Source: Bacillota bacterium
GTDB lineage: Bacteria > Bacillota > Bacilli > Bu12
Reading direction: 5' to 3'
Length of the DNA: 64,000 bases
Assembly: GCA_014896485.1 (NCBI GenBank)
Contig: JADBKH010000008.1
Location: 6,710 to 70,709 of the forward strand
Shown here: positions 1 through 64,000 of the stretch, piece after piece
Numbering within the stretch: position 1 is the stretch's first letter
Layout of the letters: every line of letters begins with the position of its first letter
The notes under the pieces: model-generated
Seen by the model: only the letters and a program-made list of their open reading frames with translations
The model's database searches: none
What the model was told of the DNA's origin: nothing
Position numbers and translations under genes: made by a program

Positions 1-29
1 TGATGCAGGCACAACTGCAAGTGCAATAG
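1..29 (+). CDS. 3' end of upstream gene, probably cytochrome ba3 oxidase subunit II (partial)
   Basis: Reads ...MQAQLQVQ* (TAG 27-29), resembling the terminal strand after the CuA-binding Met, directly upstream of subunit I. Only 8 codons are visible. Confidence 0.4.
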
Positions 30-67
30 ACGCCGAGAGAGACGGCGTTGGGAAAAGAGGGAGGATA

Positions 68-1771
68 TTGGCTGCTGTAGAAGTTCCATCCTCACGAGAG
101 GCACACCCTGAAAAGCAGGGAGGACCCTTTTCAAAACCGGATGCAAACTTGAGCTTGGCACATTTTATCGTCGTCTTTGTCGCACTCGTTCTGGGCGGTA
201 TCGCCGGTGCTTTGCAAGCAGAGGTTCGTTCCGGAACCTTAACCCTCCCGGCGGGAATCGACTATTATGCACTTCTAACCTTACATGGGGTCGTGATGGC
301 GCTCGTAGTGACCACCTATTTTATTGTAGGTTTTCTACTTGCATTCTCCGGTCACCTGCTGGGCGGTGAACTCAAACCAACACCCCGATTGCTCGGTTGG
401 ATTGGATTTATCGTCATGACCCTAGGAACTGCGATGGCCGCCATTGAAATTCTGCTCGGCAACGCTTCCGTGCTCTATACGTTTTACGCGCCGATGCAAG
501 CTTCCCCTTGGTTCTACGTCGGTGTTACCCTGCTCATTGTTGGCAGTTGGATCAGTGGCGCGGCGATCTTCGTTCAATACCATCTGTGGCGGAAAGAACA
601 CCCCGGCGAACGCTCACCTTTGGGTGCCTTTATGGCCGTCTGTACGTTTATTCTGTGGGACATCGCCACGTTGGGCGTAGCGATCGAGTCCCTCTTCCAG
701 CTGATACCCTGGTCTTTCGGCTTGACGAAAACCATCAACGTCGAACTCTCCCGGACTTTCTTCTGGTACTTTGGTCACCCGCTGGTCTACTTCTGGCTTT
801 TGCCGGCCTATATTGTCTGGTACACCGTCATTCCCAAGATTGTCGGAGGCAAAGTCTTCAGCGACACGCTGGCACGATTTGCCTTCCTGTTATTCATTCT
901 CTTCAGTGTGCCCGTTGGCTTTCACCATCAGTTAATGGATCCTGGCATCCAAAGTGGCTGGAAGTTTGTTCAAGTCGTGCTCACCATGATGGTCGTCATT
1001 CCTTCGCTGATGACTGCCTACGCGCTCTTTGCCACCTTTATCCGCGCAGGCAGGGCCAAAGGTCAGACCGGTTTTACTGGTTGGTTGAAGGCGATGCCTT
1101 GGGGAGACGTCCGTTTTCTGGCTCCCTTTATCGGTATGGTCGGCTTCATCTTTGGTGGTGCTGGTGGCATCATCAACGCCAGCAACCAGATGAATGCGAT
1201 GGTCCACAATACCCTGTGGGTGACCGGCCACTTCCACGAAACCTTGGCATTGACGGTTATCCTCACTTTCTTTGGGGCCAGCTACTGGCTGCTCCCCGCA
1301 CTCTCCGGACGCAAACTGACACCACAGATGAACAAGCTCGGCATCCTGCAGACGATCTTGTGGACGGTCGGTATGGTGATCATGAGTGGGGCCATGCATG
1401 CCGTCGGCCTGTTGGGAGCCCCACGTCGCACCTCGTATACGACCTACCAAAACAATCCTCTGGCCCAGACGTGGGTAGGCTATGAGCAGTGGATGGCCAT
1501 TGGTGGGATCATCCTCTTTATCGGGTTGGCCTTGATGGTCTACAACGCCTTCCGGATGATCTATGGGGCGCCCAAGGGATATACGGAGGTTCCCGTCGCT
1601 GATATCGAAGAGGAAGCCGGCACTCCCCCTGCCATCTTTGAGAAGTGGTGGTTGTGGATCGGCATTACGGTGGTGTTGGTGCTAATCGCGTACTTTGTCC
1701 CCGTGACACAAATGATTCAAAACGCAGGCCCCGGTTCGCCCGGCTTTAATACCTGGAACTTTGGCCGATAA
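68..1771 (+). CDS. cbaA: B-family (ba3-type) heme-copper terminal oxidase subunit I
   Basis: Polytopic membrane protein with LTLHGVVM, FWYFGHPLVYFW, GFHHQ, VTGHFH and GAPRR motifs; TTG start after GGAGG. Confidence 0.92.
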   Translation: MAAVEVPSSREAHPEKQGGPFSKPDANLSLAHFIVVFVALVLGGIAGALQAEVRSGTLTLPAGIDYYALLTLHGVVMALVVTTYFIVGFLLAFSGHLLGGELKPTPRLLGWIGFIVMTLGTAMAAIEILLGNASVLYTFYAPMQASPWFYVGVTLLIVGSWISGAAIFVQYHLWRKEHPGERSPLGAFMAVCTFILWDIATLGVAIESLFQLIPWSFGLTKTINVELSRTFFWYFGHPLVYFWLLPAYIVWYTVIPKIVGGKVFSDTLARFAFLLFILFSVPVGFHHQLMDPGIQSGWKFVQVVLTMMVVIPSLMTAYALFATFIRAGRAKGQTGFTGWLKAMPWGDVRFLAPFIGMVGFIFGGAGGIINASNQMNAMVHNTLWVTGHFHETLALTVILTFFGASYWLLPALSGRKLTPQMNKLGILQTILWTVGMVIMSGAMHAVGLLGAPRRTSYTTYQNNPLAQTWVGYEQWMAIGGIILFIGLALMVYNAFRMIYGAPKGYTEVPVADIEEEAGTPPAIFEKWWLWIGITVVLVLIAYFVPVTQMIQNAGPGSPGFNTWNFGR

Positions 1772-1785
1772 GCGACAGTTCTTTG

Positions 1786-1822
1786 GAAAAGGCATCGCGC
1801 CTTACGCGATGCCTTTCTATTT
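1786..1822 (+). terminator. Rho-independent terminator
   Basis: GAAAAGGCATCGCG / CGCGATGCCTTTC stem followed by TATTT. Confidence 0.8.
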
Positions 1823-1975
1823 GCCACTCTGTTCAGCAGATTGACCGATGGGTCAGGCGCCTCCTCCTACGGCACTGCCCGGAGGAGAAAGATCAGTATT
1901 ACCAACGATGCCAGCCAAAGCGAGCACGATTAGGATCTAATTGTACAAAAGCATTGTCAAAAAGGAGGTTGCACG

Positions 1976-3691
1976 ATGGCCAGCGATGAATACACGCGCT
2001 ATACCGAGACGTTAGATGCCTTGGGACATACACCATGGACAACCGTGTTACAAGGTGCTGGAAAACGTGTCGTACCCTCACGTGAACATGAGTGCTCTCA
2101 AGCACGGTGCGATCTCTGTTTCGATCGCTTCTGCGATTTTCGCGATGACATGCGTGCTCCTTGCGGACGCACAAAAGCCGACGCGGAAGCGCTTCTCCTG
2201 TTGCGCCGCATGCTGACAGCAGCAGGTACCGCACAACGGGGGGCGCTGCAAACGATCCAGGCGATCTTGCGTTCTCCCCAAAGCATCGAGGACACAGCTG
2301 TGGCCGATCTGCTCTCCCGGTTGCAGCCACTGACCACCGACGGAAGCCAGGAGAGCACCCTCTCTACGCAGCGACTGCTACGGCATTTGCTCCATGGCAT
2401 TCTAGGCGGTTACACGCAAGCAGAGGGACGATCCCTGTGGGCGCGGGTCTTGGCCGACCCAGAGAGTTTAAAGCGTCTGGACAAAACCGGAATGGTGCCC
2501 AAGCCGGCTTATACCCAGTTGATCGACGCGGCCGCACTCCTTTCACCCGGCAGTCTTCAAGACCGAGACGAGATTCAGCGTGCAGCCACGACAACCGCCC
2601 TCTCTGCGTTTTTTGATGGCTTGGCTGCCCAGGCCTTTTTGACGGAATTGCTCAAGTTCAAGACGCAAAAAAACACGTCTACACCGGTCGGATTGGCCAA
2701 TCTTCGTCCACAGACCCTCAATTTGGTGCTGTTGACCGACAATGCCGTGCAGGCAGCACGACTCATCGAAACAAGTTGGAAGGCCTCCGAGATCTTGGAA
2801 AATGCCAACGCCGAACAGATCGCATTCTTCGTTGCCGGAGACAATGGGGCACGTGTTGCAGCCAAACTGGGGATCCCATGGTTGGCCGATTACAATGCAG
2901 AAGTGCTGCTTCCCTTTGCAACCCTCGTTGACGGCATCATCGTCGGATCAGGGAATCATCCCCCAATGGTCGCCACCGCTGCACAGGTAGCCGAAGTCCC
3001 CTTGCTTCGATTGGGAGTTCCTGCATCTTGTGACGGCTTCTTTGAAGCGACTGTCACCCATTTTTCACGTCGGGTGCGCAGCAACACCCCAGCGCTTTCG
3101 GGTAAAGGAAACTTCGTCTTGCTGCGTGACTACCTGCGCCGTATCGAAGGTCGCCCCCGCATCGCCGCACGCCGGGCCACCGTCGATGCCATGCAGCAAG
3201 GTACGTTGCGTGGAATTGCGTTGGTCTATGCGGGACAGTTGGATGCCGGCCAACCCGAAGAAATCGAAACGCTCTTGCGCACCCTTCACACCCAGGGGCT
3301 CTTGCCCATCGTTGCTGGCGCAGTCGCCTTGCCAGCGGCACTGGCCGGATGGACCGACGAGCACGAAGCGACGGCATTGCTCCCCTTCCGCCGTTCCTTT
3401 GAAGATGCAACCGGCGTTCTGCTTCCACCTGTCATCGTCGCCGGCGGCGCAGCAGAACTGGCTGCAACCTATCTGTTACTGCAGCGGGAACGCCTGGTGC
3501 GCACCGATCCTTTGACGTTGCCAATCCGCTTTTTCCTGCCGACCCAATTCGATCCAGTAGGCGAACTGATGGCCATTTCGTTGGCGGCTTTGGGCTGTGA
3601 AGTCACTGTCGCGCAGCAACCCGACTGGCAAATCCGTCTTTTCGAAACAGGGACAGGCGAGCCTGCACAAATGGAGAAGGGATCGACATGA
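1976..3691 (+). CDS. Divergent Ni-CO dehydrogenase (CooS)/HCP-superfamily homolog lacking C-cluster ligands (putative pseudo-enzyme, Fe-S protein)
   Basis: AGGAGG RBS. C45-x2-C48-x4-C53-x9-C63-G matches the CooS B-cluster spacing. Collinear blocks GMVP, LNLVLLTDN, LGIP, VDGIIV, FSRR, GTLRGIALV and LPPVIVAG match CooS by eye. Confidence 0.7.
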   Translation: MASDEYTRYTETLDALGHTPWTTVLQGAGKRVVPSREHECSQARCDLCFDRFCDFRDDMRAPCGRTKADAEALLLLRRMLTAAGTAQRGALQTIQAILRSPQSIEDTAVADLLSRLQPLTTDGSQESTLSTQRLLRHLLHGILGGYTQAEGRSLWARVLADPESLKRLDKTGMVPKPAYTQLIDAAALLSPGSLQDRDEIQRAATTTALSAFFDGLAAQAFLTELLKFKTQKNTSTPVGLANLRPQTLNLVLLTDNAVQAARLIETSWKASEILENANAEQIAFFVAGDNGARVAAKLGIPWLADYNAEVLLPFATLVDGIIVGSGNHPPMVATAAQVAEVPLLRLGVPASCDGFFEATVTHFSRRVRSNTPALSGKGNFVLLRDYLRRIEGRPRIAARRATVDAMQQGTLRGIALVYAGQLDAGQPEEIETLLRTLHTQGLLPIVAGAVALPAALAGWTDEHEATALLPFRRSFEDATGVLLPPVIVAGGAAELAATYLLLQRERLVRTDPLTLPIRFFLPTQFDPVGELMAISLAALGCEVTVAQQPDWQIRLFETGTGEPAQMEKGST

Positions 3692-4341
3692 CCGTCGAAG
3701 AGATCATGGCACGCCAACTCATCACCATTTCGCCCCAAGCAACGCTGGATGAAGCCATTCGGCTCATGTATGCACATCGCATCCGCCACTTGCCGGTAGT
3801 AGATGCCCAGGGAGCATTGGCCGGCATCCTTTCTGACCGGGATGTGCGGACCTTCGTCGGAACGGCCTACCTGTCCGGCGAGCATTGTCTGACGGAAAAC
3901 GATCATGTCGCAGATGCCATGACATCGGAGGTGGTGACCACTACGCGTGATACGTTCGTCGAGGAGGCAGCCCGCGTCATGATCGAGCGCCGCATCGACA
4001 GCCTACCTGTTGTCGAAGGAAAACAGCTTCTTGGCCTGATTACCGATACTGACTTGCTGAAAACCCTCATTGCTTGGACGGGCGTCCTGCATCCCAGCTC
4101 CCGCGTGGAGATCGAGGTGGATGACAGTGCCGCAGCCCTGGCGGAACTCTTGAAGATTTTTGCAGCGCATCGGCTCAATATCGACAGCCTCATGATGGTG
4201 GGGTATACACCTGCAGGCAAACGCCGATTGGTCGTACGCTTTACGGCGCTCAACTACCTCCCCATTGTTCAAGAAATTCGCACCAAAGGGATGAAAGTGT
4301 TTACGGGCCTGCCTGGCGAAGAGATCGCCGACACGCCTTAG
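3688..4341 (+). CDS. CBS-pair plus ACT domain protein (AcuB-like)
   Basis: Two CBS repeats (IRHLPVVD..GILSDRD; IDSLPVVE..GLITDTD) plus a C-terminal ACT-like segment; ATGA overlap with the upstream gene. Confidence 0.88.
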   Translation: MTVEEIMARQLITISPQATLDEAIRLMYAHRIRHLPVVDAQGALAGILSDRDVRTFVGTAYLSGEHCLTENDHVADAMTSEVVTTTRDTFVEEAARVMIERRIDSLPVVEGKQLLGLITDTDLLKTLIAWTGVLHPSSRVEIEVDDSAAALAELLKIFAAHRLNIDSLMMVGYTPAGKRRLVVRFTALNYLPIVQEIRTKGMKVFTGLPGEEIADTP

Positions 4342-4371
4342 GGAGGATTTACCTCATTCCTTTAAGCTGGC

Positions 4372-4395
4372 AGCGCCCTTTCCGGCGCTTTTTTC
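4372..4395 (+). terminator. Rho-independent terminator
   Basis: AGCGCC-ctttcc-GGCGCT followed by a T run. Confidence 0.6.
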
Positions 4396-4602
4396 ATGGC
4401 CTCCTCCTCAGGGAGGCGCTTGATCCAAAGGGTTCATGAGCTAAGCATCCTGGTCCCAAACGACTAGGCCTCTATTTGTAAGAAGCCGGATTTCAAAAAT
4501 ACGTCGTTCACGCGATATCCCCTCCGTTCCTCCAAGTTTAGGATGAGGACGATGCGAAACGGCGAACCCGTTTACGCAGATTACCGAAAGCAGAGGTGAA
4601 AA

Positions 4603-5556
4603 GTGATGTGGGCACCAGAGCCTGCTTTTGTGGAACGTGAGAGCCATCCATCCCAGCGCTTCTCACTGCATTTTACACCGCAGCGGGAGTGGCACTTGTG
4701 GCATGCGCTGTGGTTTTGGGCCATGGGCATTGGCAGCGGTGTCTTTCTGCTTCGCCAGTTCTTCGCCCTCGAACAGACAGGCACCCTTTTGGGAATGGAT
4801 TGGCCCGACATTTTGGGTATCGTCTTTGTGGCCATCGGCGGACTGATCCTGATCCTCGATTTGGGCAAGCCACAGCGTGTTTTCAATGCGCTGCTGCAAC
4901 CCAAGCATTCCTGGATCAGCCGGGGTGCCATTGCCGACTTCACCTTCCTATTCTTTGGGGCGTTGTACACGTTGGCGGGTTGGTTCTCTCTTCCCTGGAG
5001 TCCAGCGACCTTCGTCCATGCGGATTTGGTCAGCCAGATTTTTATCGCAATCTGCACGTTAACCGCCTTCGTGATCATGCTTTATCCGGGTTTTGTCCTC
5101 TACGAGTCGCTGGCCATCCCGTTTTGGAATTCTGTCTTGGTCCCTGCCCTCTTTTTCGAGCTGGCCATCACATCGGGATTCGGCCTGCTGTTGGTGACCA
5201 TGGCCGCCACGGGTACGTTGACGGCAGCTGTCCTCACCCCTCTGGCCACGGCGACATTGATTGCCAATGTGGTCACACTGCTCACCGTCGTCCTCTATCT
5301 GTTCGATCGATATAAGTCACCGCGTCCGGCTGCACGGGTTGGACTCCAGCGTCTGCTGACCGGGAAGATAGCACCGTTTTTTTGGGCGACAGCTGTACTC
5401 GGCCTGATCGCTCCCGTGGTACTGACAGCACTGGCGCTTGCCGGTGTTGCGACTGTCCCCTTGCTCGTGGCAGGAGGTGTGTTGGCCATTTTGGGAAGCT
5501 TTGGCTTTCGCTATGTCCAGCTGCTGTCGGGGGTACGGCAGACCGCCGTCCTCTAA
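4603..5556 (+). CDS. NrfD/PsrC-family membrane anchor subunit of a molybdoenzyme complex
   Basis: About 8 hydrophobic segments; LDLGKPQR, SWISRG, YPGFVL, IPFWN and terminal FRY motifs. Confidence 0.85.
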   Translation: MMWAPEPAFVERESHPSQRFSLHFTPQREWHLWHALWFWAMGIGSGVFLLRQFFALEQTGTLLGMDWPDILGIVFVAIGGLILILDLGKPQRVFNALLQPKHSWISRGAIADFTFLFFGALYTLAGWFSLPWSPATFVHADLVSQIFIAICTLTAFVIMLYPGFVLYESLAIPFWNSVLVPALFFELAITSGFGLLLVTMAATGTLTAAVLTPLATATLIANVVTLLTVVLYLFDRYKSPRPAARVGLQRLLTGKIAPFFWATAVLGLIAPVVLTALALAGVATVPLLVAGGVLAILGSFGFRYVQLLSGVRQTAVL

Positions 5557-5587
5557 ATGGTTCAAAGAATGTTGGAGGTGAAGGATC

Positions 5588-8087
5588 ATGCCGATCACCG
5601 TTGATACACCCGAAGGGAAAGAAACCCTTTACTATAGCGCTTGCACGCCCAACTGCTGGATGAATTGTCGGTTGTATGCCCATGTGCGCGACGGCAAATT
5701 GGTCCAAACGTCGGCAGCCCCCTTTCCAGACAGCCGCTACAACCGGATTTGCCTACGTGGCCTCTCCCATCCCCAGCGCGTCTACAGCAAGGAACGCTTG
5801 ACCAAGCCGTTGCTCCGTGTCGGCAAGCGTGGGGAAAACAAGTGGAAAGAGATCTCCTGGGATGAAGCATTCACCCTCATGGCCAACAAACTGTCAGAGA
5901 TCAAAGAAAAATACGGCAGCCAAGCGGTCCTCTTTGCACCCTTGTCGGGCAACTATGCCATCTTAAATGGATCGCTGGCCGGTGCCACGCACCGCATGGC
6001 CAACATCTTCGGAGGCACCCTGGCCTGCGATAGCATCGATTTGGCCCTGGCAACCGGAGAATCCCAGGTTGTCGCCAACCTGGGATCGGGGATGACTTCC
6101 TGGTTTTTGGGGCACCAGCCGGAAGATATCGCCAATGCCAGGACGATCGTGGCATGGGGCACCAATGTAACCGAGTCCCAGGTACACAACTGGCACTTTT
6201 TCGCAGATGCACTGGAGAAGGGCGCCACCCTGATTTGCATCGACCCGCGTTACTCAGAAACCGCAGAAAAGGCGCACTACTGGCTGCGTCCTCGCCCCGG
6301 CTCCGACGCGGCGCTGGCGATGTCGATGATCGATGTGGTCATCGAAGAAAACCTCTATGACCGATCCTATGTGATCGATCACACCGTCGGGCCCTTCTTG
6401 GTGCGCAGTGACAACGGCAAGTTCCTGCGTCGCAACGATCTCGACCCAGATGGCGATGGATCAAACCTCGTCTTTGACGAAAAGAGCCAATCTTTCGTCC
6501 CTGTGGATACCGGAGAGATTGCGCCCGCGCTCTTTGGCAGCTTTGAAGCCCACTTGGCTGACGGTACGACCATCCAGGTACGCCCAGCCTTCCAGCTGTT
6601 AGCGGATCAAGCGGCAGCCTATACCCCCGAGCAGGCCGAAGCGATCACATCGGTCCGGCCGGACCTGGTTCGCGAGGTAACCCGCATCTATGTGCAAAAC
6701 GGCCCTGCTTTCGTCTATTCCGGCATGGGCATCGACCGCGGGACAATGCTGACATGGTCGGCCGGGCCATCGCGACACCGGGCGTCATCACCCACCAGAT
6801 CGGCAGTTCGGTGCAACACCCTTGCGCTTTGATGGGCGGTCCGCTATTGGCGTCGAGTTTACGCCTGGTATTCTCGATGCGTAATCATGCCCACGGGCCA
6901 AAGCCACTGCACGGCTCAACTTCCTGTTGACCTACGATGCCATTACCAAAGGGAAGATCAAAACCTGGGTCCCCAAAGATCCGAGCAATCCCATGGCTGG
7001 ACCGCGCAGTAAAGAGCCCGAAGAGGTCCCTTACACGATCAAGGCGGCCATCTTCTCTTGCGCCAATTTTGCCAGCAACTTCCCCAATCAGAATCGCATT
7101 CTCAACGAGATCTTCGATGAGAAGAACCTCGAGTTTGTCGTCGATCTGGAAATGTTCATGAACGATACGGCGCGTATGTGCGATCTGGTCTTGCCCATCA
7201 CCTCCTGGTTTGAGAACGACGACATCGTCGGCGGCATGCATCCATTCATGATGCGCCAGGAGCGGGCCATTGATCCCATTGGAGAATGCAAGTCCGACTT
7301 TGAAATCTATAAGGGACTCTCTGAGAAGTTGGGGCTGAGCCAATATTGGGTGAAGACCCCTCAAGCTTTCATCGATGAGATCATCCACAATATCGCCCAA
7401 GCCCTGCAAAATCCGCAGATCGAGGAAGATTTCAAACGGGATGGCGTGGCCCGGCTGATGCCTCCTGCCCTGATCCCGTTACAGGATGGCAAGTACATGA
7501 CTCCTTCAGGAAGGGCCGAATTCTATGCGGAAGGGGTCGTTGTCAACTGGCCGGCCATCCAGCCTTCTTTCCGTTTGCCGGTGGACATGGGCTTTGCCCC
7601 CCTGCCACACTTTGAGCCGCCCTATGAGGCTTGGCACGAGAATCCGAAGTTTGCCCAATATCCCTTGGTCTTAAACCAGCGCCACTCGCGTTTCCGCGTA
7701 CACACCACTTATTACAACGTACCTGTGCTACGCGAGATGGATCCGGAGCCATTGGTCGAGATGAACGAGCATGAGATGGCCCGGCGCGGTCTTAGAGACG
7801 GCGATATTGTCCGGGTCTACAACGACCGGGGCCAGGCCGTTTTGAAAGTCCGTACCAATAATGCTTACCCCGATCACACGTGCAACATCAACAAGGGGTG
7901 GCAACGGCACCAGTTTATCGCCGGTGGCTATCAGGAGCTGACAACCGAACATGTCAACTACCGGCATTACAACTGCTCGTTCTTCGATGTGTTGGTCGAA
8001 GTGGAACCCTGGAATCCAGAAAAAGTGCCGCCCCGTTCCATCGAAGAGCACGATGGCAAAGCCCATATCGTGAAAGGAGGCGTTTGA
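5588..8087 (+). pseudogene. DMSO-reductase-family Mo/W-bis-PGD catalytic subunit, interrupted by frameshifts at about 6740-6926 (pseudogene or sequence error)
   Basis: The N part (5588-6832) has CTPNCWMNC...ICLRG, ISWDEA, WGTN, IDPRYSETA and RPGSDAAL. The C part (6927-8087) has DLVLP..SWFE, KSDFEI, TPSGRAEFY, HTTY and VRVYNDRG. The two parts are in different frames. Confidence 0.85.
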
Positions 8088-8088
8088 A

Positions 8089-8838
8089 ATGGCTGTCGCC
8101 GAAACAGAACAAAAGCCGATCGTCATCTCGCCCAAACCGGACCACATTCCCCACTGGGGCATGGTGATCGACTTAAACCGCTGTATCGGCTGCGAGACAT
8201 GCGCGGTAGGTTGCAAAATCAAGAACAATCTAGCCGACGGCGTTTGGTGGAATCGGGTGCTGACCATAGGGGGCGATGGCCTCGACGTGGCAGACGGAAG
8301 CGTGGAGCAGCCGCGCGCCTATGCCCTTCCTCTCTCTTGCCAGCACTGCGAGAATGCACCTTGTCTGAAAGTTTGCCCGACAGGCGCCACGTATCGTACG
8401 GCCGACGGCCTGGTGCTGATCGACTACAACAAATGCATCGGATGCCGTGCCTGCATCCAAGCTTGCCCCTACGGGGTGCGTATCTTTAACGAAGAACAGC
8501 CCAAGCACGAATATACTGACTTCGACTTGGGTGCAGCAGAAGCGTTGCCACACGAGCAAGGCGTCGTGGAAAAGTGCACGTTCTGCGCTGACCGCCTCGA
8601 ACAGGGACTAGACCCGTTCTGCGTCGATGTTTGCCCAGCGCGTGCCCGCTTCTTCGGTGACTTAAACGACCCTGACTCTGAGGTCTCGCAGCTCATCGAA
8701 GAACGCCACGCCGAGACACTGCACCCAGAGCTTGGAACCAAGCCCAGCGTCTATTACATTCCCCCGGAAAAGGTGCGGACGCACCCGACGGGGTTGGATC
8801 GGCTCCAGCTCAATGCTGCTGACGTAGTCCACGAATAA
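8089..8838 (+). CDS. 4Fe-4S dicluster electron-transfer subunit (DmsB/NrfC/PsrB-like)
   Basis: CIGCETCAVGC, CQHCENAPCLKVCP, CIGCRACIQACPY, KCTFC..PFCVDVCP and GTKPSVYY motifs. Confidence 0.92.
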   Translation: MAVAETEQKPIVISPKPDHIPHWGMVIDLNRCIGCETCAVGCKIKNNLADGVWWNRVLTIGGDGLDVADGSVEQPRAYALPLSCQHCENAPCLKVCPTGATYRTADGLVLIDYNKCIGCRACIQACPYGVRIFNEEQPKHEYTDFDLGAAEALPHEQGVVEKCTFCADRLEQGLDPFCVDVCPARARFFGDLNDPDSEVSQLIEERHAETLHPELGTKPSVYYIPPEKVRTHPTGLDRLQLNAADVVHE

Positions 8839-8863
8839 GTCTCGACTTACGTTCCATTTGTAC

Positions 8864-8891
8864 AAGGCCCCTGCATACGGGGGGCCTTTTT
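8864..8891 (+). terminator. Rho-independent terminator
   Basis: AAGGCCCC / GGGGCCTT stem followed by a T run. Confidence 0.8.
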
Positions 8892-9040
8892 GTCCTATCT
8901 TCACCTTTCTATTGTAGGAAGGTCAGGCTAAGTAGACAACCCGTTTCGGCAGAAAAGTGTAGCGCAAAAATACGACAGAAACTGGATATCAAACGCATCG
9001 GGAATGGTTACACTGGGTATGCAAAGGATGTTTGTGAAAG

Positions 9041-11074
9041 GTGATGAGTGCGATGGCTGGTCGATGGATCCGCTGGCTACATCTGCGTCAGCCTCCCAAA
9101 GAAAAGGGCCAAGAATATGACCGTCGCGAAGCAGCTGCGATCTACGCAGCTGGCGGAGATGCTTCGGCTGCGAGTGAGCAGGAAGGTCGCTTTGAAGGTT
9201 TTCGTCGGTTTCCCGCCCATCCTTCTGCTACGGAAGGAAACCGGGCTACCAACCAAGCACCGACCCTCGGCGCGCTTGCTGTCGACTTGACCCGTGTGGC
9301 CGAAGAAGGCAGACTCGATCCAATCATCGGTCGCGACAAAGAAATCGCACGCGTCGCCCTGATTCTGTCGCGCCGCTCAAAGAACAACCCTGTACTCATC
9401 GGCGAACCAGGCGTCGGCAAGACAGCCATTGCCGAAGGACTGGCCCAGCGCCTGGCCTCGGGAGATGTGCCCCAGCCGCTGCTTGGAAGGCGGCTGTGGG
9501 CGCTGGACATGGGGCGCCTGGTCGCCAACACCCGTTATCGCGGGGACTTTGAAGGTCGTATGGAAAAACTGCTCACTGAATTGCGCAACAATCCAGAGGT
9601 CATCCTCTTTATCGATGAACTGCACACGGTCGTCAATACAGGCGGGACAGAAGGAGCCGTCAGTGCCTCTGACATCTTAAAACCGGCTCTTTCCCGCGGA
9701 GAAGTGCAGTGCATCGGAGCGACGACCCCAGACGAATACCAGAAATATATTGAAAAAGATGCTGCACTGGCACGGCGTTTCCAACCCGTCCGCGTGGCAG
9801 AACCCGATGTGGCCGCGACACGCCAGATTGCTGCCGGCATGGCCGTGGAGTTGGCACGCTACCACGGCGTTCATATCGAGGCACAGGCGATCGAAGCAGC
9901 TGTTCACCTTTCCCAGCGTTACTTGCCCGATCGCAACCAACCGGATAAAACGTTGGACCTTCTGGATGAGGCCGGCGCACTCGCCCGTCTTTCCTCGGAT
10001 GGAAGCCATCAGCCCGTTGTCAATGAGGAGACGGTAGCCTATGTCCTCGCCGATTGGACGGGCATCCCCGTGGCCAAATTGACCGAAAACGAAGCCGAAC
10101 GCCTGATGCATCTGGAAGCGCGCTTGCATCAGCGCGTCATCGGCCAAAACGAGGCGGTCTCCGCCGTCGCGACCGCCATTCGGCGGGCTCGTGCCGGATT
10201 GAAGGATCCCAATCGGCCGATCGGCTCCTTCCTTTTTCTCGGGCCTTCAGGCGTCGGCAAGACAGAGCTGGCCAAAGCGTTGGCAGAAGCGCTCTTTGGC
10301 GACGAGAAGGCACTGGTCCGCATCGACATGTCCGAGTATGAAGAAAAATTCTCTGCTTCACGCTTGGTCGGCGCACCTCCCGGCTACGTCGGCTACGAAG
10401 AAGGGGGACAGTTGACCGAAGCGGTCCGACGGCACCCCTATTCGGTGCTTCTGTTGGATGAGATTGAAAAAGCCCACACCGACGTGCTGAACACCTTGCT
10501 GCAAGTGCTCGAAGACGGTCGCCTCACCGACGGACGCGGTCGCGTCGCCGATTTCCGAAACATTGTGATCATCATGACGTCCAACGTCGGCGCAACCGAA
10601 ATGGCAACCGTCGCCACCGGCTTTCTGGAAAGCCAACGCGACCCCGATCTTTCTGTAGCCGAACGCACCTTGGATGCGCTGAAACGCCAGTTTCGTCCGG
10701 AGTTTCTCAATCGTGTCGATGGCTGGATTGTTTTCCACCGTCCCACGCTGGCAGAGATTTACGCAATTGCAGATCTGATGCTCCAGCAGCTTGCACAGCG
10801 GCTCCGCAGTGCTGGGTATCGGTTTACCTACACGCAGCAGGTGCGCGACTATCTCGCCCAGCTCGGTTACAGTCCCGCCTATGGAGCCCGTCCTTTGCGC
10901 CGCACCATCGAACAGCAGATTGAAAATCGCTTGGCCGAGGCGGTGATCTGCGGTGATCTCAAACCAGGGAATGAAGTCATGGCCGTACTTGAAGCAGGGA
11001 CCATCCAGTTCCGCTTCACACCCACACAAACAGGGCAAAGGGTGGCAAGCCTTGCTGCCGTAGGTGTAGAATAA
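9041..11074 (+). CDS. Class I Clp/Hsp100 AAA+ ATPase lacking Clp-N repeats and middle domain
   Basis: Two Walker A motifs ([16 protein letters not shown]), [30 protein letters not shown] and YGARPLRR. Confidence 0.9.
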
Positions 11075-11088
11075 CGCATCGACCATAT

Positions 11089-11175
11089 GCGCCGAGGGGT
11101 GCCCAATCATTGGGCTGAGAGCGGAATTCCGCAACCCTAGAACCTGATCTGGGTCATACCAGCGGAGGAACGGCA
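11089..11175 (+). ncRNA. TPP riboswitch
   Basis: GGGGTGCCC...GGGCTGAGA...ACCCTAGAACCTGATCTGGGTCATACCAGCGGAGGAA, directly upstream of thiD. Confidence 0.95.
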
Positions 11176-11180
11176 GACCA

Positions 11181-11214
11181 AAGCAGGACCGTTTCCTACG
11201 GTCCTGCTTCTTTT
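11181..11214 (+). terminator. Riboswitch-controlled terminator
   Basis: AAGCAGGACCG / CGGTCCTGCTT stem followed by CTTTT. Confidence 0.85.
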
Positions 11215-11233
11215 CGTAAAAAGGGAGGTTCCG

Positions 11234-12067
11234 ATGCCACCAAACGACAAGATTCCCCGTACGTTGACCATCGCCGGGTCCGATAGTGGAGGAGGCGCTG
11301 GCATCGAAGCCGATCTGCGCACCTTTGCACTGCTGCACTGCTTTGGCATGGCCGCAGTCACGGCGGTTACGGCCCAAGACACACGGGAAGTCTACCGCAG
11401 CTTGCCGATTGATGGGGAGATGGTCTCCGCACAAATCCAAGCCGTTGCAGAGGATATCGGTATCGATGCGGCAAAGACCGGCATGCTTGGCACAGCTGAG
11501 ACAGTCGACGCTGTCGCCGACACCCTTGCCTCTTCTGGGCCGCTTCCCCTGGTCGTCGATCCGGTCATGGTGGCCAAGGGCGGTGCCCAGCTGTTGGATC
11601 CCCCGGCAGTGGCACGCCTGCGGCAACGACTGCTCCCATTGGCGGAAGTGGTGACCCCCAATCTTCCGGAAGCCGAGGCGCTGGCCAACCGTCCCATCCA
11701 GACCGATGAAGACCGTATCGATGCTGCAAAAGAAATCGCGGCCTATGGGGCCCACTATGTCGTCATCAAGGGAGGCCATGCATCGGGAGAGCGTGCAGAC
11801 GATCTGGTGTACCACGACGGTACGATCACCTGGCTTTCTGCACCGCGCTTGGGGACACGCAACACCCATGGGACCGGATGTACCTTCTCCGCAGCGATCA
11901 CAGCCGGTCTAGCCTGGGGCCTTTCCGTAGAAGATGCACTGACTGCCGCCAAACGCTACATCACAGCTGCCATCGCTCAAGGCCTACCGTTGGGACATGG
12001 ACATGGTCCGACCAACGGTTGGGCTGGTGCAGCCGCATGGCAGGAAGGAGATACATTCCATGGATGA
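11234..12067 (+). CDS. thiD: Hydroxymethylpyrimidine/phosphomethylpyrimidine kinase
   Basis: IAGSDSGGGAGIEAD, KTGML, DPVM, TPNLPEA and HGTGC motifs. Confidence 0.95.
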   Translation: MPPNDKIPRTLTIAGSDSGGGAGIEADLRTFALLHCFGMAAVTAVTAQDTREVYRSLPIDGEMVSAQIQAVAEDIGIDAAKTGMLGTAETVDAVADTLASSGPLPLVVDPVMVAKGGAQLLDPPAVARLRQRLLPLAEVVTPNLPEAEALANRPIQTDEDRIDAAKEIAAYGAHYVVIKGGHASGERADDLVYHDGTITWLSAPRLGTRNTHGTGCTFSAAITAGLAWGLSVEDALTAAKRYITAAIAQGLPLGHGHGPTNGWAGAAAWQEGDTFHG

Positions 12068-12899
12068 TACCCTTCGGGAAAATGGCGCTGCGATCCGAGA
12101 ACAGATCATCGAACAAAACCCGTTGATCCATCACATCACCAACCTCGTTGTCACCCACAGCACGGCCAATGCTACGTTGGCCTGGGGCGCTTCTCCAGTG
12201 ATGGCCGATGCTCCTGAAGAAGTTGCGGAGATGACTAGCGCCGCGCAAGCATTGGTCCTCAACATCGGCACACTCACTTCGTCGACGTTGGCTGCAATGC
12301 GTTTGGCCGCTGCTGCTGCCACCACTGCACACATCCCCATCGTTTTAGATCCAGTAGGAGCTGGTGCTACCGTTTTTCGCACCCAAGCCGCACAGCGTTT
12401 GGCCTACGAAGCCCATCCCCAGGTTATTCGCGGCAATGCAGGCGAAATCGCGGCGTTGTGTGACAGAGAGCACCAGACACGTGGCGTCGACACGGTTGGG
12501 GAAGTGTCCCTTTCCAACCGCATCGACCTCGCCCAAGAAGCGGCCCGGCGTCTGCATACGGTCGTCGCCCTAACCGGTGCCACCGACGTGATCACCGATG
12601 CAGACCGCATCCTGCTGGTCGAAAACGGCCATCCATTGCTCACCCGCCTCACGGGCACAGGCTGCATGGCGACAACAGCTGTCGCCTGTTTTTTGGCCAC
12701 AGGCGCAGAGCCCCTGCTCGCTGCCGCTGCAGCACTGGGCGCTTACGGACTGGCCGCTGAACAGGCCGCTGCGACGGCAACCGGTCCGGGAAGTTTCGCC
12801 ATCGCACTGCTCGATCGCATCGCGGCACTCGATACACCGGCACTCCGCGCTGGCTTACGCATTCGGGATGCATCGAGTGAGGAAGGCGAGTCGATATGA
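12060..12899 (+). CDS. thiM: Hydroxyethylthiazole kinase
   Basis: PLIHHITN, GASPVMA, NIGT, LDPVGAG and TGTGC motifs; ATG 12060 overlaps the thiD stop. Confidence 0.95.
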   Translation: MDDTLRENGAAIREQIIEQNPLIHHITNLVVTHSTANATLAWGASPVMADAPEEVAEMTSAAQALVLNIGTLTSSTLAAMRLAAAAATTAHIPIVLDPVGAGATVFRTQAAQRLAYEAHPQVIRGNAGEIAALCDREHQTRGVDTVGEVSLSNRIDLAQEAARRLHTVVALTGATDVITDADRILLVENGHPLLTRLTGTGCMATTAVACFLATGAEPLLAAAAALGAYGLAAEQAAATATGPGSFAIALLDRIAALDTPALRAGLRIRDASSEEGESI

Positions 12900-13570
12900 G
12901 CCTTCCCAGGGATGAATTGGCTCAGCGACTACGCCTCTATGTGGTGACCGATGCTACGTTGGCACGCGGACGCAGCGATCTGGAGATAGTCGAAGCGGCG
13001 ATATCCGGGGGAGCAACCGCCATCCAACTGCGTCACAAGACAGCAGAGGATCGCGCACGCTATGAAGAAGCGGTCGCTCTGGCAAGGTATTGTCGCAAAC
13101 GAGATGTCCTTTTTTTCGTCGATGATCGTGTAGACATCGCCTTGGCATCCGGCGCAGACGGCGTGCATTTGGGCCAAAGCGATCTCCCCCTCCCTGCTGC
13201 CCGGCAAATCGCCGAATCTCGGCTACTCATCGGCATCTCTGCCGAAACGCCCCAACAAGCTCGTCAAGCGGCAGACGGCGCTGCCGATTATATCGGCGCA
13301 GGGACGGTCTTTCCGACATTGACCAAATCGGACGCAGGTACGCCCATTGGCATCCGTGGATTGGCCGCGATCACCCAAGCCGTCGACCTGCCGGTGGTCG
13401 CGATCGGGGGAATCCAAATCCAAAACATCGCGCAAGTGGTCTCGACCGGTGTCTGTGGCGTCGCAGTCGTCTCTGCGGTCGTGGCTGCTGAAAAACCAGA
13501 AGCAGCAGCACGTGCATTGCGCGATGCATTGGACCGGGCATTGGGAAACCAATTCCCCTCCGACAGGTAA
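12896..13570 (+). CDS. thiE: Thiamine-phosphate synthase
   Basis: LYVVTD, QLRHK, DGVHLGQSD, PTLTK and VAIGGI motifs. Confidence 0.95.
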   Translation: MSLPRDELAQRLRLYVVTDATLARGRSDLEIVEAAISGGATAIQLRHKTAEDRARYEEAVALARYCRKRDVLFFVDDRVDIALASGADGVHLGQSDLPLPAARQIAESRLLIGISAETPQQARQAADGAADYIGAGTVFPTLTKSDAGTPIGIRGLAAITQAVDLPVVAIGGIQIQNIAQVVSTGVCGVAVVSAVVAAEKPEAAARALRDALDRALGNQFPSDR

Positions 13571-13665
13571 GCGGCAGATGCCCTTCAACCTGCCGCACAA
13601 AGCAGGTATACTGCAGCAAAACCCCAAGGGTGGTCAGACCCTTTTCAAAAGAGGGATGGGTTGCA

Positions 13666-14277
13666 ATGAACTTTTTTGAACTTGCCGAAAGACGACGCTC
13701 GATCGGGAAGGTGACAGATCGTCCCGTTCCGCAAGTGCTGATCGAACATTTGCTACATGCAGCCATCCAAGCACCGAATCACCACCTCACCCAACCTTGG
13801 CGTTTCTTTATCTTGCAGGGCGAAGCCCGAAAACGCTTGGGTACCTGCATGGCCGAAGCAGCTCGGCAACGCGCCGATACTGCCGAAAAAGAGGAGGCCT
13901 ACTTTCAACGGGAAGCGGAGAAACCCATGCGCGCACCGCTGTTGATCACCGTCGCCTCGGTCAGTGATCGCGACGATCCGCTCCGCATCCACGAAGATCA
14001 ACTTGCTACAGCAGCAGCAGTCGAAAACCTACTGTTGGCCGCAACCGAAGCCGGACTGGCTGCCCAGTGGCGCACCGGCAAACCTGCTTACGACGATCAC
14101 GTCAAAGCTTTCTTTGGATTGCGCCCCCAGGACAGCATCATCGCCTTCCTCTATATTGGCTACGCTGCAATCGACCCACCGCCCAGAGAACGCATTCCTT
14201 GGCAGGCCGTTTCGTTTCTCCCAGACAGCACCAATGGCTGGCAGCCGCTCCAGCCACCCCATACCCCCACCTCGTAA
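13666..14277 (+). CDS. Nitroreductase family protein (YdjA-like)
   Basis: RRSI, APNHHLTQPWRF, ENLLLAA and WRTG motifs. Confidence 0.88.
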   Translation: MNFFELAERRRSIGKVTDRPVPQVLIEHLLHAAIQAPNHHLTQPWRFFILQGEARKRLGTCMAEAARQRADTAEKEEAYFQREAEKPMRAPLLITVASVSDRDDPLRIHEDQLATAAAVENLLLAATEAGLAAQWRTGKPAYDDHVKAFFGLRPQDSIIAFLYIGYAAIDPPPRERIPWQAVSFLPDSTNGWQPLQPPHTPTS

Positions 14278-14480
14278 GGAAGCAGAACGCTTTTCTCCGA
14301 CGGATGCTCCACTTCCTTTTTCGGACGCTTTGGAGAGATTTAGCCAAGAGGACATCGAGATAAAAATCCTTGTCCTCTATGCTTGTCCACATCGAAGTTA
14401 AAAATCATTTTTTATGTATTGATCTCATTATGATGTTGATATAACATACTTAAAACTGCCCCCAAAGGAGGAGAACGACT

Positions 14481-15866
14481 ATGTCTGCATCGACAGCCAC
14501 ACAGACAGGAACCATTGCCGCTCGTATCGACCGCTTGCCCCTAACCTGGGTCCAGTACTCGCTGGCGCTGATCACCCAAGCGTGTTATGGGATGATCATC
14601 GGAACAGATGCTGTCGTCGCAAGGCTTTATCCATTTGTCTGGGAACCCGCCGGCGTGATCACAGCGGGGCAATTTTCCATCCTTCTCGCTGCCAACACAG
14701 GCTTGGGGATCCTCATTGGTGAATACTTGCTCGGTTTCTTCTCCGATCGCTTCGGCCGTAAGCCAACCCTCATCCTTTCTGCTATCCTAACCGGCATTTT
14801 CCTGTGGCCCATTGCCTTGACGACCAACTTTTCCCTCTTGCTTCTCTTTAATATCCTGTACGCCATTGGAATGGGTGGGGTACTCTCTGCCAACTCGACG
14901 TACATGCATGAGATCTCCCCACCACGTGAACGTGGAAAAGTTTCCCAGCGCACCCAGACACTTGCCGCTTTTCTGCTTGGGGCCGTAGGTACAGTGCCTG
15001 CCATCTTTTGGGTACCCGATCACTATCAATGGTATGTTTTCCTTTTGGCAGCACTACCCGTCGTCACGTTGATCCCTTTGGTGGCTTTTTGGCTTCCGGA
15101 GTCGCCACGCTGGCTGGAAGCCAAGGGGCGCCTATCGGAAGCAGATGCCGTCGTCAGCAAGTGGGAAGAGCGAATCCGCCAACGTGGGTTTGAACTGCCT
15201 CAGCCAGAATCCGAACGACATACCGTCATTACTTCCGAAAAAGTACCAGTGAAAGAGATCTTTACCGGCAAATACGGCCGCCGGACCGTGATCTTGTTGA
15301 TCTGTTGGATTTTTGGATATGCCGGCATTGTCTACGGAACAGCGGGATTTGTCCCAAGTTACTTGGCTGCCCGGGGGTTTGACCCACAGACGACCTTCAT
15401 CGTTCAGTTCATCGGTTCTGTTTTCGGTGGAGCGTTGGGCATGTTCGTCAGTTCCCTGTTTGGAGAGCGCATCGAACGGCGGGCATTGGTCATGGGCGCG
15501 GGGATTCTTTTTGCCCTGATGACCTTGGCTCTCTATGTCGTACCGGGAACCATCGGCGTCTCGGTTTTGGTTATCCTTTCCAATGCGCCGGTCATTCTGT
15601 GGCTCTTCAACATGTACAATTACACGGCAAATGCCTACCCAACACGGTTGCGCTCGGTAGGTACCGGGTGGACCGATGGCATCGGCCATCTGGGATCCAT
15701 CGCCGGTCCTCTGATCGCAGGCTACTTCTTTGCAACGACCGCTTCTGCGGGACACATCGGATGGCTGCTGTGGATCGCCTTACCCGGTGCCCTGTTGCCC
15801 GGGCTGCTGCTCGGGTTTGCCGGCATCCGGCAGCGCAACGCCATTCTCGAAGAGATATCGACGTAG
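14481..15866 (+). CDS. MFS transporter (sugar/organic-acid porter-like)
   Basis: AARIDRLP, SDRFGRK, EISPPRERG, PESPRWL and YPTRLRSVG motifs; AAGGAGG RBS. Confidence 0.9.
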   Translation: MSASTATQTGTIAARIDRLPLTWVQYSLALITQACYGMIIGTDAVVARLYPFVWEPAGVITAGQFSILLAANTGLGILIGEYLLGFFSDRFGRKPTLILSAILTGIFLWPIALTTNFSLLLLFNILYAIGMGGVLSANSTYMHEISPPRERGKVSQRTQTLAAFLLGAVGTVPAIFWVPDHYQWYVFLLAALPVVTLIPLVAFWLPESPRWLEAKGRLSEADAVVSKWEERIRQRGFELPQPESERHTVITSEKVPVKEIFTGKYGRRTVILLICWIFGYAGIVYGTAGFVPSYLAARGFDPQTTFIVQFIGSVFGGALGMFVSSLFGERIERRALVMGAGILFALMTLALYVVPGTIGVSVLVILSNAPVILWLFNMYNYTANAYPTRLRSVGTGWTDGIGHLGSIAGPLIAGYFFATTASAGHIGWLLWIALPGALLPGLLLGFAGIRQRNAILEEIST

Positions 15867-15882
15867 CAGCTTCGCTTTGCTT

Positions 15883-16740
15883 TTACGGGATGAATTCGCG
15901 AATGCCCAAGGCCATCAAAAGGCCAGCAAAAATCCAGGTAATCCACGCACCGGAAAGGCGTGTCGAAAGGGCAGCACCCAGTTGTGCGCCACCGATCATG
16001 CCAATGCCGAGCGGAATCGCTGTCCGCCAGACGACATGACCGAGTGCCAGATGCGTACCCAGCCCAAAAAAACTGTTAATCGCGAGGATAAATGTCGAAG
16101 TGGCTGTGGCAAAATGCATTGGGAGCCCCACCAAGCCCGCCAGTACCGGCACATTGATCACACCACCGCCGATTCCAAAGAGGCTGGAGATAAAGCCGAT
16201 ACCCAATCCGATCACCATGGGCCAGCGCAAATCGTAGGAGAACCAATGCGTCGTCCCTTGAAAGGCAACGGTATGACCCACCTGAAACCAGTGCGTAGGC
16301 GGCGTATGTTCTTTGTCCGCTCCGGAGGCAGCGGGAGGATGCCGTTGACGCCAGACCATGTAGACAGCGATACTTAGCTGCAAAATACCAAAAAGGATCG
16401 CAAAAAGGTGTGCGTCGACCCTGCGGACGATAAAAGCACCTACAACCGAGCCGGGCAACGTGGCAATGGCCATCAAAAGCCCGGCTTTGACCTCCACACG
16501 ATGCTGGCGCAGATAGGTGACACTGCCAGAGAGGCCGTTGAGAAAGACGGCAAACAGCGAGGTTCCCGCTGCCTGCATCGGGGTAAAATGGTATACCCAC
16601 ATGAGCACGGGTACGACCAAAAACGCTCCGCCAACGCCCACCAGCGTCCCTAAAAATCCCGAAAATACGCCCAATAAGAATGAGACCAGTGTCCAAAGTG
16701 TGACCGCCGGAAATGCCCCCTTCTCTCTGCTGGCGGACAA
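15883..16740 (-). CDS. TauE/SafE (TSUP) family permease
   Basis: Duplicated GVGGAFLVVP / GIGGGVINVP motifs with AAGTSL and ATATS. Confidence 0.88.
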   Translation of the reverse strand: MSASREKGAFPAVTLWTLVSFLLGVFSGFLGTLVGVGGAFLVVPVLMWVYHFTPMQAAGTSLFAVFLNGLSGSVTYLRQHRVEVKAGLLMAIATLPGSVVGAFIVRRVDAHLFAILFGILQLSIAVYMVWRQRHPPAASGADKEHTPPTHWFQVGHTVAFQGTTHWFSYDLRWPMVIGLGIGFISSLFGIGGGVINVPVLAGLVGLPMHFATATSTFILAINSFFGLGTHLALGHVVWRTAIPLGIGMIGGAQLGAALSTRLSGAWITWIFAGLLMALGIREFIP

Positions 16741-16876
16741 GATAGCCGTTTTAGTCTATCAACGCAGGGAAAGGTACGCAAGGAGAGGCTACAACACCCT
16801 TCTCAATGCGGTGCTACAATGGAAAGACGAATGGACACAAAACGGTTTTGCAGGTAAAGGAGATGACGGCGCTTCC

Positions 16877-18127
16877 ATGGAAACGTGGCAGCGAAATCTA
16901 TACGCCATGGTGATTGTGCAGTTTGTTATGTCGATCGCCTTTTCGACGATGACTCCTTTCTTACCGTTTTTCGTCCAACAGCTCGGTGTCCCCCATGGCA
17001 GCAGTGTCGAAGTCTGGTCTGGTCTTATTTTCTCGGCCAATTTTTTGATGGCAGCGATTCTTTCCCCCTATTGGGGCTACCTTTCCGATCGCCTGGGCCG
17101 CAAGCCCATGGTGCTGCGTTCGACCCTTGCCGTCGCAGTCTTTACGGCGGCGATGGGGTTCTCGCAAAACGTCTACGAATTGTTGGCGGCCCGCGCGATA
17201 ATGGGCGCGCTTTCGGGCTTTTCTGCAGCCGCCACCACCCTCGTCGCCACACAAGCACCCCGGGAACGCGTCGGATACTCCTTAGGTTTGTTACAGACCG
17301 GTCAAGTGAGTGGGGCAGTCTTTGGCCCTTTGCTGGGGGGCTTGCTCTCTGACTGGCTGGGAAGCTATCGGTATGTCTTTTGGGTAACCGGTCTCCTTGC
17401 ATTCGTCGCCACACTTCTGGTGGTGTTCATGGTACAAGAGCACTTTGTCCCCGCACGGGAGGCTTCCAAACGTCCCTCACTGTTCCGCTCCTTTGCTACT
17501 GTCGCTAGAGAACGCCAGCTTCTGCCCATGTTTGTCGTGCTGTTTATGGGGCAACTCGGCATCATGTCGATCGCACCGGTATTAACGCTGTACACCGCGT
17601 CGTTGCTTGGAGAGAACCATCCCCACCTTGGCCTGTTGGCCGGCTCTGCGCAAGCCGTCACTGGAATCGCCAATGCGATCGCTTCACCGCTGATCGGGCG
17701 TCAATCCGACCGCATCGGCCAAAAGCGTGTGCTCATTGCCGCCTTGATTGGGGCGGCCTGTTTTTTGGCGCCTCAAGGGCTGGTGGGCAGTTACCCGATC
17801 TTTCTGGGGCTGCGTTTTGGCCTGGGTCTCATGCTGGGCGGCCTGCTTCCCTCGGCAAACGCACTGGTCTCCAAACTGGCACCCCCTTCCATGCGCGGTC
17901 AAGCCTTCGGCTTAACCGCGTCGACAACCTTTTTGGGCAATTTCGGCGGCCCTCTGTTGGGCGGATTCGTCTCAAGTGCCTATGGTATTCCGACCATGTT
18001 TCTGGTGACTGCCTTCTTGTTGTTCGCCAACGCCTGTTGGGTCTTGCTTGCCGTGCCCAGGTTGGCACCCTCCCCTGCCAGGGCAACATCCCCCCTTACG
18101 CAGCAGGGCAAACACCTGCCTCAGTGA
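16877..18127 (+). CDS. MFS efflux transporter (DHA1, MdtG-like)
   Basis: WQRNL, PFLP, WGYLSDRLGRKPMVLR and GPLLGG motifs; start moved to ATG 16877. Confidence 0.88.
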   Translation: METWQRNLYAMVIVQFVMSIAFSTMTPFLPFFVQQLGVPHGSSVEVWSGLIFSANFLMAAILSPYWGYLSDRLGRKPMVLRSTLAVAVFTAAMGFSQNVYELLAARAIMGALSGFSAAATTLVATQAPRERVGYSLGLLQTGQVSGAVFGPLLGGLLSDWLGSYRYVFWVTGLLAFVATLLVVFMVQEHFVPAREASKRPSLFRSFATVARERQLLPMFVVLFMGQLGIMSIAPVLTLYTASLLGENHPHLGLLAGSAQAVTGIANAIASPLIGRQSDRIGQKRVLIAALIGAACFLAPQGLVGSYPIFLGLRFGLGLMLGGLLPSANALVSKLAPPSMRGQAFGLTASTTFLGNFGGPLLGGFVSSAYGIPTMFLVTAFLLFANACWVLLAVPRLAPSPARATSPLTQQGKHLPQ

Positions 18128-18162
18128 GTGCACCGAAGATTTCAAGGTCAGGAGGCCTACCG

Positions 18163-19407
18163 ATGGATGCACACATCGCCACACTCACCCGCTTGATCGA
18201 AAAGGCGCGCGAGACAATTACACCTTTTGTCCACCGCACGCCGATGGAACACTCCACCACGCTCTCGACACTCAGCGGGGCCGAGGTCTTCTTGAAACTC
18301 GAAAACCTGCAGAAAACCGGCTCTTTCAAAATTCGCGGCGCAACCTATGCGCTGGCCCGCTTGAGGCAGAAGGGATTTCGTGGAGGCGTGGTCGCTGCCT
18401 CAGCAGGTAATCACGCTCAAGGCGTAGCCTACGCAGCCTCCCAATTCGGCTTTCCAGCAACCATCGTCATGCCCGTCCATGCTTCTTTGGCCAAAGTGGA
18501 AGCAACCAAGGGATACGGTGCTGCCGTCGAGCTGGTCGGTCAGGATTTTGGGGAAGCCTACACATATGCTCAGGCGCTGGCTGCTAAAAACACAATGCGT
18601 TTTATCCCTGCCTTCGACGATCTGGCCGTGATCGCAGGGCAAGGTACCGTTGGCTTGGAGATCGTCGAGCAGCTGCCTGACGTCGACGCCATTGTCGTTG
18701 CGACAGGAGGGGGTGGCCTGATCGCAGGCATCACCGCTGCCGTCAAAGCGCAGCGCCCAGAAGTCGCCGTCTACGGAGTGCAGGCGCAAGACGCCGATGC
18801 CATGGTACGCTCTTATCAAACCGGACACCTTACAACAGGGGGAGTCGCCACCATCGCCGACGGTATCGCCGTCGGTCAGCCCGGCCGGCTTCCTTTTGCT
18901 GTGATCCGTCACCACGTCGACGGCTTGGTGACCGTCACGGATGAACAGATCGCTACAGCCATGCTGCTTTTACTGGAACGTTCCAAACAAGTGGTCGAAG
19001 CAGCCGGTGCGGCTCCGTTGGCTGCATTGTTGGGTGGGGAATTGCCCCTGAAAGGAAAACGCGTGGCGCTTGTCCTTTCCGGTGGAAACGTGGATGTCGT
19101 CTTCCTCCAACACGTGTTGGAATATGCCTTACAGGCTGAAGGGCGCTACTGGCGTACGCAAGTGATCCTCACCGATCGACCTGGCAGCCTCGCCACCTTG
19201 CTCATGCTGGTGGCTTCGACCGGTGCCAACTTACTCTCGATCGAGCACCACCGCGAAGGTCGGCGATCGGCCGTCTCACGCATCGAAGTTGAACTGGCAC
19301 TCGAAACCTCCGGCTCAGCGCACATCGCACAACTGAAGCAGTTGTTGCAGCAGGAAGGCTATACGCTCAGCGAGACTGAATCGTCTAACGCAGCGCCCCA
19401 TCGGTAA
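18163..19407 (+). CDS. ilvA: Threonine ammonia-lyase with C-terminal ACT domain
   Basis: KLENLQKTGSFKIRGA, SAGNHAQG, GGGGL, SGGN and DRPGSL motifs; AGGAGG RBS. Confidence 0.9.
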   Translation: MDAHIATLTRLIEKARETITPFVHRTPMEHSTTLSTLSGAEVFLKLENLQKTGSFKIRGATYALARLRQKGFRGGVVAASAGNHAQGVAYAASQFGFPATIVMPVHASLAKVEATKGYGAAVELVGQDFGEAYTYAQALAAKNTMRFIPAFDDLAVIAGQGTVGLEIVEQLPDVDAIVVATGGGGLIAGITAAVKAQRPEVAVYGVQAQDADAMVRSYQTGHLTTGGVATIADGIAVGQPGRLPFAVIRHHVDGLVTVTDEQIATAMLLLLERSKQVVEAAGAAPLAALLGGELPLKGKRVALVLSGGNVDVVFLQHVLEYALQAEGRYWRTQVILTDRPGSLATLLMLVASTGANLLSIEHHREGRRSAVSRIEVELALETSGSAHIAQLKQLLQQEGYTLSETESSNAAPHR

Positions 19408-19753
19408 CCCACTGTCGAATCAGGGCGGCTTCTTGCGCGGTCAACCTTTCGTTCATCGAACCTCCCGGCTGGGTTTTTAAGACCAGCCAGGATTCTGCAT
19501 CACCTGGCGAGACGAAACGCAGCACTTCTTCATAACTGGTCAAAGGTGCCTGCGCCTCTATGCCGTTGGGACCGTGGCACATCATACAACGCTGGGCGAA
19601 GATAGGCGCAACCTGCTCGTAGTGCACTTTTGGGGCAGGTGGGGGAGCTTGCTGCGGTGGTTTTTGCGGATGTGCCGCCGATCCGCACCCTGTCAATCCC
19701 AGGAATGTGCCGATCAGCAAGATGCCCACCCATCTTTTTCTCTTGATGCGCAT
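19385..19753 (-). CDS. Monoheme cytochrome c lipoprotein
   Basis: Basic N-terminus with LTGC lipobox, Pro-rich linker, CMMCH heme site, PGDAES, GSM and IRQWV..GA. Confidence 0.75.
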   Translation of the reverse strand: MRIKRKRWVGILLIGTFLGLTGCGSAAHPQKPPQQAPPPAPKVHYEQVAPIFAQRCMMCHGPNGIEAQAPLTSYEEVLRFVSPGDAESWLVLKTQPGGSMNERLTAQEAALIRQWVTDGALR

Positions 19754-19818
19754 GGCCTCTGCCTCCGCTTTTGGTCTATGCGCTCGTCCACCCGCATAGA
19801 CCACTGCGGCTTGCAGTG

Positions 19819-20841
19819 TTATTGCAATGCTTCTGGCAGAGGACGAAGGGCTTCAACGAGCCGTTGCATATCTTCGGGCAAAGGTGCTTCAAAGCGCAAA
19901 CGTTCTTGGGTTTGGGGGTGGATAAAGCCCAAAACAGCAGAATGCAGCGCTTGTCGGTCGATGAGGGAACTCGGCTGTCCGTAGACGCGATCGCCGATCA
20001 ATGGATGGCCAATCGCAGCGAAATGAACCCGGATCTGATGGGTGCGCCCGGTCAACGGTTGTACCTCCACCACTGTCGCTTCTTCCAGCCGCTCCCGAAC
20101 CTTCCAACGGGTCACCGCTGGCACGCCTTCTTGCATGCTGACACGGCGGCGTGTAGGCAACGCTTCCTGCCGCCCAATGGGCAGATCGATCTCTCCCTCT
20201 TCTTCTTCCAAGTGGCCCGAGACGATCGCCAAATAGCGGCGTTCCATCTCATGGCGATCAACTTGCGGTGCCAAGCGCTCGTGTGCATACCGGCTGTTGG
20301 CAAACAGGATCAAGCCAGACGTCTGCCGATCGATGCGGTGCATGGGATGAACGGCACGGACCAACCCTTGCTGGGCCCACCAGCCTGCTACCGCATTGGC
20401 CAGCGTGCCACTCTGATAACGCCCGGTCGGATGTACCACGAGGGTGGGGGGCTTGTTGACGACCAAGTAGTCCCGATCAGCGAAGACCACATCGATGGGA
20501 ATCGATTCGGGACGGATGCCCGTCGGCTTTTCTGCCGCCAACAGGTAGATATCGAGCAGATCACCCCGGTGGAGGTGGGCGATCAGCCGTACGGGAATCC
20601 CGTTGCGCCACACCCCACCGGTCTGGCGATATTTGGTCAACAATCGCTCGGAAAAGCCGAGCTTTTTGCGCATGACCTCTTCAACGGTCCAATCGTTCAG
20701 CGCCTGCCCAATCTTTAGCCGGAGTACCTCATCCCGTCCCCCGGGAGGAATCTCGAAATCCGGTGCAGGCTGGTTTTCGGCGAATGCTCGTCCACGTCCG
20801 GGTTGATGGGGGCGATGAGAAACTTTGGAATGCGTGATCAA
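19819..20841 (-). CDS. RluA/RluD-family RNA pseudouridine synthase
   Basis: VNKP, HRIDRQTSG, TGRTHQIRVH, GDRVYG and QALH motifs. Confidence 0.93.
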   Translation of the reverse strand: MITHSKVSHRPHQPGRGRAFAENQPAPDFEIPPGGRDEVLRLKIGQALNDWTVEEVMRKKLGFSERLLTKYRQTGGVWRNGIPVRLIAHLHRGDLLDIYLLAAEKPTGIRPESIPIDVVFADRDYLVVNKPPTLVVHPTGRYQSGTLANAVAGWWAQQGLVRAVHPMHRIDRQTSGLILFANSRYAHERLAPQVDRHEMERRYLAIVSGHLEEEEGEIDLPIGRQEALPTRRRVSMQEGVPAVTRWKVRERLEEATVVEVQPLTGRTHQIRVHFAAIGHPLIGDRVYGQPSSLIDRQALHSAVLGFIHPQTQERLRFEAPLPEDMQRLVEALRPLPEALQ

Positions 20842-20942
20842 TCCACTCCCTGTCCTGATTTTGACGCAACTATTCTCTGCAACAGATTGGCGCGGACCCC
20901 CTGCTTTTGTCTATACTTCAGAAGAAGCAAGGAGGCAGAAGT

Positions 20943-22301
20943 GTGGCTGCATCGGAAGTCATCGCCTATCTGTGGCGCATTGCCGACCAACTGGTGAATC
21001 AGTATCACATGAAGCCACTCGGTAAAGAGTCCCCCGGTCCACAGGGGCTGACCGTTCCGCCTGATCTCATCGACGAACGTACCGAATGGCCGCTGATCCT
21101 GCGCCTTTACGCGGCAGAACAGGTCGATGATGCCGTTTTGGCCATGCTCGGCGGCGAAATCGAAACTGTCTTACGGCAGGAGGGTTCAAAGCGCCCCGTC
21201 CTTCAAATGGTAATCATTGCCACAGAGCATGCGACCGACGAAGCCCTTGACCGTGTCCGTCACTTTCGCCCTCCCTCGATCAAGGCGGGCAGCTGGTTTC
21301 TCGTCATCGTCGATCTCAGCAGAAGGAAGGCTTTTGTACCGCAGGGAATCTCGGATCCATACTTCCCAACCTCCCAGCTGCTCGACTTCGACGATCTTCG
21401 GACCGATGAAATTGCCGTGCATCGTCATCGTATCTTCCAATCCGATACGACACAAGCAGATACGGCAACAGCGTCGAAACAGCCCCATACGCGACGTCCA
21501 CGCCAACGGGAGTGGCGCAGTTGGCAACCTCCACAAGCGCACGGTGCTTACGGCACCTACTTCGTCCTTGCTGTACTGGTCATCGTCTTTGTCTTTGAAG
21601 AACTGGCTGCAATGCGCCACCTTTCTCTAATCACGTGGGGGGCAAACAGCAGGACAGCCATCGCAGACGGGCAGTGGTGGCGCCTGTTTACCTCGGTTCT
21701 CCTCCATTTGAGCATTTGGCATCTGCTCTTTAACGGACTAGCCCTCTATTGGCTGGGCACTGCTACAGAGCAGATTTACGGGACGGGGCGCTTTTTGTGG
21801 CTGTTCATCATGAGTGGTCTGGTGGGAAGTCTGCTCTCGGTACTGCTCCTGCCTCCGATGACCTATTCGGCCGGTGCTTCTGGTGCCATTTTCGGCATGT
21901 TCGGGGCGTTGCTCTATTTCGGCTCGCAAGAACGGCGACTCTTTCGCCAGACAATCGGCCCTTCGGTGATCTTTTGGCTGGTCTTTAACCTGTTCTTCTC
22001 GTTCGCAAACCTCAACATCGATGTAGGCGGTCATATTGGCGGCCTGATCGGTGGTTTCCTGGCTGCGGCAGCCTGCGGCCTTCCCAGTGCGCGCCGTGCT
22101 CGCGAGGCCGTGGGGATCTGTCTGATCTTTACGCTTTTGTATGTCGGCGCTGCCTACAGCAGCATCCACGCCATCCATGCCAGCGTCGCCCACAAGGGGG
22201 ATCTGTTCAACGCCGCAGAGAGATCCGCTTGGGCGCAACTGTCCCCGCAGCAGAGTAAGCTGAATCCGATGGTCAGAGGAGTTACCCGTGTCGACGCGTG
22301 A
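20943..22301 (+). CDS. Rhomboid intramembrane serine protease with long N-terminal soluble domain
   Basis: WWRLFTS..LH, HLLFN, GASGAIFG (catalytic Ser) and GHIGG (catalytic His); GTG start after AAGGAGG. Confidence 0.9.
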   Translation: MAASEVIAYLWRIADQLVNQYHMKPLGKESPGPQGLTVPPDLIDERTEWPLILRLYAAEQVDDAVLAMLGGEIETVLRQEGSKRPVLQMVIIATEHATDEALDRVRHFRPPSIKAGSWFLVIVDLSRRKAFVPQGISDPYFPTSQLLDFDDLRTDEIAVHRHRIFQSDTTQADTATASKQPHTRRPRQREWRSWQPPQAHGAYGTYFVLAVLVIVFVFEELAAMRHLSLITWGANSRTAIADGQWWRLFTSVLLHLSIWHLLFNGLALYWLGTATEQIYGTGRFLWLFIMSGLVGSLLSVLLLPPMTYSAGASGAIFGMFGALLYFGSQERRLFRQTIGPSVIFWLVFNLFFSFANLNIDVGGHIGGLIGGFLAAAACGLPSARRAREAVGICLIFTLLYVGAAYSSIHAIHASVAHKGDLFNAAERSAWAQLSPQQSKLNPMVRGVTRVDA

Positions 22302-23859
22302 GCCTGCTCTCTTTGCTTCATCGCGTCCTTTTCCGCACCGGTGGCGGCTAGTGGGACGGAGGCTGCACTTCACCCACCGGGTGATCCCGCCGCAGCTGCA
22401 CCTGCGCGATCCCCTCTATGCAGCCATCCTCTTGTTTATCGCCTCGTTACAGGGTGCTGCCTTGTGGACAGCGGATGCCTTTTGGCAGGAAAAGACCGGC
22501 GAATGGATCTTGGCGCACGGTCAGGTGCCTCATGTGGATGTCTTTTCCGGGACGGCCCGTGGAACACCTTGGGTGGTACAAGAGTGGTTGGCCAATACGT
22601 TGCTCGCTGCCCTCAACCACATCGATCACATCTTACCTTTTGTGTTGATGACTTTTGTCATCGACGCAACGTGCCTATTGATGTATGTGCGGGCGCGCAG
22701 CGCCAATGCCAATCCCCAGTGGGCACTGATCGTGACAGCCATCGCCATCATCGGCTTTGGCAGCTTCTTTTGGATGCGTATGTTCTGGTGGTCCTACCTG
22801 CTGCTCAATCTCACCTTGTGGTTGCTGGAAGATTACCAACGCACACCGAGCCTCCGCATTCTCCTGTTGATCCCTTTGATGGCATTGTGGACCAATCTGC
22901 ACTCCGGGGTCATTTTGGGCATCCTCGTCATCGTCATGTTTTGGTTGACCACCCACCCACGGATTGCCGCAGCAATCAACCAGACCGGCCATTTGCACGC
23001 ACATGCCCTTTCCAAAACAGCATGGAGTCGCCTGGTCCTGGTGGGCGTACTGGCGATCGCCGCCACGCTCGCCACACCCAATGGTATCGACCAGCTTGCC
23101 TATTCGCTTTTAAACGGTACCGATCCCGATCAGATCAACCAGATCGACGAATGGCTCTCGCCCAACTTCCACAACCAACAAGGGGCTCGATTCGGCTTGT
23201 TTCTGGCGGCCATGCTCGCACTGCTGTTCACTCGCCGCCACATCCCGGTCGAAGTCGCGCTCCTGTTGTTGGGCTTTGGCGCGATGGCTTTCTACGAGCT
23301 GCGCAATATCCCCATTCTCGTCGTGGCATTGGCCCCCATGGTGGCTGCCACCTTCGCCGACGCACCCGAACAAAACCAGTGGATACGTACGCGAGCGCTT
23401 CAGGTGCTTCCCCACATCGCCTGGTGGCGCGCCGGCGTCGCACTCCTGTGTCTCGCCCTACTCAGCGGCACGGTTTGGCAAACCCGCCAGCATTACGACA
23501 CCTACGGTGGCGAAAACTATTATCCGATGGCTGCAGTCGACTATCTGGTGGAACATCGAATCCCCGGCCAGGTCTTCAACGATTATGTCTTCGGTGGCTA
23601 CCTCATCTACAAGGGGATTCCACCTTTTGTCGATGGACGCTCCGATCTCTATGTGAAGACCAACGTCTTTCGTGACTACTTGGACGTAAGCAATGGCAGT
23701 GTCGACCCCGATCCCATTTTTCGCAAGTACCATGTCACCCACGTGCTCATCAAACCGGACAGCTATCTTGCAAGCGAGCTGATGCAGCGGGGCTGGACGA
23801 CTCTCTATTCCGACGGAATGGCCGTCATCCTGGTCCCCCCTACCCAACGCAGCACCTAG
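22288..23859 (+). CDS. Polytopic membrane protein, putative GT-C-like glycosyltransferase
   Basis: DAFWQ..GEWI, PWVVQEWL, LWTNLHSG, IDEW, NDYVFGGYL and FVDGRSDLY motifs. The function is inferred. Confidence 0.55.
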   Translation: MSTREPALFASSRPFPHRWRLVGRRLHFTHRVIPPQLHLRDPLYAAILLFIASLQGAALWTADAFWQEKTGEWILAHGQVPHVDVFSGTARGTPWVVQEWLANTLLAALNHIDHILPFVLMTFVIDATCLLMYVRARSANANPQWALIVTAIAIIGFGSFFWMRMFWWSYLLLNLTLWLLEDYQRTPSLRILLLIPLMALWTNLHSGVILGILVIVMFWLTTHPRIAAAINQTGHLHAHALSKTAWSRLVLVGVLAIAATLATPNGIDQLAYSLLNGTDPDQINQIDEWLSPNFHNQQGARFGLFLAAMLALLFTRRHIPVEVALLLLGFGAMAFYELRNIPILVVALAPMVAATFADAPEQNQWIRTRALQVLPHIAWWRAGVALLCLALLSGTVWQTRQHYDTYGGENYYPMAAVDYLVEHRIPGQVFNDYVFGGYLIYKGIPPFVDGRSDLYVKTNVFRDYLDVSNGSVDPDPIFRKYHVTHVLIKPDSYLASELMQRGWTTLYSDGMAVILVPPTQRST

Positions 23860-23931
23860 CTTTCTATTCAAAGTCCTCCAGATCTCTCCTACATGCAAGG
23901 CACTTCCCAATCGTTCCGCAGGAAATCTTTT

Positions 23932-24627
23932 CTAAGCGGCAGTAAATCCATCGACTAGTGCACGTACCGCCTTCTGTGCTTCGCTGCGGATGGGATCGCC
24001 ATGTCCCGGCCACAGCTGCTCAAAAGAAAGCGCAGTCAACCGGCTTAGACTTTCCCTCGCCTGATCCATGTCATCGGTAAAGGGAGCGGGAGGAGGCGCT
24101 GCACGGCCCCTCCGGGTAACAATGGCATCGCCACTGATGAGTGCGCCCAGCTGCGTCACCAAAAAGGCGACCGATCCCGCCGTATGTCCGGGTACATGGA
24201 GAACGCGTAGCGTCCATCCGGCAAGTTCAAGGATTTGCCCATCTTGCAACGGCCTGCTCTCCTCGACAGGTGGAATACGAGTAAAAGTGCCAAAGATCCG
24301 AAAGAGTGCGGCCATCCATCCCTGCTGCGGGCCGACCTGTCCACTCGCTACAAAGGGAGCATCTGCTGGATGCACGTAAAGTGCAGCTGCAGGGACCTGT
24401 GCCAGCAATGGTGCAACACTACCGGCATGATCCATGTGCCGGTGCGTCAGCAGGATCGCCTTCAAGCCAGACAGCCCCAAACCCAATTGTTGCGCAAACG
24501 AAAGGATGGCTTTGGCATGACCTTTCATGCCAGTGTCGACGACCACCCAACGCCCTTCCCCGGAGAGCAGATAGGCACTGGAATGGCGAATGCCATCGAT
24601 GCGATAGCATCCCTGACCGAGCTCCAT
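23932..24627 (-). CDS. Metallo-beta-lactamase-fold hydrolase
   Basis: VDTG, THRHMDHAG, PGHTAG, SGD and PGHG motifs. Confidence 0.9.
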   Translation of the reverse strand: MELGQGCYRIDGIRHSSAYLLSGEGRWVVVDTGMKGHAKAILSFAQQLGLGLSGLKAILLTHRHMDHAGSVAPLLAQVPAAALYVHPADAPFVASGQVGPQQGWMAALFRIFGTFTRIPPVEESRPLQDGQILELAGWTLRVLHVPGHTAGSVAFLVTQLGALISGDAIVTRRGRAAPPPAPFTDDMDQARESLSRLTALSFEQLWPGHGDPIRSEAQKAVRALVDGFTAA

Positions 24628-24747
24628 GGCTCATCTCCTTCTTCAGCGGATGCGAACCGCTTGACGTACTTAACCGAAAGTTTATACCTTCTTCATTTTC
24701 CCTTAATGCCCGACTGTTACAAAAGAGACAGAGGGGGAAAGAGATAC

Positions 24748-25704
24748 ATGTACGAGTCCGAGCCGCCGTTCTCCTTGGAGGTTGCCCAGCAACCGGCCGC
24801 ATCTATCCGCAAGCGCAGAAAGCTTCCCCTGAAAAGAGCAGGTGAGATGGGCATTGCCCTCGGCTACATGGCCCCAGGGCTGCTCCTTCTCGGGCTTTTC
24901 CTCTTTTATCCGGCGATTCGCGCGCTTTGGCTCAGCCTGAGCACGACAGATTTAGATGGAAAAATCACGGGCTTTGTCGGCGTGGCACAGTATCGGCTGC
25001 TTTTCACGTCGCCAGCCTTTTGGACAAGCTTGCGGGCCACATTGCTCTTTGCCGTAATCGTCGTGCCCTCCACCCTTTTGGTGGCCATGGGGCTGGCATT
25101 GCTTGCGGACCGAGAGCTGCCCGCGATCGGCCTCTTTCGGACGCTGTTCGCTTCTCCCATGGCGGCTTCTGTCTCTGCGGCAGCACTCATCTTTCAGCTG
25201 TTCTATAACCCCGCCAGCGGGGTTTTGAATGATCTGCTGCAGCACATGGGGCTCGGTCCCGTCCCGTGGTTAACTGCACCCGGATGGGCTTTGTTTTCGG
25301 TGGCGTTGATCTCGATATGGATGAACGTCGGCTTTACCTTTTTGCTGTTGCTCGGCGGTTTGGCCCAGATTCCCCGAGAGCTGTACGAAGTAGCGGATCT
25401 CGACGGGATTTCACCGTGGCAGCGTTTGACACGCATCACCCTGCCCCTGTGGTCTCCTACCCTCTTCTTTGCGCTCATCGTCACGATGATTTCCTCGTTT
25501 CAAGTCTTCGGCCAGATCAACATACTCACCCGTGGCGGGCCGATCGGTGCCACCAATGTGCTCGTCTACGACATCTATCGCAACGCTTTCTTCAATTTTC
25601 AGTACACCTCGGCTTCGGCAGAAGCGATGATCCTCTTTGCCATCGTCATCGTCCTGACCTTGCTCCAGTTCCGCATCGGCGAAAGGAGGGTTTTCTACCG
25701 TTGA
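24748..25704 (+). CDS. Carbohydrate/glycerol-3-phosphate ABC permease (UgpA-like)
   Basis: EAA loop ELYEVADLDG, FQVFGQI..LTRGGP and ending RVFYR. Confidence 0.88.
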   Translation: MYESEPPFSLEVAQQPAASIRKRRKLPLKRAGEMGIALGYMAPGLLLLGLFLFYPAIRALWLSLSTTDLDGKITGFVGVAQYRLLFTSPAFWTSLRATLLFAVIVVPSTLLVAMGLALLADRELPAIGLFRTLFASPMAASVSAAALIFQLFYNPASGVLNDLLQHMGLGPVPWLTAPGWALFSVALISIWMNVGFTFLLLLGGLAQIPRELYEVADLDGISPWQRLTRITLPLWSPTLFFALIVTMISSFQVFGQINILTRGGPIGATNVLVYDIYRNAFFNFQYTSASAEAMILFAIVIVLTLLQFRIGERRVFYR

Positions 25705-26555
25705 GCGACCGGGTTTTTCCCACAGTCTGCAGGCGGATTCGTGTAGCAACGCTGGGCCGTTACTTCCTGCTGGTGCTCTGCACCATCGTCATCGTCTTTC
25801 CCTTTTGGTATGCATTGAGCACTGCACTCTCCCCAACCGAGGCATTGAACCGGGGTCCACGCTACTGGCCGGCCGATCCAACCTTCTCTGCTTTTGCAGA
25901 CGCTTTTAATGCAGCACCGTTGGGACGATTCCTGTTGAATACCGTGGTCGTCTCCTTCGGCATTGTCGCAGGACAGATGATTGCCGCCGTGTTGGCTGCC
26001 TACGCATTTGCCTTCCTTTCCTTCCCGGCCAAGCGCCTCTTTTTCGTGCTCTTTTTGGCGACGATGATGATCCCTGCCGAAGCTACCATTATTCCCAATT
26101 ACCTGACGATGCGCTCCTGGGGTTGGTTGGACAGCTATGCAGGACTGGTCGTCGTTCCCCTCACTTCGGGAATCGGCTTCGGCACTTTCCTGATGCGCCA
26201 GTTTTTCCTGCAGCTGCCCCTGGAGCTCTACGAGGCAGCACGGGTCGACGGGGCTTCCAGTCTGCGTTTTCTGCTGCGCATTGCATTGCCCTTGTCCCGA
26301 TCTGGTGCTGCGATCTTTGCCGTCTATGCTTTTCTGAATGCCTGGAATCAATACCTTTGGCCGCTGTTGGTGACCAGCTCCGAATCGATGCGTACGGTCC
26401 AAATCGGTTTGGCCATGCTGCAGTGGGCCGATACGACCTGGTGGAACCTGCTGATGGCCGGCGTGGTCGTCATTCTCCTACCTACGCTGGCTGTCTTGTT
26501 CCTCAGCCAAAAGCAGCTCGCAAAGGGGGTGATCGCCGGCGCCATTCGCGGTTGA
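25701..26555 (+). CDS. Carbohydrate/glycerol-3-phosphate ABC permease (UgpE-like)
   Basis: FLMRQFF..LPLELYEAARVDG and WNQYLWPL motifs; TTG start overlapping the upstream stop. Confidence 0.88.
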   Translation: MSDRVFPTVCRRIRVATLGRYFLLVLCTIVIVFPFWYALSTALSPTEALNRGPRYWPADPTFSAFADAFNAAPLGRFLLNTVVVSFGIVAGQMIAAVLAAYAFAFLSFPAKRLFFVLFLATMMIPAEATIIPNYLTMRSWGWLDSYAGLVVVPLTSGIGFGTFLMRQFFLQLPLELYEAARVDGASSLRFLLRIALPLSRSGAAIFAVYAFLNAWNQYLWPLLVTSSESMRTVQIGLAMLQWADTTWWNLLMAGVVVILLPTLAVLFLSQKQLAKGVIAGAIRG

Positions 26556-26623
26556 ACCGAGGAGAAGGTCAGTAGTCCGCCACACGTACCCAACAACGAG
26601 AGGGAAAGGGGTTTTAGACGGTT

Positions 26624-28024
26624 GTGTTTACCCTAAAACGCAAATGGATGATGAGCGGCCTCGGGATCTTCGCCACAGCAGCATTGCTGGCCGGGTGTGG
26701 AAGTGCTGCTGGCGGTACCACACCGACCCAGCAGGCACAGGGACAGACCACACCCGCATCGAACAACCAGGGACCGGTCGAAATTGCTTTCTGGCATGCC
26801 ATGGGCGGGGGCCTGGAGCCTGTCATCCAAGAACTGGTCAGCCATTTTAACAGCACCCACCCCAACGTCCATGTCACTGCCACCTTTCAAGGAAACTACG
26901 ATGACGAGCTCAACAAATTTCGGCAGTCCGGCAAAGAAGATGGTCCGGACGTCATCCAAGTTTACGACATTGGCACGCGTTACATGATTGACAGCGGGCG
27001 CATCGTGCCGATGCAGCAATTCATCGACCAAAGCCAATTCGACCTCTCTAAATTTGAGCCGAACGTCCTCGGCTATTACAGTGTCGACAACAAGCTTTAC
27101 TCGATGCCCTTCAACACCTCAAACCCGGTCCTCTATTACAACAAAGACGCCTTCCAGAAAGCAGGCCTTGATCCCAACAAGCCCCCGCGCACCTACTCCG
27201 AATTTGCCCAGGATGCGCAAAAGCTGACGGTGAAAAACGCGGCAGGAACAACGACCCAGTATGGTGCCGGCATCGCTATCTATGGGTGGTTCTTTGAACA
27301 GGAACTGGCCGAAGCCGACGCCCTTTTTGCAGATAACAACAACGGCCGGACATCACGTGCCACCGCAGCCGTCTTTAACCAATCAGCAGGGGTCAACTTT
27401 GTGAATTGGTGGAAATCCATGATCGATCAAGGGAGCATGGCCAACCTGGGACGCAACACTGCCGACACACAGAAAGCGTTCGAAGACGGTAAGATCGCCA
27501 TGACACTTGATTCCACCGGCGGCTTGACACCGATCGTCGACGCCGTTGGTAACAAATTCAAAGTTGGCGTCGGATACCTGCCCAAACCCGATAATGTTCC
27601 ACAGGACAAGGGTGGGGTCATCATCGGCGGTGCTTCGCTGTGGATCACCAACAGCCATCCGGACAAAGAAGAAGCTGCTTGGGAGTTCGTCTCTTGGCTT
27701 TCGCAGCCTGAACAGCAGGCCTTGTGGCACGCCAAGACCGGCTACTTTGCCACCCGTACCGATGCCTACGACCAGCCCATTGCCCAACAGTTTCATCAGA
27801 AGTACCCACAATTGGAAGTCGCCATCAACCAATTACACGATACCAAGCTGGATTATGCCACCCAGGGTGCCCTGGTCGGAACCATGACCCAAGCCCGTCA
27901 GGAAGTCGAAAGCGCTATCGAATCGGTGTTGGGCGGCCAACAGCCTACCCAACAAGCACTCGATCAGGCAGCCCAGCAGATCAGCTCGCAGATAAAGCAG
28001 TACAACTTGCAGACCGGAAAATGA
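26624..28024 (+). CDS. ABC transporter substrate-binding lipoprotein (UgpB-like)
   Basis: LAGC lipobox, FWHAMGG, YSMPFNTSNPVLYYNKD, GGASLW and TGY motifs. Confidence 0.88.
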   Translation: MFTLKRKWMMSGLGIFATAALLAGCGSAAGGTTPTQQAQGQTTPASNNQGPVEIAFWHAMGGGLEPVIQELVSHFNSTHPNVHVTATFQGNYDDELNKFRQSGKEDGPDVIQVYDIGTRYMIDSGRIVPMQQFIDQSQFDLSKFEPNVLGYYSVDNKLYSMPFNTSNPVLYYNKDAFQKAGLDPNKPPRTYSEFAQDAQKLTVKNAAGTTTQYGAGIAIYGWFFEQELAEADALFADNNNGRTSRATAAVFNQSAGVNFVNWWKSMIDQGSMANLGRNTADTQKAFEDGKIAMTLDSTGGLTPIVDAVGNKFKVGVGYLPKPDNVPQDKGGVIIGGASLWITNSHPDKEEAAWEFVSWLSQPEQQALWHAKTGYFATRTDAYDQPIAQQFHQKYPQLEVAINQLHDTKLDYATQGALVGTMTQARQEVESAIESVLGGQQPTQQALDQAAQQISSQIKQYNLQTGK

Positions 28025-28040
28025 ACCTTTCCCCGCATGC

Positions 28041-28076
28041 ACAAAAGAGGCGCCTATGTCCAGGCGCCTCTTTTGT
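28041..28076. terminator. Bidirectional terminator
   Basis: ACAAAAGAGGCGCCT / AGGCGCCTCTTTTGT between convergent genes. Confidence 0.88.
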
Positions 28077-28094
28077 ACCGAGACAGGTCTGTTT

Positions 28095-29087
28095 CTACAC
28101 CGGCCCAGGGTGCAACCCTCCGTCGTCGCGCGAAATTCCGGAAGTACTGCGCCGCTGTAATGCCAGGCGGATCAGCCGATCGACCAGCTCGTCAAACCCG
28201 ATTCCCGCCGCACGTGCAGCATCGGGTACCAGACTGGTCGATGTCATTCCAGGCAACGTATTGACTTCCAAAAAAACCGGGTCGCCGCCATCTTCGGGCA
28301 AACGAAAATCAGTCCGCGAAAAGTCCCGACCACCGAGTGCCTGGTGGGACAGCACGGCGTCCCGCTGTAACCGTGCAGCCTGCGCGTCGTCGATCGGCGC
28401 CGGGCACAGGTGTCGGCTGCCGCCGGGGGTGTACTTGGCATCGTAGTCGTAGAAAGGACGATCGGTCACGATTTCAATCACTGGCAGTGCCTGGGCGGGC
28501 TCCCCCAAAACAGCAACGGTGATCTCTTTGCCTGCGACATACGGTTCGATCATCACCTTGCCGAATTCCGATGCTTTCAAGAGAGCCTCGGGCAACTGCT
28601 CGATCCGGTGCACGATGGTCACCCCGACGGCCGACCCCTGTTCGGCAGGCTTGACGACGAGGGGCAATGGGAAGGAGGCCGCCACATGGCGGGCAGCTTG
28701 TTGGGGGTCTGCCCGACACACTTGGGAAGCGACGACGAGATCGGGCAGCACCCGTACCCCCACCTCTGCCACCATCTTTTTGGCAAGAGGTTTGGCCATC
28801 GCCAGACTACTAGCCAACACACCAGCACCGACGTAAGGGAAGCCCAATAAATCGAGCATCCCTTGCACGGTCCCATCTTCCCCCGGCACACCATGCAACG
28901 CGATGTAGACGGCGGCGGGATCAAAGGCGAGCAGGTTGGGCCAAAGCGCCTCATCGAGGTCAAAGACAGCCACGTGGTACTGTAAGCGGCGCAGTGCTTC
29001 GGCGACATTTCGGCCGGTATTGAGGGAGACTTCCCGTTCGGCGGAGGTACCGCCAGCAATGACCGCAACCCGTGCTCCTTCCGTCAT
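28095..29087 (-). CDS. ddl: D-alanine--D-alanine ligase
   Basis: GGTSAEREVSL, LHGVPGEDG, GSAVG, FYDYDAKY and EVNTLPGMT motifs. Confidence 0.95.
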   Translation of the reverse strand: MTEGARVAVIAGGTSAEREVSLNTGRNVAEALRRLQYHVAVFDLDEALWPNLLAFDPAAVYIALHGVPGEDGTVQGMLDLLGFPYVGAGVLASSLAMAKPLAKKMVAEVGVRVLPDLVVASQVCRADPQQAARHVAASFPLPLVVKPAEQGSAVGVTIVHRIEQLPEALLKASEFGKVMIEPYVAGKEITVAVLGEPAQALPVIEIVTDRPFYDYDAKYTPGGSRHLCPAPIDDAQAARLQRDAVLSHQALGGRDFSRTDFRLPEDGGDPVFLEVNTLPGMTSTSLVPDAARAAGIGFDELVDRLIRLALQRRSTSGISRDDGGLHPGPV

Positions 29088-29166
29088 CTCTTCGACTCCC
29101 TCCTCCTTTTCCCAAAGCGGCGTTCGTCTTTTCTAGCGTATGCATCCCACTTTGATGCAGCCCTGC

Positions 29167-31059
29167 TCACTTTGCTTCCCGGCGTTGGCGCTGCCGACGT
29201 ATCTCGTCGAGCAACTCTTCCGTAAAGGCGCGATACGGCTGTGGGCCCACATCGCCGACGCCGCGCTTGCGTACGGCAACACTCTGACTGTCCAGCTCTT
29301 TGTTGCCCACCACCGCCATATAGGGAACCTTCTCCAACTCGGCTTGCCGGATCTTTTGGCCGATCTTTCCGTCCCGTAGATCAGCGACGGCGCGCAAACC
29401 GTGTTCGACAAAATATTGGGCAACATGGCGGGCATAGGCTTCATGTGCAGAGGCAATCGGCAATACCTTCACTTGCACCGGTGCCAGCCACAGCGGAAAA
29501 GCGCCGACATATTGCTCGGTCAGGATAGCGATGAAGCGCTCGATCGAGCCAAAGATCGCCCGGTGGATCACGATCGGGCGGTGCGGTTGGTTGTCCTCCC
29601 CGATGTATTCGATTGCGAACTTTTCTGGCATCTGAAAATCCAGCTGGACAGTCCCACATTGCCAGAATCGTCCCAAGGCGTCCTGAATATGAAAATCGAT
29701 CTTTGGCCCGTAAAAGGCCCCCTCTCCCGGGTTGAGGGTGTAGGGCACCGCACGTTCCTCAAGCACTTGCTTCAGCGCTGCCTCCGCGCGCTCCCACAGC
29801 TCTTCGGAGCCCATGGCATCTTGCGGCCGCGTCGAGAGCTCGACGCGATACGGAAAGCCGAAGACGCGGTAAATGTGATCGACCAATTCCAGCACACGGG
29901 CCAACTCCGCCTCCATCTGGTCTGGCGTGACAAACAGGTGGGCATCATCCTGGGTAAAAGCACGTACCCGCAGCAGTCCGTGCAAGGTGCCAGAGAGTTC
30001 GAAGCGGTGGACCAGCCCCAGCTCGGCATAGCGCAGCGGGAGATCACGATAGGAATGTGACTCACTCTGATAGGCCAAGATCGCCCCGGGACAATTCATC
30101 GGTTTGACAGCGTAGGGCACCCCTTCAACGTCGGTAAAGTACATGTTGTCTTTGTAATGATCCCAGTGGCCCGAACGCTCCCACAGCGAACGGTTCATCA
30201 TCATCGGGGTGCGAATCTCCTGATAGCCAGCCAAGCGATGCTCTTCACGCCAAAAGGATTCCAAGGTGTTGCGCAATGCCATCCCATTGGGCAAAAAGAT
30301 CGGCATACCCGGTGCCTCATCGACAAAGGTGAAGAGCTTCAACTCCCTACCCAATACCCGATGGTCACGCCGCTTGGCTTCTTCGGTCATCTCTAAGTGC
30401 CGGGCGAGTGCGGTCTCATCGGCAAAGGCAGTGCCGTAGACCCGCGTCAACATGGGATTGCCCGCCTTCCCCCGCCAATACGCCCCAGCCAGCGAGAGCA
30501 ACCGCAGCGCCCCTACCTGTCCGGTGTGCTGTACATGAGGACCTGCGCACAGGTCGGTGAACCCCCCCTGTGTGTACACCGTAATGCGCGCCCCTTCGGG
30601 AAGCCCAGAGATGATCTCACATTTGAAAGGTTGCTGCGCAAAGAGTTCCAGCGCTTCTTCGCGGCTTACCTCTCGGCGATCGATAGGCAACCGTTCGGTG
30701 ACAATGTGCTGCATCTCTGCTTCCAATGCCGGCAAATCGGCCTGGGTAAGCGGCGTTTCAAAGGCCATATCGTAGTAGAATCCCTCTTGTGTGGCGGGAC
30801 CGGTCCCCAATTTGGTGCCCGGGAAGAGCCGCAAGGCTGCTTGTGCCAACAGGTGGGCAGCGGTATGCCGCAACACTTGCAACGCTTCCGGATCGTTTAA
30901 ATGGACCAAGCGAACTGAGGCACCTTCGGGAATCGGATCGCGCCAATCCTTAAGCTGGCCATCGACCACGGCTGCCACGACGTCGTCTGCTGCTTCGCCC
31001 CGCATCTGGGCAAAGGCCAACGCATCTTTGGCCAGAGGGCGCTTGTTTTCTACTGCCAT
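29167..31059 (-). CDS. thrS: Threonine--tRNA ligase
   Basis: HTAAH, DLCAGPH, RDHR, KPMNCP, GAFYGPK and HRAIFGSIERF motifs; ATG after AGGAGG. Confidence 0.97.
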   Translation of the reverse strand: MAVENKRPLAKDALAFAQMRGEAADDVVAAVVDGQLKDWRDPIPEGASVRLVHLNDPEALQVLRHTAAHLLAQAALRLFPGTKLGTGPATQEGFYYDMAFETPLTQADLPALEAEMQHIVTERLPIDRREVSREEALELFAQQPFKCEIISGLPEGARITVYTQGGFTDLCAGPHVQHTGQVGALRLLSLAGAYWRGKAGNPMLTRVYGTAFADETALARHLEMTEEAKRRDHRVLGRELKLFTFVDEAPGMPIFLPNGMALRNTLESFWREEHRLAGYQEIRTPMMMNRSLWERSGHWDHYKDNMYFTDVEGVPYAVKPMNCPGAILAYQSESHSYRDLPLRYAELGLVHRFELSGTLHGLLRVRAFTQDDAHLFVTPDQMEAELARVLELVDHIYRVFGFPYRVELSTRPQDAMGSEELWERAEAALKQVLEERAVPYTLNPGEGAFYGPKIDFHIQDALGRFWQCGTVQLDFQMPEKFAIEYIGEDNQPHRPIVIHRAIFGSIERFIAILTEQYVGAFPLWLAPVQVKVLPIASAHEAYARHVAQYFVEHGLRAVADLRDGKIGQKIRQAELEKVPYMAVVGNKELDSQSVAVRKRGVGDVGPQPYRAFTEELLDEIRRQRQRREAK

Positions 31060-31084
31060 TCTTCTGCTCCTCCTTTGACAGCGA

Positions 31085-31285
31085 GCAGGTGCTCCGATCC
31101 CCAAAAAGGGACGGGAGCACCCGCGGTTCCACCCTTGTTGGCCCAAAGGCCCACTTTTGTGCCCGATAACGGGGGCATCCGAAAAAAAGTCCAACCCGAA
31201 AAGTGGTACGACAGACCCGCTGTCAGAGGCTTGCACCCATCCCTCTTCGCTGTTGGCAGCAGACAGCCTGCGCGTCTCTTCGGTG
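31085..31285 (-). ncRNA. T-box riboswitch with Thr (ACC) specifier
   Basis: Minus strand has AACAAGGGTGGAACCGCG antiterminator, a Stem I with CAGCGA and GGTGCAA, and ACC at 31205-31207 in the specifier position. An extended -10 (TGCTACAAT) lies near 31305-31313. Confidence 0.9.
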
Positions 31286-31491
31286 TGTTTCCTGAGATCG
31301 CGACGATTGTAGCAGAGTGTAACGACCTGACTCAACTTCCGCAGCCAGCCTACCTTGCCCTGGAGTATCCGGTGCAGTTGCGAGGCGTTTGGCAACAAAG
31401 CCAGGGCTTTCGTATCTTCCCGCCTTTCTTCTTGCTGCGTAGCCTAAGTGTAGATGCTGCCACCAAGCGCTCACAGGAAGGAATGAGGGGA

Positions 31492-31743
31492 ATGGCCCAT
31501 ACCGAGTGGGACCGAATGGGGCGCAAAGAGCTCTACCACCGTCTTCAGCTGCACCAATTCCAGGCATATGACTGGATGCTCTACACCGATATGCACCCGC
31601 ACAGCCGAGAGGGTTTGCGTCGTTTTCAAGAGCACAACGAAGAAGCACGCCAATTGCGGGAAACTTTCGCACGGCGTTACCGTCCCATCGACCAATGGGA
31701 TGACCAATGGCCGGTGCGTTCTGAAGTTGATGTAGAGGGGTGA
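31492..31743 (+). CDS. cotJB: Spore coat protein CotJB-like
   Basis: LQ..QF..YD..LYTDMHP and RYRPI motifs; directly upstream of a cotJC-like gene. Confidence 0.7.
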   Translation: MAHTEWDRMGRKELYHRLQLHQFQAYDWMLYTDMHPHSREGLRRFQEHNEEARQLRETFARRYRPIDQWDDQWPVRSEVDVEG

Positions 31744-31750
31744 GAGGCAG

Positions 31751-32401
31751 ATGTGGTATTACGAAGCCAAATTTGAGCATCCAGTCAAAGTCAATCACTC
31801 CGATCCCCGACTCGCCAAACTGTTGCTGGCACAATACGGTGGACCCCAAGGCGAATGTGCCGCTGCCTTGCGTTATCTGGATCAACGTTATGCCATGTCC
31901 GATTTTGACAAACGAACCGCCGGTCTGCTGACGGATATTGGGACAGAAGAGATGGCGCATTTGGAAATCTTGGGAGAGCTTTACCACCAGCTCGTCGAAG
32001 GCGTCTCTCTCCACGAGCTAAAAGAAGCAGGATTGGCCGGCAATTATGTCGAGTTTGGAACCAACCCCTTCTATATCAATGAGTCCGGACAGCCGTGGAC
32101 CGCCGGATACATCTCTGCGACGGGAGATCCGTTGGCAGATGTCCATGAGGACATCGCTGCGGAAGAAAAAGCACGGGCGGTCTACGAGCACCTGATCGAC
32201 CTGACCGACGATCCCGATGTGAAAGACACACTGCAATTTTTGTGGAGTCGCGAGATCGTGCACAGCCGTCGTTTTCGCGAAGCAGCACAACACTTAGATG
32301 AAGTACTCCATGAGCGGCGCAGCATCGTCATTGGCGGGCCCGTCAGTCGGACCAACCGCTATGTCCACTATGAACACAAGCCAGAATCGGACCGCCCTTA
32401 A
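31751..32401 (+). CDS. cotJC: Manganese-catalase-family spore coat protein CotJC
   Basis: MWYYE, QYGGPQGE, DIGTEEMAHLE, EDIAAEEKA and REIVH motifs. Confidence 0.88.
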   Translation: MWYYEAKFEHPVKVNHSDPRLAKLLLAQYGGPQGECAAALRYLDQRYAMSDFDKRTAGLLTDIGTEEMAHLEILGELYHQLVEGVSLHELKEAGLAGNYVEFGTNPFYINESGQPWTAGYISATGDPLADVHEDIAAEEKARAVYEHLIDLTDDPDVKDTLQFLWSREIVHSRRFREAAQHLDEVLHERRSIVIGGPVSRTNRYVHYEHKPESDRP

Positions 32402-32481
32402 ACGGATCCCAGGCCGCAATGCTCACAATCCACTTCATTGGCGAAGGAGGCGTAAGGGGATGCTCCTTCGCTTTTTCTCTT

Positions 32482-33627
32482 CTAATCAGCGAGCCACACC
32501 GCCCGTTTGATTTCTCCTTTCTGGTGCCGGTAAGCCTGCGCGACCTCCTCCAAGGGAATCCGTTTTGCGATAAAGCTTCCCAGCCAGCCGGGATGTTCTG
32601 CTTCGACCGTCGACAGCCAGCCGATCGCTTCTTCAAAGTCGCCTCTTGAAGAGCTGACCGATCCGCAGACGATCCGGTTGCCCAGCACCAGCTGCTTTTC
32701 CAATGCACCGGCTTCGAGATCGAACCGTTGGTGTTGATCGGCGACACCGAGCAGGAGCACCACGCCATCCTCGCCGACGGCCTTGGCCGCTTCGACCGCC
32801 AATGGTGCCACGCCAGTGGCTTCAACGACCAAATCGGGACTTCCCATTACAGCGGGCAGCTGCTCAACCGCGTAGATGTCGGCGGAGAGGAATCGTGCGC
32901 CAATCGCCTGGACCAATGAAGCTTTGGGATCAATCTCAGAGACCGCATCGAAGACGGAGACCTCCCATCCCCGCCTGCGTAGAAAGCAAGTCGCCAAAAG
33001 GCCGATTTGGCCAGCCCCCAACACCAGTGCACGCTGCGGGTGCCATGCGCGCATGCGGCGGGCGAAGAGATCGATCTGGTGCATCGCCTTGATGACCACG
33101 CTGGCAGGTTCCGTTAAAATGCCCAACGCCTTAAGCGGGGGTGGCAAGGGAACCAGGTATGCAGCATCCTCAACAAAATATTCCGCCAGATATCCATCCG
33201 CCCCCCAGAGTCCTCGTTCTGTGTACGCTCCCGAACGGCAATAGTCCGGCTCTCCCGCCCGGCAGGGCGAACAACTGGGGTCGGCACAAGGGCGGCGGAC
33301 GGTCGGCACCACGTACATGCCGGCCACCAGGGCGTGTACTTGTCTTCCAACGGCGATCACGCGTCCTACAGCCTCATGACCGACAACCAACGATCCGTCT
33401 GGGGCGGCAGGACGTCCGTAGTTGCCCTCGTAAACCGCCCGATCGGTCGCATCAATGCCGAGCTGTAGGGTTTGGACCAACACCTGATGATCCTGCAACC
33501 CCGAAAGGGAACGCCAGACGGTTTGCAGACTTCCCCGCTGACCTACCTTCACAGCAACCGCGCGTACCTCTTCCCGTCCGGGCAGGAGTGTTTCCTGCTG
33601 TGCGGGAGCGATGCCCATCGTCCCCAC
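32482..33627 (-). CDS. Zn-dependent (MDR-family) glucose 1-dehydrogenase
   Basis: GIDATD, GHEAVG, VVPTVRRP, a four-Cys structural Zn site, YTERG, GAGQIG and VLGN..GSV motifs. Confidence 0.8.
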   Translation of the reverse strand: MGTMGIAPAQQETLLPGREEVRAVAVKVGQRGSLQTVWRSLSGLQDHQVLVQTLQLGIDATDRAVYEGNYGRPAAPDGSLVVGHEAVGRVIAVGRQVHALVAGMYVVPTVRRPCADPSCSPCRAGEPDYCRSGAYTERGLWGADGYLAEYFVEDAAYLVPLPPPLKALGILTEPASVVIKAMHQIDLFARRMRAWHPQRALVLGAGQIGLLATCFLRRRGWEVSVFDAVSEIDPKASLVQAIGARFLSADIYAVEQLPAVMGSPDLVVEATGVAPLAVEAAKAVGEDGVVLLLGVADQHQRFDLEAGALEKQLVLGNRIVCGSVSSSRGDFEEAIGWLSTVEAEHPGWLGSFIAKRIPLEEVAQAYRHQKGEIKRAVWLAD

Positions 33628-33641
33628 TTCGAGTCCCCTCC

Positions 33642-35618
33642 TTATTCGGCCAATGCCTGCTTTTTCCGAACATACTCCTGAAAGACGCGGCAATAGGTGG
33701 CCTGTGACCAGGTGAGCGGTGAGACCGACACAAAATTTCCTGTATACGGATCGATCTGCTCGGCCATCACCCCAGAGGGCAAGGTGTGGTCGGCCACCCA
33801 CTGCAGATAAGGAAGAGCTTCATCGACTTCCTGCAGTTGCGTGGCTTTAGCGATCAACCACTCGGCGTACCAAAGGGTACAGATGATCCAAGGATTGCCT
33901 GGAACACGGTCGATCTCTTCGCTCACCCGATGGTAAGCATCCCCAGGATAGCGGGCGATCCCTCCGATTGGGGTCTGGACCCATAGCTGTTCACGAATCT
34001 GAGACATCGTTGCCACAACCTGGGGAGCATCGGGTGGAAGCACGCCGAAGTCAAAAACCGCGTATAGGCTGGCATCCAACGTCTTGTCAGGAACCACTCG
34101 TCCCTGATCGTCTAGCGTGAGCATGCGCACAAAGCGTTGGGAGGATGCGTCCCACAGCTGCTGAAGCATCGCCGTGCGCACCTGTTGGGCTCCCTCCGAA
34201 AATGCCTGAGCCTCCTCTCCATCCCCAAATGTCTCAGCGAACGCAGCTGCCGCCTGTAGCCCAGCGACCACCGTCGCGGTCGTGAAAGTGAGAATGCCTC
34301 GTCGTTCCTCCCACAGGTCGTAGGAAGGCCTGGGCAGCTTCGTCTGGGCATCGCGGTAAGCGAGCAGAAACTTTCCAGCGGGAAGAATGAGCCGATCGTA
34401 GAGCGATCGGACAAACTCGGTATCGTGAAAGCAAGCATAGTGATGCCAGAGTGCGTACAATGGCAGAGCCGTCTCATCCTCCTGGATGGGCAACTGTCGA
34501 TGGCGATGGGGATCGCTCCAGGGATGCCAGCTCGATCCGGCCGAGCCGTCGGGATTGTACTTGTGTAGCCAAAAACCCTGGCTGGTGATGCGATCGGCCA
34601 AAAAGGTGTAGAAGCGCTGTGTCATGCCGGCATAGCCACACAGATCCAACGTGTAGGCCACCAGGGCACCGTCCCGCGGCCACAGGTAAGCATAAGTATC
34701 GCGGTTGAATTTGAGCACATCGGCATCGGTCGAAGCAATGATGGCACCGCTGCGATCCACTTGGGTGCTGAGCACCAACAGAGACCGTTTGTAGACCTCA
34801 GTCAGCCGTGGATCGACGCCCTCAAACCGTTTGGGTTGCTTGTGTAACCAAGCACTCCAAAACGATCGGGTACGCCCCAAGAGCCTGTCAGGGGTACGAT
34901 GAAGCAGCCAGTCATGTAAACGCAACGCATCGGGGTACTCCGTCCCTGCCGTCAACCAGAACCATCCTATCGCTCCTGCTTGACCACCGACTTGCAAATC
35001 GATCTCGCCGACCCCGTCGATCGACCCTTGGCTGACCGGATAAGCTTCGAGCCGGCCATCTTCGGCATCTTTCCACGTTCCTTGGCTGCCGTTAAACTCC
35101 TTAACACCAGTAGCAAAATTGCTCAACCCAGGAGCCTCCTGCCCGGCCTGTCCACACAAGAGGAAGTAACGGCGTCGCTTGTAGAAAATCAACGCGCGGT
35201 GGACAGGATCGTAAAAGCAGGTATCCCCCACGTTTGCTTCCTGAAGATGGGCATCGAAGTGAAAGAAGAGGCGTACCTGACGATCGGCTTCCCGAAGGTT
35301 GTCGACTTTGACTTGGCGGATCAGAACATTACGCTCAAAGTCGATCGCATCGTGCAGCGTCAAACGCACCCCGAGCTGCGGCTCCTCTAGGATGACATCG
35401 CTCACCAGCGTCTCTGCTTCGTACGTCTGCCGGATTCGTCGCCACACCGGATCGTCGATCCAGCGAAAGACCCCGTCGACGAAGATCCCAAAATGGGAGA
35501 GATGATCCTCGGTATGGTCTTCTTCACCGACGTGCGGGTAAAAGAGCTCGCGTAGGTTGTAACCACTGTCGAAGTTGACCGCCAACGAACCATTGGACAA
35601 CGGCAAATCTCGGGGCAC
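33642..35618 (-). CDS. Glycoside hydrolase family 15 (glucoamylase/trehalase-like)
   Basis: YAYLWPRD, IQEDET, DLWEER, LDAS, RYPGDAY and AEQ..PLTWS motifs. Confidence 0.9.
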   Translation of the reverse strand: MPRDLPLSNGSLAVNFDSGYNLRELFYPHVGEEDHTEDHLSHFGIFVDGVFRWIDDPVWRRIRQTYEAETLVSDVILEEPQLGVRLTLHDAIDFERNVLIRQVKVDNLREADRQVRLFFHFDAHLQEANVGDTCFYDPVHRALIFYKRRRYFLLCGQAGQEAPGLSNFATGVKEFNGSQGTWKDAEDGRLEAYPVSQGSIDGVGEIDLQVGGQAGAIGWFWLTAGTEYPDALRLHDWLLHRTPDRLLGRTRSFWSAWLHKQPKRFEGVDPRLTEVYKRSLLVLSTQVDRSGAIIASTDADVLKFNRDTYAYLWPRDGALVAYTLDLCGYAGMTQRFYTFLADRITSQGFWLHKYNPDGSAGSSWHPWSDPHRHRQLPIQEDETALPLYALWHHYACFHDTEFVRSLYDRLILPAGKFLLAYRDAQTKLPRPSYDLWEERRGILTFTTATVVAGLQAAAAFAETFGDGEEAQAFSEGAQQVRTAMLQQLWDASSQRFVRMLTLDDQGRVVPDKTLDASLYAVFDFGVLPPDAPQVVATMSQIREQLWVQTPIGGIARYPGDAYHRVSEEIDRVPGNPWIICTLWYAEWLIAKATQLQEVDEALPYLQWVADHTLPSGVMAEQIDPYTGNFVSVSPLTWSQATYCRVFQEYVRKKQALAE

Positions 35619-35640
35619 GCGCCACCTTCCCTTCCTCGCC

Positions 35641-35670
35641 TAAGGTGTGGCACGACCCCGCAAGCTATAC
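35641..35670 (-). promoter_or_regulatory. Possible sigma-G (forespore) promoter
   Basis: Minus strand GTATA-N18-CACCTTA just upstream of the GH15 RBS, one mismatch from GHATR-N17/18-CATNNTA. Confidence 0.4.
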
Positions 35671-35784
35671 GTCTGAAATGAACCCGCATTCAGGCCACCT
35701 GTGCATCCTGTGTCGAAACGCTGCAAAGAAAAGAGCAGGGCGATGGTAGCTACCCTACTCTTTTCTGCAAGTGTGGTTGAGGGC

Positions 35785-36930
35785 TTATTGCTGCAAAAGT
35801 GGCTGCCCATCCGGACCTGTGATTTTTTGCAACTGGTGCAAGCCAAACTGCTGCACCGAGTCCGGCAGCGGCGCATAGTAGAGCGAGGCTGCTTTCGATT
35901 GGCCGTCCGTGATCATCCATTTCAATAGATTGACCAACTCTTTCCCCTTGGTGGCATCCGTCTGTTTGGTGTAGACGATCACCCATGAAAAGCCCGTAAT
36001 CGGGTAGGAGTCAGCCCCGTCCGCATTGACGATATAGATTTTGCCATCCGCCGGGAGTTGGAACTGTGCAGCAGCAGCCGAAGCGGCCTCTACGGTCGGT
36101 TCGACAAACTTGCCCGCCTTGTTCTTGACCCACACGACCGGCATGTTGCTCTGCTTCGCATAGCTCAATTCGCCATAGCCAATGGAATATTTCGTGCTGC
36201 GTACGGTCGAAGCCACACCCTCTGTACCTTTCGCACCTACACCGACATTGTGCCAATCCGGTGAAGTACTCGCATTCGACTCAGGCCAATCCTGAGGATC
36301 GACGGCCGCAAAATAATGGGTGATAATCGAAGTCGTTCCGGAACCGTCGGAACGGTGGGCGACGACGATATTATTCGAAGGCAGCTTTACGCCAGGGTTG
36401 TCTGCCGCGATCGCCGGATCGTTCCATTTGGTGATCTTGCCAGCAAAGATCTTCGTCAGCGTCGTCCCGTCCAGTTGCAGCTTGTCAACCCCCGGGAGAT
36501 TGTAGAAGATAGCGGCAGGACCGATGGTCACCGGAATGTGAACGACCGCGTCTGCGCCGCCCACCGCCTGCTCTTGATCGGGTTTGAGAGGGGCATCCGA
36601 GGCGCCAAAATCCACTTCCTTATTGGTTAAGGCCTGAATGCCACCACCGGAGCCGATCGATTGATAGTTGATCTTTACATTGGGATGCGCACGCTCATAG
36701 TCTGGAAACATGGCAGAAAAGAGCGGATTATCAAACGTCGATCCGGCACCCGTCAAATTGACAGTAGCGCCTGTACTGCTCTGTGGTGTGGAAGACTGCT
36801 GAGGAGAAGTCCCTGTACTGGCATTACCGGCGGTATTGCCACCGTTGCCCGAGCCGCAACCAGCCAAAAGCGCGGCAAAAAGGACGCCCCCGGAGAGCAA
36901 AATCCCTGTCTTTCGGTTGAACACGCGCAT
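35785..36930 (-). CDS. pstS: Phosphate ABC transporter substrate-binding lipoprotein
   Basis: LAGC lipobox, GAGSTF, SIGSGGG, DFGASD, RSDGSGT and YPI motifs. Confidence 0.95.
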   Translation of the reverse strand: MRVFNRKTGILLSGGVLFAALLAGCGSGNGGNTAGNASTGTSPQQSSTPQSSTGATVNLTGAGSTFDNPLFSAMFPDYERAHPNVKINYQSIGSGGGIQALTNKEVDFGASDAPLKPDQEQAVGGADAVVHIPVTIGPAAIFYNLPGVDKLQLDGTTLTKIFAGKITKWNDPAIAADNPGVKLPSNNIVVAHRSDGSGTTSIITHYFAAVDPQDWPESNASTSPDWHNVGVGAKGTEGVASTVRSTKYSIGYGELSYAKQSNMPVVWVKNKAGKFVEPTVEAASAAAAQFQLPADGKIYIVNADGADSYPITGFSWVIVYTKQTDATKGKELVNLLKWMITDGQSKAASLYYAPLPDSVQQFGLHQLQKITGPDGQPLLQQ

Positions 36931-36974
36931 CCTGAGCCTCCTTGGCAATCGCAATCACTTCCTGCGCCTTGTCC

Positions 36975-37028
36975 AGTGTAGCGATCGAATGTTATGAGAA
37001 TGTTAAGGAACGATTAAGTCTTTGTTAG
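36975..37028 (-). promoter_or_regulatory. PhoP-type Pho box (4 direct repeats) plus -10
   Basis: Minus strand CTAACA, TTAATC, TTAACA, ATAACA at exact 11-bp period (37023, 37012, 37001, 36990), with TACACT -10 at 36975-36980. Confidence 0.85.
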
Positions 37029-37218
37029 GACGGACACCCTAGACACGTCTTTGCTTTATCATGCTCCCTCGACAAGTACATTACTCTAAGGGGTCCATAC
37101 GAGCCACCGCTGACTCGATAAGCATGCGTTTCGACAGCGAATTCCAGAAAGATGCTTGCTTTGTGATACCGAGGCGATATGCTGATAACCAAAAGCACCA
37201 TCGACAGATGGGAAGGAG

Positions 37219-37629
37219 ATGTTCCGGTTGCAATACTGGCAACGAATCGAACCGGACCAAGTGATGACAGCCTTCCATCAGACAGGACTAACCCCCCTTC
37301 AACACGCCTATTTCAACGAGGACGGCAGCGGTGCCTGTGCAATCGGTGCACTTTTCACACTCGCCTACGGCCGCTTGCCCGGAGACATGTTCCAGCGTTC
37401 CAAGCAGGCCTTTGATTGGGCGATCGCCCGCTGGGGCGGATGGTACGTCCTCGGTTTTGTCAGGGGATTCGATGGCAATCAGCATGGACTGGCCTATCAC
37501 GGGGCCTATTGGCTGTCGAAACGCTTTCGCCAAGGTATCCAGGATGGACAGCAGGTATGGCAGAAGGTTCAACACGTATTGCCTTGTACGCCCACTCAGA
37601 CGGACCGACCGGTTGTAGAGGTCGCCTGA
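37219..37629 (+). CDS. Hypothetical protein (136 aa)
   Basis: GGAAGGAG RBS, ATG start and protein-like composition; followed by a strong hairpin. Confidence 0.6.
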   Translation: MFRLQYWQRIEPDQVMTAFHQTGLTPLQHAYFNEDGSGACAIGALFTLAYGRLPGDMFQRSKQAFDWAIARWGGWYVLGFVRGFDGNQHGLAYHGAYWLSKRFRQGIQDGQQVWQKVQHVLPCTPTQTDRPVVEVA

Positions 37630-37657
37630 CACCCTTGCCCCACACGCCAGCACCGGC

Positions 37658-37708
37658 AGGTAGAACAAAAGCGGTACGGATCGAGTCCGTACCGCTTTTG
37701 TTCTACCT
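37658..37708. terminator. 23-bp perfect inverted repeat (probable bidirectional terminator)
   Basis: AGGTAGAACAAAAGCGGTACGGA-tcgag-TCCGTACCGCTTTTGTTCTACCT. Confidence 0.8.
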
Positions 37709-37732
37709 TCGTCCAAATAAATCGAAAGGAAA

Positions 37733-37807
37733 TGGTGGGCGCTGTAGGGATTGAACCTACGACCTCTTCCGCGTCAAGGAAGCGCTCTCCCACTGAGCTA
37801 AGCGCCC
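37733..37807 (-). tRNA. tRNA-Val(GAC)
   Basis: Cloverleaf GGGCGCT...CTTCC-TTGACGC-GGAAG...GGTTCAATCC...ACCA. Confidence 0.96.
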
Positions 37808-37858
37808 AAGCGCCGTGCGACAGCAGTGAGCATAGCACAGCGGCGACAAAGCTTCAAG

Positions 37859-38875
37859 TCAATCTTGCTCTTGGGGAATGCGCAATACGATCTTCCCGAA
37901 CTGCTCCCCTTGGGCCATCCGTTGCTGGGCTTGGGCAGCTTCTTCCAATGGATAGACCGCGTCAACGACCGGATGAAGCTGCATCTTTTCATAGAAGGCC
38001 AACATCTCAGCGAAGTCCTTCGGGCTACCCATCGTCGATCCCCGTATGTCGAGTTGCTTAAAGAAGAGTCGAGGCAGAACAAGTTCATGTACTGGACCCG
38101 ATGTCGCCCCAAAGACAACAATGCGCCCTCCCGGATTGGCCACGTAGATCAGATTGGCAAACGTTTCACCGCCGACGCTATCGATGCTCAAATCCGCTCC
38201 GCCACACAGCTGCCGCAACTGTTTTTGCCAGCCATCGGCTTTGTAGTTAACACCTCCCGCTGCCCCCATTTCTTTCGCCCGGACAAGCTTGGCCTCACTC
38301 GAGGAAGTCACATAGACCTTGGCCCCGAGCGCAACGCAGATTTGCAGCACGAAAGTAGCGACACCGCCACCAATCCCCGGAATCACCACGGTTTACCCTG
38401 CAGCAAGCTTCCCGCGTGTCACTACGGCACGCCACGCCGTCAACCCGGCCAGTGGAAGCGCTGCAGCCTCCTCAAAAGAGAGATGGGCCGGCTTGGGAAA
38501 GACATTCTCGGCAGGGACGGCCACAAGCTGTGCATAGGTCCCGTTGCTCGGGATGCCCAAGATCTCAAAATCGGGGCCATAGAACCGCTCGTCCTCTCCC
38601 CAATGGAGGGCTGGATTGATGAGTACAGGATCGCCAACCTTCACGTGTCGGACATGCTCCCCGACCTCCGCCACAACGCCAGCTCCATCCGAACCGGGAA
38701 TGGCGGGCAGATGCACGCCAGGATACTGTCCTTGCTGTGCGTAAAGATCGCGGCGATTGAGCGCTGCTGCCCGAAGACGGACAACCACTTCCTCGGCAGA
38801 GGGATGGGGATCTTCCACCGTCTGCAGGACCAGCTTGTCCGAACCTCCAAGTTCTGGCATGACCATCGCTTTCAT
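37859..38875 (-). pseudogene. MDR-family NAD(P)H:quinone oxidoreductase with an in-frame stop
   Basis: MKAMV..ALNRRD..PGSDGAG..EEAAALPL, then TAA at 38393-38395, then in-frame TVVIPGIGGGVA...GSTMG...FGKIVL. Confidence 0.85.
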
Positions 38876-38895
38876 CGACTCACCCCCTGCTTTAT

Positions 38896-39294
38896 TCAAC
38901 GGTCCGCTCCTGCCCACCAACGCACGATCATCATCCCCAGCCATACCAGCAAAAGACCGCCTGCATTGGTCACCAGAAGGTAGCCCACCGCCTGGGTCGG
39001 ATGCCGTCCATCTGCCAATCGGACAACTTCGCTGACAAAGGTAGAAAAGGTCGTAAATCCACCTAGGAAACCAGTCACCGCCCAGACCCTACCCGCGCCG
39101 CGAAAAGCAAGGCCCATCACTGAAAGCTCTACAAAAACGCCAATCAGAAATGCACCGAGCAGGTTGATCACCAGTGTCGGGATGGGAAAGAGCGTAGGCC
39201 AGCGACGTGCCATTTCGTTTGAGAGCATCCACCGTGCCAGCGATCCCAACGCCCCGCCAATTGCGACACCGAGGATCACAGCCAAGCGATCCAT
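38896..39294 (-). CDS. crcB: Fluoride efflux channel Fluc
   Basis: GGALGSLAR, TLVINLLG and GFLGGFTTFSTF motifs. Confidence 0.93.
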   Translation of the reverse strand: MDRLAVILGVAIGGALGSLARWMLSNEMARRWPTLFPIPTLVINLLGAFLIGVFVELSVMGLAFRGAGRVWAVTGFLGGFTTFSTFVSEVVRLADGRHPTQAVGYLLVTNAGGLLLVWLGMMIVRWWAGADR

Positions 39295-39315
39295 AGCCGT
39301 CTCCTTTAATTCGCT

Positions 39316-41052
39316 TTACGGTTGAGGTGGGCGCGTGACAGCCCCTTCGGCAGCGCTGGAAACCAGGGCTGCATATTTGGCCATCACGCCACGGGTATAA
39401 CGGGACGGTTTGGGTTGCCACGTCGCAAGACGTTGGGCCAAAACGGCCTCTTCAAGCTCTACGTCCAAACGGCGATTGGGGATATCGATGACCACCATAT
39501 CGCCGTCTTGAAGTGCAGCCAAAGGACCACCTTCGGCAGCTTCGGGGGCAACGTGGCCGATCATCAGGCCACGCGTTGCCCCTGAGAAGCGGCCGTCGGT
39601 CAACAGCGCGACACTTTCGCCCAGCCCGGCACCGACGATGGCAGCCGTTACGCCGAGCATCTCGCGCATTCCCGGACCGCCGCGAGGTCCCTCGTACCGG
39701 ATCACCACCACATCTCCTGGGGCAAGGCGTCCTTGCGTCACAGCAGCCATCGCTTCTTCTTCGGAGTCAAAGACCCGCGCCTGACCACGGTGGTACGGGC
39801 GCTCGTGGCCGGCTGTCTTGACCACTGCACCAAGAGGAGCCAAGTTGCCCTTGAGAATCGCCAACCCGCCTTCCTCGCGGAAGGGTTGCTCGATCGTGTG
39901 AATGACTTGCTGCCCCGGCGTTTCTTGTGCCGAGCTGACCTGCGCAGCCATCGTCTCTCCTGTGATGCTGCGCTGCCCACCGTCAATCAGCCCTGCTGCA
40001 AGCAGGTTCTTCGCCAAAAGGGCGGGACCTCCGGCCTTTGCCAAATCTACGGCTGTGTACTTTCCGCCGGGGCGCAAATCGGTCAGAATGGGCGTGCGCC
40101 GGCTGATCTCATCGAAATCATCGATGGTCAGGGAGACGTCGGCTTCCTTGGCCAAAGCCAGCAGATGAAGCACCGCATTGGTGGAGCCCCCTGAGGCTGC
40201 AACTGCGGCAATCGCGTTGAGGAAAGATTGCCGCGTTAAGATCTCTTTGGGAGTCAGCCCACTGTCGAGCACATCGAGTACCTGACGTCCTATTGCCTGG
40301 GCAATATCCCCTTTCCGAGGATCGACGGCCGCAATGGCCGCACTACCAAAGGGCGACAAACCCAGGAATTCGAGCGCCATCGCCATGGTATTCGCCGTGT
40401 ACTGCCCGCCACAGGCACCTGGTCCTGGACAAGCGACATTTTCGAGTGCGAGCAACTCTTCGTCGCTCATTTTGCCTGCAGCGTTGGCGCCGATCGCCTC
40501 AAAGACATCCTGAATCGTGACATCCCGTCCTTGAAAATGACCTGGCGCAATCGAACCGCCATAAAGGATGAGTCCGGGCACATTGAGTCGAACGAGTCCC
40601 ATTGCGCCTCCGGGCAAAGTCTTGTCACAACCCACCAGGACGACCAAGGCATCAAACAAGTAGCCCAGTCCCGCCAATTCGATCGAGTCAGCGATCACTT
40701 CGCGACTGACCAGGGAGGTCTTCATCCCTTCTGTGCCCATGGTCACGCCGTCTGAAATTGCGACCGTATTGAACTCCATCGGCGTTCCACCTGCCTGGCG
40801 GACACCTTCCTTGACACGCTGTGCCAAACCACGCAGATGGAAATTACACGGCATCGTCTCGATCCACGTGTTTGCAATGCCGATCAAAGGCTTCTTTAAA
40901 TCCTCATCTGTGTACCCGATCGCTTTCAACATGGCCCGTGCCGACGCACGGTCGCGACCATCGAGCAACACCTGACTGCGTGGACGAAGATGGCGCACTG
41001 TTTCTGTTGCAGCCACTACCTTTTCACTCCCCTCATCCCTTTGCCTAACCAT
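39316..41052 (-). CDS. ilvD: Dihydroxy-acid dehydratase
   Basis: PCNFH, SDG, GCDKT, CGGQYTANTM, GGSTN, GPGMREM, TDGRFSG and GHVAPEA motifs. Confidence 0.96.
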   Translation of the reverse strand: MVRQRDEGSEKVVAATETVRHLRPRSQVLLDGRDRASARAMLKAIGYTDEDLKKPLIGIANTWIETMPCNFHLRGLAQRVKEGVRQAGGTPMEFNTVAISDGVTMGTEGMKTSLVSREVIADSIELAGLGYLFDALVVLVGCDKTLPGGAMGLVRLNVPGLILYGGSIAPGHFQGRDVTIQDVFEAIGANAAGKMSDEELLALENVACPGPGACGGQYTANTMAMALEFLGLSPFGSAAIAAVDPRKGDIAQAIGRQVLDVLDSGLTPKEILTRQSFLNAIAAVAASGGSTNAVLHLLALAKEADVSLTIDDFDEISRRTPILTDLRPGGKYTAVDLAKAGGPALLAKNLLAAGLIDGGQRSITGETMAAQVSSAQETPGQQVIHTIEQPFREEGGLAILKGNLAPLGAVVKTAGHERPYHRGQARVFDSEEEAMAAVTQGRLAPGDVVVIRYEGPRGGPGMREMLGVTAAIVGAGLGESVALLTDGRFSGATRGLMIGHVAPEAAEGGPLAALQDGDMVVIDIPNRRLDVELEEAVLAQRLATWQPKPSRYTRGVMAKYAALVSSAAEGAVTRPPQP

Positions 41053-41131
41053 ACATCACCTGCCTGTCCCGTGCACGCAGCAACGCGTTCCCGGATGTGT
41101 CTGCCAAGGAAAAAAGGGACTCTTTTCCCAG

Positions 41132-41160
41132 GTATACGCATGTCCTGGTCGCGCATGCTA
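41132..41160 (+). promoter_or_regulatory. Sigma-G/sigma-F-like promoter
   Basis: GTATA-N17-CATGCTA directly upstream of a GGAGG RBS. Confidence 0.55.
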
Positions 41161-41177
41161 AATGCGGAGGTGAAAAC

Positions 41178-41516
41178 TTGCACCGTCATTTGCGTAGGGG
41201 CATTTTCGTTGCGGCACTCCTTGTCTGTAGCGGTATTGCTTCGTTGGCAACGGCCTGTGGTCCTGCACCACAACCAGCTCCGACGAACAAGCCTGCGCCC
41301 GCAGCACCGGCCCAACCACAACGCCAGACTGTCCCGCCAGCCATTCCCCAGCGTGCGCCAGCACCGACCCCCGTGCCAGGCACTAGGCCCGCCCCAGCGC
41401 CGTTGCCGCAAACCAATCCGTATGCGCCAGCGCCGGTTCCCGGTACGACACCCGCACCGGGCACGACTGCACCACCCCAAGGCGCCGTACAATCTGCACC
41501 TGGTACTATCCGATGA
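41178..41516 (+). CDS. Small proline-rich lipoprotein (112 aa)
   Basis: GGAGGTG RBS with TTG start; MHRHLRRGIF.. signal ending ATAC; the mature part consists of PAP/PQP/APGT repeats. Confidence 0.65.
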   Translation: MHRHLRRGIFVAALLVCSGIASLATACGPAPQPAPTNKPAPAAPAQPQRQTVPPAIPQRAPAPTPVPGTRPAPAPLPQTNPYAPAPVPGTTPAPGTTAPPQGAVQSAPGTIR

Positions 41517-41604
41517 GCAAACCGAAACGAGGACACCTGGAAAACGAGATGCACGCATGCTGCGTCATCTCGTCCTCGCCATTCGATTTGCTTCTCTGAA
41601 TCAT

Positions 41605-41910
41605 TCACGAAGAAATATCTTGGTGTTTCCATTGGTACCAATAATAGAGCCGCCCACAGACAGTGCAGACGCCGTGGCCAATCCGCAAGTGACGCGTCGC
41701 GTCGAGGACCTTCAAGTTCACCCAAGTCGGTGTTCCCTGGTCTTCATGGCGGCATAGAATGGAATCGAGGGGATCCGCCAACCAAGTTGCTTCGTCGATG
41801 GTCTCGTGTGAATAGTTTAACCGCGTATCGAGCAAATCCTGGACAAATGCGCGCGTATCTGCAGCCAAGTTTTTGCGAATCTCTTCGCTAGAAAGGGAAT
41901 CTTCGGCCAC
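41605..41910 (-). CDS. Hypothetical protein with C-x-H and CxxC (possible Zn ribbon)
   Basis: GGAGG RBS with GTG start; LCRH...GVCTVCGRLYY. Confidence 0.55.
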   Translation of the reverse strand: MAEDSLSSEEIRKNLAADTRAFVQDLLDTRLNYSHETIDEATWLADPLDSILCRHEDQGTPTWVNLKVLDATRHLRIGHGVCTVCGRLYYWYQWKHQDISS

Positions 41911-41951
41911 CTTCTCACCTCCGCTGCTCGTCATGGAATTCTGCTTTTATT

Positions 41952-42611
41952 TTACTCCCTTTCTCCTGCTGCAGACGAGCGGATTTCCTTGGCTTGCGCA
42001 CTCCGCACAAGGCGTACCTGTCGCCAGACCCACCAAATTGCAACCGCTGCTGCCGCAACGACCACGCCGATCACATAGGGCAATGCCGCACGAATCCAAA
42101 CGTCAAGTGTCTGCCAGTGATCCCCTAAAACCCTGCCACCCAGAGCCAGTGCAAGGTCCCAGAGAGCCGTTCCCAATGCCGTATAAGCGCAAAAACGCCC
42201 TACATTCATTCGCACCACGCCGGCTGGAATGGAGATATAGCCACGAATGCCAGGAATGAGCCGTACGATGAAGACCGCCCAGCTTCCCTTGCGATCAAAC
42301 CATGCTTGGGCTTTGGCCAGGTGTTTATCATCGAGTAGGACGTATTTGCCGTAGCGCTTGATGAGCGCATATCCTCCCGTGGCACTCAGCCAATAGAGTA
42401 AGAGCGCCCCGAGGACACTGCCGACAGTTGCAGCCAAGACCACTCCCCACAAGGTCAAGCGCCCCGTTGCAGCAAGGTAGCCGCCGAAAGGAAGAATGAC
42501 CTCGCTCGGTATCGGAATGCCAAACGACTCGATTATCATCAGCCCACCGACAGCCAAGTAGCCAAACTGTGCAATCCAGTCCACCAAACTCCCCAGTGGA
42601 CTCACTCCCAT
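41952..42611 (-). CDS. DedA family membrane protein
   Basis: ESFGIPIPSEVILPFGG and RLIPGIRGYISIPAG motifs. Confidence 0.92.
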   Translation of the reverse strand: MGVSPLGSLVDWIAQFGYLAVGGLMIIESFGIPIPSEVILPFGGYLAATGRLTLWGVVLAATVGSVLGALLLYWLSATGGYALIKRYGKYVLLDDKHLAKAQAWFDRKGSWAVFIVRLIPGIRGYISIPAGVVRMNVGRFCAYTALGTALWDLALALGGRVLGDHWQTLDVWIRAALPYVIGVVVAAAAVAIWWVWRQVRLVRSAQAKEIRSSAAGERE

Positions 42612-42725
42612 CCATTCGTCTCTCTTCTCTTGTATAGCTTACCGCACTTCCACCATGCGGCATAGCAACGCTTCGTTTACAATGAAGATGAGGATGCAAT
42701 TTCTGCAACGAAAGCGAGGCAAAGG

Positions 42726-43583
42726 TTGGACGTAGCTGTGGATGGTTTTGCCGACTTACATCTCCATTCCAACGCATCGGACGGCTCTGATCCACCCCAC
42801 CGTGTCGTCGAACGGGCCCACGCAGCCGGCCTACGTTGTATTGCGCTCACCGATCATGATACCGTTTTGGGCATTCAACCGTTTCTGGACGCCTGCCGAG
42901 CACACGAGATAGAAGCGATCGCCGGCGTAGAGCTTTCGACCCTCTCGCAGGGTCGCGAAATGCACCTGCTGGGCTATTTCGTCGACTGGACCCATCCCCT
43001 CTTTTTAGAGCGGTTGGCGGCTGTGCGACACGCCCGCCTCAACCGTGCCCAACAGATGGTGGAAAAGCTGCAAGCGCTGGGCGTACCCATCTCCTGGGAA
43101 CATGTGCAGGCGATCGCCTCCGAAGAAAATGTCGGTCGTCCGCACATCGCACGCGCCATGGTCGAGGTAGGAGTGATCCGCAAGCCTTCTGAAGCATTTA
43201 CGGATACCTACATTGGCAACAACGGTCGTGCGTTCGTTCCTCGACTACTCTTTTCCGAGGAAGAGGCACTGCGAACCATTCATGAGGCAGGCGGATTGGC
43301 GATCCTTGCACATCCGGGTCGTCTGGAGGAAAACGGAGAGCCTGTTGCCGACAGCCAGATCATCCACTTGCAGGAGCGTGGCCTGGATGGATTGGAAGTG
43401 TACAACACCCGCCACACACCACAAGCCGTCGCCCACTACCTTGCCTTGGCACAGCGGCAGGGATTGCTGATCACCGGCGGCTCTGATGATCACGGCACCC
43501 ACACTGACCTTCCCTTTCTCGGAAAGGCAAAACTCCCCTATCGGTACGTCATCACCTTACAAGCTGCCCATACGCAGAAGTAA
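42726..43583 (+). CDS. PHP-domain phosphoesterase (TrpH/YciV-like)
   Basis: DLHLHSNASDG, LTDHD, GVELS, HLLGY, RPHIA, AHP and GGSDDHG motifs. Confidence 0.92.
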   Translation: MDVAVDGFADLHLHSNASDGSDPPHRVVERAHAAGLRCIALTDHDTVLGIQPFLDACRAHEIEAIAGVELSTLSQGREMHLLGYFVDWTHPLFLERLAAVRHARLNRAQQMVEKLQALGVPISWEHVQAIASEENVGRPHIARAMVEVGVIRKPSEAFTDTYIGNNGRAFVPRLLFSEEEALRTIHEAGGLAILAHPGRLEENGEPVADSQIIHLQERGLDGLEVYNTRHTPQAVAHYLALAQRQGLLITGGSDDHGTHTDLPFLGKAKLPYRYVITLQAAHTQK

Positions 43584-43700
43584 CAGGTGCCTGGATCAGC
43601 ATTCGCATCCCCCACAGCCTCTTTCTGCAGTAAAATCGTTGGTGTTTGCCATCGGAGAAAAGCAGCCATGCTAGGGAAAGCGTAGCAGTCGAGGTGAACC

Positions 43701-44648
43701 GTGCAGCGGCCAAGACGTGCAGAGATCATGGGCCTGTCGATCCTTCTTGCAGGGATGGGGATCGTGGTTTACCTCGCTTTCACTTTCGGATCGGCGGGCT
43801 TTGCATTGCTCGCCACCGATCCGCACCTTGCCTGGACGTGGTTCTGGCAGGTGGCAGCCGTTCCCATCGCCTATGCCGAAGGCATCCTCGCTTGGCTGAC
43901 TGCTTTTGCCTTGGTGCTATGGGGCTATCTGCGCCTCATCCGGCGAGGTACCCGCCGCCGGCTGAGCCGCTCCTGTGGTACGTGGAAGTTGCCGCTTCCC
44001 ACGAGTGGAAACGCGGCTGCGCTGCTGGCCACCCTCTTGGAAACGTGGGCTGTTCCGCTGCGCCCAGCCCACGGCTGGCGAACCCTATTGCAGGTGCGCC
44101 TGCCCCTTTTGGTCGAGCGGCGTTACGAAGAGCCGGAAGTGTTGTATCTTACTGCACCTGAAGCGTTAATTGAAATCGCACAAAAAGCACTGCCTCAGAT
44201 AGAGGTTGTGCCCACTACAGCGCAGGTCCAGGCCACCAAAATCAGAGGCTGGTTGATCCCCCCTCCCCAAGAGGAGGTCAATCTCCTCACAAGCCTGCAG
44301 ACAGCCCTCCCAACTTTGTGCGGGGAAGGTTGGGTGCTTTTGCCGCGCCGTGTCCCGCGCAAGGGCGGACTTGAGACGACCTGGGCCTATACGTGGCGCC
44401 TGTATGCGATCTCGCAAGGCACTCGGCAAGATCGCGCCACACTGGCAGCACTGCGGGCTACCTTTGGTGAAGGGATCGTGTCGATACCGCAACGCCAGAT
44501 CACCCGGGCACCGCAATGGGGTCGTCGCGAGCGGCTTGCCGCCACGTTGACAACCTCCAGTCAAATCGCCCGTCGCTTGGCCAAAAACACCGCCCCGGCG
44601 CGGCCACCGCAGCGTCTCAAAAGCACGTCAGAGGGAGAAGGCCGATGA
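43701..44648 (+). CDS. Hypothetical membrane-anchored protein
   Basis: GAGGTG RBS with GTG start; two or three N-terminal hydrophobic segments; stop overlaps the PBP start (ATGA). Confidence 0.6.
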   Translation: MQRPRRAEIMGLSILLAGMGIVVYLAFTFGSAGFALLATDPHLAWTWFWQVAAVPIAYAEGILAWLTAFALVLWGYLRLIRRGTRRRLSRSCGTWKLPLPTSGNAAALLATLLETWAVPLRPAHGWRTLLQVRLPLLVERRYEEPEVLYLTAPEALIEIAQKALPQIEVVPTTAQVQATKIRGWLIPPPQEEVNLLTSLQTALPTLCGEGWVLLPRRVPRKGGLETTWAYTWRLYAISQGTRQDRATLAALRATFGEGIVSIPQRQITRAPQWGRRERLAATLTTSSQIARRLAKNTAPARPPQRLKSTSEGEGR

Positions 44649-46603
44649 ATCTCGACACACTGCGCCACCCCCGCCTGCTCCTCATTTTGGGCGTACTCTT
44701 CGCCATTGTTGCCGGCACGTTTGTCTCCCTCTTTGTCCCGATCACCGGGCTTTCTGCCCAGCAACTCAATGGCCCAACGCCGAGTATGGTCTACGATCGC
44801 AACGGCAATCCCATTGGTACCCTGCCTGGCCAGCCCCAGCGACGTGTGGTTGCCTTCGACGAGATTGCTCCAGTCATGCGCGAAGCGATTGTTGCCATTG
44901 AAGATCGCCATTTCTACGAAGAAGGTGCTGTCAACCCCATCGCCATCGTCCGTGCCTTGGTGACCAATCTACGCAGTGGCGAAACGGTACAGGGCGGATC
45001 GACGATCACCCAGCAGCTCGCCAAAAATGCCGTCGTCGGAACCGAGCCAACCCTTTGGCGCAAGCTCAGAGAAGCGTACTTTGCGGTCCACTTGGCGCAA
45101 GTCTACTCCAAAGATCAAATTTTGACCTTTTACCTGAATCAGATCTATTTTGGCGCTGGGGCCTACGGCATTGAAGAAGCGGCACAAACCTATTTTGGCG
45201 TATCCGCCAACAGACTGACCCTCCCCCAGGCAGCAACGCTCGCGGCACTTGTCAATGCGCCTTCTGCGCTTGATCCTCTGGTCAGCGACCCACAGTTGCG
45301 CCAGCGTCACCAAGCTGCTGCATTGCAACGGCGTGACCTGGTATTGGATGCCATGGTCCGCCAAGGCGATATCGACCCTACACAAGCTGCAGCTGCCAAA
45401 AGAACGTCCTTTGAAGAAATGGGGCTGCGCCCACCCGGCTCACAAGCCCAAAACGCCTCGTGGTTTTTGGATTACGTGCAAAATGAGTTGGCCCAGTTGC
45501 CACAAGGCCAAGTTGTGCGTCAGCTCGGCGGATTCCACATCGAGACAACCGAAAATGCTGCCCTACAGCGCTCGGTCGAGAGCGTCTTCTCCTCAGACGC
45601 CCAGTCATCCGTACTCGCTGCCCTGCAAGACGATCCGCAAACCGACGCATCGCTGGTGTTGCTCGATGCGAAAACTGGCGCAATACGGGCCATCTACGGT
45701 TCGTATCAAAGCGATCCGCGCACAGCTGGCTTTGTGCCGGCTTGGCAAGGGCAGATGGCTCCCGGCTCTGCGATCAAGCCACTCTCGGTCTACGCCGCGG
45801 CGATCGAATCTGGAGCATTCACCCCTACCTCCCGTGTCTATGCTCAGGACGGCTACGCGATTGAAGGCGCACCCATCCACAATTTCAACAACGAAAATCC
45901 CGGACGCTTTGTCTCCCTCACCGAAGCTGTCGCACAGTCGTACAATGTCTCCGCAGCCTGGGTCTTGCAGCAGGTCGGTCTTTCCCAAGGCGCCCATTAC
46001 GCGCGGGCATTCGGTTTGCCCATCACACGGGCCGACGCGACGAGCATCCATCGCTTGGCCCTCGGCGACTTGCAAAAGGGAGTCTCCCCGCTGCAGATGG
46101 CAGCCGCCTATACCGCTTTGGCCAACCAAGGCACGCGATCGCAACCCTATGCCATCACCCGTATCGTCGATGCACAGGGACATCTTCTCTACCAGGCCAA
46201 GCCTAAACAGCAACGAGTCATACGGTCTACTACAGCGTATGTGCTCACTTGGCTGCTACAACAGGTGGTCTCCACGGGAACAGCATCCCCGGCTGCCTCG
46301 GCAACCGGAGTAGGTGCGTGGTGGCCCGTTGCAGGCAAGACCGGCACCAGCAGCCCACCTGCCGCCATCGAAGCCGACAATCCACAAGCGGTCCGCGACC
46401 TTTGGTTTTGCGGATATACGCCCGAGTTGGTCGGTGTCGCCTGGATCGGCAAGCTCCAGCCTGCCAGCCTGCCTCCCCTTACCACCGGAAGCGCCGATCC
46501 TGCACAGTTGCTCCTGCAGGTCTTTGCCCAAGCCGGACGACCTGCTGCCGATTTTACCCGACCGGAAGGTATCCGCATCATCGATGGGATCCCCATGCCT
46601 TAA
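44645..46603 (+). CDS. Class A penicillin-binding protein (transglycosylase/transpeptidase)
   Basis: EDRHF, QGGSTITQQL, RKLRE and YLNQIYFG motifs; SAIK, SYN and KTG active-site motifs. Confidence 0.93.
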   Translation: MNLDTLRHPRLLLILGVLFAIVAGTFVSLFVPITGLSAQQLNGPTPSMVYDRNGNPIGTLPGQPQRRVVAFDEIAPVMREAIVAIEDRHFYEEGAVNPIAIVRALVTNLRSGETVQGGSTITQQLAKNAVVGTEPTLWRKLREAYFAVHLAQVYSKDQILTFYLNQIYFGAGAYGIEEAAQTYFGVSANRLTLPQAATLAALVNAPSALDPLVSDPQLRQRHQAAALQRRDLVLDAMVRQGDIDPTQAAAAKRTSFEEMGLRPPGSQAQNASWFLDYVQNELAQLPQGQVVRQLGGFHIETTENAALQRSVESVFSSDAQSSVLAALQDDPQTDASLVLLDAKTGAIRAIYGSYQSDPRTAGFVPAWQGQMAPGSAIKPLSVYAAAIESGAFTPTSRVYAQDGYAIEGAPIHNFNNENPGRFVSLTEAVAQSYNVSAAWVLQQVGLSQGAHYARAFGLPITRADATSIHRLALGDLQKGVSPLQMAAAYTALANQGTRSQPYAITRIVDAQGHLLYQAKPKQQRVIRSTTAYVLTWLLQQVVSTGTASPAASATGVGAWWPVAGKTGTSSPPAAIEADNPQAVRDLWFCGYTPELVGVAWIGKLQPASLPPLTTGSADPAQLLLQVFAQAGRPAADFTRPEGIRIIDGIPMP

Positions 46604-46685
46604 ACGGCTTGTTACTTCATCGACCTTCTTTTATAATGTGAATACATAGGCAAAATGGGATCACCTTGTTTGGAGGGCCGAAAAC

Positions 46686-47534
46686 ATGGGAAAACTTGAT
46701 GGAAAAGTGGCTATCGTCACAGGCGCAAGCCGTGGCATAGGAAAAGCGATCGCCGAGCGGTTCGCCCAGGAAGGGGCTCGGGTCATCTGTGCCGCACGGA
46801 CGTTGCATGAAGGGGATCATCCCCTGGAAGGTTCGCTGGAAAGCACCGTGGCCGGCATTCGCCAAAGCGGTGGTGTGGCAGAAGCAGTTACGTGTAACGT
46901 GGCGGAAGAAGAGGATTGCATCCGCTTGGTCGAAGAGACCCGACGGATCTTCGGACCTTGTGATATTCTCGTCAACAATGCGGCGTTGACGTACTTCATC
47001 CCGGTACGGGATTTTCCGACGAATAAGTGGAAACGTTCGGTCGATGTCAATTTTCACGCACCCTTTATTCTCAGTAAACTGGTCATTCCAGAGATGGCTG
47101 CTCGTCACGAGGGTGCGATCCTCAACATCTCTTCACCCGCTGCAATTGGTCCGGGACGCGGTCCCTATCGGAATGGCAATGCCCTGCACGGAGGCACCCT
47201 CTATGGTGCAGAAAAAGCTGCATTGGAACGATTTACACAAGGCTTGGCCGAAGAAGTCTATGCCGATGGCATCTCTGTCACTTGCCTTTCCCCCTCCCTG
47301 GTCGTCCCCACGCCGGGCACGGTCTTCCATCACTTGGTCCAGTCGATCGACGACCCGCAAGGTGAACCGGTGAGTATGATGGCAGACGCTTCCCTGCTTT
47401 TGGTGACCCAGCCGCTGGATACGATCACCGGTCGTGTCTGCTACAGCCAGCAAATCCTGCAGGAGTTCGGTTGGATTCCAAAGGGTCGCGGGGTCGGCGT
47501 CGATCTTCCGGGAAGCGGGTACAGCCAAATGTAG
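46686..47534 (+). CDS. SDR-family oxidoreductase
   Basis: TGASRGIG, LVNNA, NISS and YGAEK motifs. Confidence 0.9.
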   Translation: MGKLDGKVAIVTGASRGIGKAIAERFAQEGARVICAARTLHEGDHPLEGSLESTVAGIRQSGGVAEAVTCNVAEEEDCIRLVEETRRIFGPCDILVNNAALTYFIPVRDFPTNKWKRSVDVNFHAPFILSKLVIPEMAARHEGAILNISSPAAIGPGRGPYRNGNALHGGTLYGAEKAALERFTQGLAEEVYADGISVTCLSPSLVVPTPGTVFHHLVQSIDDPQGEPVSMMADASLLLVTQPLDTITGRVCYSQQILQEFGWIPKGRGVGVDLPGSGYSQM

Positions 47535-47553
47535 CCCACAAACGCAGGACAAT

Positions 47554-47596
47554 AAAGAGGAACCGCCTCAAATACTCGAGCGCGGTTCCTCTTTTT
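47554..47596. terminator. Terminator hairpin
   Basis: AAAGAGGAACCGC / GCGGTTCCTCTTT followed by a T run. Confidence 0.75.
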
Positions 47597-47611
47597 CTGA
47601 TCGGATACGAC

Positions 47612-47728
47612 TTAGAATGCGTCCCGCCCGGTCCCTTTGCTGCCCGGCTGTTCACGGGCACGCTCCGAAAGCCAGACCACTGCAGCGACAAAGAGCAACC
47701 CGACGACGACACCGATCGCAATCTCCAT
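47612..47728 (-). CDS. Small single-pass membrane protein (38 aa; not in the ORF track)
   Basis: GGGGTG RBS, MEIAIGVVVGLLFVAAVVWLSERAREQPGSKGTGRDAF*, and TATACT -10 upstream. Confidence 0.55.
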   Translation of the reverse strand: MEIAIGVVVGLLFVAAVVWLSERAREQPGSKGTGRDAF

Positions 47729-47798
47729 CGTTCACCCCGCTTGGGGGAAGTATACCGCAGGAGTGTCGTCACGACGAGTTTGTAGATGCAGGATGCGT

Positions 47799-48239
47799 TT
47801 AGCCAGCCACCTCAAAAAGGGCTGCCCAAGTCTTTGGACCGACGATACCATCCTGCACCAAACCGTGATCTCCCTGAAAGGCCAGTACAGCCTGTTGGGT
47901 ACGGGGGCCAAAGATGCCGTCGATGGGCCCCGGTCGGTAACCGAGGGACGTCAACATGCGTTGCAACCTTTCCACCCAAACCCCACGGCTGCCGATCGAA
48001 AGTGTTGGGGGTGTCGGTGGCGCCGGGCTGGTGGGAATACAGATCACTTCCCCCGGATAGATGACATTGGGATCGGCGATCTGTGGGTTGGCGGCAATCA
48101 GTCGATTGAGCGAGATGCCATACCTTTTGGCGATGGCGTAGAGTGTATCGCCGGGTTGAATCACATAGCGTATGCCGTTACAAGGATGGCGGTATCCACT
48201 CGTTTGATCCTTTTCCTGTGCATCGTTCTCATCCGCCAT
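47799..48239 (-). CDS. LysM plus peptidoglycan-binding domain protein (SafA-like LysM)
   Basis: YVIQPGDTLYAIA..ANPQIADPNVIYPG and GSRG..LQRML..DGIFGPRT..FQ..DGIVGPKTW motifs. Confidence 0.88.
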   Translation of the reverse strand: MADENDAQEKDQTSGYRHPCNGIRYVIQPGDTLYAIAKRYGISLNRLIAANPQIADPNVIYPGEVICIPTSPAPPTPPTLSIGSRGVWVERLQRMLTSLGYRPGPIDGIFGPRTQQAVLAFQGDHGLVQDGIVGPKTWAALFEVAG

Positions 48240-48397
48240 CTGCACGCTCCCCCTTCTGCCGACAGAGTAGGTCTACTTCGGCCATGCATACGGCTTCCAC
48301 TTTCCCAGCCTATGAACGCGACTGTCTCGATGCCCCGGGCATCCGTCTCGGGTATGCGATACAATATCTTTTCGTCACAGAAGGAGGGAGAGCGCAG

Positions 48398-49930
48398 GTG
48401 CATGCATCTTCAGCGGCTTCTTCCCGTCGGACGACGCGACGGGGGCTGGTACTCGTCGGCATGATGCTTTCGATGGCATTGGTCGCGATGGATAGCACCA
48501 TCGTCGGAACGGCCATTCCTTCCATCGTCACAAAACTGGGGGGATTCCGGTTTTTTCCGTGGGTCTTCTCTGTCTATACCCTGGTCCAGGCGGTGACCAT
48601 CCCGATCTACGGGAAACTTGCGGATCTCTATGGACGCAAACCGGTTTTACTCATTGGCATTGGCATTTTTCTGATCGGCTCGATCTTATCTGGCCTTTCC
48701 TGGAACATGACGGCCCTGATTGCCTTTCGTGCAATCCAAGGCATCGGAGCAGGTGCCGTACAGCCGATCGCCACCACCGTCATCGGCGATCTGTACACGG
48801 TCGAAGAGCGGGGACGGGCACAAGGATACCTTTCCAGTGTCTGGGGAATTGCCGCGATTTTAGGGCCTGCAATCGGCGGAGTTGTGGTCCAGTACGCGTC
48901 TTGGGAATGGATTTTCTATATCAACGTCCCCATCGGTGCAGCAGCACTTTGGATGATCAGCCGCAATTTATTTGAACAACTCAGTCGGCAACGCCACGCC
49001 ATCGATATTGCCGGCTCTCTCCTGCTGGTCACAGCTTTTGGCCTGCTTTTGACAGCGCTGCTGCAAGGAGGAGTGGCTTGGTCTTGGGGTTCACTGCCAA
49101 GCATCGCCTGCTTTCTTTGCGGAAGCCTTCTCTTGGGCGCTTTTATCTGGGTGGAACACCGTGCCAGCGAACCGATCTTGCCCCTATGGGTCTTCCAACA
49201 GAGACTGCTCATCGGGGCCAATGCGGCCAGTTTGGTGGTTGGGGCTTTGACCATCGGTCTCAGCTCTTTCCTGCCGACTTTCCTGCAAGGCGGTCTCCAT
49301 GCCACACCCCTGGTTGCCGGCTTTTGCTTGGCGACCATGTCGATCGGTTGGCCACTTGCTTCGAGCTTCTCCGCTGCCTTGTACAAGCGCATCGGCTATC
49401 GGCAGACCGCGTTTCTCGGCCTCGGCTTCTGTCTCGTTTCTGGCATCCTCTTTCTGCAGCTCAATCTCAGTTCACCCGTTTGGAATGCGGCACTTTTCAG
49501 CTTTGTAATGGGACTGGGACTGGGCTGGTCGACCACTCCGGTTCTGGTAGCCATTCAATCGGCAGTCGTCTGGCAGCAGCGTGGCGTCGCCACGGGAAGC
49601 AATCTGTTTACGCGGATGATCGGATCAGCCGTCGGTGCAGCCGTCTATGGTTCCCTGCTTAACGGAGCCTTTGCCCATTGGATGCAGCAAGCGCCGGCAA
49701 CGGTGGCAAAGCAGCTGCCGGCTTCAACCAACGCTTCCGACTTGGTATTGAGCCACGCACTTCAAAATTTACCAGCAAACGTTGTGCACTACATCCAGCA
49801 GGGATTTTATATCGGCACCCACCATCTGTTCTGGGCGATTACGTGTTCGGCTGTCGTCGGCCTTGTAGCGCTTACGATCATGCCGCGCCACAGCAATACG
49901 GTTACAGCACCCACAACCGCCCAGCGTTAA
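48398..49930 (+). CDS. 14-TMS MFS drug efflux transporter (DHA2/EmrB-like)
   Basis: DSTIV..AIPSI, YGKLADLYGRK, RAIQGIG, WIFYINVP and EPILP motifs. Confidence 0.92.
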   Translation: MHASSAASSRRTTRRGLVLVGMMLSMALVAMDSTIVGTAIPSIVTKLGGFRFFPWVFSVYTLVQAVTIPIYGKLADLYGRKPVLLIGIGIFLIGSILSGLSWNMTALIAFRAIQGIGAGAVQPIATTVIGDLYTVEERGRAQGYLSSVWGIAAILGPAIGGVVVQYASWEWIFYINVPIGAAALWMISRNLFEQLSRQRHAIDIAGSLLLVTAFGLLLTALLQGGVAWSWGSLPSIACFLCGSLLLGAFIWVEHRASEPILPLWVFQQRLLIGANAASLVVGALTIGLSSFLPTFLQGGLHATPLVAGFCLATMSIGWPLASSFSAALYKRIGYRQTAFLGLGFCLVSGILFLQLNLSSPVWNAALFSFVMGLGLGWSTTPVLVAIQSAVVWQQRGVATGSNLFTRMIGSAVGAAVYGSLLNGAFAHWMQQAPATVAKQLPASTNASDLVLSHALQNLPANVVHYIQQGFYIGTHHLFWAITCSAVVGLVALTIMPRHSNTVTAPTTAQR

Positions 49931-49957
49931 GTCGGAAAAGGGAGATGCGGCAATGGC

Positions 49958-50842
49958 TCATATGCCGCTACGCAGACCCTTTTCATCGAGGCACGCATAG
50001 ACCATCTGCGGTGTGGTACAGGCAAACCCAAGTCCGCCTTGGGCATCGACAGCAATCAACCCTGCTGCAACCTTTTTCTGGCGGGCCACTTCTATCGCAG
50101 CTTCCACAGCCTGCTGGGCAGGATGTTGTACCATGGTTTGGACAGCGAGCCGTGTCAATCCGAGGCGCAGAATGCCTTCGCCATCTCCTGTGGCAGAGGC
50201 AGCACCGATGAGCTCTGCATAGGTGCCAGCGCCCATCACCGGTGTATCGCCCACACGACCTGGTAATTTGAGGGAGATCCCTCCGGTAGAGGTTGCTGCT
50301 GCGACGGCACCTGCTCTGTCGACAGCGACTGCGCCGACCGTCCCATACCTAGATCGACGCTGATTGAGGCGCTGCCAGTAGGGCAATGTGCCTTGCTCAA
50401 GCAGCGCCCTATCCCGTTCATAGCGCTGTAAGCGTTCGACCGTCACGGGATTGAAGGGAGGATATCCCCGTGCCCGTGCAAAGGCAAGGGCGCCTTCCCC
50501 TACCAACAGCAGATGATCGGTCTGTTCCATCACATCCCGCGCCACCAGCACAGGGTGCTGTACGGCCTGCAGTGCACCGACAGCGCCAAAACCCCCTTCG
50601 CCGGTGGCCACTGCAGCATCCAGCTCTGTAGCACCTGCCAGATTGAGAACAGCGCCTCGCCCGGCGTTGAAATGGGGATCGTCTTCCAACAGGCAGACCG
50701 CCGTTACAACCGCTTCAAGCGCGCTCTCCCCCGCTACGAGTTTTGCCCATCCCGCAGAAGCGGCGTGCTCGGCGCCGTGCTGCTGCTCGCCATCTGTATC
50801 TTCGACGTGTCCCGCGCCACCATGCACAAGGATTGCTGGCGT
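49958..50842 (-). CDS. Isoaspartyl peptidase/L-asparaginase (Ntn hydrolase)
   Basis: PAILVHGGAG, LEDDPHFNAG, GTVGAVA, ATSTGG, GRVGD and TGDGE motifs. The RBS-spaced codon is ACG. Confidence 0.9.
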   Translation of the reverse strand, partial: TPAILVHGGAGHVEDTDGEQQHGAEHAASAGWAKLVAGESALEAVVTAVCLLEDDPHFNAGRGAVLNLAGATELDAAVATGEGGFGAVGALQAVQHPVLVARDVMEQTDHLLLVGEGALAFARARGYPPFNPVTVERLQRYERDRALLEQGTLPYWQRLNQRRSRYGTVGAVAVDRAGAVAAATSTGGISLKLPGRVGDTPVMGAGTYAELIGAASATGDGEGILRLGLTRLAVQTMVQHPAQQAVEAAIEVARQKKVAAGLIAVDAQGGLGFACTTPQMVYACLDEKGLRSGI

Positions 50843-50852
50843 TTTCTCCCTC

Positions 50853-51404
50853 CTATCCGGTCTTGCTCAAACCGACGGCCGCAGCTTCGTGTTGGAGCAA
50901 GTCATCGATGATCAAAGCAGTCGCACCCCAGACGCGATCCCAATGGGTCACAAACTCGGGCATGCGCTGTCGTTTTCCGTTGCGCTCATAGAGCGAGATA
51001 CGACGGGAGGAACGCAGTTCTTCAAAGGAGATCCAGGCAGCATCGGCCACCTCCGCCACCGAGAGATGCAAAAGCGGAGGCTGCTGACGATAGACGACGA
51101 AAGGCTGGATCGTGTATCCCGTCGCCACAGTCCCTACCGGATCCAATACCAAGCAAGGGGCATCGGCCGGCACGCGAACCCCGACCTCTTCAAACGCTTC
51201 TCGACAAGCCGTTTCCCACAACGAAGCATCGATCGCAGGCTCGTATTTCCCGCCAGGACAAGCCACCTGACCCGCATGCTCCCGCAACGTCGCGGGGCGC
51301 TTGATCAACAAAACCGAAGGCGCTGCAGGCGCACCGCTGACCAACACCAGTACAGCGGATGGTTTGGCCCAGCTACGCCATGCCTCACTTCCTGCCACGG
51401 ACAC
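50853..51404 (-). CDS. Nudix hydrolase, CoA-pyrophosphatase type
   Basis: SAVL, LREHAGQVACPGG, REAFEEVG and VWGATA motifs. Confidence 0.88.
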   Translation of the reverse strand: MSVAGSEAWRSWAKPSAVLVLVSGAPAAPSVLLIKRPATLREHAGQVACPGGKYEPAIDASLWETACREAFEEVGVRVPADAPCLVLDPVGTVATGYTIQPFVVYRQQPPLLHLSVAEVADAAWISFEELRSSRRISLYERNGKRQRMPEFVTHWDRVWGATALIIDDLLQHEAAAVGLSKTG

Positions 51405-51441
51405 CCTTCTTCTCCCTCTTTCTTCTTGCAAATCTGGGCGT

Positions 51442-52425
51442 TCAGCTGATCCGCAACACGATCTTCCCAAAATTCTGGTTATTCTCCATCCGGCGGTGTG
51501 CATCCGCCACTTTTTCCCAGTCGAAAATCTGATCGAGAACCGGATGCAACGCCCCACTGGCAAAGCGCGGAAGGGCCCACTGGCCGAACGCTTGCACAAA
51601 GTCCACCTTGATCGCAAGTGGCCGGGAACGTAAAGAGGTACCAATGATGGAGAGACGTTTGTTGAGCAGCAGTCCCAAGTTGACTTGTTCGGCCACCGCT
51701 CCACCCATCGTCCCGATCAAAAAAATTTTACCATCGGTCGCTGCACACGAGACATTTTGCTCCCAATAAGGTGCACCGACAAAATCAAGGATAATTTCGG
51801 CTCCCTTGCCCCCCGTTGCCTCCAATACCTTGGGCGCAAAAGGCCCCTCATGGTAGTTGATGCAGGTACGCGCACCAAGTTGCTGACAGGCATCCAGCTT
51901 AGCCGACGAACCTGCCGTCACATGTGCTCGCGCACCAAATTCCCGGACGATCTGGATGGCAGCTGTTCCCACCCCGCTGCCCCCTGCATGAATCAGTACG
52001 TCCATTTGCGCCGTCAGGTTGCCGAGCAAAACCAAATTGCTAAAAGCCGTGATCCATGCTTCCGGGATGGCCGCAGCCTCTTCAAAAGAGAGATTTGAAG
52101 GAATCGGCAAGGCCAACCCGACAGGCAAGGTCACCTTTTGAGCATATCCACCCCCTGGCAACAACGCCATGACGCGGTCGCCAACCTGTAACGTCTCGAC
52201 CCGCTCGCCGACTGCGGCCACGACTCCAGCAATCTCCAGCCCCAAAAGCGGGCTTGCTCCTGCCGGTGGCGGATAACCTCCCCTGCGCTGCAGCAGATCG
52301 GCCCGATTGACACCAGCTGCTCGAACATCGACCAAAATTTCATCCGGTTGCGGCATAGGATCGGGAACTTCTTCCAGCTTGAGCACTTCAGGTCCACCCG
52401 GTTCTGAAAAACAGACGGCCCGCAC
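51442..52425 (-). CDS. NAD(P)H-quinone oxidoreductase (PIG3-like MDR)
   Basis: GVNRAD, GYPPP, LGLE, HAGGSGVG, GTSLRSR and FGKIVL motifs. Confidence 0.9.
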   Translation of the reverse strand: MRAVCFSEPGGPEVLKLEEVPDPMPQPDEILVDVRAAGVNRADLLQRRGGYPPPAGASPLLGLEIAGVVAAVGERVETLQVGDRVMALLPGGGYAQKVTLPVGLALPIPSNLSFEEAAAIPEAWITAFSNLVLLGNLTAQMDVLIHAGGSGVGTAAIQIVREFGARAHVTAGSSAKLDACQQLGARTCINYHEGPFAPKVLEATGGKGAEIILDFVGAPYWEQNVSCAATDGKIFLIGTMGGAVAEQVNLGLLLNKRLSIIGTSLRSRPLAIKVDFVQAFGQWALPRFASGALHPVLDQIFDWEKVADAHRRMENNQNFGKIVLRIS

Positions 52426-52501
52426 GCGTCTTCCCCCTTTCCCATCGTCCAGTACTCGTCTTGTACGAGTATAACGCACCGCTCCAGCGGCATGGACCGA
52501 C

Positions 52502-52534
52502 AAAAATGCCTCTCTTGTAAACAAGAGAGGCATT
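52502..52534 (-). terminator. Rho-independent terminator after HPr
   Basis: AATGCCTCTCTTGT / ACAAGAGAGGCATT stem with an A run on the plus strand. Confidence 0.8.
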
Positions 52535-52554
52535 AAAGCAAGGAGAAACAGATA

Positions 52555-52821
52555 TCAGGCACCGATCGTCTCCGCTTCCAACAAATGGCTGAGCGCTTCG
52601 ACTGCTTCCTGCTCATCTGGCCCTTCTGCAGTGATCAGCACTTCCGTATTCGGCCCTGCGCCCAGTGCCATCACGCCCATGACACTTTTGGCATCGACTT
52701 TCATATCCCCTCGCTGCAGGGTGATTTCCGATTCATATTTACAGGCCTCTTGCGTAAAAAGTGCGGCGGGCCGTAGATGAAGGCCTGTCGGCAACTTCAC
52801 AATTACAGAACGATGCGTCAT
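52555..52821 (-). CDS. ptsH: Phosphocarrier protein HPr
   Basis: GLHLRPA (His15) and DAKSVMGVM (Ser46); 88 aa. Confidence 0.88.
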   Translation of the reverse strand: MTHRSVIVKLPTGLHLRPAALFTQEACKYESEITLQRGDMKVDAKSVMGVMALGAGPNTEVLITAEGPDEQEAVEALSHLLEAETIGA

Positions 52822-53034
52822 TCGAAACACTCCCCGTTCGCCGACTTCATTTGTATTATAAAGAGATGCTCTCCACAAACGCCATCGGTCTCTAGTCTTA
52901 TCTTCCATACTGCTTTGCTCAGTATAACACCCGAAGTCACTCCATAAAACACCGGAGGAGATTTTCATGGACGGTCCATAACGATTTAAAGAGGCGCATG
53001 CTACAATGCTTCCCAGTGAGGAGGCCCTTTCTTC

Positions 53035-54468
53035 ATGACAAAGCAACCAGCGCATGCGCCGCATCTGTTGAGCGTCGAAGCGGCACTCGCCCAAACTGCA
53101 GAAGAAGTCACCCAGCGGTATCGTACCTACGTCAATCCCGGCATTGTTGCCCAGATGCAGCTCGTCGGTTTCAACAAACGGTTTGTGCGGGCTCAAGGCA
53201 CCACCGTCTATGATGATCGGGGCGATCCTTATCTTGACTTGCTCGGCGCCTTCGGAGCACTCAACCTGGGACACAATCCACCAGAAGTGCTACGAGCCGT
53301 GCAACAGGCGATGGACCAACCCAACCTGCTCCAAGCTTCTCTTGGCGCTGCTGCAGCGGCCTTGGCCCACAATTTAGCCGCCCTGCTCCCAGGTGATCTC
53401 TCCCGCACCTTTTTCTGTAACAGTGGTGCAGAAGCAGTCGAAGGGGCACTCAAATTTGCCCGTGCTGCCACCGGGCGACCTGTCTTTGCATACTGCAAAG
53501 GCGCTTTCCACGGCAAGAGTTATGGAGCACTCTCTGTCACCGGTCGAGAAAAATACCGCGCTCCCTTTCAACCTTTGTTACCTGATACACGGGAGATTGC
53601 CTATGGTGATCCCGACGCTTTGGAACAGGTACTCAAAGCCCGTGATGTGGCCGCTTTTATTGTGGAGCCCATCCAGGGGGAAGGCGGTGTCGTTCTGCCG
53701 CCCGATGGCTACCTTCGGGAAGCCGAAGCCCTCTGCCATCAGTATGGTACGCTGCTCATCGTCGATGAGATCCAGACCGGCCTGGGACGCTGTGGCACCC
53801 TCTTCGCCTTTGAGCGTGAGGGAATCGTTCCAGACATCGTCTGCTTGGCCAAGTCATTGGGCGGTGGTATCATGCCCATCGGTGCCTTTACCACGACCCC
53901 TGCCATTTGGGATCAGGTACTGGGTGGAATGGAACGTTCCCAGCTCCACACGTCCACATTCGGTGGCAATACATTGGCCTGTGTCGCAGGTATTGCGGCG
54001 ATCAATGCGATTTTGGACAAGCAGTTGCCCCAACGCGCCTTGACCATTGGAGAACATCTCAAAGCGGGATTGGCCCAAGCTGCCGCGAAACATCCGGAGC
54101 TGATCGATGACGTACGCGGCAGAGGGTTGATGATCGGGATCGCTTTCCACATTCCCAACAGCGATCGCAATCGCGGCATTGGAAGCACTTTGCACCACTT
54201 GGGTGAAGAATATATTGGCTCGATGGTAGCTGGAGAGCTGATGAACCACCATCATATGATTACAGCTTACACCCTGAACAACCCGGCAGTGATACGCATC
54301 GAACCCCCGCTGATTCTCACCGAGCAAGAAGCCGATGACACAATTGCTGCCTTTTCGGAAGTGTTGGAGCGCATTAAAAACCCGCTGGGACTGGCAGTCT
54401 CCAGCGGAAAAACCATGATTGCTACGGCTGTCGGACGCGTGGTGGACAAGGCCAAACGCAATCGCTAA
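53035..54468 (+). CDS. Class III PLP-dependent aminotransferase (putrescine/acetylornithine-like)
   Basis: NSGAEA, FHGKS, EPIQGEGG, DEIQTGLGR, AKSLGGG, STFGGN and RGRGLM motifs. Confidence 0.9.
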   Translation: MTKQPAHAPHLLSVEAALAQTAEEVTQRYRTYVNPGIVAQMQLVGFNKRFVRAQGTTVYDDRGDPYLDLLGAFGALNLGHNPPEVLRAVQQAMDQPNLLQASLGAAAAALAHNLAALLPGDLSRTFFCNSGAEAVEGALKFARAATGRPVFAYCKGAFHGKSYGALSVTGREKYRAPFQPLLPDTREIAYGDPDALEQVLKARDVAAFIVEPIQGEGGVVLPPDGYLREAEALCHQYGTLLIVDEIQTGLGRCGTLFAFEREGIVPDIVCLAKSLGGGIMPIGAFTTTPAIWDQVLGGMERSQLHTSTFGGNTLACVAGIAAINAILDKQLPQRALTIGEHLKAGLAQAAAKHPELIDDVRGRGLMIGIAFHIPNSDRNRGIGSTLHHLGEEYIGSMVAGELMNHHHMITAYTLNNPAVIRIEPPLILTEQEADDTIAAFSEVLERIKNPLGLAVSSGKTMIATAVGRVVDKAKRNR

Positions 54469-54476
54469 ATCGAAAG

Positions 54477-55232
54477 TCACATGGCAATCCCACCATCGAC
54501 ACACAGCACTTGGCCAGTGATGTAACTTTGGAGCGGATCGGCAAAGAAGCAGACAGCCGAAGCCACCTCCTGTACCGTCGCAAAGCGATGCATGGGCACC
54601 CATCCTGCCGCACGTGTACGTACGCGCTCGCTGAGGGTCAGCGTCAGCTCTGTTTCGACATAACCTGGCGCCACAACATTGACCGTCACGCCACGATGGG
54701 CCACCTCTCGGGCAACAGCCTTCGAAAAGCTGATAAGGCCGCCCTTGGCAGCTGCATAATTGGATTGCCCTGCATTACCGATCACCCCGGTGACCGATCC
54801 CACCTGCACAATCCGACCAAACCGTTGACGCATCATGCCGCGCACGACGGTCCGGGTGCAGTAGAAAGCACTGGAAAGATCAGCTGCCAAAACAGCCTCC
54901 CACATCTCGTCGGTCATGTGTGTCAGCAGGCCGTCCTGGGTAATGCCTGCATTGTTCACCAAAATTTCAATCGAACCAAAATACTCATAAACGGCTCCGA
55001 CCAGCGCATCCGCTTGCTTTGATGTCGTCAAATCCGCGGCAAATGCTACCGCTTCGCCCCCAACACCTCGGATACGATCGACAACCTCCTCCGCTTCCTC
55101 ACGCCGACTGCGGTAAGAGATCGCCACCTTTGCGCCACGGCGGCCCATTGCTTCAGCGATGGCTCGTCCAATCCCACGCGAACCCCCGGTGATCAGTGCG
55201 ACTTTTCCACTCCACGTCTTGCTTTGCGTCAT
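54477..55232 (-). CDS. fabG: 3-oxoacyl-ACP reductase-like SDR
   Basis: TGGSRGIG, NNAGIT, GNAGQSNYAAAK, VAPG and YITGQ..VDGG motifs. Confidence 0.8.
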   Translation of the reverse strand: MTQSKTWSGKVALITGGSRGIGRAIAEAMGRRGAKVAISYRSRREEAEEVVDRIRGVGGEAVAFAADLTTSKQADALVGAVYEYFGSIEILVNNAGITQDGLLTHMTDEMWEAVLAADLSSAFYCTRTVVRGMMRQRFGRIVQVGSVTGVIGNAGQSNYAAAKGGLISFSKAVAREVAHRGVTVNVVAPGYVETELTLTLSERVRTRAAGWVPMHRFATVQEVASAVCFFADPLQSYITGQVLCVDGGIAM

Positions 55233-55411
55233 GGCTGCTCCTCCTGTGTACACATCGTGCACAAGGATAACGCGATAAGCGCATCGCTGCCAAGCCGCCC
55301 CTGGATCCCTGCGGATCAAGGCGCTTGCCCCTCAGGGCAGCCGTTCGATCAGACACGATCACCCTTTGGCACATGTGAAACGCTGCGTGGAAGGAAAAAT
55401 TCGCGTCCACT

Positions 55412-55690
55412 TCAAAGACGCGCATCAATGGCTGTAGCCAAGGCAAAATCTTTTTCGGTCACCCCCCCTTCGCTATGCGTAGAGAGAACCAGGCTCACCC
55501 GGTTGTAACGAATGTCGATATCCGGATGATGATCCGCCGCTTGTGCAAGCAAAGCCACCCGTGTGACAAATCCAATTGCGTCGATAAAATCGTTGAACGT
55601 ATAGACGCGCCGGATGCTGTCTCCATCCGCCTGCCATCCCGGCAGCCCGGCCAAGCGTTCCTGCACTTCCTGTTGGGAATATGCTGCCAT
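55412..55690 (-). CDS. Pterin-4-alpha-carbinolamine dehydratase
   Basis: LPGW, DHHPDI and STHSEGGVTEKD motifs. Confidence 0.92.
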   Translation of the reverse strand: MAAYSQQEVQERLAGLPGWQADGDSIRRVYTFNDFIDAIGFVTRVALLAQAADHHPDIDIRYNRVSLVLSTHSEGGVTEKDFALATAIDARL

Positions 55691-55802
55691 AAGGCACACT
55701 CCTTTCCATTCCCACGTTATACCCGCGTTCGTCCCAGATGCAACTTAGCCCTTTTCAAGCAAAAAGGGCCTCTGTTCACGGGAGAGACCCTCTTGTATGT
55801 AG

Positions 55803-55886
55803 TGCCGGGAGCGGGGCTTGAACCCGCACGCCCTTTCGGGCAAAGGATTTTAAGTCCTCCGCGTCTGCCGATTCCGCCACCCCGGC
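55803..55886 (-). tRNA. tRNA-Leu(TAA)
   Basis: GCCGGGG..., anticodon arm GAGGA-CTTAAAA-TCCTT, long variable arm; CCA not encoded. Confidence 0.95.
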
Positions 55887-56117
55887 GCAGCAGGCTCAGG
55901 GTAGCACAGAGACGGCGCAACCGCAACCATCTCGATGCATCACGATAGATCAACCACAGGAATTTCTGCAACACATCTTGTCTCAAAAATAACGGCCCCC
56001 TCTCGTTTAGAAGTGACCGTTATTACAGAAGCGGTTTTTGCTGGTTTGCAGGAGCAACGGTTTTTACACCACACTTGCTGCCCCTGCTTTAAGTCAGAAA
56101 CCGCTTGGTTTTATGTA

Positions 56118-56193
56118 TGGAGGTGGGAACGGGATTCGAACCCGTGAATCGCGGTTTTGCAGACCGCTGCGTTAGCCACTTCGCCATCCCACC
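56118..56193 (-). tRNA. tRNA-Cys(GCA)
   Basis: Anticodon arm GCGGT-CTGCAAA-ACCGC; U73 followed by CCA. Confidence 0.95.
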
Positions 56194-56197
56194 GCGA

Positions 56198-56274
56198 TGG
56201 CGGAGCCAACGGGATTCGAACCCGTGTTCTCCTGCGTGACAGGCAGGCGTGTTGGGCCTCTACACCATGGCTCC
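56198..56274 (-). tRNA. tRNA-Asp(GTC)
   Basis: Anticodon arm CCTGC-CTGTCAC-GCAGG; GCCA end. Confidence 0.95.
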
Positions 56275-56283
56275 ACAGGTTAC

Positions 56284-56538
56284 TCATTTTACGGAGCTTT
56301 TGCTGTCGCTGTCAAGCGGTAGATCCGCAGGCCACTTTCCGGGCAAAGGCAAACCGAAGCGTCCTCCAGAAGCATAATACATCCGGGCCAGTTCGAGAGT
56401 AGTCTGCCACTCGAGCTGTTGTGCCAGGTTACAGATATCATCGAGCGTATCCACCGTCTCCTGAGGATCACGCGTGTTCTCCTCAGCCAAGTGCAGGGTC
56501 CGTTCCAGGATCTGTTGCCGGAGCTGTTCCCGATCCAT
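56284..56538 (-). CDS. Hypothetical protein (84 aa)
   Basis: GGGGTG RBS; helical, charged sequence MDREQLRQQILERTL... Confidence 0.55.
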   Translation of the reverse strand: MDREQLRQQILERTLHLAEENTRDPQETVDTLDDICNLAQQLEWQTTLELARMYYASGGRFGLPLPGKWPADLPLDSDSKSSVK

Positions 56539-56610
56539 CGTTACACCCCATTCCATTATGGGTTTTATCTTGCCGCATCTTATGCTAGAGGAAAAGGGGC
56601 GCGTGCCCCC

Positions 56611-57336
56611 TTAAGGGCGGAAATAGGGCCACCAAGCCGGACGATCCTGCTGATTGCGAAGCAATTCTCCTACGGTGACACAAGAGAAGCCTTCTGCCTC
56701 CAACACACTGATCACGTGGGGAAGAGCCGCGACCGTGCGTGAACGATCCCCTCCCCCATCGTGAAACAAAAGAACGTCACCGGGTCGGACATTCTTGGTT
56801 GTTCGAGAAACGATTGCTGCCACTGACGGCCTGCTCCAATCGACAGAATCGTGGTTCCACAAAACCAGTCGATATCCCATCTGTGCACACCGTTGCGTTA
56901 ACGGGGCGTCGTAAAATCCCTCGACGGGCCGAAAGAGCGTGGGATGGACGCGTGTTGCTTCAAATACGACCCGGTCGCATTGACCCAATTCATAGGCAAC
57001 CTTCTCGGGAGAAGCGTGGGTCAAGACACGGTGGGAATAGGTATGGTTGCCAATCTCATTGTGAGAGGCAACGATCTCGCGCAGCAACTGTGGGTGTTGC
57101 TCTGCTTCTTTTCCAATGACGAAAAAGGTAGCATGGGCACCATACCTCTGCAGAATATCGAGCACGATCGGTGTATACGTCGAAGAAGGTCCATCATCGA
57201 AAGTCAATGCGACCACCGGCGCATGCGTATGGACATGCACAACGACGCTACTTTGGGGAGAAGCGACCGAGGGCATCACCACGAAGCCAACGAGTACAAG
57301 AAAAGCCATGCCAAACCATCGAGCGCGCTTTCTCAC
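56611..57336 (-). CDS. Polysaccharide deacetylase (CE4/NodB, PdaB-like)
   Basis: N-terminal TM/signal, LTFDDGP, GNHTYSH, FRP, DSVDW and LFHD motifs. Confidence 0.92.
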   Translation of the reverse strand: MRKRARWFGMAFLVLVGFVVMPSVASPQSSVVVHVHTHAPVVALTFDDGPSSTYTPIVLDILQRYGAHATFFVIGKEAEQHPQLLREIVASHNEIGNHTYSHRVLTHASPEKVAYELGQCDRVVFEATRVHPTLFRPVEGFYDAPLTQRCAQMGYRLVLWNHDSVDWSRPSVAAIVSRTTKNVRPGDVLLFHDGGGDRSRTVAALPHVISVLEAEGFSCVTVGELLRNQQDRPAWWPYFRP

Positions 57337-57535
57337 TGAGAACCTCCGATTCCCCTGCCTCTCAGTCTAACCATCCGCGCCCCTTGCGATGCTTGCGATG
57401 GGGTACAGCCAAAGACGGCCTCCCTCACCCGTGTGGACGGCAAACAGTGGAAATAAAAATAAAAGTGTAAAAATATATTGAAGGGGTAAGGCAACCCTTT
57501 TCGAGGAGAACGTAGCTTTAAAAGAAGAGACCCTC

Positions 57536-57579
57536 AAAAAAGCGAGAAGGCACGGACAGTAGCGTCGTACCTTCTCGCT
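57536..57579 (-). terminator. Terminator after the tRNA pair
   Basis: AGCGAGAAGG / CCTTCTCGCT stem with an A run on the plus strand. Confidence 0.7.
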
Positions 57580-57588
57580 CATTATGTA

Positions 57589-57660
57589 TGGACGCTGTAG
57601 GATTTGAACCTACGACCCCTCGCGCGTGAAGCGAGTGCTCTCCCGCTGAGCTAAGCGTCC
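57589..57660 (-). tRNA. tRNA-Val(CAC)
   Basis: Anticodon arm CTCGC-TTCACGC-GCGAG; CCA not encoded. Confidence 0.93.
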
Positions 57661-57745
57661 TGGTGTCGAGGGTGGGACTTGAACCCACACGGTTTTACCC
57701 ACATGAACCTGAATCATGCGCGTCTGCCAATTCCGCCACCCCGAC
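57661..57745 (-). tRNA. tRNA-Leu(CAG)
   Basis: Anticodon arm CATGA-TTCAGGT-TCATG, long variable arm, ACCA end. Confidence 0.95.
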
Positions 57746-57822
57746 AAATGCAAGCCGTATCTTACAACGAATGGACCGGGCTTGCAAGCAGAACGATGTG
57801 GAACAACCGAGTCACTCAGCAA

Positions 57823-59103
57823 TCAGGCGGTCTCTTCGCGCTTCTTCTTTCGTGCCACACGATTGTCGACCGCAAGGTAGATCGGCTTTTCACGGCCTTC
57901 CACCACATCATCGGTGATGATCACCTTGCTGACGTCTTCACGCGAAGGCACCTCGTACATCACATCGAGCATGAGCCGCTCGACGATGGCTCGAAGGCCA
58001 CGAGCACCGGTTTGGCGCCTGATCGCCTCACGGGCAATGGCCGCCAATGCCTCATCCGTGAATTCCAACTCCACATTGTCGATCTGCAGCAACCGCTGAA
58101 ACTGCTTTACCAAAGCATTCTTTGGCTCGGTGAGAATGCGCTTGAGCGCACTTTCATCCAATGCATCCAATGTGGCGATGACAGGCACACGACCGATGAA
58201 CTCTGGGATCAACCCAAACTTGAGCAGATCCTCGGGAAGGATTTGTGAAAGCACTTCGCCAATCGAACTGTCTTTGCTGCTGACACTCTGGGAACCGAAA
58301 CCGATCACTTTCTGTCCGATGCGGTTGCGAATGATCTTGTCGATTCCCTCAAATGCACCGCCACAGATAAACAGCACGTTCGTAGTGTCAATCTGGATAA
58401 ACTCCTGGTGCGGATGCTTACGTCCACCTTGCGGCGGCACGCTGGCAACCGTTCCTTCGAGGATCTTCAGCAGCGCCTGCTGCACACCCTCTCCGGAAAC
58501 ATCCCGGGTGATGGAGGGGTTCTCTGACTTGCGGGCAATTTTGTCGATCTCGTCAATGTAGACGATTCCGCGTTCTGCCTTCTCTACATCGTAGTCGGCT
58601 GCCTGGATGAGTTTGAGCAAGATATTCTCGACATCTTCGCCGACATAGCCGGCCTCTGTGAGTGACGTGGCATCCGCGATGGCAAAGGGCACGTTGAGCA
58701 TGCGCGCCAGCGTCTGAGCCAGCAACGTCTTGCCGCTACCCGTAGGTCCAAGCAGGAGGATGTTCGACTTAGAGATCTCGACATCGTCCCCTTTGGCATT
58801 GGAGTTGACGCGCTTGTAATGATTGTAGACGGCGACGGAGAGTACTTTTTTCGCCCTTTCCTGACCAATCACGTACTGATCCAGGAAATTGCGGATCTCT
58901 TGGGGTTTGGGTACGTCTTGAAGCTGAACTTCCTCTTCTTCCCCAAGTTCCTCTTCGACGATCTCATTGCACAGCTCGATGCACTCGTCGCAGATGTAGA
59001 CTCCTGGCCCCGCAACCAACTTCCGCACTTGTTCTTGACTCTTGCCGCAGAAGGAGCACTTGAGCTGGCCCTTTTCGTCGTTAAATTTAAACACCCCGCT
59101 CAC
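57823..59103 (-). CDS. clpX: ATP-dependent Clp protease ATPase subunit
   Basis: CSFCGK..ICDEC Zn finger, [15 protein letters not shown] and IGF motifs. Confidence 0.98.
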
Positions 59104-59696
59104 CCCTTTGCTTGATCTGTGCGGGTGATGACATGGTCGATCAAACCGTACGCCACCGCTTCTTCCGCCGTCATCCAGTTGTCCCGGTCGGTGTCGCGCT
59201 CAATCTTCTCAATAGGCTGGCCCGTCATCTCACTGTAAAGCCGATTCATCCGCTCGCGTACACGTACGATGTGCTTGGCTTGAATCGCAAGATCGGTCGC
59301 TTGCCCTTGGGCGCCGCCCAATGGTTGGTGAATCAGCACCTCGGCGTTGGGCAATGCATACCGTTTTCCACGCGCGCCCGCTGCCAATAAGAATGAGCCC
59401 ATGCTCGCCGCCAGGCCAATGCAAATAGTGGCAACATCAGGCTTGACATATTGCATCGTATCATAGATTGCCATGCCAGCTGAGATCGAACCGCCAGGGC
59501 TGTTGATGTAGATGCTGATCTCCTTATCCGGATCTTCCGCGGCCAGGAAGAGCAGCTGGGCGACGACCAAATTGGCTACATTGTCGTCGATCGGAGTACC
59601 CAAAAAGATAATCCGATCGCGCAACAACCGTGAGTAGATATCGTACGCCCGCTCACCCCGATTGGTCTGTTCCACGACCATGGGAACCAGACTCAT
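59100..59696 (-). CDS. clpP: Clp protease proteolytic subunit
   Basis: [24 protein letters not shown] and DRDN motifs. Confidence 0.98.
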
Positions 59697-59754
59697 CGTC
59701 TTTCACTCCTTTCCCTCCGCGACGGGAGATCAACAAGAGGCACCGTACTCTTCA

Positions 59755-61071
59755 TTATACAGGATCAGCAGCCCGCTTACTATTTGCGACCAGAAAATCG
59801 ATCGCCTTGCGGATCTTCAAACGGTGCTGAACGTCCTGCATAAAATCCTCGTTCTTGCGCAGCTGTTCAATGAAGCTTTCCTGTTGATCCCCCAAGCCTT
59901 CGGTCACCCGGACCAGCTCTTCGTGCAGCTCTTCCTCGCTCGGCTCCAATTGCTCTGCTTCTGCAATTGCCTCAAGGACCAGGTCAGCGCGTACCGCCTT
60001 TTCGGCGTCAGAGCGAAACTGTTCCCGCAATCCTTCCGGCGTCTGTCCAGAGAAACGGAAATAGGTCTCCAGCTCCAGCCCCTGTTGCGCCAGCTGATTG
60101 TTGAAATCATCGATCATATGGTCGATCTGGTGCTCGATCATCGCCTCGGGGATCTCCACCGATGCGTTGGCCACGGCTTGTTCGATCAATGCGTTCTCCG
60201 CATCGTTTTTGGCCTTCTCAGCAGCTTCCTTTTCGAGACGCTGGCGGATATCCTGGCGAACTTCCTCCAAGGTATCGAAGTCCGTAAACATCCGTGCAAA
60301 CTCGTCGTTGAGCTCTTCCAGGCGCTTCCGCTTGATGGCGTGGAGCGTCACTTGAAAGATGGCCTGTTTGCCCGCCAGCTCTTTCACGTAGTAATCCTCT
60401 GGAAAGGTGACTGGTACCTCTCTACTCTCTCCCGGGTGCATGCCAACCATGCCTTCCTCAAGCCCCGGAATCAGTTGCCCCGAACCAATTTCGACCTGGT
60501 AGTCTTCGATGTTGCCCCCTTCAAAGGGTTCCCCATCGATTCGACCTTGCAGGTCAACGGTAACCCTATCCCCCGTCTGCGCTTCGCCCTCTTCGATGGG
60601 CTCTAGTTCGGCGAATTCCTCCTGCATCTTGTGCAGCTCTTCCTCGACTTGCTCCTCGGTGACAGGCTGAGGTTGCGTTTCGGCCGTCAGTCCTTTGTAC
60701 TCGCCTAAGGTCACCTCCGGCTTGACCACCACGGTCGCCTTGAACTTGCACGGCTGATGCTTGTCGATCTGCTCCACTTCGACTTTCGGCTGATCGACAG
60801 GTTCGAGCTTCAGCTCGTCGATCGCTGTGTTATAGGCCTCTGGAATGAGCTGTTCCAACGCATCATCAAACAGCGTGGCGACACCAAACCGCGCCTCAAA
60901 GACAGCACGGGGTACCTTGCCCTTGCGGAATCCGGGAACAACCGCGTCTTTGACCACTTTTTTAAACGCGCGATCGAGCGCCTCGTCCACCCGCTCAGGG
61001 GCAATCTCCACTTCCAAGACGCCTTCATTGACGCCCGTCTTTTCCCACTTTGCAGTCACACCAACAGCCAC
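59755..61071 (-). CDS. tig: Trigger factor
   Basis: PGFRKGKVP, FKBP-like domain (FEGG, IPG, FPEDY); tig-clpP-clpX gene order. Confidence 0.96.
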   Translation of the reverse strand: MAVGVTAKWEKTGVNEGVLEVEIAPERVDEALDRAFKKVVKDAVVPGFRKGKVPRAVFEARFGVATLFDDALEQLIPEAYNTAIDELKLEPVDQPKVEVEQIDKHQPCKFKATVVVKPEVTLGEYKGLTAETQPQPVTEEQVEEELHKMQEEFAELEPIEEGEAQTGDRVTVDLQGRIDGEPFEGGNIEDYQVEIGSGQLIPGLEEGMVGMHPGESREVPVTFPEDYYVKELAGKQAIFQVTLHAIKRKRLEELNDEFARMFTDFDTLEEVRQDIRQRLEKEAAEKAKNDAENALIEQAVANASVEIPEAMIEHQIDHMIDDFNNQLAQQGLELETYFRFSGQTPEGLREQFRSDAEKAVRADLVLEAIAEAEQLEPSEEELHEELVRVTEGLGDQQESFIEQLRKNEDFMQDVQHRLKIRKAIDFLVANSKRAADPV

Positions 61072-61137
61072 GCGTTTTCCCTCCGAAATCATTGTGAAAG
61101 CTTTGTCATTATAGCTGTCGCCCTCGCAGCGATGCAA

Positions 61138-61551
61138 TCAACGCTCTAGCGGGCGCCGCTGTGCATACCCTTCCGAAGCAAAATGCATGTAAGCGATGTA
61201 AGTCTCATCCCATCGCCAGCAAAAGTGACGCGTAGTGGTCTCCGCAAAGTCAAAGGCACCATACCACAGGCAGCAGGGTTGAATACCAACGCGCCGCAGA
61301 GAAGCCACCTCCCCTTCCAAGGCGAGCTTCTCTACACGCAGCGCAGCTTCCAGTGCAAAGAGCGCATCTTCCGCAATCTCGCCCTTCCGCTGCAACAGGG
61401 CATCGCGCTGCTTGCGCCACTCTCCCACTTTTCGCTCAAAAGCGTATCGCTCCTGCATCCAATGCGAGAGCCGTGGCTGCAGCTGCCGAACCAACGATTG
61501 CGCTTCTTCCCGGGAAAAGAAGCGCGTAGATTCTTCGCCGCGCCTCTCCAC
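61138..61551 (-). CDS. DUF2203-like hypothetical protein
   Basis: RFFSREEAQSL, G.FDF, FCWRWDE and H...GYAQRRPL pattern. Confidence 0.6.
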   Translation of the reverse strand: MERRGEESTRFFSREEAQSLVRQLQPRLSHWMQERYAFERKVGEWRKQRDALLQRKGEIAEDALFALEAALRVEKLALEGEVASLRRVGIQPCCLWYGAFDFAETTTRHFCWRWDETYIAYMHFASEGYAQRRPLER

Positions 61552-61587
61552 CCCTGACCAGCCTCCTACTGCTCGATGCAGGATATC

Positions 61588-61620
61588 AAGAAGAGACCGC
61601 CTATCCGACGGCCTCTTCTT
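61588..61620 (-). terminator. Terminator after the tRNA cluster
   Basis: AAGAAGAG / CTCTTCTT imperfect stem. Confidence 0.55.
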
Positions 61621-61642
61621 GACCCGCAAGTCTGCAGCCTGC

Positions 61643-61727
61643 TGGTGCGGGAGGTGGGACTTGAACCCACATAGGTTTCCCTACCAGAACCTAAATCTGG
61701 CGCGTCTGCCGATTTCGCCACTCCCGC
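61643..61727 (-). tRNA. tRNA-Leu(TAG)
   Basis: Anticodon arm CCAGA-TTTAGGT-TCTGG; ACCA end. Confidence 0.95.
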
Positions 61728-61749
61728 AACACCCATACCGATTTTGCAT

Positions 61750-61825
61750 TGGTGGGCCATCCGGGGCTCGAACCCGGGACACCTCGATTAAAAGTCGAGT
61801 GCTCTACCAACTGAGCTAATGGCCC
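61750..61825 (-). tRNA. tRNA-Lys(TTT)
   Basis: Anticodon arm CTCGA-CTTTTAA-TCGAG; ACCA end. Confidence 0.95.
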
Positions 61826-61829
61826 GCAT

Positions 61830-61903
61830 TGGCTGGGGAGGTAGGGATCGAACCTACGATCGAGGATCCAAAGTCCTCTGCCTTACCACTTGGCCACTCC
61901 CCA
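61830..61903 (-). tRNA. tRNA-Gln(TTG)
   Basis: U1-A72 pair, anticodon arm GAGGA-CTTTGGA-TCCTC, GCCA end. Confidence 0.95.
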
Positions 61904-61937
61904 ATGTATATACGGAATTCCATACGCCTTTTTAATA

Positions 61938-62013
61938 TGGGTGAGTGGTGGGATTTGAACCCACGACATCCAGATCCACAATCTGGCGCTCTAACCACTG
62001 AACTACACTCACC
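61938..62013 (-). tRNA. tRNA-His(GTG)
   Basis: G-1/C73 pair, anticodon arm CCAGA-TTGTGGA-TCTGG. Confidence 0.95.
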
Positions 62014-62030
62014 TTGCCAATGCAGCTGAT

Positions 62031-62059
62031 ACTATAGCGCAGGTCGTACCGAAACGCAA
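62031..62059 (-). promoter_or_regulatory. Sigma-A promoter for the tRNA cluster
   Basis: TTGCGT-N17-TATAGT on the minus strand. Confidence 0.65.
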
Positions 62060-62087
62060 CCTTTTCCGGTTTACAACCCTTACAGAC

Positions 62088-63707
62088 TCACCGGGGTTCC
62101 ATTACGCCCGGAAAGATAAAGTAGTAAAGCAAACCGATGAGGATCAAAAAGGCCAGGAAAATGAGCGTCCAGCCCATGTTGTGCCGAATGACTTCCCCCT
62201 CGTTACGGACGAAGGAGCTGGTGGAAACGCCTACACTGGCCGTTTGCGGTGCAATGGGTTTTCCCACCTCGGATCCAACCGAATTCAGAGAAGGCAACAG
62301 CAGAGGCGGCATGCCCAAAAGCCTGCCGGTCAGAGCTTGGATGGCACCAAACATCGTGTTGGTAGAGGTGTTGCTGCCGGAGAGCGCCACGCCCACCCAT
62401 CCCAAAACAGGAGCCAAAACAATAAACCAGACCCCCACACGGGAGAAGCCGTACGCCAGTGAACTGGCCATCCCCGAATAGTTGAACACAAAGGCCAATC
62501 CGAACATCAGGAAGGAGACGATCAACGCCCCCCAGATCTGTCGAAAGGTACGGATGAACACTTGACCAATATGTGCACGGGAAGGGCGCAAGATAGCAAG
62601 GAGGATGAGCCAAGAAGCCAAAATCGCTGTACCACCACTTAACGGCGTGAAGTTAAATGCAGCTGCGACATTCCCAGCTGTTACGGAAGATTGCGCGACC
62701 ACCTGTTGGTGCCAAAGTCGAATGCTCGTCAAAGCAGACCATGGGCCGGTCCACGCGACGACCACCACGATCAGCACGATATACGGCAACCAAGCCATCC
62801 ACCCATCCCGCGCCGAAGAGCGAGGCCCCGCAGTCGAGATCGCTGCTTTTTCCAACACTTTGCCCCCAAAACCGCGCAGGACTTTCGGTCGCCACACTTT
62901 GATAAAGAGAAAGATCACCCAAAAAGAGACCATGGCACCGGTCAGATCGGGAAGATACGGCCCCAAAAAGGCTGCAACGGGAAGTTGGCCGGCGATATAG
63001 GAGAAAGAAGCCACAATCGCCAAGGGCCACGCTTCTTTTAACCCTTGACGTCCGCTGACCAGGTAAAGGAGCACCCAAGGAGGCAGTAACGCCAGCGCGG
63101 CGACGATAAAGCCGACCGAACGAGAAAGTTCTAAAAGCGGCAAGCCGGTGACGCCGGCCAACGCGATGATCGGTGCTCCCAGAGCGCCATAGGAAACAGG
63201 GGCATTGTTGGCAAGTGCCGCAACACGGATGGCTTCCAAATCGACAATCCCAATGCTGATCAAGATAGGGACGACAACAGACCATGGAAATCCAAACCCA
63301 ACCAAACCTTCCAGGAGTGCGCCAAATGACCAGGCGAGCAGAATGACCTGGATACGGATATCCGGAGTGGCCTGATCCAGAATCCATGCCTTGAAGCGCT
63401 CGAAGTTTCCTGTCACAACCAGGGTATTGAAAATAACAACGCCCCACAGGATGATCCAGTCTACGCTCCACATTCCTTGTAAGCTGCCCAGCGCATAGGC
63501 AGCAAGCGCACCGCGCAGGGGGGCACCCCAGACCAAAACGGCGAGCACCAGTGTGATGATACCGGCGATCAGGCTCGACAACCAAGCCGTGATGCGAAAG
63601 ATCGAGAGCAACACCAAGATTGCGATCAGCGGTACCAAGGCGACCAGGATCGTCAGTCCCAGAGCGCCGAGGGGAATTAAGGTTTGAGCAAAGGACTCGG
63701 CTGGCAA
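62088..63707 (-). CDS. L-lactate permease (LctP/LldP family)
   Basis: FGALLEG..GFG, ANNAPVSYGALGAP, SGSNTSTN and GKPIAPQ motifs. Confidence 0.9.
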   Translation of the reverse strand: MPAESFAQTLIPLGALGLTILVALVPLIAILVLLSIFRITAWLSSLIAGIITLVLAVLVWGAPLRGALAAYALGSLQGMWSVDWIILWGVVIFNTLVVTGNFERFKAWILDQATPDIRIQVILLAWSFGALLEGLVGFGFPWSVVVPILISIGIVDLEAIRVAALANNAPVSYGALGAPIIALAGVTGLPLLELSRSVGFIVAALALLPPWVLLYLVSGRQGLKEAWPLAIVASFSYIAGQLPVAAFLGPYLPDLTGAMVSFWVIFLFIKVWRPKVLRGFGGKVLEKAAISTAGPRSSARDGWMAWLPYIVLIVVVVAWTGPWSALTSIRLWHQQVVAQSSVTAGNVAAAFNFTPLSGGTAILASWLILLAILRPSRAHIGQVFIRTFRQIWGALIVSFLMFGLAFVFNYSGMASSLAYGFSRVGVWFIVLAPVLGWVGVALSGSNTSTNTMFGAIQALTGRLLGMPPLLLPSLNSVGSEVGKPIAPQTASVGVSTSSFVRNEGEVIRHNMGWTLIFLAFLILIGLLYYFIFPGVMEPR

Positions 63708-63795
63708 AGCAGACACCCTCCTTCTTAAGCTACTAATACAAGACATTAATCGAAAAGATGCTATGAGATCGCTTGGCCACATCCCCCTTTACCCT

Positions 63796-64000
63796 TTACA
63801 GAGAATCAGCATGCTTCGAAATGACTTCCAAAGCTGCACATTCCGCGCCCTGAAGCACGGTTCGCAGTAGAAGCTGCTGCTGCCGCGCAACAGTGAGAGC
63901 TGCTTCATACTCAGCGGCCGCTTTGAGGCTACCATCTTCCAGCTGTGCGATTTTGACGGGCAGAACTCCCCAAGGTGTTTGAACCTGCTGCACCCTTCTC
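63796..64000 (-). CDS. larC: 3' end of LarC-like nickel-pincer cofactor Ni-insertase (partial)
   Basis: VQTPWGVLPVK...KAAAEYE..A......LRTV resembles the LarC C-terminal TPxG-V-VK...PEYE pattern; truncated by the window edge. Confidence 0.6.
   Translation of the reverse strand, partial: RRVQQVQTPWGVLPVKIAQLEDGSLKAAAEYEAALTVARQQQLLLRTVLQGAECAALEVISKHADSL

What the first reader, a model, noticed from the sequence alone, without database searches (positions are those of the whole stretch)
1976..4395. Pseudo-CODH plus CBS-ACT protein form a self-contained two-gene module inside a respiratory neighbourhood
Seen: ATGA overlap at 3688-3691, terminators on both sides (1786-1822, 4372-4395), and a position between a ba3 oxidase and a Mo-enzyme operon. 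Established: CBS pairs bind adenyl nucleotides and ACT domains bind small ligands. AcuB-type proteins usually sit with acuA/acuC/acsA, none of which is here. Inference: a post-translational sensor pair that integrates redox state (Fe-S) and energy charge (CBS), possibly gating the switch between microaerobic and anaerobic respiration.
Basis: partly seen in the sequence, partly recalled or inferred. Interest (0 to 1): 0.75.

Follow-up and report, generated by a model that had tools for sequence, protein, structure and literature searches.

The report
Dead CO-dehydrogenase gene coupled to AcuB
A two-gene unit pairs a CO-dehydrogenase look-alike that has lost its catalytic metal site with this bacterium's only AcuB energy-sensor protein, which in related bacteria sits beside the enzymes it controls.

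Summary
ORF A (1976-3691, 571 aa) and ORF B (3688-4341, 217 aa) overlap by ATGA and lie between two hairpins. A ba3-type oxidase lies upstream and an NrfD/Mo/Fe-S operon downstream.

ORF A has a full-length Ni-CODH fold (Atlas TM 0.87; Foldseek E 3e-19). It keeps only a CX2CX4CX9C motif, read as the B-cluster. All six C-cluster ligands and both D-cluster cysteines are gone. It misses every family cut-off. Among 1.84 billion representative proteins it has one real relative (89% identical).

ORF B is an AcuB-family protein (E 4.5e-35 to solved AcuB) and the genome's only one. Papers from 2026 show AcuB to be an adenine-nucleotide/Ap4A sensor that inhibits the deacetylase AcuC. In 29 of 29 relatives' loci examined, acuB is followed directly by acuC. 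Here acuC, acsA and the acuA-like genes lie on other contigs.

The pair recurs on the one relative's contig. ORF B has diverged in step with AcuC, so it probably still controls AcuC. Whether the dead CODH binds AcuB is unproven; the complex prediction gave no answer. A role in switching respiration has no support. New variant of known kinds; moderate interest.

The parts
1788..1816 (+). Perfect 12-bp hairpin after the oxidase subunit I gene. It is the likely terminator that sets the pair apart from the oxidase operon.
   Evidence: arms 1788-1799 / 1805-1816, 100% complementary. (T-rich tail). In the relative's contigs the only indels here fall in the loop (1800, 1804). Not listed by the terminator scan.
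1962..1968 (+). Shine-Dalgarno-like AAGGAGG, 7 nt before the ATG of ORF A.
   Evidence: Read.
1976..3691 (+). ORF A (P0001, 571 aa): CODH-fold protein without C- and D-cluster ligands ('pseudo-CODH').
   Evidence: Codon usage matches the neighbours (cosine 0.93, against 0.67-0.71 out of frame).
2108..2164 (+). Codons for C45-X2-C48-X4-C53-X9-C63, the only cysteine motif kept. Read as the [4Fe-4S] B-cluster site.
   Evidence: Conserved in P0003. Three HMM alignments start at residue 45. phmmer pairs P-C63-G with the I-C-G of CODH-IV. MAFFT places these cysteines differently, so the assignment is the better-supported of two.
2810..3025 (+). Residues 279-350: a 72-residue stretch identical in the two known members. 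It covers the positions that hold C-cluster Cys295 and Cys333 in CODH-II numbering (recalled), here D289 and N327.
   Evidence: 197 of 20000 shuffles give a run this long. for the positions.
3673..3682 (+). Purine-rich GGAGAAGGGA inside the end of ORF A; likely ribosome-binding site of ORF B.
   Evidence: Read.
3688..3691 (+). ATGA: the start of ORF B overlaps the stop of ORF A (translational-coupling geometry).
   Evidence: The relative's proteins end in ...GSA and begin MTV..., which is compatible with the same overlap. Its DNA was not read letter by letter.
3688..4341 (+). ORF B (P0002, 217 aa): AcuB-family Bateman (CBS-CBS) plus ACT protein, the only one in the genome.
4372..4395 (+). G+C-rich hairpin (AGCGCC...GGCGCT) followed by TTTTTT; likely terminator of the pair.

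Best explanation
The locus is a two-gene operon, made from one promoter region and ended by its own terminator.

Gene 1 encodes a protein with the whole Ni,Fe-CODH fold that cannot be a CO dehydrogenase. Every ligand of the catalytic C-cluster and of the dimer-bridging D-cluster has been replaced. Only the four cysteines that fit the [4Fe-4S] B-cluster remain. It is a pseudo-enzyme that most likely still carries one Fe-S cluster.

Gene 2 is the organism's single AcuB. This is a dimeric adaptor whose Bateman domain reads AMP/ADP/ATP (and Ap4A) and whose ACT domain docks on a partner protein. Its nucleotide-binding residues are kept, and it has diverged in step with the unlinked AcuC deacetylase. 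It therefore most likely still inhibits AcuC according to adenylate state, and so still acts on acetylation of AcsA and other targets.

The new feature is that acuB has left acuA and acuC and is now translated in a fixed ratio with the pseudo-CODH. My reading, which is inference and not shown, is that the pseudo-CODH is a second binding partner of AcuB. It would add a redox or Fe-S-integrity input, for example by holding or releasing AcuB.

Shown: gene structure, fold, loss of ligands, AcuB membership, dispersal of the acu genes, recurrence of the pair in one relative, purifying selection.

Inferred: Fe-S occupancy, AcuC control in this organism, and any contact between the two proteins (my odds about 0.4).
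For: Structure of the unit: ATGA overlap, ribosome-binding sites and flanking hairpins.

Fold and family of ORF A:
- The Atlas's own model has pTM 0.81 and TM 0.87 to a CODH cluster over residues 1-571.
- My AF2 model has pLDDT 64, and all top 50 Foldseek PDB hits listed are Ni-CODHs, best E 3e-19.
- 0 of 6 C-cluster ligands and 0 of 2 D-cluster cysteines are kept in a 16-row alignment.
- CX2CX4CX9C is kept in both members.

ORF A is a live gene:
- 61 differences in 571 residues and no gap against P0003, while the relative's DNA differs at about 1596 places in 14 kb.
- Identical runs at 279-350 (197 of 20000 shuffles) and 41-92.
- Native codon usage.

AcuB membership of ORF B:
- E 4.5e-35 over residues 3-210 to G. 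stearothermophilus AcuB.
- 42 of 53 columns conserved in 38 other AcuBs are kept, including R33, H34, R51, T119 and D122.
- It is the only such gene in the genome.

Detachment of acuB:
- acuB is followed by acuC in 29 of 29 relatives' loci examined and preceded by a 209-275-aa ORF in 28 of 29. One of these ORFs was checked and is a GNAT.
- In this genome acuC stands alone on C28, acsA is on C4, and the acuA-like genes are on C48 and C12.

The pair recurs: P0003 (89%) and P0125 (92%) sit on one 10,096-bp contig with the Mo and Fe-S genes.

AcuB tracks AcuC: the mean residual of AcuB identity on AcuC identity is -0.9 for this genome, against a residual sd of 5.6 among relatives.

AcuB mode of action: PMC13121692 (abstract, section 8) and PMC13039410 (abstract, section 8).
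Against: - No direct evidence that the two proteins touch.
- Only one relative is known and it is close (89-92%). Its synteny could be inheritance rather than selection.
- Four-base overlaps are common between operon genes that do not form complexes.
- AcuB's divergence in step with AcuC is fully explained without any role for the pseudo-CODH.
- The B-cluster assignment rests on spacing and HMM alignments; MAFFT aligns the cysteines otherwise. The N-terminal 60 residues are poorly modelled (pLDDT below 50).
- Several AcuB positions differ from the family: P87, invariant in 38 of 38 others, is R here. T187A, P190Y and Y202M change the ACT stretch that contacts AcuC in G. thermodenitrificans. 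AcuC control is therefore not certain either.
- No expression data.
Confidence: 0.45

Rival explanations
1. Adjacency without partnership. The break-up of the acuABC operon in this lineage happened to leave acuB behind an unrelated gene. AcuB works only on AcuC. The pseudo-CODH has a separate role of its own, for example a small electron-transfer or Fe-S-carrying protein.
For: - AcuB divergence is exactly that expected from AcuC divergence.
- AcuC, AcsA and AcuA-like genes are all kept in the genome.
- All three acu genes are dispersed, not only acuB, which speaks for general rearrangement.
- The nearest distant CODH-like protein (P0123, Neomoorella stamsii) sits in a CooF / FNOR / Mo-oxidoreductase cluster with no CBS protein.
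Against: - The ATGA overlap and private terminators make the two a single expression unit.
- Two lineage-specific novelties, an orphan pseudo-CODH and a detached acuB, coincide at one spot.
- AcuB residues 119-198 (linker and ACT domain) are identical in the two members.
Confidence: 0.33
2. One reading: the pair senses redox state and energy charge and gates the switch between the oxidase (microaerobic) and the Mo-enzyme (anaerobic) respiration encoded on either side.
For: - Position between oxidase subunits II/I and an NrfD/Mo/Fe-S operon.
- The order pseudo-CODH, acuB, Mo subunit, Fe-S subunit recurs on the relative's contig.
- AcuB is an energy-charge sensor (PMC13121692 abstract).
Against: - Hairpins separate the pair from both operons.
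- Neither protein has a DNA-binding or kinase domain.
- The known AcuB output is inhibition of a deacetylase, not control of respiration (PMC13039410 abstract).
- A palindrome upstream (TTGACCgatgGGTCA, about 1841-1855) is not enriched in the genome: 42 matches against 49 for the control.
- Synteny in one close relative says little.
Confidence: 0.08
3. The old active-site pocket has been rebuilt for a new ligand or metal. The positions of the C-cluster ligands now carry Thr/Asp/Asn, Asp, Asn(-His), Gly/Gln, Ala and Ala, and the region around two of them is the most conserved part of the protein. The protein would then be a new sensor or enzyme rather than an inert scaffold.
For: - Replacement residues.
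- Residues 279-350 are identical in both members (197 of 20000 shuffles reach this).
- Precedent for repurposed CODH scaffolds with weak or no CO activity: clade B RfCODH (PMC13592312 abstract) and clade D ChCODH-V, as quoted in passages of 10.1101/2025.09.14.676152.
Against: - Only two sequences, so conservation has little power.
- Three of the six positions are now Gly or Ala, which bind nothing.
Confidence: 0.1
4. ORF A is a decaying relic of a CODH gene with no function.
For: - Loss of all catalytic ligands.
- It changes faster than its neighbours: 89% identity, against 92% (AcuB), 93-96% (Mo subunit) and 98% (Fe-S subunit) between the same two organisms.
- The C-terminal roughly 60 residues of CODH are missing.
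Against: - Same length, no gap and no stop in two lineages whose DNA differs at roughly one place in nine.
- Long invariant runs.
- Native codon usage in frame only.
- A strong ribosome-binding site.
Confidence: 0.04

Closest known systems
Ni,Fe carbon monoxide dehydrogenase catalytic subunit (CooS/AcsA; Pfam PF03063 Prismane, NCBIfam TIGR01702), e.g. C. hydrogenoformans CODH-IV (6elq) and D. vulgaris CODH (6ond)
   Same: Whole-length fold: TM 0.87 to a CODH cluster; Foldseek E 3e-19 with 540-598 aligned columns. N-terminal CX2CX4C...C motif of the B-cluster.
   Different: - 16-18% identity.
- Below every family cut-off.
- No C-cluster ligand (0 of 6) and no D-cluster cysteine.
- The catalytic Lys column is not kept.
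- The C-terminal roughly 60 residues are absent.
- No other Prismane-family gene was found in the genome. Accessory genes were not searched.
Non-canonical CODH clades with altered active sites (clade B RfCODH; clades C, D and G of Inoue et al. 2019)
   Same: [quoted passage not shown] Active-site motifs are not conserved in clades C, D, G and some A and B groups (PMC6344411, passages seen).
   Different: In the table passage I saw (groups D-4 to G-1), each listed group still shows at least five of the six C-cluster ligands. Here none is left. Clade membership was not tested by a tree.
AcuB of Bacillus subtilis / Geobacillus (PDB 9s4w, 9s4v, 9qs7)
   Same: CBS-CBS-ACT architecture, length, and 39-41% identity to the best AcuB-named hits. 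Full-length alignment. Nucleotide-contact residues R33, H34 and R51. An AcuC gene is present in the genome.
   Different: - The gene is not in an acuA-acuB-acuC operon; instead it overlaps a pseudo-CODH gene.
- The invariant P87 is R.
- Changes in the ACT stretch R184-Y202 (T187A, M188L, P190Y, Y202M) and at the W206 column.
- Stem branch of 2.08 changes per site in the AcuB tree.
P0123, a 472-aa Prismane-family protein of Neomoorella stamsii (best distant hit, E 1.7e-4)
   Same: A CODH-like protein that has lost part of the C-cluster ligands. It also lies next to a molybdopterin oxidoreductase and a 4Fe-4S protein.
   Different: It keeps the D- and B-cluster cysteines and some C-cluster cysteines. 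It scores 92.5 bits on Pfam Prismane. It sits between a CooF-like ferredoxin and an FNOR-type flavoprotein, with no CBS/ACT gene.

Membership tests
Ni,Fe-CODH catalytic subunit (TIGR01702 / PF03063) | Score at or above the curated family cut-off | tested here: not met
   TIGR01702 21.9 bits against 478. Pfam Prismane gave no hit at E 0.01 for P0001, 13.7 bits on the genome search against a cut-off of 27, and 18.2 bits for P0003.
Ni,Fe-CODH catalytic subunit (TIGR01702 / PF03063) | CODH fold over the whole chain | tested here: met
   Atlas model: TM 0.87, 559 residues aligned. AF2 model with Foldseek: every hit listed (ranks 1-50) is a CODH, best E 3e-19, TMq 0.64. My AF2 alignment was seeded with CODHs; the Atlas model was not.
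Ni,Fe-CODH catalytic subunit (TIGR01702 / PF03063) | C-cluster ligands (His261, Cys295, Cys333, Cys446, Cys476, Cys526; CODH-II numbering recalled, columns identified from motifs HGH, CCTG, VQC, GCNN, TGC, GSC in 13 canonical rows) | tested here: not met
   0 of 6 kept in P0001 and P0003: LLTDN, AGDNG, SGN, AGQ, AGA, GGA (same result).
Ni,Fe-CODH catalytic subunit (TIGR01702 / PF03063) | D-cluster cysteines at the dimer interface | tested here: not met
   With C45 taken as the first B-cluster cysteine, the residue before it is R44 and no conserved Cys lies 8 residues upstream. C40 is Gly in P0003.
Ni,Fe-CODH catalytic subunit (TIGR01702 / PF03063) | B-cluster CX2CX4C...C motif | tested here: met
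   C45, C48, C53 and C63 are kept in both members. HMM alignments begin at residue 45. PC63G is paired with ICG. The spacing to the fourth Cys is 9 rather than 13. MAFFT gives a different register. Actual cluster binding is not testable here.
AcuB (CBS-CBS-ACT adaptor of the acu system) | Bateman (two CBS) plus C-terminal ACT architecture, about 210-220 aa | tested here: met
   PF00571 112 bits in 2 stretches; ACT 16.7 bits, below the cut-off. Full-length alignment 3-210 to GsAcuB 3-211, E 4.5e-35.
AcuB (CBS-CBS-ACT adaptor of the acu system) | Adenine-nucleotide contacts (BsAcuB Arg33, His34, Arg51, Lys120) | tested here: met
   R33, H34 and R51 are kept. Position 120 is D; it is E in 84% of 38 AcuBs and K in B. 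subtilis. Binding itself was not tested.
AcuB (CBS-CBS-ACT adaptor of the acu system) | Gene inside acuA-acuB-acuC, next to acsA | tested here: not met
   Relatives: acuC directly follows acuB in 29 of 29 loci examined. This genome: acuC on C28, acsA on C4, acuA-like genes on C48 and C12.
AcuB (CBS-CBS-ACT adaptor of the acu system) | Binds and inhibits AcuC through the ACT domain | not testable with these tools
   Indirect evidence only. An AcuC gene is present and AcuB and AcuC have co-diverged. Of the five GtAcuB contact residues named in PMC13039410 section 8, E4 and E92 are kept. D89 is T (as in 8 of 38 other AcuBs), M188 is L, and the W206 column is L.
Hybrid cluster protein (HCP, same Pfam family) | Closer to HCP than to CODH in sequence or fold | tested here: not met
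   All sequence hits with E at or below 0.01 in PDB are CODHs. All Foldseek hits listed are CODHs. BLASTP best hits among 30 Prismane loci are CODH-IV-like rows, E 3e-7. Hybrid-cluster ligands were not examined.

The most novel reading that the evidence does not exclude
A CODH scaffold stripped of its catalytic and bridging clusters has become the redox-sensing subunit of an AcuB complex. One small operon would then couple Fe-S or redox state and adenylate or Ap4A state to protein lysine deacetylation by AcuC. That would be a new partner-switch built from a dead enzyme and an energy sensor, and the first AcuB known with a partner other than AcuC.
Probability: 0.25. Interest if true: 0.8.

Novelty: new variant of a known kind. 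Interest (0 to 1): 0.52.

Why it matters
CODHs are studied intensely as CO2-reduction catalysts. Recent work asks what the 'non-canonical' clades do. A member that has lost every catalytic ligand yet stays under selection is the extreme case of scaffold re-use, and it shows which parts of the fold matter without catalysis.

AcuB was only assigned a mechanism in 2026, as an AMP/Ap4A-dependent inhibitor of AcuC. A lineage in which acuB has left the acu operon and is co-translated with another protein gives a natural test of whether AcuB-type adaptors can take further partners.

If instead the two are unrelated, the locus is simply an example of operon break-up in a deep-branching, small-genome member of its class. 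The pseudo-CODH then remains an orphan of unknown role.

Tried and rejected
- **Complex prediction** of P0001 with P0002 (alignments A2, A3): no answer, score 0.00, controls not run. This is no evidence either way.
- **AF2 of P0001 without an alignment** failed (pLDDT 36.6).
- **Word-based homologue search with the four-row alignment A1** at E 1e-5 returned only P0001 and P0003.
- **Search of 60 relatives of the same class with P0001:** none has it (1 of 61 genomes, the own one).
- **RNA evidence:** no RNA holder listed among the sequencing runs, so expression and co-transcription could not be examined.
- **dN/dS:** the laid contigs of X2 cover the locus, but only 40 of about 1646 differences were printed, so it could not be computed.
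- **Upstream regulatory site:** the palindrome TTGACCgatgGGTCA is not enriched in the genome (42 matches with up to 1 mismatch, against 49 for the reversed control). No sigma-70-like promoter was found in 1500-4800. No Rfam family lies in or beside the pair.
- **Horizontal transfer:** G+C (0.56-0.60) and codon usage match the neighbours, so recent transfer was rejected.
- **Accelerated evolution of AcuB after detachment:** rejected.
- **Earlier findings of this scan:** three look-ups, nothing returned.
- **Literature:** two full-text searches and passages of four CODH papers gave no CODH-like protein lacking all C-cluster ligands and none paired with AcuB. Supplements were closed, and the CODH surveys' supplementary tables might list such sequences.
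Full report
**Observation**

The window holds two same-strand ORFs, 1976..3691 (571 aa, P0001) and 3688..4341 (217 aa, P0002). The stop of the first and the start of the second share ATGA at 3688-3691. AAGGAGG stands 7 nt before the first ATG, and a purine-rich GGAGAAGGGA stands before the second.

A perfect 12-bp hairpin (1788-1799 / 1805-1816) follows the oxidase subunit I gene. A G+C-rich hairpin with a T run (4372-4395) follows ORF B. The scan lists only the second hairpin. Terminator-like sites are just twice as common in this region as in shuffles (7 against 3.4), so each hairpin alone is modest evidence.

Upstream lie an ECF sigma factor and a Gmad2-domain protein on the other strand, then oxidase subunits II and I. 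Downstream lie NrfD, a molybdopterin oxidoreductase, a four-cluster Fe-S subunit and a ClpB-like ATPase.

**ORF A is a CODH fold without a CODH active site**

Pfam finds nothing at E 0.01. NCBIfam's CODH model scores 21.9 bits against a cut-off of 478. phmmer against PDB finds only CODHs, the best at E 9e-5.

The fold is nevertheless complete:
- The ESM Atlas holds its own model (pTM 0.81), which aligns to a CODH cluster with TM 0.87 over 559 residues.
- An AF2 model built on a 16-row alignment (pLDDT 64, pTM 0.66) hits Ni-CODH structures only in the listed top 50. The best is E 3e-19, TMq 0.64, 16-17% identity. That alignment was seeded with CODHs, so the Atlas result is the independent one.

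In the alignment with 13 canonical CODHs taken from genomes of the phylum, the six C-cluster ligand columns are all replaced:

| Canonical motif | P0001 / P0003 |
|---|---|
| HGH | TDN |
| CC | GD |
| QC | GN |
| GC | AG |
| GC | GA |
| SC | GA |

The numbering His261/Cys295/Cys333/Cys446/Cys476/Cys526 is recalled; the columns come from the alignment. The two D-cluster cysteines are absent, the catalytic Lys column is not kept, and about 60 C-terminal residues are missing.

What remains is C45-X2-C48-X4-C53-X9-C63, conserved in both members, while C40 is Gly in P0003. Three HMM alignments begin at residue 45, and phmmer pairs P-C63-G with the I-C-G of CODH-IV. This fits the B-cluster motif with a 4-residue shorter loop. 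MAFFT chooses another register, so I rate the B-cluster assignment as likely, not certain.

**ORF A is nearly an orphan but is a live gene**

The word-indexed search of 5.8 billion proteins found one relative, P0003, 89% identical. A full HMMER pass over 1.84 billion representatives added only two distant Prismane proteins, at E 1.7e-4 and 5.3e-4. None of 60 genomes of the same class has it. The own genome has no other Prismane-family gene.

P0001 and P0003 differ at 61 of 571 positions with no gap. Contigs of the relative's run differ from the window at about 1596 places in 14 kb. Under no constraint, that much DNA change would be expected to produce stops and indels; this is my rough inference, since dN/dS could not be computed.

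Differences are unevenly spread:
- Residues 279-350 are identical (197 of 20000 shuffles reach a run that long).
- Residues 41-92 are identical too.
- The last 21 residues carry 9 changes.

Codon usage matches the neighbours in frame only, and G+C is unremarkable. ORF A does change faster than the genes around it. Identity between the same two organisms is 89% for ORF A, 92% for ORF B, 93-96% for the Mo subunit and 98% for the Fe-S subunit.

**ORF B is the genome's AcuB**

It aligns over its whole length with solved AcuB structures (E 4.5e-35), and its best database hits are named AcuB or 'CBS and ACT domain-containing protein'.

Two 2026 papers give AcuB a mechanism:
- A scissor-shaped dimer whose Bateman domains bind adenine nucleotides and which, AMP-bound, inhibits the deacetylase AcuC (PMC13121692; abstract and section 8 read).
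- Ap4A binding to the CBS domain that strengthens inhibition, with the ACT domain as the AcuC-binding part (PMC13039410; abstract and section 8 read).

P0002 keeps R33, H34 and R51, and 42 of 53 columns that are at least 80% conserved in 38 other AcuBs.

It also departs from the family:
- P87, invariant in all 38 others, is R.
- In the ACT stretch that is protected by AcuC in G. thermodenitrificans (R184-Y202), T187, M188, P190 and Y202 are A, L, Y and M.
- The W206 column is L.

All 11 departures at the conserved columns are shared with P0125. In a tree of 40 AcuBs the P0002/P0125 pair sits inside the group from the same class, on a stem of 2.08 changes per site with weak placement (85/41).

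**The acu genes are dispersed here and only here**

P0002 is the only CBS-CBS-ACT gene in the genome; the two other matches are a CBS-only protein and an IMPDH-like frame. One AcuC-type deacetylase gene stands alone on contig C28. AcsA is on C4. AcuA-like GNAT genes lie at the edge of C48, followed by an enoyl-CoA hydratase on the other strand, and on C12.

Among 60 relatives of the class, 32 have an AcuB at E 1e-15. I examined the 29 best loci, one per genome; 8 further places, mostly second copies, had no locus and were not examined. In 29 of 29, an AcuC 42-51% identical to this genome's follows acuB directly. In 28 of 29, a 209-275-aa ORF precedes it. The one I checked is a GNAT.

**Does AcuB still serve AcuC?**

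Across 406 pairs of relatives, AcuB identity tracks AcuC identity (slope 0.95, residual sd 5.6). The 29 pairs involving this genome have a mean residual of -0.9. The long AcuB branch therefore reflects the depth of the lineage, not release from its old constraint. This is the main result against a change of function, and I weigh it fully.

**Is the pair a unit?**

P0003 and P0125 come from the same 10,096-bp contig. That contig also carries the Fe-S subunit and an unbroken 834-aa Mo subunit. The order pseudo-CODH, acuB, Mo operon is therefore shared.

The relative's contigs cover all 30 bins of window 1-14000. Their only indels at the upstream hairpin fall in its loop. Residues 119-198 of AcuB (linker and ACT) are identical in the two.

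With one close relative this shows persistence, not selection for adjacency. The complex prediction gave no answer, and no RNA run was available.

**Reading**

I take as established:
- a bicistronic unit;
- a dead CODH keeping one Fe-S motif;
- the genome's sole AcuB, detached from its usual operon.

I take as likely (about 0.7) that this AcuB still inhibits AcuC according to adenylate or Ap4A state.

I take as open (about 0.4) that the pseudo-CODH is a second partner of AcuB. Three things make it the best single story: the overlap, the private terminators, and the coincidence of two lineage-specific novelties at one spot. An accidental neighbourhood after operon break-up is nearly as good.

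Two further rivals are kept with low odds: a rebuilt ligand pocket, and a decaying relic.

**Comparison and novelty**

Known non-canonical CODHs (clades B, C, D, G) have altered but still largely cysteine-ligated C-clusters (PMC6344411, passages; PMC13592312, abstract; 10.1101/2025.09.14.676152, passages). I found none described with all ligands lost, and none paired with AcuB. Supplements were closed.

I file ORF A as a derivative of the CODH fold, not as a CODH. I file ORF B as an AcuB-family member in a non-canonical context. Overall this is a new variant of known kinds, seen so far in two closely related metagenomic lineages.

Noticed in passing
window 5588-8087: The molybdopterin oxidoreductase catalytic subunit is split into 414-aa and 386-aa ORFs. 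The relative has one 834-aa protein (93% and 96% identical to the halves). tblastn shows two frame changes and an in-frame stop within about 6740-6900. The same stretch is a hole or low-depth spot in the contigs of run X1 (6700-6961). It may therefore be an assembly fault rather than a broken gene.
   Followed up: partly
window 11085-11187: TPP riboswitch (76.1 bits, above the gathering score) just after the ClpB-like gene and before the ORF at 11234.
   Followed up: no
window 9041-11074: The ClpB-like AAA+ protein has only 677 aa. It matches the ClpB model in two stretches, below the family cut-off (830 against 1232 bits), so it appears to lack part of a full ClpB.
   Followed up: no
window 55803-62012: Ten tRNA genes on the minus strand in three groups (plus one at 37736-37807).
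   Followed up: no
L077 (Neomoorella stamsii NZ_PVXL01000031.1) 3530-9312: The best distant relative of ORF A is a 472-aa, partly degenerate CODH-like protein. It sits in a row of CooF-like ferredoxin, CODH-like protein, FNOR-type flavoprotein, molybdopterin oxidoreductase and 4Fe-4S protein. This is a second case of a degenerate CODH next to a Mo enzyme.
   Followed up: partly
G000 contigs C28:24679-25575, C48:14-418, C4:5054-6850, C12:91800-92324: The acu system is scattered. acuC stands alone between gltX and a transporter gene. One acuA-like gene is cut by a contig end. A second GNAT-like homologue follows an acyl-CoA synthetase-like gene on C12. The AcsA match on C4 contains one TAA by the genome search.
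   Followed up: partly
L002 4196-5840 (contig C64 upstream of the window): An ECF-type sigma factor and a 374-aa protein with a Gmad2 domain lie divergently upstream of the oxidase genes. This could be a sigma/anti-sigma pair controlling them.
   Followed up: no
G000 as a whole: The genome (2.17 Mb, 65 contigs, 96% complete) has no relative closer than 'same class' among the 60 nearest genomes offered. It represents a deep, sparsely sampled lineage.
   Followed up: no
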